A stretch of 47,221 nucleotides of DNA from Ministeria vibrans ATCC 50519. Taxonomy: Eukaryota; Protista; Filasterea. The DNA is taken from contig CALSCP010000597.1 in assembly GCA_943704425.1 (NCBI GenBank), positions 1 through 47,221 of the forward strand, read 5' to 3'. Shown piece by piece: positions 1-47,221 of the stretch (its first letter is position 1; the number at the start of each line of letters is the position of its first letter). The notes beneath the pieces were generated by a model. The model was not told the DNA's origin. It was given only the letters and a program-made list of their open reading frames with translations, and did no database searches. A program made the translations under genes and the position numbers.

Positions 1-108
<108 letters not shown>

Positions 109-485
109 TCTATTCAGAATTGTTACTCACTCAATTCAAATTGTGTTAATCTTTTACTCTTCAGTGTAATTTGTACTCTATTTTCATCTCCTTGAGTAAA
201 CTTTTTCTTTTATTGTTATTATTATTATTATTTCTGTTATTATTGTTAGTTTGTGTCTGTCACAACCGACAGAACGCCTTATTGTAAAACGCACTGAAAT
301 AATGAAGTTAAACGTTTTTATCATGGTACAACAGTACAACTGTACATCGTCGAAAATCAATCAAACTGCTGGCGCAAGATCATCTCCGCCTCACTCTTCC
401 ACGTCCCAATCGACGACTGGCCTCGAGAGCGCTTCTCCTACACAGACACAAGAGAAGACATTCTTGAAGAGTAAGAAACCCTGCA

Positions 486-893
486 TCACTGGGATTGACG
501 CCTGACCTGTTCGCGCTCGCGACGGACGGCGGACGTAGGACGCACAGCGCTGATGATGGAGCGGTCCGGCTTGTCGCTGGTTGCGCCCCGTCCTTCGCTT
601 TCGCGCAGTAATCGTTTCTCTTCCTCTACGTACGACGTTGCTCTCGAAGTCTGGGGGAAAGGGTCTCGCATCGTAAGTCAACAAACACAAGTGCATTTTT
701 TACGCACCTGCTCCAATGCGCGCTTCCTCTTCTCACGCTGCTGAAACGTCATTATCTCACGCTGCTGCCGTGCCGTCACGTCCTCTGCGGCATTCACCGG
801 CGCACGAACTGTGCTGGGTGGTCCTGACGACGACGAGGACGGCAACCCCGTCGCAGGCTGTGGAGGCGCTTCCGTCGTTCCCTTCGACACCGT

Positions 894-926
<33 letters not shown>

Positions 927-1274
927 CTCTGTTGTTGCCAGTGTGAGCTCGTCTGCAAGGGCATGAAAGTCGACTTTGCTGCTGGGGCCGCTCGCGCTGT
1001 GTGCTGCGGCTGCAAGGAAGCTCGGTCGGGCGACTTTGGCAAAGGAGGGCGGCGGCAGCACCCGCTGACGCTTCACTGCCTCGCTCTTGAGCCGCTTTTG
1101 CTCCCTCTCCGCCGCCGCCTTGCTGCATTTGGCATCTTCGCGTGCCTTGGCGTCGTCTTCGTCTGAATCTGAGTCACAGGCAGCCGAAAAAAACGAGAAA
1201 CGTTGTTGTTGCTCGCGATCCGACGATCCAGCGACACTCTCGTCATCGCTGTCGTATGCTACCAGCCCAGACAT
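486..1274 (-). CDS. Small conserved low-complexity protein, probably C1orf52/UPF0690-like; 2 exons (1274-708, 650-486)
   Basis: Starts MSGLVAYDSDDE. LPPPSFAKVARPSFL resembles the C1orf52 core as I recall it. A GT-AG intron at 707-651 joins FQQREKRKRALEQ to TSRATSYVEEEKRLLRE in frame. Confidence 0.55.
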
Positions 1275-1381
1275 GTACAAGAAATGTCAATATAAATTAA
1301 TAAAAACTAATAAAAAAAGTGATTTTTTATGTCTTATTCGTGTGATGAGAATAAGTTCATTTCGAGTTCATTGGCATTTCT

Positions 1382-4300
1382 TCACTCAATGAGCTTCTGG
1401 TGTCGCGCAAGCCAGTAGGGCATGAGCCAGGTGCCCGGATCAAACTCACGAGTGCCTCCGCTTAGGACACTTCCAGTGTCGAGCTGGAATGGATTTGCGT
1501 TCCAGCGATGAACAGTGCGTTCGTCTTGCTTGATCTGCAACAAAAATAATGTCACTTCCCTTTCAAGTGTAAAATTGATGGTGTGTGCGTACGGCATAGA
1601 GAGACTGTCGCTTGCCATTGTGGAGTGCCTCGGCGTTAATTTGAACGTCCAGTCGGTGATCTGCACAAAAAATGAGAGAAGGCAGTGAGGTAGGTACACA
1701 CTTATGATACTCACTCACTCACTCACTCACCTGAGGGCATGAGAAAATCAACAAGCTCCAGCGGAGCATTGCGCAAGTCGGCAAGGGCGTCCGCCATGAG
1801 ACAATCGCGGTCGGCAGCGCCAAAGGCCAAGCAGGCAATGACGTTCCACAGTGAGCTTTGCTGGTGGCGGTTGACGGCAAACTGCTGGCGCAGAGAGTGC
1901 TCAAAGGTGCTGCGGTGCCACTGACTGCCATTGGCACTCGCAAAGTATATCACAAAGCACATGTACGCAAGCTCATCGTCGCTGAAGTTGTCGTCATTCT
2001 GTTGCACACACGTCAATGATAATGATCACAGGGAGTGTGTGTGTGAAAGAGAGCGAAAGAGACCACACGCAAGAGAGAGCGACAAACAAAGGACATAATC
2101 ATGTGAATAGATAGATGCTTACTGCTGTGTTGATTTTCTGATTCAGTGCATTCGTTCCGTACTCGTTCTGGTCCCACAAAAAGTCAAATGCGACTTTGAA
2201 CTGTGTATTGCCCGTCAAACGATGGCCCATTGCCAAAAATGACAGAATTTCCAATGAATTGAGCCCCCTTTCGTCTAAGAGAGAAAAAGAGAAAAATAAA
2301 GAGAGAAAGAAAGAAACAACGTAATAGGAAAGAAAAAAATTCGAAACAAAGTGATAGAGAGAGAGAGAGAAGAGATCCGGAAGTGAGTGCAAGTGAGAGG
2401 TCTCTCGTTGCTTGATGTAAGTCACCATAGTAAAAGGGGTCTGCGTTGAGCTTCTCTGGTGCCCAAATGCCCCAGCGCGTGGGGCGCCCTGTCACGTCAA
2501 TCAGATAGAATCCTAACGCAAACAATGCAATGGTCGCGCACACTTAGCTTTTTCTCTCTTTGTTTCTTTCTTTCATTCTCTCCATCACTTTGTTTCTCTC
2601 TTCCTCTCCTCTTTTCTTTAATTTTCTTTCTCTCTTACCGTTTGCAATAATGTACGTCAGAGTGTCATTGACCAACTTCAAAGGACTACACACAACAACA
2701 GTCATTTCGAGGTCTTCCCCTCGGTACAGACCAGACGTTACCGACTGCGTTCGGTGTCGTTGCGACAGACAAGATCATGAAAGAGCGGATAGGCCATCAT
2801 GTGGCCGGCAAGCGAGTCACTCGACGTGTCTCCCTGCCACTGCAGCGCAGGTAGTGTCGTGCTGTTGTGCCACCACGACCCGTATTGCTAAAATAAAACT
2901 CTCTTAGTCACCGTTCACTCACACACACGTCTACATTTATAAACGTACAATAATGTAGTTACATATAATTATATTTATATACATAATTATATACCTTTTC
3001 GGAAGCTGGGGCAAAAGTGCGTGCAGTGAGGCCAGGAATGCCCGTCACGGTGTACAAACGCTCCATGCCCTCGAAGAAGGCCCATGCGTTGGTGCGTGCG
3101 TCCTCGGCGCCTGTGCTGGCGTACCGCAGGCTTTCGGCTGCCAGACAAAAGCCCGTCCACAGTCCGTCGCTCTCGTCGACGTTCCCCGTCCACGACGATG
3201 GATCTCCATACCGCTTGAGCGCGGCATACGAACACAGACCCATGCGGTTGTGCCGGGGCAGCATGGCGTTGTAGTGCGCTGCCTTGTCGGCCAGCGTCCA
3301 CTTGTGCACCCGCACCAGTGACACCCCACGCTCCGTTGCCACCCACGCCCCGTCCCCGCCACGTGTCGCTGCCACACTCGACACCCGCTCGCCTCCCATC
3401 CACCGCATTCCGTAGTGGTAGTGCCACTCTTTGGTCACCACACTGTACCGCGCCAGTCCCCGACGACTCCCCAAAAATACCCATTCCCCATGCGCACTCG
3501 CGTCAATTGCCGTAATGTTGTTTGACGGCAGGCCTCCGTGTAGTGATCCCGGATTTCCTGCAACCCCGCTAACACGACTGAACACGCGCGGTGTGTCCCG
3601 CTGCACACTCGCGCACACAGCATTCCCAATCCACAACGACTTTTCGCTGTCAAACACAAGAGCTGTAGCAGGCGCATCCAGCTGCGCTAGTACCCGCTCA
3701 AACCGCCACGACAACCGCACTGGATCGTAGCGCCACAACACTGCAGCCGTGCCAGCCGCAATGGATCCGTCAAAAGGCGAACACGCAACTGCGTGCACCG
3801 GCAGCGAAATGTTGTGCTGTACCAGTCGCATGTGCGGCGCTGCCGACGTAAGCGCCACATTGAACAGTCCCCGCGTGGCACCCACCCACACTTGCGCTGT
3901 CGCTGTCGATATGCACGCGTCGTGGACGTGCTCCAGCTCGAGAGGGTCGTAACCTACAGCGCAACAAGTCAGAGCCAAACAACAAAAACGGACGTGGACG
4001 ATTGTTGTGCGTACGAAGAGACGAACACGAGCAAACTCCGGCAGTGCTGGTGCACGCAAGCTGTGTGATTCCCGTGCTGTTCGCCATGACCAGCAGTGCG
4101 CTGGCCGTGGCGAGGCGAGTGGACGCATCCGCCTCCAATTCCACAATCCGTCGCGTCGTGTTGGTCGCTTCGTCTCGGAAGACCACACCAGAAGACGCCG
4201 TCACGAAAAACACTCCAAAGCTCGCTCCGCACTGCCCTGTGACCACCTGGTGCACTTGTTTCATTGGAAGGCGCGGCCACTGCGCGCGGGAGTGAGTGAG

Positions 4301-4449
4301 CGAAGTGGGAATGATCAACTCACCTGTGCCGGCATGCCAGAATCTCCGTCATACGCGAACCGTTCGACAGCAACCTGTGAATAGGGTGCATCTTTAACCG
4401 CACTGCCGAGAGCCGCGACGCCACAGATGAGGAGAAGTACGCGGATCAT
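1382..4449 (-). CDS. Secreted protein with beta-propeller-like N-half and helical (alpha/alpha-barrel-like) C-half; about 10 exons; resembles bacterial hypothetical proteins
   Basis: Signal peptide MIRVLLLICGVAALGSA. Propeller-type repeats (LWIGN, GLPSNNITAI, WVATERGVS). Motifs DGLWTG, TGIPGLTART, WQGDTSSD, LIDVTGRPTRWG, ERGLNSLEIL, NFSDDELA and WLMPYWLAR lie in separate exons with GT-AG boundaries (e.g. introns 4323-4280, 4014-3954, 2994-2888). Confidence 0.75.
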
Positions 4450-4678
4450 TGAAAGTTAGTGATTTTTATTCAATTCTCAATTCTCAAGCAGCCACACTGT
4501 GCGTGCTGAGTCTTATCATTGGTGAGAAATTACTGAGAATTCGTAATTTTGGTGGATGTTGTCGCCTGGTGGTAGATAGCTCGTAGCTGGCTAGGACGAG
4601 TGTCATTTATGTTCTCCAATTCTTTGGTTTAATTTATTGTATTATTAATTTTATTTTCACTGTCTATCGATCTTGCCC

Positions 4679-6106
4679 ATGCGAGCCGTGATTCTGGGCC
4701 TGCTGCTTGCGATCACACTTTCGGGTGCCTGTCGGCTACGAGAGCTTGAGGGCCGATTGGCTTCGTCGTGTTTTGACGCACGGCATTTTTGCGTTGTGTT
4801 ACCAGCCGCCGAATGTCCAAGTGTACTGCGGAGCGACATAGGCTCCACCGGCACCTACTCGACTCTGTACTGGCTCAACACGACTCGCTATCCACATTTT
4901 ACCGAGTATTTTGCGGACTTGGCAGTCGCAACGCCTCCTCTGGCCCTCTCACGGTCGCTGTCGCAACTCTTCGCTGAACGTCTCTTCGCCGCAGTCGACT
5001 CGGCGCCACTGTCCTTTCCGCTGATTGCGCTTCACCCCAAGTGGAAGGTGTTCTTTACGAGTGTCGTTGACGAGGACGGGGATCTCACACGAGTGCGTCG
5101 CTCCATTGCACGCGAATGTAAGATTCGCCAACAACACAGTCTTGATGCACCCACGCCTGCGTCGGTCTGGCACAGCCTCTGGCTTGCTGTGCGTCGCATG
5201 TACGTGCGTTATGTGTTTGAGCGCGACGACGCCGGCTCTCGCTTCTCTTCGCTTGACATGCTGGGCGATAAGGAGACACTGTACGCATACGCATTTCCAC
5301 CGGCGACCAACCGTGCGGCGCGTGGACAGCCTGGAAACCCTTTTTTTTCTCTTCCTTGGTCAAAAATGGACGCCAAGGCGTGGCTCTGGGCCTACTCTCG
5401 TCAAATATTCACGCGTCTTCTTGTGTTGACTGTACGCTATACGCGTGTCATGGTCGATCTCATGGGCGCTGCGCTGCTTGCGGTACTCGCCTACACTGCA
5501 CTCTTGATTGTCTGGTACACACGCCAGCGTGGCTTCTGCGCCGGCTTGCTCCTCTTCCTACTCTATCTGTATTGTGTGCTCTACGTTGTAGCGCTTGCTC
5601 TTATCTACGACGTGCTCAATTTCACGCTGATCCCGCACGCACTCAACAGCGACATGCGCCGGACAAGTAGCGGTGGCGGTGGACTGGCCGCCGCCGCGCG
5701 ACAAGAGAAGTCTTTGCTCGGTGAACTGTACGGTCTCATGACCTTTCTTGCGTTTATGTCGTACATTTTGTCGACCATGCATAAAGAGCGCACGCGACAA
5801 CGAAGGGTGCAAAAACGACGACGGGCCGAGGCAGAGGGCAACCTCGATACCGATGTTGATGAAAATAACAATGCCGACGATGATGGTGGACACAGCAGTC
5901 TTATGGCGAATCTGCGGTCGTTTGGGCAGAGCGGTGAGAGTGCAGTGGATCAGCTGTCGCAACTGGGTCGTCAAATGCAGGAATTGCAGAGTGAACGCGC
6001 GCTCGAGGCACTCAGGTGGGCCGAGGACGACGATGAAACGGATGTGAGCGAAGGTGGATATGACGATGAGAATGGTGAGAACAAGAACGAACCCGAAAGG
6101 AAATGA
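4679..6106 (+). CDS. Intronless orphan membrane protein (signal peptide, about 3 TM helices, acidic C-tail)
   Basis: 475-aa ORF starting MRAVILGLLLAITLSGA; hydrophobic stretches at about 5450-5770; divergent from the 4449 gene. Confidence 0.7.
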   Translation: MRAVILGLLLAITLSGACRLRELEGRLASSCFDARHFCVVLPAAECPSVLRSDIGSTGTYSTLYWLNTTRYPHFTEYFADLAVATPPLALSRSLSQLFAERLFAAVDSAPLSFPLIALHPKWKVFFTSVVDEDGDLTRVRRSIARECKIRQQHSLDAPTPASVWHSLWLAVRRMYVRYVFERDDAGSRFSSLDMLGDKETLYAYAFPPATNRAARGQPGNPFFSLPWSKMDAKAWLWAYSRQIFTRLLVLTVRYTRVMVDLMGAALLAVLAYTALLIVWYTRQRGFCAGLLLFLLYLYCVLYVVALALIYDVLNFTLIPHALNSDMRRTSSGGGGLAAAARQEKSLLGELYGLMTFLAFMSYILSTMHKERTRQRRVQKRRRAEAEGNLDTDVDENNNADDDGGHSSLMANLRSFGQSGESAVDQLSQLGRQMQELQSERALEALRWAEDDDETDVSEGGYDDENGENKNEPERK

Positions 6107-6462
6107 TGCAACCTGTAATTTTTTTGTTAAAAAATATCATCATCATGTAATTAATTAATTGGAACAACTTGAAAGCTGTCGTTGACGCAACTATAATCCT
6201 CTGTTGCATTTATTTACTGTGATGCTTGTCGGTGGCAGCTCCGCTGATTGCGTGTATCCAATGCTCAAAAAAAAAACGTGTATCCAATGGGAATCCAATG
6301 TTCATCCAATGCTGCCCGCTGCTCCCGTGCCGCACCAGGTTGGGGGGACTTCTCGCTTGTGTTTCTCGCCATTCAAATACGCGCCTCGTAGTTAGCGCAG
6401 CGTCACTTCGTTCGTTTCGAAGAACTCATCCTTTTCGCTCCTCATGACATTTCTGTCCCATC

Positions 6463-6520
6463 TTTTTTTTTTCTTGGAAGTCCTAGAGCAACAGCTTCAT
6501 TGTAAGACAAACTTCTCCCT
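6463..6520 (-). mobile_element. Truncated retroposon 3' end (family A, copy 1)
   Basis: On + strand a T-run precedes GGAAGTCCTAG..AGCTTCATTGTAAGACAA. Confidence 0.6.
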
Positions 6521-6571
6521 CCCAATGCATCACTTCAGTGCCTTTTCTCGCCACGCACACAGGCGGCATTA

Positions 6572-6771
6572 NNNNNNNNNNNNNNNNNNNNNNNNNNNNN
6601 NNNNNNNNNNNNNNNNNNNNNNNNNNNNNNNNNNNNNNNNNNNNNNNNNNNNNNNNNNNNNNNNNNNNNNNNNNNNNNNNNNNNNNNNNNNNNNNNNNNN
6701 NNNNNNNNNNNNNNNNNNNNNNNNNNNNNNNNNNNNNNNNNNNNNNNNNNNNNNNNNNNNNNNNNNNNNNN
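6572..6771. other. Assembly gap (200 N)
   Basis: Run of N. Confidence 1.
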
Positions 6772-7033
6772 TAATGTTATTTATTTCGCGTGATGAAAAT
6801 TTCTGAGACAATGTTTAATGCCAGACATTTCATACAGCGAATAATATTAATAAATGTGATTGACGAAGAATACTACATCGCGCGAAATGTTATATATTTT
6901 TACTTCGACAACAAGGCGATCGATCAATTATCACGGCAGAGACGATGACAATCGAAGAACGATAAAAAAAAAGAAGAGTGGTAGGGTGAAGGCGTAGTGT
7001 GGAATAGACCTAAACAAATCGGCACCGACGGCA

Positions 7034-7459
7034 ATGGCGGCCTTGCGGGCAGAGATGGCAGTTCACACGGGGCACATCACATTTGAGCACGTCAAAGCTC
7101 ATGTAGGAAAGGCAGGCGAACAGATGCAAGAGACTGGACGGTGAGGATGAATGAATCCTGTGCTGATCTTAAGAGCCTTGGAGCGGGTAGTAGGGAAAAT
7201 TGAAAGTTTTCGCATGAACGAGACGGACAGAGACGAACTGGTGAGGGCAATCAGTGCGCATTCGGCAGTGAAACATGACCACCGGCTACTGGGATGGATG
7301 GGAGTCAAACAGCTGTGCCCGAGGAGTTTGCGAAAGACTCTGAAGAAGACGACAAAGGAGGTAGTGAAGGATACTCAAGAGTGGTACCAGAACCATGTCA
7401 AAAACAATGGGAAGGCGGGCAATGATGCACCGACCAGCGACAACAACAGAGAGAGTTAG
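7034..7459 (+). pseudogene. Degenerate RNase H-like fragment, probably from a retroelement
   Basis: ITFEHVKAHVGKAGE resembles the C-terminal RNase HI motif (HVKAH.G..GNE.AD), but the NE..D part is disrupted and a stop follows. It lies inside the repeat island. Confidence 0.45.
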
Positions 7460-7482
7460 GATGTGTTCAGGGTGTGTGTAAA

Positions 7483-7618
<136 letters not shown>

Positions 7619-7669
7619 TACCACTATGCGTCACGGCACTTCACGACGCCCCTCCACGTGGTTTCCATA

Positions 7670-7760
7670 TTTATTTATTTTGAAAACCTAGGATGAAAGC
7701 TTCATTGTAAAAGACAATCTAGCCCTCCGAAGCGGCTGCTCCATCCCCGCATGGGCCGAA
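7670..7760 (-). mobile_element. Retroposon 3' end (family A, copy 2)
   Basis: T-rich run followed by GAAAACCTAGGATGAAAGCTTCATTGTAAAAGACAATCTAGCCCTCCGAAGCGGCTG..CCATCCCCGCATGGGCCGAA, near-identical to the copy at 9892. Confidence 0.7.
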
Positions 7761-8012
7761 GGAACTGGTTTCCATATGAGGAGTGATGTTTGTGTTTTTT
7801 TTTCCAAAGAGTGTTTACACACTTGTAGAACGAATGTAGAACTCTTGCTGAACAACCCGAGTGCGGATTGTACAGGGAGAGGGATGGGTGCCTTGGTTCT
7901 TCTCAGTCAGCAAGGCTGCTAGCGATAGGCAGTGCTGTAATCACGACTGAGAGTCGTATGTTGGCTTGTATATGAAAGTCACCTGAAAGTTTAATTAAAA
8001 CGAAAGTTTAAT

Positions 8013-8088
8013 TTTTTTTGGAAGTCCTAGGGCAAAAGCTTCATTGTACAAGACAATCTAGCCATCCGAAGCGGCTGCTTCACCCCCG
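8013..8088 (-). mobile_element. 5'-truncated retroposon (family A, copy 3) with 15-bp TSD
   Basis: Flanked by exact AAACGAAAGTTTAAT at 7998-8012 and 8089-8103; poly(T) on + is a poly(A) tail on -. Confidence 0.85.
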
Positions 8089-8641
8089 AAACGAAAGTTT
8101 AATAAAAGATCGTCGATTTTTCTCACATCAGACCTTGAGTAGGTCGAGACTCACTCGAGCACTGTAGGTAGGTGGATTTTTTTTGTCAGAAGAGGCACGA
8201 GCGAAAACCTTTTTTTGAAGTACGTTGCTCTAGGAGAATACGACACACAGCTACATTATAGACTGCTTCAGACGCGAGAGAGCCAATTAAAGGCCGCTCA
8301 AGCAAATTCAAATATTATCGATCAACGGCTGCTTCACGGCTGCGGCTCTTATCCTCTTCGTGATCATCGACGTCTCTCCCATCAGGCCTCGAGTACGTGG
8401 AACACCACAGGCTTGTGGAAAAATCAGGTGTGACAAAAAAGTGTCTTCATTGTTCGTGTGCACTTACTTTAATGTCTGTCATGAATAATTGTAATGATAA
8501 TCGTCGATATGATCAATTTTCTTGCATAAATTGAAGAGTAAGTGAGTTACTGTGTTGCAGGGGTTGTGTGCGCGGGTAGTGGAGTGCTTGGGGGAAGTGT
8601 CTTAGAAGTGTTTTGTCCGTGTTTTGTGCGGTTTTGCGTGC

Positions 8642-8956
8642 GAAATATTTTGTTTCAGCGCATGCCATCGTCTGACGTGTTAGTGTTACGGTGAATTGGT
8701 GCTGGACCATCACGGTTGTGTAAATCGCGTGGTGTAGGGGCGCGGGGATTATGCGTGCTGGGCATTTTCGGTTATTATTTTATTTATTTGTTCGTGTATT
8801 TTTTTATGCTCGGTTTGAAATATTTTGTTTCAGCGCCTGCCATCGTCTGCCGTATTGATGTTATGATGCATTGGTGTTGAACTATTACGGTTGTGCAAAT
8901 GGCGTGATATCGGGGGGCGGGTATTATGCGTGCTGGGCTTTTTCGGTTATTTTTTA
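8642..8956. repeat. Diverged tandem duplication, period about 175 bp
   Basis: GAAATATTTTGTTTCAGCGC..TGCCATCGTCTG...ATTATGCGTGCTGGGC.TTTTCGGTTATT starts at 8642 and again at 8817. Confidence 0.85.
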
Positions 8957-9326
8957 TATATAATAATTATATATATATAAATATTTTTTTGTGTAAATTT
9001 TTTACTGAGCTCGGTTGTTAGTTTCTCTCGGCACATTAGAGGCACATGCCACCCCCTGCCATGTCGCTGTGGGGGTATGTGGGCGGTGTGAAATTGGGGG
9101 GGGGGTTTTTTTGGAAGTCCCTAGGGTGAAAATTGGTTTGGAATGTTTGTGTAAGCGTTTGGTGTTGGGGTGCGAGAATCATACCTCATGCTCTAGCTAG
9201 GGTTAGGAGTTCGTTAGGAGTTCTCGTGCAGCCTTCTGACTTCCCTTGGGGGAGGAATCTTACGAAACTCCTACCTTGTACTTTTAAATTGTCTCATTTG
9301 AAATAATTTCTCTTTCGTTTGCCGTA

Positions 9327-9710
9327 GTGCGCGCTGTTATTCTCTCTCTCCTTCTACTGATGACTGTCGCGCGCGCCGATGACTGGCGCTTTATTTTCTC
9401 TGTCACGCCTGTGTGCAACTGCCATGGTGGCCTGCCGTCTACTTGGATTCTTCTGGGGGGTTGCGTGAACTCAACAGGCGTCAGCCAAAATGGGCACCAG
9501 TTTCAATCTGTTTCATCGAACCTTCACTTGCAGGGGGCGGGTGCGGCGACGTTCTTCAGCGAACCAAGTTGCAAGGAAGGATCTGCGATTGATGGTCTTT
9601 CCATTCCCGACAACAGCAAGAAGGGTTTCAAAGTGACTCTTTCAGCTGGATACAGCTTTGACTACGCATGCTACTGCAAAGGCCAACAAGAGAACGTTTG
9701 TCAATGTTGA
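9327..9710 (+). CDS. Small secreted cysteine-rich orphan protein (about 127 aa); start uncertain
   Basis: Signal-peptide-like RAVILSLLLLMTVARA and 8 Cys in the mature part. No in-frame ATG precedes the signal peptide, but a splice-acceptor-like sequence does. Confidence 0.6.
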   Translation: MRAVILSLLLLMTVARADDWRFIFSVTPVCNCHGGLPSTWILLGGCVNSTGVSQNGHQFQSVSSNLHLQGAGAATFFSEPSCKEGSAIDGLSIPDNSKKGFKVTLSAGYSFDYACYCKGQQENVCQC

Positions 9711-9877
9711 GTCACCTGAAGTACAAACATTAATGTTACTTCGCAAAGTAGTTGATTTCGTTTACCCCAGGGGTAAATTCGCAGTTGGTCACTATATCTG
9801 ACCAATAGTGAGCTACCGGCAACACTGATGGGCATACGGCGAAGATGTCTAACTGACCCTGATTGCAGACATAATAC

Positions 9878-10131
9878 TTTTGTTTTGTTTTGGAAAACCT
9901 AGCTAGGGGATGAAAGCTTCATTGTGCAAGACAATCTAGCCCTCCGAAGCGGCTGTTCCATCCCCGCATGGGCCGAACGGTAATCAGATCGAGACTTGCA
10001 TGCGCTCACAAAGGTGCACCCAGGCAAGCACACCTCCGAGCCCAGGCTAATGCAAAGCTGCGAACGCCTCCTGGTGCAGTTTATAGAGATTCCCTCCTGG
10101 GGCCTAGGTGAAGCCTATAGATAAAAAAAAA
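9878..10131 (-). mobile_element. Longest retroposon copy (family A), about 250 bp, with TSD
   Basis: Flanked by TGCAGACATAATAC (9864-9877) and TGCAGACTTAATAC (10132-10145), 13/14 match. Confidence 0.75.
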
Positions 10132-10151
10132 TGCAGACTTAATACAGAGGT

Positions 10152-10227
10152 GTTTTTTTGGTGGAAGTCCTTCTAGCTAGGGGAAAAAGTTTCATTGTAC
10201 AAGACAATCTGATTACCTTAGCGGCTG
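10152..10227 (-). mobile_element. Retroposon 3' end (family A) with possible 7-bp TSD
   Basis: T-run then GGAAGTCC..CTAG..TTCATTGTACAAGACAATCT; CAGAGGT at 10145-10151 and 10228-10234. Confidence 0.65.
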
Positions 10228-10866
10228 CAGAGGTTGAATTCTAAACGTTTACGACTGTCCTTTACATTTCCCCTCCAGAGTATACCATAACTGTCCTTTC
10301 ACTCCTTTAGTCTTTACTTCTGACCCACACTTACTGGTGTTTTGGTTTTTCATAGTAGTACTACGAGTACAACCCATTTTCTTTTTTGCGCTGGGGGGGG
10401 GGGGGGGACTTACAAAAACAAAAAAAACAAGTACCTCTGACCCGCCACTGTCCGCTCCATGCGACATATAGTCTATAGAGGTTTAGTTGAGTTTCAAGAC
10501 GATCTGAGTGTGTTTTCGCATGATAACTGTATCATTAAGAAATGGTGTGTTCTTCTCAACAGTTAGACGTGAATGAATAGATTCTGAATAGACTCAAAGA
10601 AGAGAAGAAAGAACAAAAAACGAGAAATACAAACACACAATGCTTCTGCCGTACACGATTATTTCGTGGCCATAGACTCAAGCGTGACTTGATTCTTTGG
10701 ACTTACTTTGGGTGATTGGAATTTTAGAATATTGTTCATTTTCCTCACTCATCAATCTTACTCAGTTAGTAGTGTACATAGTTCTACTTAGAACTTACTG
10801 ACCTTAGACTTAGTGAACTTACTCACCTTTTTTTTAATACATCAGATCAAGATACATCACGGGACC

Positions 10867-12424
10867 ATGAGCAGCGCCAAGAAAATGGTCGTCGTCGTCG
10901 ACAGTGGACCGCTCATCCGCGGAATTGACCTGGAGCGGTTCGCTCGCGAAGCCTTCACGGTGCCACAGGTGTTTGCCGAGCTCAAGGACCCAGAGACGCG
11001 CCGACGCATGGCCGCTCTTGTCGTACCCATCGTCACGCGCGAACCCTCCGCGCACGCCCTCAGTGCCGGTATGTTTCGCTCCACGCGAGAAATCAGCAGA
11101 CGGCTTTCTCTCCTCTGACCCACTCCTCTCCTCTCCGCTCCTCTCCGCTCTCGCTCGCTCGCCGCCGTCGCCGACCGATCTTCTCACTGCCTGCTGCGTG
11201 CGTACAGTCACGTCCTTTTCCACCAAGACAGGCGATTACTCGAGTTTGTCGCGCACAGATCTTCATGTTCTCGCTCTCGCTTATCAAATCGAGCGTGAAC
11301 GCAACGGCGACGCCAACCTGCGTTCGGAGCCGCCAACAGTAAGGGAATCCAAGTGTCGCAAGCACCAAAACGAACATGGTCTTTTTTTTTTCTTCTTCTG
11401 CACAGTTGTCTGACAGACAGCGCATTCTGGCGGAGGAAGAAGAACGCCGCTGGCAGCGACAGCAGAAGCAGCAAGAGGCACTGCGCAGCAGCAGCAGCAT
11501 TGGAGTGTTTGCCGAGGGCCATCAAACACGGCCGTTCGACAGCAATGCCTTTCTCATGAGCAGCAGTCGCGACGAGTACAACGCTGCGGTGGGCGTGAGC
11601 GAGTCCGACGTCAACGGCTGCAACGACGACGATGCAGTAAGTGTTGTTTCGTCGTCGGTGGGCTCATCGACAAACTCACGACCCTTTGACGACACCATTG
11701 GGTGGATTACACCGGAAAACATTGGGAGTGTGAGCAAGGGCGATGGGCGAACGTGGTGCGACGACGCAGACGAGGACGAAGAGGGGGAGGGCACAGGCGA
11801 GGGCGGTGCAAGTTCGGACGCAGTGTGCTGCATGACGACCGACTTTGCCATGCAGAATGTACTCATGCAAATGGGCCTCAAGGTGGTCTCAAGCGACGGA
11901 CTGCTCATTCGACGGGCAAAGACATACATCCGAAAGTGTCATGCATGTGCCAAGTACGCACGCAAGCTTTCCAGACGAGGCGCACTGACTCCTGTTTGTT
12001 CTTCTCTTATAGACGCTGTGTGGACCCTACGCGGGAGTTCTGTCCGTCGTGCGGCAATGCGGCACTGCTGCGTGTCGCCGTCTCCATCACCTCCACCGGC
12101 ATTATCGAACACCTCAAGCACAACATGCAATTTCGGGTGCGCGGCACAAAGGTACCGACCGGCTGGACACACCCACGCACACCCACGCACACACACACAC
12201 TCACAACCTTTTTTTTTTTTTTTTTTTTTGCAGTTTTCCATTCCTGAGCCCAAGAGCGGTCGACACAGTCGCAATCTGATTCTGCGCGAAGACCAACGCG
12301 AGCGCGTCATTGCGCAGAACAACATCCGTCATTCGCGACGCAAGGAAGAGAATGTCTTCCACCCGGACTATGTTGTGGGCAAGTCGCCCTTCTCTGTACG
12401 AATCACGCTGCATTAGTGTGTGTA

Positions 12425-12455
<31 letters not shown>

Positions 12456-12504
12456 GAGTGTATGTATGAATGTGTGTATGTGTGTGTCTGTATGTGTCTG
12501 TATG

Positions 12505-12544
<40 letters not shown>

Positions 12545-12689
12545 TGTGTTTCTGACTATTTGTTCCCTGGTTGTATTAAATTTATTTTAGGCTGCGACAA
12601 GTGATTGGCGCAAACAAGACCGATCAACACAGTTTGCGCACGGCAGAAGAAACCCCAACGCCGCTCGTCGACTCATCAAGAAGAAATAA
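10867..12689 (+). CDS. NOB1: NOB1, pre-18S rRNA site-D PIN endonuclease; 6 exons (10867-11068, 11208-11338, 11406-11953, 12013-12151, 12234-12395, 12591-12689)
   Basis: PIN motifs VVDSG, TGDYSSLSRTDL, GWITPEN and TTDFAMQNVL; Zn ribbon CHAC..FCPSCGN; LILREDQ; C-terminal RRNPNA. All introns are GT-AG and frame-compatible. Confidence 0.95.
12416..12549. repeat. (GT)n/(CT)n compound microsatellite in NOB1 last intron
   Basis: Directly visible. Confidence 0.95.
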
Positions 12690-12828
12690 ACACATTCTGT
12701 ACAAGTGTCACGAAGAAGAAGTCGTACAAGCTCTCAGCGAATTCTCAGCATTCTTTGATGTCACTTATTGTCCACATGATAAATCAATCATCTCAATTTT
12801 CTTTTGCAACTTCCTCAGTCCGTGTCTC

Positions 12829-15800
12829 ATGTCCCCAGCCGGTCTGACACTGGCCATTCTTAGTGTCGTTGCACTGGCTGGTGCACAGCAGACTGCCGAA
12901 GTGTACGCTGTGCTACGAAATCAAGATTGATACAAATGTCTTCCGGGATGTAGATACAACGACAACGGCGACCTGTACCTCGAGCCTTTCCCCACATCAT
13001 CCGGCTCGGTGCACGTCCGAGGGAGTCTTGTCATTGACGAGACAGGCGATGTCGCCGCCAAGTTTGCTCAAGTCGACAGTCGCCTCGACGCTCTCGAATC
13101 GACCACGCCCGCAGCCGCCACGACGACGACGTCGTCGGGCTTCCTTGTCTCCAGTTCCAACTGTTCGCGCTGCGACGTCAATGCAGAGTGCTTTAACACG
13201 CGTGGTGGACTCGGAACCGTCTGTTCATGTGCAGCTGGCTATCGCGGCAATGGTCTCGCCTGTTACGCCATCAACCACTGTGCCGACGCCTCCCATAGCT
13301 GTCCCACCTATGCTAGCTGCATCTATCAAGGACCCGGTACCTTCACATGCGCCTGCGACTCGGGCTACCTTCCCGGCTCTGCAACAGTCTGTCTTCCCAA
13401 CAACCTGACGGAGCGAGTCCAATTCAACAGCGCCGTGTCCCTCGACGTTGCCTCTCATCCCTTCCCTTTCTTTGGTAGTCCCGGCGGCGAGTTTGGTCGC
13501 AGCATGGCTGAGTAAGAGTGTGCGACGGATCCCAAAGACAAGATCATTAACCCTTGGTCTTCATTACATAGTCTGGGCGACGTAGACGGTGATTTGGTCA
13601 ACGACATTGCCATTGGGGCGCCCGGCGAGGATGGTGGCGAGGGCAATATCTACATCGCATTCATGCAGCGAAACGGTGCCTACAAGTCTGTTGTCAAGGT
13701 AAAGAAATGAGCTTGAGTTATGCGCAAGCGCGCATGCCAGTTCAAACTACTTTTGTGAGGCGCGACCCGTGGCGACGCCCACATTTCCTCGTTCATGTCG
13801 TATTCACACAGCTTTCTTTCCCGATCCTTGAGCTCTTTTCTTTTGCTTGCATCTCACTTGCGGTTCAATATCGAACAATTGTTCCTTCTCCTTTTTGCAG
13901 CTCAATGTGACGTGCCCAACGGCAAGCTGTGGACTCGGATTCGACCTTGTGGGGCTGCCCGACCTCAATTTGGACGGAGTGCCCGATCTTATTATCGGCA
14001 GTTCCATCAATGTGGTCTTTGTCGTCTTTTTGCGTCACGATGGCTCTGCAGCCAGCGTCGTTGAGTTGACGCGCGAGTCGATTGCGGCGCAGGTGAACAT
14101 GGCGCCGGGTGCCTTGTTCACGTCACACCTACTTTCGGATTGGGGCACTTCGGTGGCGTACATTGGAGACCGGGACAACGACGGAAACCCGACGATTGGC
14201 ATTGGACAACCCTCTATTAGCGGCAAGGGCCATGCCTACCTCATAGAGCTTAATTCGACGGCGCATGTCGTTGCTGTGCCCTTTGACCTGATCGCTGATC
14301 CATTCTTCTCGCTGAGCAACGACGACCGGGGTGGCTTGAGCATGGTTGGTATTGGCGACATAGACAACGACGGCATCCCCGATGTCGCCTTTACGTCGCG
14401 CATATCGCTCTTCATTCTCTCCCTTGATACCGAAGGAATTCTTGGCATGAGCTCGTACTTTTCGTCGGCATTTGGCTCGGCCATAGGCGAGAACTGGCAC
14501 CGTACCGTCCGCCGCCTCGCCAAAGGCTATCTGGGACTCACACCAAAGCAAGGAGATGGCACAAACGTGTATATTGGATTTGTCTCGTCGTCGCGCGCCG
14601 TTCAGTCATTCACCAAGGTCAACTTACCTTACCCTTACGACGTCTCTGTGCTCTCCAGCGACTACTCGTCGGGCGTCAGTGTGACCGGCCTGGGAGACCT
14701 CGAAGGCGACGGCACTCCCAACCTGCTGGTGGGTCACTTCCAGTGCCAGGCCGGCAACAGCGGCGGTGCCATTGGCACTGGCTTTGGCTGTGTTCAGCAG
14801 ATAAATATGGATTCTTTGGCGACGGGGGCCGTTAAGGCTATCCAAACGCTTGGTCCGGCCTCGGGGAGCCTCAACCAATCGTCGGATGCCGTTGCGTCGG
14901 GCCTTGGCTCGAGCATTGCCGCCATCGGTGACCTCGACGGCGACGGGTACGATGACATTGTTGTGGGTGCCTCGTCGCACACTGGCTTTGCCGCTCTCGC
15001 CCTCATTCTTCTGTCACCAACGCGCACGGCTAAGACGGTCGCGTGGATCAGCTCGGAGACTCTCACGAGTGCTGCTCCCACTTCACAAGACGACTTTGGC
15101 GCTGCCGTGTGCGTCTTGAGTCGACTCAGTTTTGTTGAGACGGAGCCGTATTCGTCGAACTGGCACGCTACGTACCGTCGTGGACTCGCCATTGGCGCAC
15201 CACGCACGTCTGGTGGCGGCGTCATCTACATTGCACGTGTGCCCCGCAGCGGCGACACCATGCGCCTAGTTGCGACCATCACGCCTGGCGACGCAGGACT
15301 CACCTCAGGCGAGGACATGTTCTTTGGCGCGTCGCTTGCCACTGTCGGCTTCCTTGACGACGACAACGTTGAAGAGGTCGCCGTGGGTGCGCCCCTGTAC
15401 GACACCGGTCGTGGTGCCGTTGCTATTCTCTACATGACGTCCGCTGGCGCTGTCTTCTCCTCCACCATTCTTAGTGCCACCCAGGGTCAGTTTCGTTCAG
15501 CGCTCTGGGCTAATGCCCACTTTGGAGCGTAAGTCAACAGAAAAATCACCTCATTTTTTAGATTAAAAAACAAGAAAAATTAAAAGTCACGCCGTGTATT
15601 GTACAGGTCACTGGCTGCCATTGACGACCTCAACAATGATGGAGTGGCTGATTTGGCAGTGGGAGCGTACAATGAGGCGAGCATCAAGACAGGCTTCTTT
15701 GTGGTGTTCCTCAACGTGACCGGGGAGTCCATTGGCGAGCAGGAGCACACGAACAGTGTTGGGGGTCTTGAGCGATACGGTTTGGGCTCGCACGTTGTGG

Positions 15801-16099
15801 GGGCTGCCATGGCGGCACTGCCTGACGCGGATGGCGATGGAATTGATGATTTACTGCTGGGAATGCCTAACCAGCAAGATATGGGCGCGATTGCAGTTTG
15901 TTTCATGGCGCGCGATGGCACTGTCCGCTCCATGACCTTCCCGCCTCTGAACAGCGCCGAACCAATCACGGGACCGCGGTTTGGTGCCTCTGTTGCTGTT
16001 GGCCAGCTCATCGACAGCACTTCTCGTCGGGTCTATGCTGGCACTCCGTCGGGTCCATACGGCCGCTTTACGACTGGCAACCTTTCCATTGTCACCTAA
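12829..16099 (+). CDS. Secreted protein: short coiled coil, 2 EGF-like domains and about 11-12 FG-GAP (integrin-alpha type) repeats; 5 exons (12829-12902, 12954-13511, 13572-13698, 13901-15528, 15607-16099)
   Basis: Signal peptide MSPAGLTLAILSVVALAGA; EGF patterns CDVNAECFNT..CSCAAGYRGNGLAC and CPTYASC..FTCACDSGY; repeated GDxDxDGxxDxxxGAP Ca2+-loops; no TM segment. Confidence 0.88.
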
Positions 16100-16658
16100 C
16101 ATTTAATAATAATATTATGTTCTTGAAGACATTAATAATAATTCTATTTTAGTGTTAAAGTTATTATTATTATTGTATAAATTAATTGGAATTATCTTTT
16201 TCTGGGTCTACCATACTTCTCATGGATGTATCAGTGGGTCTATGGGCTTCTTTCGGGACATTCTCGTCTTGAAGTCTACGGCGGAAGTAATGTGCTGCTC
16301 TTTTGTGTTGTATAAGTTTTGTTTTGACATAGTATAGCTCTCGATTATCTATTTATTTTCTTATTATTGTAAGATTAGTATTAATTTTTCGCTTAAAATA
16401 CTCAAGTTAGTCACGCAGGCTGGCCGAGCGGTTTTGGGGCGTCGCATTATATTTTTTTTTCTTTGTGAAAGACTATCAAGTCTAAGAAGAATCAATCCAT
16501 TTACTTCTGAAAAGTTTCAAGTCACAATGTCTCTGTCTGATTGTCTCTCAGCTCTCTGACTGCTGACAACTCATTTTTTTTTTCAATTGTTTGTGACTCA
16601 TCAAGGTGTACCGAGCCACTCCTTTCTCTCTATCTCGTGGTGAACGCGTGGGTTTCAT

Positions 16659-19600
16659 ATGGGCGTCAAACAGCTCTGGACATTGCTGGAGCCCAGCAGC
16701 CGGCCTATCAAGCTGGAGACGCTCAATTGCCGTCTGTTGGCCATTGATGTGTCCGGTTGGTTGTATCAGGCGTTAAGCATGAAAGGAAAGAACGACGAGG
16801 AGGCGCAGCGCAACGCGCCGCTCTTGTTGATTTTCCATCGACTGTGCAAATTGCGTTTTCTCAACTTGCGTCCCATTTTTGTCTTTGACGGAGCGCCTGT
16901 TGCCCTGAAAAAGACCACCATGGCAGCACGACGACAGCGGCGAGAGCGCACGGAGGGAAACGTCCGCAAGGCAGCCGAGAAGCTCCTCGTCAATGCTCTC
17001 CAGCTTGCCGCTTCGTCCACCACGACCACAGCACCAGCAGCAGCCGCATCGGGGAGTGGCGCTACGTCGGCGGCGTTTATTTCGCGCCTGACGGACAATC
17101 CGCGAAGTGCCGGCGATGTGGAGGAAGAAGAGGAAGAGGAAGAGGAGCGAACGTTTCTTGACGAATTTGATGTGCGACGTGTGGACATTGACAGCGAGGA
17201 TTTTCAGCAACTTCCCGAAGAGCTGCAGTTTGAGATTTTGCGCGATGTGCAAGAACACCAACGCCGTCGAGCGATGCGCGAGAAGTCGTCGGCCATTGAC
17301 AAGGCAGAGCTGTCGGAGTTTTCGCAAATTCAGCTTGCGAATCTCATGCAAAAGAATGCTCTGTCGCGTCGTCTGGACCACGTTGCGTCGCAGATGCTTG
17401 CCACTAACCTCTACGTAAGCGGCTTTGAGTCTCGTCGTGTTGCCTCTGACAAGGAGAAGCGCATTATTTTTGCGGAGCTCTCCAAAGGCGGAGAGCTACC
17501 CGCAGCGGCTGCGGCAGCAGCCACCACAGCAATGGAAGGCGGCGCTGGTACGAGGAGTGGCGAAGGGGAGTCAAAAATATATGGAGAAGCGTATGGGACG
17601 GAGGTGCAGCGGGCGTTGTTGGCATCGCTGGACCAAGGCGCTGCTGTGTCGGACGACGATGAGAGTGGAGCGGAGGAAGAAGCGAGTGATGCAGATGAAC
17701 AAGGCGAAGCAAGTGAGCGGGAGCGACAACGTCAGTTGTTGAAAAACTTGATGCGTCCGTCTCAGTTTGAGTCGACGATTGAGTCAGAGGGTGGTGGTGG
17801 TGGTGGTGGTGGGGGTGAGCGAACGAAAGTGATGGATCTTGGCGAAGAGGAGCAGTTGCAACTGGCGATGCAGATGTCGCTGGCTGAAGCGAGTCGTGCG
17901 ACAAGGCAGGCCAAGGAAAGCAGCGGAAACAGCGATAACCAAGTGATGGAAGTGGGCATGGAAGAGAAGGAGGAGGGAAAGATTCAACTTGAAATGTCAG
18001 TGGGATTGAAGGGCGCGCCGGAGCGCGCCTCTGCTCCTTCAAGTCTGTTTACTGCTGACATGTTTGGGATTGACGAGGAGGACGAAGCGGAAGTGGAGAA
18101 GGTAGAAAACGGCACGGACAGAGCTCCGTCGAGTCTGTTTACTGCTGACATGTTTGGGATTGACGAGGAGGACGAAGCGGAAGTGAAGAGGCAGGGGAAA
18201 GAAACAACAATGGACAGGAAGGAGAATGACACGGAGGTGGACACGCAGGAGAAAGGAACGAAGGTGGACACGCAGGAGAATGACACGGAGGTGGACACGC
18301 AGGAGAAGGGAACGAAGGTGGACACGCAGGAGAAGAGAACGAAAGTGGACATGATGGACGAGGAAGCAAAAGAGGACGGCGAGGGAAGACAGGAAGGGGC
18401 ATTGGACACGCAGGAGAAGGGAACGAAAGTGGACATGAAGGACGAGGAAAAAAAGGCGGACAGTGAGAGAAGACAGGAAACGGCATTGGACACGCAGGAG
18501 AAGGGAACGAAAGTGGACATGAAGGACGAGGAAAAAAAGGCGGACAGTGAGAGAAGACAGGAAACGGCATTGGACACGCAGGAAAAGGAAACGAAAGGGG
18601 ACACGAAGGAGAAAGGAACGAAAGCGGACAGAGAGGGGAAGGTCATTTTAGGAGCTTTGTCGAGTCTGTTCACTGCAGACATGTTTGGGATTGGGGAAGA
18701 GGAAACAGTCGAGAAAGAGAAGGAGGAGACTGTAGGGAAGTTTGCTGGCACGGGTGCACCACTTGCTGTGGAAACGCTCAACCTTGAGACGAAGTCGTCC
18801 ACTACCAAACTTATTCAATCAGTAGACGCCAAGGACACTGTCGACAACATTCAGCAACCGGCACTCCACTCAACACCAATCGCAGCGACAACATTAACAG
18901 CTTCAACAACACGTTCTGCTCTTTCCAACATTGCACCTGTGCTGCATAACTCCACTGAATCGGTGGCGGACGCACATGCCCGACTACAAGCAGAGCGGAC
19001 CAAGTTGCTATCGGATCAGGCGCTGTTCTCGCGGGCCAATCAGTCGCTTCCGGCAGACACATACGATGACGTGCAGCAGTTGCTTCGGCTCTTTGGCGTG
19101 CCCTTCCTCGTGGCACCCGGCGAGGCCGAGGCGCAGTGTGCCGAGCTCGAGCGACTTGGGCTTGTCGAGGGGACCATCTCAGATGACTCGGACACACTGC
19201 TGTTTGGCGGTCGGCGAGTCTACCGGCACTTTTTCACGCGTAACCGCGACCCGCACGTGTACACCGAGGGCGATGTGCTACGGACGCTGGGCCTTACGCG
19301 CGACCGTCTTGTGTCGCTTGCCTATTTGCTCGGCTGCGACTACTGCGACGGGGTCCAAGGGGTGGGTCCTGTGCTTGCCATGGAGATTCTTGAAGACTTT
19401 GACACGCTGGAGGCGTTTCAGCAGTTTGTCGAAGGACTTGACGCGGAGGACGCGGAGGATTTGGACGAACGGTTTGCGCGAGCGTCCGAGTCGCGATTGC
19501 GCAAGCGACTCCGTGTTGGCAAGCAGCGCATTGGCTTTCCTGCGGGCTTTCCCGATCCGCGGGTGCGCGAGGCCTTCATGAAACCACGCGTGGACAGTGA

Positions 19601-20156
19601 GCGCGCCAAGTTCAGTTTTGCGCTGCCCAATTTGGATGGACTGCGGGTGTTTTGTGAAGAGAAGTTTGGGTGGGACGAGCGACGAAGCGATTCGCTGCTC
19701 AAGCCAATGCTGGCACGGCTTGCGGAAGAGAAAAAAACGCGACAGACAGGCATGGATGGGTTTATGGTGAAGGTGGGAGGCACAGCGGGGCAGGTAAAGA
19801 GCAAGCGGTTGCGGGCGGTCGTGGGACGACTGACGGGCCAAAAGGTGGAGGAGAAGGAGGAGGTAGAGGTGGATGGAAAAAGGAAGAAGAAGCGAAAGGA
19901 CAAGGGGAATGGCCTGGAGACGAAGAAGAGAGCAAAGACGAGTGTGACGAAGAAGGGAGCGAAGCGGCGTCGACAAATGGTGAGTGACGGGAGTGCGGAG
20001 GACGACGGTGACTATGTCGTGGCCACAGCCATAAAGAAGCGAGCGCGAACGAAGCGCAAGGTCGTGGAAGAAGACGACGATGACGAGGAGGACGAAGAGT
20101 GGGCCGAAGACCCAATGGCGATTTATCACTCGTCAGATGACAGCGATGGATTATAA
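16659..20156 (+). CDS. ERCC5: XPG/Rad2 structure-specific endonuclease (nucleotide excision repair), intronless
   Basis: N-region MGVKQLW..LAIDVSGW..FVFDG; UBM-like IDSEDFQQLPEELQFEIL; FSQIQL and RRVASD; I-region APGEAEAQCA, SDDSD and LLGCDYCDGVQGVG; PIP-like QTGMDGF; basic NLS tail. Confidence 0.95.
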   Translation: MGVKQLWTLLEPSSRPIKLETLNCRLLAIDVSGWLYQALSMKGKNDEEAQRNAPLLLIFHRLCKLRFLNLRPIFVFDGAPVALKKTTMAARRQRRERTEGNVRKAAEKLLVNALQLAASSTTTTAPAAAASGSGATSAAFISRLTDNPRSAGDVEEEEEEEEERTFLDEFDVRRVDIDSEDFQQLPEELQFEILRDVQEHQRRRAMREKSSAIDKAELSEFSQIQLANLMQKNALSRRLDHVASQMLATNLYVSGFESRRVASDKEKRIIFAELSKGGELPAAAAAAATTAMEGGAGTRSGEGESKIYGEAYGTEVQRALLASLDQGAAVSDDDESGAEEEASDADEQGEASERERQRQLLKNLMRPSQFESTIESEGGGGGGGGGERTKVMDLGEEEQLQLAMQMSLAEASRATRQAKESSGNSDNQVMEVGMEEKEEGKIQLEMSVGLKGAPERASAPSSLFTADMFGIDEEDEAEVEKVENGTDRAPSSLFTADMFGIDEEDEAEVKRQGKETTMDRKENDTEVDTQEKGTKVDTQENDTEVDTQEKGTKVDTQEKRTKVDMMDEEAKEDGEGRQEGALDTQEKGTKVDMKDEEKKADSERRQETALDTQEKGTKVDMKDEEKKADSERRQETALDTQEKETKGDTKEKGTKADREGKVILGALSSLFTADMFGIGEEETVEKEKEETVGKFAGTGAPLAVETLNLETKSSTTKLIQSVDAKDTVDNIQQPALHSTPIAATTLTASTTRSALSNIAPVLHNSTESVADAHARLQAERTKLLSDQALFSRANQSLPADTYDDVQQLLRLFGVPFLVAPGEAEAQCAELERLGLVEGTISDDSDTLLFGGRRVYRHFFTRNRDPHVYTEGDVLRTLGLTRDRLVSLAYLLGCDYCDGVQGVGPVLAMEILEDFDTLEAFQQFVEGLDAEDAEDLDERFARASESRLRKRLRVGKQRIGFPAGFPDPRVREAFMKPRVDSERAKFSFALPNLDGLRVFCEEKFGWDERRSDSLLKPMLARLAEEKKTRQTGMDGFMVKVGGTAGQVKSKRLRAVVGRLTGQKVEEKEEVEVDGKRKKKRKDKGNGLETKKRAKTSVTKKGAKRRRQMVSDGSAEDDGDYVVATAIKKRARTKRKVVEEDDDDEEDEEWAEDPMAIYHSSDDSDGL
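18038..18700 (+). repeat. Coding tandem repeats in the XPG spacer
   Basis: SSLFTADMFGI x3, many DTQEKGTKV units, and an exact 84-bp duplication (18400-18483 / 18484-18567). Confidence 0.92.
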
Positions 20157-20179
20157 AATATGAATAATAGTACTACTAA

Positions 20180-20279
20180 ATATAATAGTAATAATAATAA
20201 TAATAAATTAATAATAGTAATAATTATAATAATAATAACAATAATAATAATATATTATTATTATTATTATTATTATTAC
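20180..20279. repeat. (AAT)n followed by (TAT)n, inverted trinucleotide microsatellite
   Basis: Directly visible between XPG and CDC123. Confidence 0.9.
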
Positions 20280-20413
20280 TGTTTATTGTATCTTTAACGT
20301 AGAAGTATTTCTTCCCAAGATAAACAGACTAAACTTTACTTGAGAAATACCTTTCTTTCTTTTCACTTTATAATTAATTTCTTCTTCTTCTAATTATTTT
20401 GATCATTTTATTA

Positions 20414-21486
20414 ATGCCCTTATTACGATCGGACGTAAATGCGTGCGCGGGCCCCTCCTGGTTGAATGAGTTTCGCTCGTGTACATTCAAGAGTCGCATG
20501 ATTCCCTTGTCGGAGGCATTTCTGGCATATCTCAACGAGGACGGCATTGCCCTGCCGCGATCGTCACACGCCCAGCGGAAGGTGTCATGGAGCAGCTGTT
20601 CGGACGACGGCGACGAAGGTGTTGACGATGCGGAGGTGGTGGTGTGCGACTTTCCCGACCTGGAAGACGCCGTCAACGCCGGCATTGCGCGCCTGGGGGG
20701 CGCTGTGTTCCCCAAGCTCATGTGGAGTGCGCCAACCGACGCGGCCTTTCTCTTGCCCAACTGCCAGTTGCGGTGCACGTCCTTCGCCGACGTCGTTCTC
20801 GTGCTCAAGAGCAGCGACGCCGTCATGCGCAATCTGCACCAGCCGTACTGCGACACAACGGCGACCGACGGCGACGGCGACGACGCCACCGCTGCTGCTG
20901 CTGCTGCCGATCCACCACCCTGCCTTGTTCTCCGCAAGTGGTACGCGGTCAATCCCAGTATGGAGTTTCGCTGTTTTGTGCGCAACCAAAATCTTATTGG
21001 TATATTCATTAGTACCCGTCTTCCCGTCTTCTGTTTCACTAATTGAGCCCGCGTCTTGTAGGCATAAGTCAACGAGACTACACGAATCATTACGGGTTTC
21101 TATCGGCACGCGCTAGTGAGTTCCAGCAAAGCATTTGTGAGTTTGCGGGTGCACAGTCACTCTTGACTGGGCGCTTTCCATTGCGTTCGTTTGTCTTTGA
21201 CGTGTACATTGAGGCGAATGGACGAGTGTGGCTGGTGGACTTTGCAGTGTATGGAGGCTCGACTGATCCACTGCTGTTTGCCTATGAGGAACTTGACGCG
21301 ATCGAAAGTGCGTGTGAATTTCGCACGAGTGATGGCCAAACACCCGTCTTGGCGGGAAAGCACTCGACGTATCGAGTGCCCGTCGAAGTGTCGCAAGCAA
21401 GCACGGCTGACGAGATTGCGCAACTCGTGCGCGTGTTTGCAGGGACGCAAGCTCAAGACGAGAGTGATAGCGAGGACGACTTTTGA
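20414..21486 (+). CDS. CDC123: CDC123/D123 ATP-grasp eIF2 assembly factor; 2 exons (intron 21000-21061)
   Basis: FLAYLNEDGI, VFPKLMWSAPTDA, LKSSD, LVLRKW, MEFRCFV, ISQRD, FVFDVY, VWLVDF and TDPLLF. Confidence 0.93.
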
Positions 21487-21532
21487 GGTGTTCAAGACTT
21501 GTGTATTGTAATGAGATGTAAAAATAACATAA

Positions 21533-22378
21533 TTATTCTTGTGCTGTTCTGATGATCTTTCTTAATTGATAATTCTTACTCCGTACTCCGTACTCTCGGG
21601 CAATGTAAAGTAAGAAGACATCTACAAAGTGATTGAGACAATGAACCATCTGTTTCATTGCGCTTGAAACGCCCTGCGTACCGGGTTGTGGCGTACACAT
21701 GGCCTCAGGCATCACAGAGTTGACAAATAACACAACGTGATCGCCTTGACGCTGGACACCTCGCTTCTTTTTGATGACAGTGACAGAGAAGAGAGTGGGC
21801 TTTGCGGTGATGGGATGTATTGACTCCCATGAAGTCCACAGGAGGTTCTGTCGTGGAGAGTCCTTCAAAAACGTAGATATCCCACCACCAGCCGGGAACA
21901 GCTCGTTCGCCCGCGAGTAGGTCATGCGAGAGGTCAGAATATACACAGGCTGACTCCCTTCCAGTCGTCTAAAATCTGATTGTTTAAATGGCACTCCCAG
22001 CACACTTAGCGTCTGACCAAACTCTTCTGTGTCCCACCCTACGCAAAGAATTAAAACGGCATCCTTGACAACGGATAATGTTGTTCTTGTACTGGACGGG
22101 AACGAGTCAGCAGTATGCAACGCGAGACGCTGAACTTTCGCGTAGAGTGACAGGTGAATTTTCTCAAGAAATGCGTCAAGCGATGTAGCATCGGGCGGCA
22201 GCTGGAGGGGTAGCAATACGTCGTGTTTGTAAATGCTCCACAAGGCAATAGAGGAGGGCACATAATTGGGAAGAGCAGCTGCGAAAACCAAATCCAAATC
22301 GCGTAAGCGTAGTTCAGGCATTACAGGCGCTTCTTCCAGCTCATGAACCAGCTCATCCATCTCATCCGGATCATTCAT
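21533..22378 (-). CDS. Intronless orphan protein, 281 aa
   Basis: Long ATG-started ORF with globular composition; no motif recognised. Confidence 0.6.
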   Translation of the reverse strand: MNDPDEMDELVHELEEAPVMPELRLRDLDLVFAAALPNYVPSSIALWSIYKHDVLLPLQLPPDATSLDAFLEKIHLSLYAKVQRLALHTADSFPSSTRTTLSVVKDAVLILCVGWDTEEFGQTLSVLGVPFKQSDFRRLEGSQPVYILTSRMTYSRANELFPAGGGISTFLKDSPRQNLLWTSWESIHPITAKPTLFSVTVIKKKRGVQRQGDHVVLFVNSVMPEAMCTPQPGTQGVSSAMKQMVHCLNHFVDVFLLYIAREYGVRSKNYQLRKIIRTAQE

Positions 22379-22721
22379 GGATGGTACGGGGGAGAGAAGG
22401 TGATAAACAACGAAAAACCCAAGATGAGTGATTAAGAACTCGCAGAGTGACAGAGTGAGGCACAGATAGCGTGTTCAACATCCAGACGTCCATGGTATAG
22501 AAAAAGCTACAGCCACAGGCTGTCATATGGAAAGTGGTTACGGCCTTTTAAGGTCGGTAGCGGTCGCTATTCGTCCGCTTTGCTCAACGAACTCGACCTC
22601 ACGACCTGACGTTTTTTTTTTCACTTTTTTTTTCACTTTTTTTTTGTTGGAGTTTGCTGAAAGACTTTGAAATAACAATTTGTATTCTCATCACTCATCA
22701 ATCCGTTTTGTAATTGTTCCC

Positions 22722-23937
22722 ATGCAAGCGCTCACCTCGCGGAGCAATACCCCTGCAACCCCCGTCGAGACGACTACCAGTAGTTTGCAACGGGACGGGA
22801 GCAATGTGAGCGAGAATGTCGTTCACGGGTTCGACTTCACGCAAAGTATTTTCATGCGCAGCCCGTCTCAACCGCTCCCGTTCGCCGAAGATCTCCAGTT
22901 ACTGGAAAATACCATAAAGAACCCTCTCTCTGCGATTCCATACGAGAGTATTATTCTCGCATGCCACAAGGACTCTCATAATGTTTACGAGATTTCACAA
23001 AGTTTTCTGGACTCTTGTAAGGTGTTACACACACGTGAGCACGTACACTAACCAATGTCATACTTCCTTCTTAGACCCGACAATGGGGAAATTTAGTCAT
23101 TTCAAGGTCAACTTGGGGAAGTTTAGCATGCTAGGGAAAGGCATTTTGGCAACACGTTCCATGGAGATGGAGGACGGCAGCGAACAGGCCTTTATCATTG
23201 TGGTAGACCCTGTGACCCTGTTTAGGGATATCTTTACGGACACGTTTATCTCTGAATTCCTCGAGGAATCGCTGGCGCCCAAAGAATGCCAAAGCCTCGT
23301 AACCGAACCATTTGCACGACCTTATCTGTCGTACACTTTTGAGCGTCGCTCTGGACCGCTCTGTGGCGACCGCATTGTGCTCACACTTGGCATGTACACC
23401 AACGCAGTCCCAGACATCTTCCTTGCGTACCTCCCGCGCGCCAACAACACAACCACACCCACACCGTCTCCCTCAACGCACTCTCCTAAGCCTCTCTTCC
23501 ACACCCTTAAATACTCTCAGGGTCCAGACGACGCCCTCTTTGTCTATGCCGAACCACCCCTTCCGAAAGACCCTCAACAGTGCCCAACACTCCTTGATGA
23601 CCACACGGCGGTCGCACGTGAGCTTCAGACAGTTTGTGCGGACCTTTTCAAAACTGAGGCGCATCAGCTCACGTGCGCGTTCACCCTCTCTTCATGGACG
23701 CTCTTCTGGTGCATCATCCCCCCTCAAATCAAAGAGGGACCCAATATTCTGGCCCAACAGTTGCTGAAACACATATCTGAGGATCTGAATCCGTACGTTT
23801 GGGCTGGGAGAGCAGGTAATGGAAAGACGCTGCTCGAGTCAAAACTAATATGTTTGTCTTGTGTTGCAGATGCTGAAACAACTCGCCAGTTTCAGGACAA
23901 GACAACAGGACAAGACAACGAATCAATACACAAATAA
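22722..23937 (+). CDS. Orphan protein of about 385 aa; 2 exons (intron 23017-23074)
   Basis: A GTAAG..TTAG phase-1 intron joins two overlapping ORFs in frame; no motif recognised. Confidence 0.6.
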
Positions 23938-25523
23938 ACCGTAACAGAATTAGAAGAATACCACCAATTTTGATACTGTTACCACACGAAAATGCAGTCA
24001 GACCGCCTTGCAAGCTCAACCGAAACTTCAAAGGTAACATGGGAGAAGAGTGGTGGGTCAGCAGTACATGTGTCGTCGCTCTCCAGTGCGGCAATCGCAA
24101 TGGTACGCCATATTCCCAGGGGGGCCTAAAGTCTGACACCAAGAGGTGTCTGTCGAGAGGAGTGTGAAGTCGAAGTCGTGGTTGAAGCAGTCAGTGCCGC
24201 GGTCGGCAGCAACAGGTCCAGGTGACTGCGGGCCCCTTGCCGTGGTACACGGCAAGGCAGGTTGGCTGCCGGGCGGCTGGTCTGCTCACTGTCGTGACTA
24301 CGCGTTAGACTTTGAGGATAAAGATCTGAATTGGTGGTGGAAAAGAAGAAGGAAAATGGGGGGTTTAAGGAGTCACTGGGTGGCGTTGGCAGCGACGATG
24401 AAATCTGTAAATCTCCCCAAATGATGAAATACTTGCGCGTCACTGATCGCGCGCAGTTCCGGCGCCTCGGCAACACTCTTGTTGACCAGTGAGTCGGGTC
24501 GGCACTCGGCGAGCACAGTGGAGCAAGAAGTGCTCTGGGCTCTCCAGCGATAGTTGTTGCAGTTTTGCTGTTGCGGCTGCTGTTGACAGACAGACATCCC
24601 CGCCTGGTGTTCATTTATTGATGTTGTGGCCGCGTAGCCCGAGAATGTGATATTTTATTCACTCAATAATCAGTCGTTCTGATGTTTGTGTTGTCGCTGT
24701 TTGAATCATTGAATGTCTTCTTCTTCATTCAATAATCAGGATATCAGTGGAGGTGGTGCGCTAACTGTGTCGGAGAAATGACTTTGCTCTAGGCACGATG
24801 GCTCGATAGACGCGTGTTCGTAGTACTTGAGGTTGTGAGCGTTTGCGTTTGTGGAGCTTAGTATTTTGTGGCGAGCGCCCAAAGTAAAGTTCGCACTCAA
24901 AGTTAGGAATTAGAATTCATTTCATTCCAATTTTCGGGCTGAAAGTTGAGTAGTTGACATTCATTTTTGCATCATGAACGGTATGAGCTTAATGAGTAGC
25001 GTCTATAGCGGGTATAGCCAAAAGGGAAGTTTTTCTTGAGGTCGTTTTGGGCGCGAATTTTGAGTATTGACTTTTGCTTCACGGGCGTTGTTTCAAAATT
25101 TTGCTGGTGTATTTTGACCCACATAGCTGGTGTTCACTTATAGACATGCAGTGGTTCTTGGTGGCCATGCTCTTCACCAAACTCCGGCGTTCATTTTTCA
25201 TTTTTTCTCGCCAGAAAATACGCAGTACGTACTCCGTGGAGTACGGGGCACATCTTTTCTTGTCACTCATCTAGAATTCTAGATTCTTCATCTCTCCGGC
25301 CTCCAGAGTCCAGAGTGGCAGAGTCCAGCGTCTTAACTTAACAATCATGGTATAAACAATTGAAAAATTGAAAATTGAAATCACTCATTAGTCAATAGTC
25401 AATTCGTTTATTTCGTCATTCCTATTTCACCTGCCCTTTTGCCCTTTGACAACAACTTTGTTCAGAGCGCCCACTTCAACTCTTTTCTACGACTCACACT
25501 CAACTACAGAGCCTAACACAGCA

Positions 25524-26474
25524 ATGGTAATATTCTTAACGTTTGGGCGTGTGCCGTGCTCAGCGCACAATTTGTCTGCGGGACTTGCCTGTACTGGTGT
25601 AACATGTGAGGGATGGCTAGAATGGGCGGCGGCAGCGCAAAGGATTTTGCGAGAAAGCGATTGGGCGCCTTTTTCGCAAGTTTGTCCGTTAGCGACTTGG
25701 TCGGATGTCGCCTTCTCGCCGTGTCCCTGCGCACGCCCCACTCGGTGCGTCCGCCCGGCTGCGTCGCTGCTGTGTGTGAGTGGGTGTGGGAAGTTGTCCC
25801 ATGGACTCTGATGGTCTCTGGCATCTCCTAAGTTTTTTTTTTTTTTTTTTTTTTGTCGCATTTTGCACTGGTGAGTCTCACCTTCGCTCTGCGAGGAGTT
25901 TGCGCCGCGCGACGTTGGCAATCTCATGTGTGCGGCTACTCCGTGTGGAGTTCAGTGTTTCTGCAAGCGCGCGGGGTGTTTTGGTGTTGGCGATTTGTTT
26001 GCCGTGACGTCTTTTATGGGTCAAGACGTTGTTTTTTGAAAAATGTGTTACTGATTTGTTATTGTGCTTTTCGGCTTAGTCTGGCCGTGGCCGATCCCGT
26101 TCTCCTGCCCGCAGTTCAAGCCCTGCACGATCAAGAGGCCGTGTTGCAAAGAGCCCGACGAAGAGCCCCGTGGCCAAGAGCCCTGCGCGCAGCAAGAGCC
26201 CTGCGCGTGCCAAGTCACCGGCACGCAGCAAGAGCCCTGCGCGCAGCAAGAGCCCCGCGCGTGCCAAGTCACCAGCACGCAGCAAGGCCTCGCCGACAAA
26301 GGTCAAGAGCACCCGCTCGGTGGGGCGTCCAAGGAAGACCAAGGAGCCCGAGGCGGACGACGACGACAACCAGGAGGCTCCCTTGGTCAAGGCTGAGTCA
26401 CCGGCGAAGCCGCGCGGACGCTCCAAGTCACCGGCGCGTGGCAAGTCACCGGCGCGCAAGCCTGCGGCGGCCAA

Positions 26475-26511
<37 letters not shown>

Positions 26512-26774
26512 CAGGAGGGCAAGACATACTCGGCGGGTCCGTCAGCAGACGACGTGAGCCCTCCGGCGCCCATTGAGGAGTACACGGTCCAAGACGACGA
26601 AATCCACCTCTTCAAGAAGACTCTCACTCTCTCCGGTACGCCTTTATGCGTCCTGTGCCTCTCCAAGGGAAACTGATGTGTTTTTTTTCTTCGTTTCCTA
26701 CAGTGGGCTATGCAGTGCTCTTCTCGTCTGTCTTTGGGCTTCTCTACAATCTCAGATCGGACGGATTCCTTTGA
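25524..26774 (+). CDS. Basic SGRG/SPAR-repeat (H1-tail-like) protein with AT-hook and C-terminal hydrophobic anchor; exons 25524-25526, 26080-26635, 26704-26774
   Basis: ATG|GTAATA donor and TTAG acceptor give MSGRGRSRSPAR..., then many KSPAR repeats, GRPRK and poly-Ala. A second intron (26636-26703) gives TLTLSVGYAVLFSSVFGLLYNL. Confidence 0.75.
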
Positions 26775-26871
26775 GCAAAATACATAATATTTTTTTATTA
26801 CTTTCTTTTTCACTCTAACTGCACCACGCGACAGTCGACCACTCGACGTACCACAACGCATTTGGTTTTAG

Positions 26872-27981
<1,110 letters not shown>

Positions 27982-28191
27982 GTAACAGCCCACCCCGCCC
28001 CTCGAATATCAATAAAACCAGACGCAGTAACAGAATTACATAAACGAATACCAATAATTATTATTATTATTATTACTGTTATTGTTCATTCGTGGATTTG
28101 CGTCGCGTGGGTCACAAAAATAAAGTGACACTGACGCGCGCACTCGTCAAACAATTGAACCATGATTTGCGTAACACCCATCAATGGATCC

Positions 28192-28594
28192 TCAGGGCAA
28201 TCTTTTCACAGCGTGGAGTGCAGGAAAGGACGCCCAAAGAGGGCTGTGACGAAACTCATAGAGGATTGCGGTGACAAAACGCGACGGGAGAAACTCGGGC
28301 GCAACCTAAAGACATACCAATTATTATTGTAATTATATGTGTAGTACGAATACCGTCTCGTCGGGTGCTTCTTTAATAGCACTGGCACTGAGCATGTCGA
28401 TGGCTTCGCGCGATTTGGGACGCAGGTGCACAGGTCGATTGCTATGGAAAAAAGCAGCATATGAACAACGACACTCCCTCGCATACACACTCTACCGAAA
28501 GTGGGCAATGTACGCAAAGGACGACTCAACAGGAGTCTGGCGAGTCCAATTGGTGTCACTGCGCGCACCTGTCTCAGTCAGAACCCGATGGATA
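28192..28594 (-). CDS. 3' end of a gene: three frame-compatible exons (28594-28496, 28441-28354, 28305-28192)
   Basis: GT-AG introns give ..IHRVLTETG..YIAHFRNRPVHL..VAPEFLPSRF..KRLP*. The upstream exon is not identified. Confidence 0.55.
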
Positions 28595-28596
28595 CT

Positions 28597-28726
<130 letters not shown>

Positions 28727-28867
28727 GGTAGGGTTAGAGAGGGAAAAGGCAAAAAAAATATTATATCAAAAACGTAAAAATAATAATAATAATAATTATT
28801 ATTATTAATTTATTAATATTATTAATATTATTATTATTATTATTATTATTATAAATTATTTCCTTAC

Positions 28868-31800
28868 TCATAATAAAAACGCGACGGACGTCCGCCGTCT
28901 CATGCGAATCTACTCGTTGGTCAGTCCACACATCCTTGAGATTCGCCAAGGCCGTCGCCGGGCTGGTGCCCTCATCAAAGGTGAACATGTCGAGCATAGC
29001 CTGTCCAATGGCATTGCTAAAGGGCTGGTCCAGTGCCTTGACAACACTCTCTCGTCCACTTGTGCCAAAGCGCGCTACTGCAAAGGGCTGCTCGGCACGT
29101 CGTAGTGCCTCCACAAGTACTACGATCGCCTCAAACATGCGATTCTTCTGACACTGCATCGTTCCCGAGTTGTCCACACACAGACACCATTCAAAGCTGA
29201 TGGGATGCTCGCGCGCCAGCAACAAGGACGACGTCGTCTGAAACAACATGACCAACGACTCGACCATGGTGACGACCTCTTTGACGCCAAGCAACCGCGA
29301 AAAGGTCCAGCTTTCCACCTGATGTGCCATGTCTTCCGTTACAACACCCTCGAGCCGCTGTAGCCGACCGCTCGAGGGCTTTTCAGCACGCACCGTACCC
29401 CGAAAGACCTCGTTCAGATCCGCATCGTGGTTCTTGTCCACCAGTGCCGATGCCGCCATTTTGATCGCAACCTCCTTCATCTCAGTATTCTGTTGCACCA
29501 CACCCGTCTCCACAACCGTATCCTCCACCGCCTGCTCGCACAAGTGTTGAATCGACGGTGGCAAGAGTATGTCATCCCCTCCTCCATGACTAATGTTGGG
29601 CGCATCCAACTTCGCCTTCTCCTCCCTCTCCTCCGCCTCTTGCCTCACCCGCAGTCGGTTGCGTCCACGCTGCTGCACGGCTGCCGAGCCGGTGACTCCG
29701 TCGTCGACAACTCCCATGCTTTCCACACGAGAAAAGTCTACCGCAAAGGCGTCCTCATGCATTGCAAAGCCATGGTCCTGCTGCACTGCCACAGCGACTG
29801 CCATCGCCGGGTTCACATCGGGCATTGCAACCTGATCTCCGTCACCCCCAAACACTTGGGAAAGCGCAGTCGCCTCTATCTCAAGGTCTAAATCAACTTT
29901 CAGGTGGGCATGGTGCTTGGGCATATCCGGAAAAGCATCATCCTCGAGCTCAGGACGGTCGTGGCTCGCACCTGCCTTGTTCGCATCAATGTCGCTCCCG
30001 GACAGTTTGAACGGTAACACTGCACTACGACTCGTGGCCAACGCAGAAATGTTGAGCATGTCAAATGCGTCCTGCATGTCCTTGGCGAGTCTTTCGCGGG
30101 GCACTTGCGACAGCAGGTGCTTCACAGGCTTGCCCAAACCGCGCAACAGTTCGCTCGCACACGTCTTCTCGCTGAACGACACCTGTCCCAGCAACTCCAG
30201 CTGCATCGCCGCTGCCTCGATCACGCGCAACAGCTTCAAACCAGTCCACAAGTAGCGTACACTCTTGTCAGTGGACATTTGGCCGAGTTGCGCACCCAAG
30301 CACATCGGAACAAACTTGGATTCCCACAGTTGCGACGCTCGCTTGATCAGAGGCATTGCGTTGACCAGAGTCTCCAGGCTATCCTTTGTCACAACTTCTT
30401 GTTCCACCTGCATCATTTGCATGACCACACTCACCAGGGAGTTCATCTCCTGCGTGGTCGCTTTGACACGCAGTAGATGTGCCGCTTCCATTTCCTCCGT
30501 TCGAGCACTTTTCGTCAGCGACGGTGGCGCCAGACTCTCCTTTGACGCGCGCTCGCCTCCGGGCAAAATCGTCTGCACGACGATAGGCTTTTGCTCGGGA
30601 AACGCGATCCAACGGGGGGCCAGTGTGGTCGACAAGACTCCACTTCCGTTCATGGCTAAATATGTCGCCATCTCCCTCTCAGTAGCGCCAAAAATTCCAG
30701 ACATCCTGCGCACATCGTCATTTGTCTCGCGTGTCTCCGTAGTTGAGACGCGCGCTGCTGCTCCATGGACCAGGCCAAATCGAACCGTCGGCTGCGCCCG
30801 GACTACTTTTACGCTCGCGCTCCTCACACTGCTTCCTCCTCTTCCTCGCGCACTCCCATACAGCTTGGCTGTTCCCACAGCCACTCCGACAAGCGACAGT
30901 GAAGCACTCAGCGGAGATTGAGCTGTGAGAAGAGCAGCGGCATTCGAGACAATGTTCGACACAGTCAGTTCTTCGCCTGTGATTCGCATCACACAAGAAA
31001 GACAGTCCAGAGCCGCCGTCACAGCCTCGCACACACCTTCGCCGCGGTTAAGCGCCTCACTGAGGGAAACTACCGCTCGGTAAAGATGCGACGCCCTGCA
31101 CACAATTTGACCGGGCTCGCCTGGGAGCAGAGTGAGTCGTCGAGCGACCGCGGCAAACTTGTCAGCAAAATCGCCTTCGTGAATCATCTCCGCGATACTC
31201 TTGACCTCCCTCACCGCCAAAGTCAGTCCACCCGCCTTCTCAATGTTGGCAGTTCGAATGAGTTCTGCCACTGCGTCCAGCATGTCAATAGGTGCGTTCG
31301 CCTCGACTGCCCTAATCAAATTGCGCACAGTCACCGATACTTGGAGTACACTCCAATCGAGTCCCGCTGCCGCCGCCATGCCCTCCATTACGCCCAACGT
31401 ATCATCGACGCTTACATCACGTGTCATTTTGACAATCAAGTTTACCACTTGATGTACCTTGGCGCGCTGCTTTGGCTCAAACACAATCGCCATCCCAGCC
31501 GCAGTTTCAATGGCATTGCGCGTACTCAGAGGACCCAGCTGCGACACTGCCATCAGGTTTGTCAAACGTTTTACAGCGCGACTCATGCGTGCGGCAGCTA
31601 CTCGCGCACTATCAGGAAGCACAATGCCAATCAATGCATCCGCGTAATGCAGCGTGTGAGGAACGTCGCCGAGCGACGCCTGGTTATACACGTGACCAAA
31701 ATTCCGCAGCACCTTCATCGCCTTTGCCTCGTCCGCAATACCAAGCTTCAACTGAAACATCGCCTTGACTCGGGCGTCAGAGGAAGGTTTCATACCCCAG

Positions 31801-34800
31801 GTTTCGATGAGTTGTGGCTCGTCTTTCAAGATGCGAGCAATCTCCCGCACCACTTCGACACCAAGGGGTCCCAGACGATCACCAGCAAGAAAGCTCATCA
31901 ACTGCCCAACATGGTAGAGCAACTCGTGGGTGCCCATTGCGCCCTCGTGACCGCGCAGCAGCTTGGCTGCAACGCGACCAATGTTCGCGCCACGCGTTCC
32001 ACCCATGCCTAGGACACCTTTGAGTGCCTTGGCCGCGACCACAGTACCCACATTGCCATCCAGAGCATGATCAGCCGCTTGGAACATGCGCTGTACCATT
32101 TTTCTAGCACTTTCGTCGACGGAAGGCAGGCCGGCAGCGCGAGAAATGTGCTCCACTGTTGCCAACGCGTCGCTTAGTGAGTCGACATTGGAACGCAAGA
32201 GCCTTTCAATTTCCTGCGTTACTCTCCTGGCTACACACGACTCGTGCTCACCCAGCGTTGTTGCAATGCTTCGCACGGCCTCCAGCAGTTTTGTAGGCGT
32301 AAAATGCACCGTCGCGTCTCGCTTGGTCACATCAGCCAGCAGCTCAATGGTCTCGCCGTACTCCAGCTCTCGTGGCAACACGGAATTCAACAACTGTCCA
32401 GCGCTCCGCACCATAGCAGACACGTTCCTCATGGGCTCCGTTGCTGCAGCCTGTAAAAACTCATCTGCCAGCGCGCTTGAGCCATCAAACCTCTCGCGGA
32501 TGCACCTCTGGCGGTCTTCAACGGTGAGTAGAGCCCCAATCTCCTCGTAATGATGGCAAACATTCTCAAGAGAGTCGAGGGAACGACACGCACTGGCTCC
32601 CAGTCTCGCTCGGCCACCACCCACAGCTGCGAGCGTCTCGATCACAAGAGAGAAAAGCTCCTCTTGCGCTACTGACGACGCATCGACGGTCATCAGAGCG
32701 TACACCAACTCCCCAGCATTTATTGACTCCTCGGTGCCGCTCGCCAACAAGACACCCTTGATCACACGAGCAGCAGCAGTATCCATCGTGCCATCCTCCA
32801 ACATCTCCTTCACCGCCTTGAGCGCCTCCTGTATTGCAAATTGCGCTCGTCCACCAACACGCTCACTGACCAACTTCTTCATGCCGCGCCACGTCTCGCG
32901 TCCATTGCCACTTGTCAACTGCTCCAACTGAGGCTCACAAAATCCGTCCACGAGACCACACATAATCTGATTAGCATTCTGCGCGAAGAGTCCGTTAATC
33001 AGGTTGAGCACGGTGTTGCGTTGGCCCTCGTAGTGCATCGCATCCAACGATAGCCTTGCCAGCAGCAGTTTGCCCTCGCGTTCATCATCCACATACACCT
33101 CCGCTGACTCGAGAAGACGCTTTGCGAATTGCATAAAGCGCTCGCTGTTCTCATTCGTCCTGTGTGTCTGACGTACCACGTCTGCCACCAATGTGAAACT
33201 GGCATTCAACTGATAATCCTGCTTCAGGATCGCATCAAGCTTCGCCTTGATCACATCATGGGTCTTGAACGCCTTCAGTGCATCGACATACGCCTTTGCG
33301 CTCTGCGACGATCCCTGTGAGTTGGTTGCGTGCACCAAAAGTGCATCGGCGTGCACGACAAGTTGCTCCGACGCACCCACCGCACCAACACAAAGCAGCT
33401 TGACCATCTCATCGTAAAGTGGAGCACTCTTTTCCAGCTTGCAACCCATTGCCTTGAGAGCCGGTGGAAGAAACATTGAGGGAGGGCAGTCAGCAGAGTC
33501 TGGACCACCAATCAGACTTCGCAGCGAGTTCATCGCTTGCGTCACGACAGCCTCCGATACACCTTGAAAGCGATGAAGGGCCTGTAGCAAGGCCGTCTCG
33601 CGCGATAGGTGCCGAATGGACTTGTAAAAACCTCCCGCTCCTCTTTCTCCTTCTGATTGTCCGTCAGTCCCAGCGGCCTGTTCATATACCATGCGCACCA
33701 TCTCCGTAGCGACTGCCAGTGCCACATGGAATGGCTTTCCCTCGCGTGCACCACCCTCGCCGACGAGCCATTGCAACCCTGCCACGTCGCCCACTTCCAC
33801 GTTGTCCCACACAATGACTTGTTGAAATAGAGGAGTGGTGGGTGGCCGTTCGACATCTTCCACCACCTTACCGTGCACCTCAAGGCAAACACAATCTTTA
33901 GACACCTTGCCCTCCTTGTCAAACACATAAGAGTTTAATGACTCCAATGTAACGGTAAAGCTGAAGGGACCAAGAGGCAAGCCAGAAGCATCGACACACG
34001 CCACAATATTCTTCGCTGTACCCTCCTTCACTGCGAGACCCACAATCTTGCAATTCGATCCGTCCTTCAGACGAATCTCCTTGTTCCCTCCCAAATCCAG
34101 CCACGCGTACCCGCCAGTGCCCTCGTGAGGAGGTACGTCAAGGCGACACGTAGCATTCAAAAGAAAGTTCCCAAAGTTGGAGATGAGAATCGTGCTCGAC
34201 CTGGATGTCAATCCCAGTGGTATATCGCCCATGTGAACAAGCGCAACCGGTGTGACGCGCATAATGGCCCGCTGAATCTTCACCGAGGCAGTCACGCTCG
34301 GTCCATTTTCACCAAGCTTCAAGAACCTGGGAAGCGATGAGCTGCGCGGTGGAAGTGACACAGGTGCGTACGTCAATTGGACGCTGACACGATTATTGTC
34401 TTTGCCCGAGGGCACCCGTAAATTTCCATCCAAAGACCAACCCGAATCGTCGTCAAGCGGCGCCAAAAAGCCATCGACATTGCCTGTGTTCTCCACCACC
34501 AGAGCTTGCGATGTCACCCCCACAAATTTGCCGTCTTTAAACGCGCTCGTGTTCATGTCCTTCAGGTTCATCTTCAGTTCGACTTCCTGGGGCGAAATAA
34601 TCAACCGTGACTCACCGACGATCACACATAGCGACATGGATAACGAGGTGGGCACACCCGCCACCATGATTTGCAGCAAGAATTTTTTGGAGATTTCAGT
34701 ACAAGTAGTCTTCCACGCGCTTATGCGCAAAGGCAACGCACGGCGCGAACCCGCCCCAACCGTTCCACAGTTCAGCTCTGAAACGACATGGTTGTTGGGG

Positions 34801-37800
34801 TCGATGGACACCTTCACACATGCTGGAACAGTGCCCTTGTTGACAAGATACAGCGTGAGCTCACGTTCACCATCGGGACTCACTGCAATGCTTGAATCCG
34901 CAGAGGGAATACAAGAGTGATCACTTAGCACAATGCCTTGTTCGTCCTCAAGCACCACACGAGGCACAACCAGCTTGCCGATCACATCAAACTCGCGCAC
35001 ATTGTCGGCACTGCGCACACCCACAGCAAGTGAGCTAGACACATCCCAGCCAAGCTCTTCGTCCTGACGGTTCACTACTGACTCAGTCTTTTCCGGTGCT
35101 GTCGCTGGCGGCTGGGCCGTCAGCACAAAGGCGCGCGTCTGATGTGGTCGTAGGAGCATGTCTGTAAACGCAAGCTCCAGTCTGCAGGGTCCATTTCGAG
35201 CGCTGCGAATGAGACCCACGAGGCGTACCGGCACGTTCATCATCGATCGAACTTTCAATTCTTGCTCAACACAAGTCGAGCCAACGGCAATGTGACCAAA
35301 GTCAATCGTAGAGCGGTCAAACTCCACATGAAGTGGCTCCACCACGCCAGACAGATGGAGTTCCAGCTGGTGTTCATCGTCGCCCGACTCCTGCTCCGTC
35401 GTGTGCACATCGCTCTCACAACCCGCGACAATCTTCTCTGGATGGAGCGTCAGCTGAACACTAAACGCGCCACATGTATTGCTCGGCAGCTCAAAGGGCA
35501 CGTCCAGACTACCGCGTGAGGTGAGCACCATCGCTTCAGGGCTCGTGACAGACGTAAAGATCGACGAATCGTAGAGGCCACGCATCTTGAGGTGCACCGC
35601 GTCGCTCGTCCAGTTCTCAAAGCGCAACACACGACGGGTCGAGTCAGTGTGCTGAAGCACATAGCCAAAATCCACGTTAGCAAGCGCAGGGGAAAAGATC
35701 AAGTCGCCACTGTCAGTTTCCGTCAGCATCACAGAGATTTCGTTGGGGCACTTCACCTCGGCCAGTGGGTTCAGCACGTTGGCATCTTCTCCCTCACTCT
35801 TGTCCAGCTTTTCTTCCGCAACACAGTTGGGCATTGCGGAAGAAGCAGCAATCATTTCTGGGTCGACACTGACAATCTGTCGCATTTTCGAAATCATCTC
35901 TACACGCATTCGTTTGCGTGTCAGACAACTCTGAATGGCACGCTTAAAGGGCCGCACACGACTTTCCAGCTCCTGCCGCTCATTCGCAGACGGCCAGCCG
36001 GCCGACGCAAGTGCTTTGAGAGTCACATCCCAGTCGGACGATACATCAGCGAGACCTCTGGTGACAACGAGGGCAAGCATTGACAGTGTGCCCATGTGGA
36101 TCATCAGCGAGCCGAGCTGTCGCATCGCCTCTTCAAAACCTTTGATGGAGCTGACAAAGAACACGGAGCGAGATGTCGAAAATTCCGGGACACACACATT
36201 GTCCATCATGTGAACGATAGAAGCATTATCAAACGTCCTTCGCTGAAACTGAATGACAGAGTCAATGGGGCGGTTCCCGTGCCTGTCGGGCCACGGCTTT
36301 TTTGACGCCACAAAGGTCTTAATGCTCTTGTACTCTGCTGAAAGCTTCTCAATCACCGACACAAACGCCTCAGTCCTCTCCCAACAGACCTGTAAAGTCT
36401 GGCTCGTCGTCTCACCACTCGCTACGTCAACGGCGGCGACCAGTTTGTCGCAAAAGTCTGTGCCTACTCTCGAAAAGACAGCCAGAGACTCCTGAAGAGT
36501 TACAAAACCTTTTACCAATGTGTGCTCCTCCACATAGCTCTCGTCCTCTTCCCGCTGCAGCTGCAAATCCTTGTTCAAACGCTTTTCATAGGCAATAAGA
36601 CTTGAAAAGTTCATTCGAACCAGCGCAGCGGGTTTCACCAGCGGCTTGATTTTCGCCAAAGCAGTGCGCATATCAGAGTAGGCTTGACGAAAGCCTTCGT
36701 GGGTGCTGCGAGCATCAAAAAATGACTGACGAGGCGGCTTGGAGGGTGCCGGAGCGTGCGCTGTAGCGACGACAAGCGACGCCTGTCCAATTCGAGCATT
36801 CCGAGGGGCACTTTGTGAGGCGGCACTAGAGGACTTTCTCAGGTTGGCGCGTGCGTCGGCCGGGTTGACGCCGCCCAGGCCTGGCATCAAAACAGCACCG
36901 GCAAGGGGGTTGCGTTGAGCTCCGCGCTCACTCGTCCCCTCCTGTTTTCCGCTGACATCTCCAGAATCGCCAACAGAACCGGCTGCAACTGGGAGGTCGT
37001 CGGCAACGGAAGTCGATTTTACAGTAGCAGGCACTGTAGGCGGTGGGGGGCGAGGAGGTGCTGTCTTCGTTGAAGGGTTTGAAGATCTCTCCCGACCTCT
37101 CTCTGGTACGTCTTGAGCCAAAGAGGCGGACGATGAGTCTGCTGTCAATACACCAGCGCGCGGGCGATAAATGAGGCCCACAAACTCCGGGCGGACATTC
37201 AGCGTCGCATTGCCAGTGGTGAAAATTGAATGGGTTGTAACCACCAGTTTGATTGATGCCTTTGAATGGGCTTCGGATTTCAACTGGCGTAACGTATACT
37301 TGAAGCACCGGGAGGGGCAACGTTCGGCATTTGCGACGTACATTTTGGGCGCATACGCAACGTCAATGACAATTCTCCAATTCAGCGTGTGTCGAGGAAG
37401 ATCAAATTCTAACTCCCAAGCATTTTGTTTCCAGTTCTCCAGCTCACACACACGCTCGCTGTACACTCGCGTGTCCGTTTCCAACTTGACTGTAATCCGC
37501 TCAAAGCTGTGTCCACGCAAGCCCGTGAATCCGAGTTTGAGTGTTTTGAAAAAGAAGTAAAAAAGCTTGTTCCAAGAAGGGCCAGGGATGGTGCAGCCTT
37601 CGGGAAGGTGTTTCATGAGGTCTTTTCCAAGGGCAAGATCATCTTGAATCTCGTCGATGGTACCATTCATTTCGCGCTTCGTCGCCCAAGCATGAGCCAC
37701 GGAGAAGAAGCGCGCAGCCAGGGACGCGCAGTGTTTCACGTTCAAGGCACGCTGCTCCTTGGCATCCTCCCACGCCTTCTTTTCCTTCTCGTGTATTGTC

Positions 37801-40800
37801 CACTTCTGTTTTGCAGCAAGCAAATCGTGTTGAATCAGTTCTTCTCGACGCTTGTGACGCTTCTCGATGAGATCGCCCAAGAGCCCACGTACACACTTCT
37901 CATGCTCTCCAAGCAAGGTACTCAACGACTCAACAGTCTTCTTGAAAGCGTTGCAGCGAACAAGCTGCTGCTGGAGGCTACTCGCAACCCTTTGGGCGAC
38001 ACTGGAGAACATCGTGGACTCGAATTTTGCCAGAGACTCCATCAAGAGAGGCAATTTCTCCTCCAAAACACTCACAGGCGCTTGCAGTGTCTCCAACGCA
38101 AAGCCAGAGTGCTGCTTGAAAAGAAGCAGCAGTTCAGAGACGTCAAACTCGTGCGGCGACAAACTGTGCAGGCCACACAAGAGATGTGCCATGTCGGGAA
38201 CGCCGGATACAACAAGGTCGGCAGTTGCCCACGCACGCCCAAACCAGTCAAGAATGACTGCCTCGGGCAGCTGGTCTTTGAACTTGTTCAAGCGACCGTC
38301 ACTCACCGCCACGCACAACGCTTCGCGCACCTCCTTCAAATTGAGAGTGTCACTGAGGCGAATCTTATCCATGTCGGGATAAAATGCCCCCGTGCTCGGC
38401 ACCTCAACACCAGAGTCGCTTGCATCGCGTGGGTCGCACCAGTACGCCTCGGGACAGTCCATGCGGCTGCCCACAACAACCATACCCTCACGTGGTGCCT
38501 CCGTGAGCTGTTGCCACACTCCGTTCAAATCGCGCACGCGAATGTGCGAGATCTGTTCACATTGGTTGCGGAACCAGCGCGACTGAAGCAGCACCAGCGA
38601 CTCGAGCACACTCTTCGACAGAGTCCCGATGTGACCAACCATCTCACTGAAGGGAGCCCCAAAATTTTGACGCCGGATAGACATGTAAGAGCCCCAGCGA
38701 CGCGTCGCGTCAATAGCACGATCCAGGGCACCCTTTGTGATGGCACACACAAACTCACTTTCAGACGTCAACTGGGCGGGCACAGGCAGTTGGGCGAGAT
38801 CTTTGACAGCACCCAGCCACTCGACGCATTCTTTGATCTCCCGAGGGCTCAGCTTCTGTCGCCAGGCGAGATCTTTTAGTGTGGCCGGGGACTGCTGGCA
38901 GATCACAGTCTCATCGACTGAGAGTACCAAGCTCACGGAACGCACAGCAACTTCGCAAATTTGGTCCATGATGAACGATGGCCGCATCAGATGGTCATTG
39001 AGATTCTGCAGCACGTAATCGACATGTTGTACAACTGCAAAGGGCGACGAGAGATAGCCGTGCGCCAACATGATCATCGTGCGCGACAGTGCCTGACACA
39101 TGGTGGGCAGCTGACTGCGAAGTGAGTAGAAGGCTTGCTCAACAGCATCGTCACGAGTCGGCAAGTGTCCATTGTAGGCATCATTTTCGTGTTGTGCACC
39201 TTTCCACGCATCCAACTTGCGCTCGACAGCAGCGTAAATGTCACCAACGCCACTTCGAGCTTGAAGAAAACGCACGGAGACCTTGATGGACAGCGCCACG
39301 TAGACGTCCAGAGCCTTGATGCAAGCAAACGCAGCCTCCCGGTCAATTTCGACTGGAAGTTTCGCTAACTGGACCTCAAAGCGATCCTTTATCTGATGAA
39401 TCTTGTCGAGACACAGCAGTGCCATCTCGGCAATCTCTTGATGTGTCATGCGCTTGCGCTGGCGCACTGCGGCAAAAACAGACTCCATCGACTCGTAGAG
39501 ACTTCGTCGCATTTTTGTCAGTGCGCGTTGGTCATCGGTCCACGAGGGAATCAAATACAGTTGCTGGACCAGAGACGCGCGTGCATTCCAGCTCTTGGTC
39601 TGGTTCACTAGTGACACAAAACCCACATCAATTAATTGAACGAGCTTTGCAACGCCCATTCGAAGGGCATCGTCGGGTGCGAGTTGTCGACAGCACAGTC
39701 GAAGTCGCTCATGAAGTCGCTCGTGAAGAGAAGTAGCATCCTTCGCAAACACAGCAAGACGTTTGTCGTCTCCAACAGGCCACTGAACAAGATGTTTACG
39801 CACCAGACTCGTGACAAGAAGAAGCGCCTTAGCAAAGGAGTACCGGTGGGTGCCATCCTCGCCGAGTTGCCTGCCATCACTGCCAGCAGCAGCCGTAGCA
39901 GCAGCGACGGTGGCAGCAGCAACAGCCGCATCAATACTACCACAAGGTGCAAGCAATGCAATTCCTTCACGCACTCCTGCCACAACAAAGGTCCACATGT
40001 GGCACACATCATTAACAAAGACGGCGACATTCTCTACTGCGTCTTGAGTGAGTTGCGCACGCTCCTTCGCTTCGCTCTCGCGCGCTCGTTTCAGCTCCAT
40101 CGTGTGTGCCTTCACGTATTGCTGAATGTTGTGTTGTGCTACGGGGTCGGTGGAGCAAGTCGGATTGCCACGCGCCAAGCGCAAAGCTTTCTCGAGGCGA
40201 AGCACTTGGTTGGCTGAGGTAAAATTCATCTCTGAGCTCAGACGGATGGGAGACTTGTCGAGCACATGGAGGTCGCGCAGCTCACCGATGTGATGCTGGA
40301 GGCGGCTCGCCAGCTCGCGTACCGTTGCAAGCAGTGATAGTGACAGTCCAATGCTAGCAGGAAGCAAATCGGACAAATCGGAGGCAATTGCAGTCACGTC
40401 AGATCGGTCCAGGGCGACGAAAAGAATTTCTGGGAGAGTGCCGACAAGATTGTTGGCCAGACTGTCGCTGATTCCTTGACCAAACACGGGCAGGCGGCGG
40501 GGCGGCAGGGTACCATCCTGTACAGTGTAGGCAATTTCAGCGACCCCCTCATGCGCGAGTCTAGCGCTTGTGTTGTGAAACGCTGTTCTGTGCGCACTCC
40601 TAAAGGTGCTGAACACTTCGTCGGCGGGAACCTCGCCGCGCTGCAGACTCTTGTTGCATTCTTCCGAGAGCGTCCACAACATTTGCACAACATCCGTGCG
40701 CTCGGGGGCAAGCAGGGCAAACACGTCGCCCATGTCCAGGCTAGGTGGCTCAATGAGGCTCTGCGAAGCGGTGCCTGCGAGCTCAAGACACGAGCGAATC

Positions 40801-43800
40801 TGCAGCGCATGTTGAGCTAGACGACAGCCGTGCGTGTACACATTGTTCAGGACGGGCTGGTGGCTCTCGAGCCACTTGTCTGCGGGGCTACAGATTTGCT
40901 TCAGCTCCTGGTCGTTGCTGAGGTACATGCGCATCTTTTCGTCGGTGAGTGAGTTGAGGCGTGACATCACCTGCTCCTCGGCACAGGTCTCCTTCAGACG
41001 CATCTGACTCATCTTCTCACCGAGGTGCTGCTCGACAGCAAGCGCGACCTTGTCTGACAGAAGCATCCCCAGCGAGTGCATTTCATCAACCGTGTTCTTC
41101 GCCAACTCTGCACTGGTGCAGCTCAGCAGACGTGTGCAGAGAGCGGACAAGTCACGCCAGAGCTCGCGATTCACACGAGAGCGCAACAACCCACCGAGGA
41201 GGTGGGTACCGCTCAAATCGTGTGACAAAAGCGTCCGGCTCCAGTCACTGCCCGAGCGAACACAATGACTCATCTGATACATCTCATCGAGGCGCACTTG
41301 TAGCGCCTGAAAGTGTTCGTCGGCAAGATCACGTTTCGTTTCGCCATAACGCGCACTAGCAATGCCACCCACTCTAAAATGCGCTGGATCAAACACAGTT
41401 GCATTTTGAATGAGACGCGATGTGGCAAGAAGCGCGCTGTAGGGGACTTGCTGGTTTTGTTCCTGCGCAAACGCATTCAGTTTGGAAGCAATAAAATCGG
41501 GAAGAGCGTGGAAGGCCCGGACCTCCGAATCGAGAAGCAAGGCAAGACCCGACCCTTCCTGCAATGGAGACTGGGCAGAAGTCTCGTCGATCAACAGGGA
41601 GATGGCAGTGATCTTGCGGCGAATAAGAATCTTCAGCTGCATTGGTGGAGGCACCATACCACTCGCCTTCTCCGACAATTCCTTCAGGCGTGTGCAAACG
41701 TCGCGCAGGCCTTGGCTCCTTTGCTCGAGAGTCACAGAGCGACGTGCAATATCAGTGAACGGCTTTCGCTGCACGCTAGTACTTGGCTTTCGCCCTGGAG
41801 TAAGCACGTCCAACACGTCGACAAACACTTCGCCACTTCGACTGAGACTCTGACACTCTTCAAACAGCGGCGAGAGTGACAACAGCGCACTGCTAAGCTT
41901 GTGGTGGTCCATCGCCTCTTGAGACATCCCCACCTGACTTGCAACATCATTGATGCGCGCCTGCCAGTCGGCAAGCCACTCCTTTGAACGATTGAGAATC
42001 AGCTCAATTGTCAAACCGTCGCTGAAAAAAGTCTCGTCAAGCAGCGCAATCCGCAGCCCGCGAAGCATCGAGCAGGCGGACACCGACACATCCAAACAGT
42101 CCATCGTGCCTCTCTTTTTTGCCTGCACCGCGCGGAAGTACACTTGTTGCAGTGTTTGCGCAAGTGTCCACATGACTTCAACACACGAATGGTACAGCTC
42201 ATGCCGTTTGAGACGACCAAACTCGTCGTCAAAGTTCTTGAGGCGCGTCACAATTTTGGACAAGATGGGAAGAGTTGGGTACTTCTTCTTGAGGTTGGTC
42301 ACCGAAGCGTACAGCTTTGCATTGTAGGGCGTTCCATGCATGCTCTCCGGCATAATATCCCGCAAGGCATGATCGCGGAGTCGCTGTACCTCGGTCAAAG
42401 CAGCCGGGGACAGTTCGTTGGAGAGCAAGTCAATTTCCTGCGTAAAGGACGAGCAGTGTTGTTGCAGCTGTGTGACACTCCAGCCAGACACGTTCAGCAG
42501 TTTGTCATACACATGTTCGGTCGACAAAATCTTGCGCTGGATGGTCGCGCTAAAATGGTCAGTGGCCATGCGTGATGACTCACGTGGAGACATGCTCAGT
42601 GCACCATCGCGAAGTGTCGTCACTAAGCGCGTGACCCTTGCAGGATTGAGGGTGTTGGAGAGCAAGCGAAGAGCCGCAGTGGCAATAGGCGGGCACGCCA
42701 AGCCGCCCATTGCAGCAACGGGCGCGTCCACTGCAACCTCGAACACACTGCTGTTAAGCACAACTTGAACATCCAGCAGGAGAGACAACTGGCTGGCAAA
42801 TTTGGTGGACCAGGAGTCGCGCGTGGCCGAGGATTCGATTGGAATGTGATGTGTGATTTGGAGGGCAACGCTCCCACGGGAGGTGGTTGCCTCGAGAAAG
42901 AACACAGAGAGCCCAGCATTCTGGGGCGCCAGACGATCATGTAAAATCACCACATTGAAAGGGTGATGGTCGCCGTGGCTAGCGCGCTGGAGTAAGATGT
43001 TGAGGTGCTCGTGCAAGAAGACAGCAAAGCCCTTCTCTTTCGTTCCTGTGGTAGTGACATGAACGGACGTTGGCTGCCTGGCAGCGGACGGGACTGCAAA
43101 GAGAGCGCCTACGGCAAACCAAAGTACAGGTGAAGAGGCGTCCTGAAGCAGCGCTGAGTAAGCAGACGCGGACACATTCACGGCGTCAATGTTGCCTCGC
43201 GCACCCTTCAATCCTTCCACGAGCGAGATCAACTCATTCAACTCCACCGTGTTACATTGCTGGCGCAGCAGACGAAAACTGTCTCTGGACCCAAGCTCGT
43301 CAATCACAGAGAAGTTGGTTTTCCAACTGAGCTGCAGCGCAGCCGACTCCTCAGCATAAACTAGGTCATCGTCGTTTTTACTTTCTGCATCCCGCTTCCG
43401 GCAAATTTCAAGTACACTCTGGCGGAGTTTGCCCAGGTGAAAATTCATTTCAGTGACGAGTGCCACGATGGACCTGCGTGCTGCGGTGTCACTCTCAGCG
43501 GTCAGTTGACCCAATCGTTTTGCCGTGTCAAAGCGCGCAAGCTCATTGTCGAGTAAGTCCATCACGGTCACCAGCTGAGCTTGCAGGGATTCCATACTGC
43601 TGTTCAACGGTCTCTGTAAAAAGTTCATCGCGCTGGTCCAAACCCGGATTGCTTTCTCGTCCACATGCTGAACAATCGTTCTGTTGTCGGTGCGCAAGGC
43701 AGACCAGCGGTGAAGCAATTCAGTCGATCGTAGTTCCACCTGGTGAAGCTGTTCCTCCGACTGGGACGCCTGCACTCGCAGCTGTTGTACGTTGGTCGTC

Positions 43801-46800
43801 CTCGCTTGCAGGCGTATCGAGAGATCCTTCAGATCCACCAACACTTGTTTAGAAGATTGGAGGGTGCCCTGCAGCGTCTTCATTGCATCGTCAAGGGCAT
43901 CCAGCAAACAAAGATTGCGCACGTTCTCGATGGTGGGAACCACAGTGGTGGAGGTCTTGTCGACGGGCGGGAACATGATGTTCTCGGGTGTAGCCAGTGC
44001 GAGCTCCCAAAGCACCTGCTTCCACTCGAGTGTGCCCGCAAACGCCGACAGGGCTTCCACCACAGGCGTGCTCTTGATTTGGCGCAGAAGCACGAGCGCA
44101 ACGGAGCGGCGCGAGTTGGCCGACTCGAGCATGGGACGCTGAAGCTCACGCGAAAACGCAATCGTAGCGCTACGTTCGCCAGCGTTGCTCACCTCTCTGA
44201 CGTACGCCTCGTGGTCTTCCACAACGGTGCGATGTGTAAGTGTGGAGAGATGGTCTTTGACGGAGCAGGTGCAAACCACAATGCGAAGCGCGTTGGTGAG
44301 CCTCGTCATGGCGTCACGAAACTGAGACGGCGTACGCGAAGTGCTGTCGCGCTCAAGCAACGGAGAGTGATTCATCGCGGCAAACAGCTGCGATGCGGAC
44401 ACCTCGACTCGCTTGACGCAATTGAGGCGTTCAGCTGCGTCAAAGAAGGATGCTTGACGCGCAAACGTGAGAAGAGTCTCGCGAACATACGCTGCAGCAT
44501 CCAGCACCTCGGCAGTGGCCATCATCAAACGATCCGCAGTAGCTAGCTCGTTGCTACGCGCTGAATCATCAGCCAGTCCCATGCTATGCACGCACTGAAT
44601 CACCTCATTGGCTGACTTGAGAGTCTGCATTGCCTTGCCCTCGTCTGGCAGCAGCTGTCGCACACATTGATAGACTCGATGGGCGAGTCCCAGAGCTTCG
44701 GCGGCTGGACACACCAAGAGCAGGCGAGCAATGGCGTGGAGGGCCGTCTGCTCCAAAGCAACGCACGCTGGTCGCAGCTTGTCGCTCCACTGGATGCTCC
44801 ACTCGGGCTCTGTGTCGTGATGCAAAATGGGAAGCAGCTTGGCGCTGGCGGGCACTTTTTCAGCGGAAAGCACCTCAGAGAGAGCGCGATAGATGCAAAA
44901 CTGGTCGTCGGGATTGTTCAGAGCGGCCGTGTAGCAGCGGAGCAGCACAACGAGCATGGCGGGCTCCGGAAGCGAACGTGATGGACCACGAATCAAGTGG
45001 TAAGCCATTTCGCAGACGCGCATCAGGGAGCGCGCAGTCACGCCAAAGTTGGCCATGGGTGTAATCTTGTGTTCGGCAACAAGCTGCTTGACGATGGCGT
45101 GGGTGCGCAAGCACACATTCACAAGAAACTCGCCACCGTACAGACCACCAAACGAACCATGGAGGACCAGCGCCAAATCGTGCTGCGGAGCTTGTTTGCG
45201 GTCAACAAGACCCGCATCCAGTGGCAAAACATTGAGACGGATCACACGATTGACCATGGCACCTGACAGCTTGTTCGCGTGCACTCGACCGACATTGGAG
45301 GTGCAGAAGAGGCGAAAGTTGTCGTGAATACCACCGTTGGCACGCGACAAACTGCTGCCCTTGCTGTGCTCGTACAAGTTAAGCACCGGATCGGCCTCGA
45401 ACAGCGAGTTGAGACGTTCGAGCACTTCTGATGGCGCTGACGAAACGCTGTCCAGAAGGACCCACTTGCCGTCGCGCACCGCCCGCACAAACTCACTCTC
45501 GACAAACTTGAACACAATCTCGCCTTTGCCTCTGGACTTGCTCGCTCGCTCACTCGCCTTGAGCAGACTATCACGATGGCGCTCAATGTTCTGCTGGTGT
45601 CGCCGTGCAACGTGCGCCAGTATAGGATTCGACTGTACTTGCAGACATGCCCTGATGACATTCTCAAGAGCATTCGTGAGCGCAGCCGCCGCCTCATCGC
45701 GCTTGCGCGGCAAAGTCAAAACGTCGGCGTTGGGGAGGGCATTTTCTTTAGAGCAGGCGACAAAGAAATCTCGCTCGCAGTTGTGCACATCAACAACGAG
45801 GGTGAGGAGGGGTCGGCGATCACACACACTGACAGTGGTCGCAAACTGTACCACAACAAATTCCACAATCGCCTTGCACAGTGTTGTAGTGCGCGCCAGG
45901 CACAGCTCGTCGTGGGAGCTGTGCGACAGGGACGGCAGCCACTGTCCGATGAGGTCGCTCACTTCGCTCTCGTTGTTCAGCGACAGCATGAACACTTCAC
46001 GACGAGCAAGGCGAGCCAGTTCAAGCACAAGTGCGGTCTTGGCTGACGCGGTAGCGCCCTCGAGAAGAACAGGGCGTCGCGACTCACATGCGGCCGCCAG
46101 CATCTCAAGCGTGCTCACTGTACGCGGCGTGTGCACCAATGACTTGACAGTGTCATCGTGAAGGTGCGCCCGATCACCACGACTAAGGTAGATGGAACCA
46201 ATGCGAACCACGTCGTCGCCGCTCTGGTCGATGGACGAAGATTTGGGTAAGCAGCGTTCAAGCTCGGACGAAATGGGCAACTTGGCACGAACAATGTCAG
46301 CGACAATCGCCTGGTCCTTCTCGCTCATAAAGCTCCGCGAGTACACAAGCATTGCAGCCGCCTGAAGCGCAATGCGACGCACCTGACTGCTGCCTGGGTC
46401 TCCGTCGTCCTTGGGTACCAGAGCCTCAGCCTCCATCGTGACCTGCTCGGTAAGGTGGTCGATCGCGTCGACATCGTCCAATGGACCTTCTTCGTCTGCC
46501 ATTTTCTCTCCCGCACCACCCGTTGGCCGCACTTCTTTATCTTTTTCTTTCTCCTCCTCTGTTGGTACTTCTTCGGCGGACCGAGTGAGCATCTCGGCGA
46601 AATGCTCATTGTGGGTGAGCTGGTCCTTGGCCGTGTAGCGAATGAGGTCCTTCATCTTTCCCAGGTCACGCAGATTGAGGTCGTAGGGACCGCCAATGCG
46701 GCCCACATCGCGACGACTGACGGCTTCACCGACGGCACGCTGGAGCTCAAAAATCCGGCTCAGGTCGTCGTCGTCGACCACAACGGAGGAGGACGTCGCA

Positions 46801-47099
46801 AGAATGCCTTCAAACTGCTTGCGCACGACCAACTCCATCTCCTTTCGGTTGTACGCGCCCAGCTGAATGCGGGTGAACATGGTGCGAATGGAGCGAGGCA
46901 GTTGCCCACGACCACCGCCCGTCGACGTGGGGTTCATCGTCGCGACAATGGTCACAGCTCGCGGAATCTCCAGCTCACCATAGCCGGGCAGTGGGATTTT
47001 GCCCACGGCACGTGCATCGCGATCAAGAAGCGGTAGAATGCCGTCGAGAACTTCGTTCGGGGCGAGATTCAGCTCGTCAAATAGCAGCCATTTACCATC
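28868..47099 (-). CDS. Giant midasin-like AAA+ / Ig-like / vWA protein; one internal 18,232-nt exon; both ends of the gene lie outside this exon
   Basis: CAG acceptor at 47102-47100 and GTAAG donor at 28867. Midasin/MoxR-clade motifs GKWLLFDELN, ATMNP..GGGRGQLPRS, LLEGATASAKT, SDLIGQW, GKWVLLDSV..EVLERLNSLFE and HDNFRLF. Five Ig-like units; vWA motif CVDNSGTM near the end. Confidence 0.9.
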
Positions 47100-47118
47100 C
47101 TGTAACGAACGTGTCGAA

Positions 47119-47211
<93 letters not shown>
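47119..47211. repeat. (ATT)n microsatellite, intronic
   Basis: Directly visible. Confidence 0.97.
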
Positions 47212-47221
47212 TTTACTTTTT

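What the first reader, a model, noticed from the sequence alone, without database searches (positions are those of the whole stretch)
28868..47099. Giant midasin-like AAA+ protein with a re-built tail (Ig-like array, not the D/E-rich tether)
Seen: the 6077-codon exon begins mid-AAA, then has a module like midasin D6 (degenerate Walker A GATASAKT, Walker B DS, large helical insert), followed by about 5300 aa before the vWA domain. Known: Mdn1/Rea1 is about 5000-5600 aa in total, with six AAA modules, a helical linker, a D/E-rich tether and a MIDAS domain. Here the post-AAA part alone is about that long, contains Ig-like domains and lacks a long D/E tract. Inference: this is a midasin paralog, probably over 7500 aa, repurposed as a different mechanoenzyme (cytoskeletal, ciliary or defence role, by analogy to RNF213).
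Basis: partly seen in the sequence, partly recalled or inferred. Interest (0 to 1): 0.8.

Follow-up and report, generated by a model that had tools for sequence, protein, structure and literature searches.

The report
Giant midasin-sister AAA+ motor protein
This 18-kb exon is most of a roughly 8,900-residue protein from an old, patchily kept and apparently undescribed sister family of the ribosome-assembly motor midasin: it keeps midasin's six-ATPase ring and its metal-dependent gripping domain, but links them with a different, much longer tail that holds cilium-type Ig domains.

Summary
Window 47099..28868 (minus strand) is one uninterrupted 6,077-codon exon. It starts at the Walker B of an AAA_5 module, holds a D6-like module (GATASAKT / LLDS), then about 5,300 residues with no D/E tract and an array of ASH-type Ig domains. 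It ends inside a midasin-type MIDAS/vWA domain.

The missing 5' exons (about 2,750 codons, AAA D1 to the first half of D5) lie on contig C1380, so the protein has six AAA modules and about 8,900 residues.

The genome also has a canonical MDN1 (C2736: six AAA, about 650 residues of D/E, MIDAS) and a 9,600-residue sister copy of this gene (C1275).

In trees, the window protein falls in a clade of 36 giant proteins, split from midasins with full support. Members come from rotifers, a cnidarian, green algae, a haptophyte, a chrysophyte, a syndinian, a chlorarachniophyte and an amoebozoan transcriptome. They are collinear: AAA ring, linker, ASH, MIDAS, usually more vWA domains. They share one signature: D1/D3/D5 keep the catalytic Walker B, D2/D4/D6 do not.

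I found no paper describing this family.

The likely mechanism is inferred, not shown: a midasin-like ATP-driven puller acting on a non-ribosomal target. The window copy has lost the extra vWA domains, and its MIDAS may be impaired.

The parts
47100..47221 (-). 3' end of the intron before the giant exon: (AAT)n microsatellite and acceptor ttacag. The contig ends inside it.
   Evidence: The same intron start (AAAAAGTAAAAATAATAAT...) follows the exon end on C1380:11993.
46500..47099 (-). Second half of AAA module D5 (Walker B WLLFDELNLA at 47090-47061, catalytic Glu kept), its midasin-type lid, and an acidic spacer.
   Evidence: (AAA_lid_7 at residues 111-184). It complements AAA_5 profile positions 1-65 at the end of C1380 exon L044.
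45180..46142 (-). AAA module D6: Walker A GATASAKT (46058-46035), about 190-residue insert, Walker B LLDS without the catalytic Glu (45464-45441).
   Evidence: The same degenerate pattern occurs across the family.
37200..45179 (-). Post-ring linker, about 2,660 residues. No Pfam or PDB sequence relatives. 19-46% identical to the C1275 copy in 150-residue windows.
   Evidence: (only 4 weak hits among 1.84 billion proteins).
36690..37202 (-). Low-complexity Pro/Ser/Ala-rich hinge (PPRPPPP at 37058-37038). Poorly conserved between the two copies.
   Evidence: (14-19% identity, 28-43% gaps).
33840..35741 (-). Array of about five or six ASH/HYDIN-type (PapD/MSP-like) Ig domains.
   Evidence: Pfam below threshold: PF22544 at 7e-4, MSP at 2e-3, Cep192. 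All ten top named Atlas clusters are HYDIN/ASH/Cep192. All-beta AF2 model. The top 20 Foldseek hits are ciliary central-apparatus chains, E down to 7e-23.
29550..33752 (-). About 1,400-residue Ala/Gly/Leu-rich region between the Ig array and MIDAS. Presumed helical; no structure was predicted. No detectable relatives outside the family.
28869..29237 (-). First two thirds of a midasin-type MIDAS/vWA domain: VDNSGTM (29177-29157), FAVARFG (29084-29064), FTFDEGT (28985-28965). The exon ends in strand beta-4 (RRVFIM).
   Evidence: The model of the complete domain of the C1275 copy best matches human MDN1 and C. thermophilum Rea1 MIDAS.
28333..28868 (-). Tentative 3' end: donor at 28868/28867, an intron full of (AAT)n and (CT)n, candidate exon 28568-28496, candidate last exon 28441-28333 ending in TAA. 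These would supply beta-5, a helix and beta-6 of the vWA fold, but not the TDG metal-site strand.
   Evidence: No transcript data, so this is a model only. No further vWA similarity was found in the rest of the window.

Best explanation
The exon encodes the C-terminal two thirds of a roughly 8,900-residue single-chain hexameric AAA+ protein. It belongs to an old eukaryotic sister family of midasin (MDN1/Rea1) that I could not find described.

**Shown**
- The domain order is: a helical N-terminal region of about 880 residues, six AAA_5 modules, a linker of about 2,660 residues, a Pro-rich hinge, five or six ASH-type Ig domains, about 1,400 residues with no detectable relatives (presumed helical), and a midasin-type MIDAS domain.
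- Family-wide, D1, D3 and D5 keep Walker A and the catalytic Walker B Glu. D2 (DN), D4 (GPxSFKS / LEDF) and D6 (DN/DS) do not.
- The genome keeps a normal MDN1 as well.

**Inferred**
- It works like midasin. ATP hydrolysis at the three competent sites remodels the linker relative to the ring.
- The MIDAS at the tip of the tail holds a ligand's acidic residue through its metal ion, so the stroke pulls that ligand out of a large assembly.
- The target is not the pre-60S ribosome, because MDN1 is retained for that.
- The ASH array is the kind of module that docks proteins on ciliary, centrosomal or membrane-trafficking structures, so it probably sets where the machine acts.
- The window copy is a lineage-specific duplicate that has lost the family's extra C-terminal vWA domains.
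For: **Gene structure**
- Continuous coding exon.
- 5' exons on C1380, with an exact complement of the split AAA_5 module and the same intron start.
- Six modules and their motifs.

**Midasin is the closest known relative**
- The only solved relatives of the AAA part are midasins, E 1e-66, followed by NorQ at 1e-3.
- AAA_lid_7 hits.
- In the own genome, MDN1 is the nearest non-family hit.
- Midasin and this family share the split between odd and even modules, support 98/94.

**Separate family**
- A canonical MDN1 is present.
- Family versus midasin bipartition has SH-aLRT 100 in two trees, 19 vs 14 and 36 vs 7 rows.
- Mesostigma also has both a family member and a midasin.
- Members are collinear in AAA, Ig and MIDAS.

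**Shared features**
- The Walker pattern is conserved across 13 members.
- MIDAS: profile hit to Mdn1. The model has pLDDT 78, and its top eight Foldseek hits are MDN1/Rea1 MIDAS, E down to 1e-12.
- ASH array.
- The genome encodes at least ten dynein heavy-chain loci and a hydin-like array, so the organism is flagellated.
Against: - No experiment or expression data. The mechanism rests wholly on analogy with Rea1.
- Module-by-module orthology with midasin D1-D6 is not resolved. New D1/D3/D5 cluster together, and new D2 groups with midasin D4.
- The linker shows no detectable similarity to the Rea1 linker, so linker remodelling may differ.
- In the window copy the MIDAS has DxSxT rather than DxSxS. 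It is split by a microsatellite-filled intron, and no in-frame TDG strand was found. Its metal site may be defective.
- The cilium link is weak. The family is missing from the vertebrate, insect, fungal and seed-plant hits, which were midasins only. It appears in a Copromyxa transcriptome and in Apatococcus, neither known to me as flagellated (own knowledge).
Confidence: 0.65

Rival explanations
1. It is the organism's MDN1/Rea1 orthologue with a fast-evolving tail, still working in 60S ribosome assembly.
For: The AAA part hits only midasins in the PDB. AAA_lid_7 is found. The MIDAS is of midasin type. UniRef labels two family members 'Midasin'.
Against: - A complete canonical MDN1 with D/E region and MIDAS lies on C2736 and groups with animal midasins.
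- The window protein is outside the midasin clade, support 100.
- The Walker B pattern differs from Rea1's active AAA2-AAA5 (PMC11603028).
- No D/E tract.
- In the precomputed Pfam lists shown, PF17865 appears only in proteins outside the family. PF21108 also appears only outside the family, in many midasin rows but not all.
Confidence: 0.02
2. The window copy is a decaying or neo-functionalised duplicate. After duplication it lost the three extra vWA domains and damaged its MIDAS metal site, so it no longer grips a ligand the way the ancestral protein did. It may be a regulator, a scaffold, or on the way to loss.
For: - The C1275 copy and most family members carry two to three further vWA domains after the first MIDAS. 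None is found downstream in the window.
- The TDG strand, invariant in the aligned members, is missing from the only in-frame splice model. An out-of-phase stretch (HRVLTETG) resembles it.
- Microsatellites fill the intron at that spot.
Against: - 18 kb of open frame with uniform coding periodicity argues for continued selection.
- DxSxT and the FTFDEGT threonine are kept and are identical in both copies.
- D5 keeps its Walker B, and D6 matches the family pattern.
- An assembly error of one base next to the repeats could account for the phase problem.
Confidence: 0.2
3. The family is an ATPase-poor structural giant, for example a ciliary or centrosomal scaffold like hydin. Its ring is a nucleotide-binding hub rather than a force generator.
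For: Half of the modules lack a catalytic Glu. The ASH array most resembles static central-apparatus proteins. The tail is very long and has no recognisable enzymatic domains.
Against: D1, D3 and D5 keep canonical Walker A and B across distant lineages, which is hard to explain without hydrolysis. The MIDAS domain is conserved with its metal-binding residues. Dynein and Rea1 also work with several degenerate sites (established knowledge; PMC11603028).
Confidence: 0.1
4. It is a defence or stress sensor working like RNF213: a giant AAA+ core that recognises foreign or damaged structures.
For: It is a giant single-chain AAA+ protein with lineage-specific duplication.
Against: No E3, nuclease, TIR, death-fold or other effector domain was found by Pfam in any part. 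The family is old and collinear rather than fast-diversifying. No PADLOC-type search was run, and PADLOC covers prokaryotic anti-phage systems rather than eukaryotic proteins.
Confidence: 0.03

Closest known systems
Midasin (MDN1 / Rea1)
   Same: Six AAA_5 modules in one chain with midasin-type lids. Shared odd/even module split. A long tail ending in a MIDAS domain whose predicted fold best matches MDN1/Rea1 MIDAS. D6 degenerate in both.
   Different: Separate clade, with MDN1 also present in the genome. Competent sites are D1/D3/D5 rather than D2-D5 (PMC11603028). N-terminal region about 880 residues. Linker about 2,660 residues with no detectable similarity. No D/E tether. ASH array and, ancestrally, several vWA domains. 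An acidic Ser-rich insert sits inside D4 instead.
Dynein heavy chain
   Same: Single-chain hexameric AAA+ ring of the same MoxR-derived clade, with a mix of active and degenerate sites and a large mechanical appendage (established knowledge; PMC3495828).
   Different: No dynein was found by sequence against the PDB at E < 0.01. No DHC_N2 or stalk/MTBD signature was reported by Pfam. It keeps a vWA/MIDAS domain, which dynein lacks.
RNF213 (mysterin)
   Same: Giant single-chain six-AAA protein outside the two classical families (PMC11603028).
   Different: No RING/E3 module or other RNF213 domains found. No sequence hit. RNF213 has no MIDAS or ASH domains (own knowledge).
VWA8 and prokaryotic MoxR-vWA pairs (e.g. 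NorQ-NorD)
   Same: AAA_5-type ATPase functionally coupled to a vWA/MIDAS domain. NorD VWA is the next-best fold match after MDN1 MIDAS, and NorQ the only non-midasin sequence hit.
   Different: Those are single-module or few-module proteins forming rings by oligomerisation, about 300-1,900 residues. Here six modules are fused and a 5,300-residue tail lies between ring and vWA. The own-genome AAA_5 locus C1726, which I did not characterise, is not hit by this protein at E < 1e-3.
Hydin / CFAP65 / CFAP47 / Cep192-type ASH-domain arrays
   Same: Tandem ASH (PapD/MSP-like) Ig domains. Best structural matches are central-apparatus chains, and the best language-model clusters are HYDIN/ASH/Cep192.
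   Different: Only five or six domains, embedded in the tail of an AAA+ machine. Pfam scores are below threshold. No evidence of axonemal location.

Membership tests
Midasin (MDN1/Rea1) orthologue group | Six tandem AAA_5 modules in one polypeptide with midasin-type lids | tested here: met
   D1-D5a on C1380 exons, D5b-D6 in the window. AAA_5 and AAA_lid_7 hits.
Midasin (MDN1/Rea1) orthologue group | Groups with midasins in phylogeny and is the genome's MDN1 | tested here: not met
   Canonical MDN1 on C2736. The window protein lies in a separate clade, SH-aLRT 100.
Midasin (MDN1/Rea1) orthologue group | Catalytically competent AAA2-AAA5, degenerate AAA1 and AAA6 (PMC11603028; midasin rows) | tested here: not met
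   D1, D3, D5 keep DE. D2 has DN, D4 has GPASFKS/LEDF, D6 has DS. The same pattern holds in 13 family members.
Midasin (MDN1/Rea1) orthologue group | Long D/E-rich region before the MIDAS domain | tested here: not met
   At most 28 D/E per 100 residues, and not in the tail. Family members reach at most 38 per 100. Own MDN1 has about 650 acidic residues.
Midasin (MDN1/Rea1) orthologue group | Rea1-type linker of about 1,700 residues (stem, middle, top) | tested here: inconclusive
   hhalign of family versus midasin post-ring 1,300 residues gives probability 0.04%. No PDB sequence hits.
Midasin (MDN1/Rea1) orthologue group | C-terminal MIDAS domain with DxSxS...T...D metal site | tested here: inconclusive
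   Family and C1275 copy: met. The model best matches MDN1/Rea1 MIDAS, with VDNSG[ST]M, FTFDxGT and ITDG. Window copy: DxSxT and T are present, the domain is split by an intron, and no in-frame TDG was found.
ASH / HYDIN-CFA65-VesB-like Ig domain superfamily | PapD/MSP-like beta-sandwich repeats recognised by the family profiles | tested here: inconclusive
   Sequence profiles fall below the curated cut-offs: PF22544 20.2 bits vs 25.5, MSP 18.2 vs 25.9. At fold and feature level the match holds: all-beta model, top 20 Foldseek hits are central-apparatus ASH arrays, and all ten Atlas clusters are HYDIN/ASH/Cep192. Some family members have PF22544, PF22067 or PF15780 in their precomputed Pfam lists.
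New midasin-sister family (unnamed; e.g. Hydractinia LOC130614024, Apatococcus WJX74_002690, Mesostigma Mv01936) | Clade membership on D5b-D6, collinear AAA / long linker / ASH / MIDAS order, and the D1/D3/D5-competent Walker pattern | tested here: met
New midasin-sister family (unnamed) | Two to three further vWA domains after the first MIDAS | tested here: not met
   Present in the C1275 copy and in P0013, P0017, P0021. Absent from the window downstream of 28868.
VWA8 | About 1,900-residue protein with a few AAA_5 modules directly followed by one vWA | tested here: not met
   Six modules, 8,900 residues, 5,300 residues between ring and vWA. No VWA8 reference sequence was compared, because none was available from the tools.

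The most novel reading that the evidence does not exclude
This family is a fourth, LECA-age lineage of single-gene hexameric AAA+ mechanoenzymes, beside dynein, midasin and RNF213. It has an alternating-site motor (D1/D3/D5) and a tail that carries ASH domains and a MIDAS 'hand'. It extracts or installs a component of a cilium-, centrosome- or trafficking-associated assembly, doing for a cytoskeletal structure what Rea1 does for the pre-ribosome. Most model organisms have lost it, which would explain why it was never studied.
Probability: 0.3. Interest if true: 0.85.

Novelty: new variant of a known kind. Interest (0 to 1): 0.68.

Why it matters
A 2024 Rea1 paper (PMC11603028) names only dynein, RNF213 and Rea1 as AAA+ machines whose six modules are fused in one gene. 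This family adds a further, widely scattered lineage that keeps the ancestral pairing of AAA+ ring and vWA 'hand' but wires it through a different tail.

It offers three things:
- a natural comparison for how linker remodelling and MIDAS catch-bonding evolved;
- a test of whether a ring with alternating live and dead sites can generate force;
- a possible unknown remodelling step in ciliated eukaryotes.

The family occurs in Hydractinia symbiolongicarpus, which is genetically tractable (own knowledge), so its function can be tested directly.

For annotation, the labels 'Midasin' and 'MoxR-like ATPase' on these proteins are misleading.

Tried and rejected
- **First word search** over residues 1-5000: returned only four midasins matching the AAA part. 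It missed the family because too few words were shared.
- **Full HMMER search** of 1.84 billion proteins with a linker profile, residues 1950-3000: only four weak hits. The best was P0005, which did lead to the family. The linker is too divergent to serve as a probe.
- **C1688** as the candidate upstream contig: it holds a single-module MoxR-like ATPase and is not part of this gene.
- **Exact-sequence look-up** of a neighbouring gene to name the organism: nothing on record.
- **Atlas search** of the tail between Ig array and MIDAS: no usable hit.
- **PDB sequence searches** of the linker, that tail region and the C-terminal 744 residues: nothing. Only a two-sequence MIDAS profile reached Mdn1.
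- **hhalign** of family versus midasin post-ring regions: no similarity.
- **Self-BLAST** of the exon for internal repeats: none.
- **Splice models** that would place the TDG-like stretch (HRVLTETG) in frame: none works with GT-AG sites.
- **One-to-one orthology** of D1-D6 with midasin D1-D6: not resolved.
- **Careful tree**: did not finish in time, so the quick tree (SH-aLRT only) is what I cite.
- **Joined model:** Exons were searched one by one by reference.
Full report
**1. The observation**

The window is a whole contig (G000:C597) of a 29.7-Mb, 2,860-contig eukaryotic assembly.

- On the minus strand an open frame runs from 47099 to 28761.
- It starts right after an acceptor, ttacag|GATGG, which follows an (AAT)n-filled intron reaching the contig end.
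- The last usable donor is ATGA|GTAAGG, so the exon ends at 28868 in phase 1.
- The chance of no stop over this length is about 1e-114.
- GC at the three codon positions is steady (about 0.6 / 0.42 / 0.6) along the whole frame, with no AT-rich dips. The frame is therefore coding throughout, not an ORF with hidden introns.

**2. What the exon holds**

- *AAA part.* The first residues are a Walker B (WLLFDELNLA), then a midasin-type lid (AAA_lid_7). Next comes a module with GATASAKT, an insert of about 190 residues, and LLDS.
- *Linker.* About 2,660 residues follow with no Pfam or PDB relatives.
- *Hinge.* A Pro/Ser-rich low-complexity stretch.
- *Ig array.*
  - Pfam gives only sub-threshold hits: PF22544 at 7e-4, MSP at 2e-3, Cep192 domains.
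  - All ten best named Atlas clusters are HYDIN/ASH/Cep192.
  - A two-sequence AF2 model is all-beta; mean pLDDT is 54, and ten-residue block means mostly 56-85 (a few lower) over residues 40-410 of the piece.
  - Its top 20 Foldseek hits are chains of the mouse and Chlamydomonas ciliary central apparatus, E down to 7e-23. Generic Ig arrays such as complement, titin and cadherin come in near 1e-10.
- *Tail region before the MIDAS.* About 1,400 residues, Ala/Gly/Leu-rich and presumed helical (no structure was predicted), with no relatives.
- *MIDAS/vWA.* The exon ends in a vWA domain with VDNSGTM, FAVARFG and FTFDEGT. Pfam vWA models are below threshold. A two-sequence profile finds S. pombe Mdn1 MIDAS as its best solved relative (E 0.002).
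- *No D/E tract.* At most 28 D/E per 100 residues, and that peak is in the D5-D6 spacer.

**3. The rest of the gene**

A search of the genome with the sister copy's N-terminal part found collinear matches on C1380 (+), 42-73% identical. They end at 11984, exactly one position before the window exon begins.

- The last C1380 exon ends with AAA_5 profile positions 1-65; the window exon starts with the rest.
- The intron start after C1380:11993 (GTAAAAAAGTAAAAATAATAAT...) is the same sequence that ends C597.
- C1380 then continues with unrelated DNA, so the assembly is probably mis-joined in the microsatellite.
- The five C1380 reading frames add about 2,750 residues: a helical N-terminal region of about 880 residues, D1, D2, D3, D4, and the first half of D5.
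- With about 60 residues from two tentative small 3' exons, the protein is about 8,900 residues.
- I did not build or submit a joined model. Every exon was searched by reference on its own.

**4. Paralogues in the same genome**

- *Canonical MDN1.* C2736:42450-59609 is one 5,720-codon frame. It has six AAA modules, about 650 D/E-rich residues and a C-terminal MIDAS (CIDDSTSM).
- *Sister copy.* C1275 (minus, about 39,220-10,183) encodes a 9,600-residue sister of the window gene.
  - It is collinear with the window protein: 32% identity over 3,100 residues and 28% over 2,500.
  - Identity is 62% in the first 150 residues (D5b) and 46-56% in the last 230 (the MIDAS region).
  - Its MIDAS domain is uninterrupted and is followed by three more vWA domains.
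  - The window holds no such domains downstream.

**5. The family**

A word search restricted to D6, and another from the D3 of a hit, recovered about 40 giant proteins. They score well above midasins on the D6 query (246-374 bits for most named members, with two weaker at 206 and 124, against 224 bits or less for midasins).

Named sources:
- bdelloid rotifers (Rotaria, Adineta)
- Hydractinia symbiolongicarpus (LOC130614024)
- green algae: Tetradesmus, Hariotina, Apatococcus, Bryopsis (two copies), Mesostigma
- Prymnesium
- Epipyxis (a chrysophyte)
- Amoebophrya (a syndinian)
- Chlorarachnion reptans
- a Copromyxa protea transcriptome

Several metagenome contigs are labelled 'MoxR-like ATPase'.

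- *Collinearity.* Members match the window protein in order in the AAA ring, the start of the linker, the Ig array and the MIDAS.
- *Pfam content.* Some carry PF22544, PF22067, PF15780 and vWA in their precomputed lists. In the lists as shown, PF17865 appears only in proteins outside the family; PF21108 also appears only outside the family, in many midasin rows but not all.
- *Trees.* On D5b-D6, the family separates from midasins with SH-aLRT 100 (19 vs 14 rows; 36 vs 7 rows).
  - Mesostigma has one protein on each side.
  - The genome's own MDN1 groups with animal midasins.
  - The window protein and C1275 are sisters (100), which indicates a lineage-specific duplication.
- *Age.* The spread over Opisthokonta, Archaeplastida, Haptista, all three SAR groups and perhaps Amoebozoa suggests an origin near the last eukaryotic common ancestor, followed by many losses. 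No rooted species-tree reconciliation was done, so this is inference.

**6. Signature of the ring**

In 13 members the pattern is the same:

| Module | Walker A | Walker B | Catalytic Glu |
|---|---|---|---|
| D1 | GxTGVGKS | LLLDELN | kept |
| D2 | GxxGCGKS | LLDN | lost |
| D3 | GPAAVGKT | LADEFN | kept |
| D4 | GPxSFKS | LEDF | lost |
| D5 | GPPGIGKT | DE | kept |
| D6 | GxTxSxK[ST] | LLDN or LLDS | lost |

D4 also carries a long acidic, Ser-rich insert.

Midasins in the same analysis keep DE in D2-D5 and lose it in D1 and D6. [quoted passage not shown]

A tree of single modules shows a well-supported split (98/94) between odd and even modules, shared by both families. It does not resolve one-to-one orthology of D1-D6.

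**7. The MIDAS**

An alignment of the C1275 MIDAS region with 12 family members and the window piece gave a model with mean pLDDT 78 and most of the domain above 90.

- Its top eight Foldseek hits are human MDN1-MIDAS and C. thermophilum Rea1-MIDAS, including a Rea1 chain from a pre-60S particle (E 1e-12 to 5e-9; target TM about 0.7 for the isolated MIDAS domains).
- NorD vWA of the NorQ-NorD system comes next, then generic vWA domains.
- The family consensus is VDNSGSM ... FAVARFG ... FTFDEGT ... HRVxLMITDG.
- The window copy has T in place of the second S, as does C1275.
- It stops at RRVFIM, where an intron full of (AAT)n and (CT)n begins.
- The only GT-AG model that stays in frame continues with ...SARSDTNW..., which lacks TDG.
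- A TDG-like stretch (HRVLTETG) lies just upstream of that acceptor, but out of phase.
- This could be a real loss, a one-base assembly error beside the repeats, or an unusual splice. I cannot tell which without transcripts.

**8. How it most likely works**

Shown:
- a fused six-module ring nearest to midasin;
- three conserved competent ATP sites;
- a very long tail;
- an ASH array;
- a midasin-type MIDAS.

Inferred by analogy with Rea1 (PMC11603028; PMC6624252; PMC8837202):
- ATP hydrolysis moves the linker relative to the ring.
- The MIDAS binds an acidic residue of a ligand through its metal.
- The stroke then pulls the ligand out of a larger assembly.

Because MDN1 is retained, the substrate is probably not the pre-60S particle.

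ASH domains are typical of ciliary, centrosomal and trafficking proteins. The organism is flagellated, with at least ten dynein heavy-chain loci and a hydin-like gene. A cilium- or centrosome-linked role is therefore the best available guess, but a weak one: hits from vertebrates, insects, fungi and seed plants were midasins only, and two sources are not known to me as flagellated.

**9. Comparison with what is known**

I found no paper on a midasin paralogue family or on an AAA-ASH-vWA architecture in five full-text searches.

- A 2024 Rea1 paper lists only dynein, RNF213 and Rea1 as single-gene hexameric AAA+ proteins.
- Zhang and Aravind 2012 describe dynein and midasin as the two descendants of a MoxR-like six-module ancestor.
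- The searchable library is incomplete, so a description elsewhere cannot be excluded.
- The sequences themselves are already public, unannotated or mislabelled.

**10. Verdict**

- It is corrected in one respect: this is an old family, not a local invention.
- The function is inferred.
- The window copy is a trimmed duplicate whose MIDAS may be impaired.

Noticed in passing
G000:C1275:10183-39356 (loci L034-L037), minus strand: Sister copy of the window gene, about 9,600 residues. One 8,757-codon open frame plus a 5' exon. It has a complete MIDAS followed by three more vWA domains.
   Followed up: yes
G000:C1380:11993-21737 (L038, L039): After the upstream exon and its (AAT)n intron start, the contig continues with unrelated sequence, including a kinesin-like frame (LVDLAGSERV) near 21,200-21,700. 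This is probably a mis-join inside the microsatellite.
   Followed up: partly
G000:C1380:about 10,100-10,800 (L044 residues about 250-480): An acidic, Ser-rich disordered insert of about 230 residues sits inside AAA module D4, between Walker A and B. It is also present in P0005 and the C1275 copy. The family's acidic segment thus lies inside the ring, not before the MIDAS as in midasin.
   Followed up: partly
window 28496-28868 and 47100-47221: The introns flanking the giant exon are almost pure microsatellite, (AAT)n and (CT)n. The same repeats flank exons of the C1275 and C1380 genes. They fragment the assembly.
   Followed up: partly
window 16659-20156 (+): Single-exon 1,165-residue XPG/Rad2-type nuclease (XPG_N and XPG_I domains).
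   Followed up: partly
window 13847-15532 (+): Open frame with FG-GAP repeats (integrin-alpha-like).
   Followed up: no
G000:C1688:993-2315 (L026), minus strand: Single-module MoxR-like AAA_5 ATPase in a 441-codon frame. It is unrelated to the giant gene. I did not examine whether it is a eukaryotic gene or a contaminant.
   Followed up: no
proteins P0140, P0148, P0137, P0115, P0147, P0164: An early-branching set within the family includes Adineta steineri and Hydractinia proteins. Bdelloid rotifers also have members in the main group, so there may be two old subfamilies.
   Followed up: no
protein P0084 (Copromyxa protea transcriptome): This amoebozoan transcript is sister to the bdelloid rotifer sequences (98) in the family tree. 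That raises the possibility of contamination in the transcriptome.
   Followed up: no
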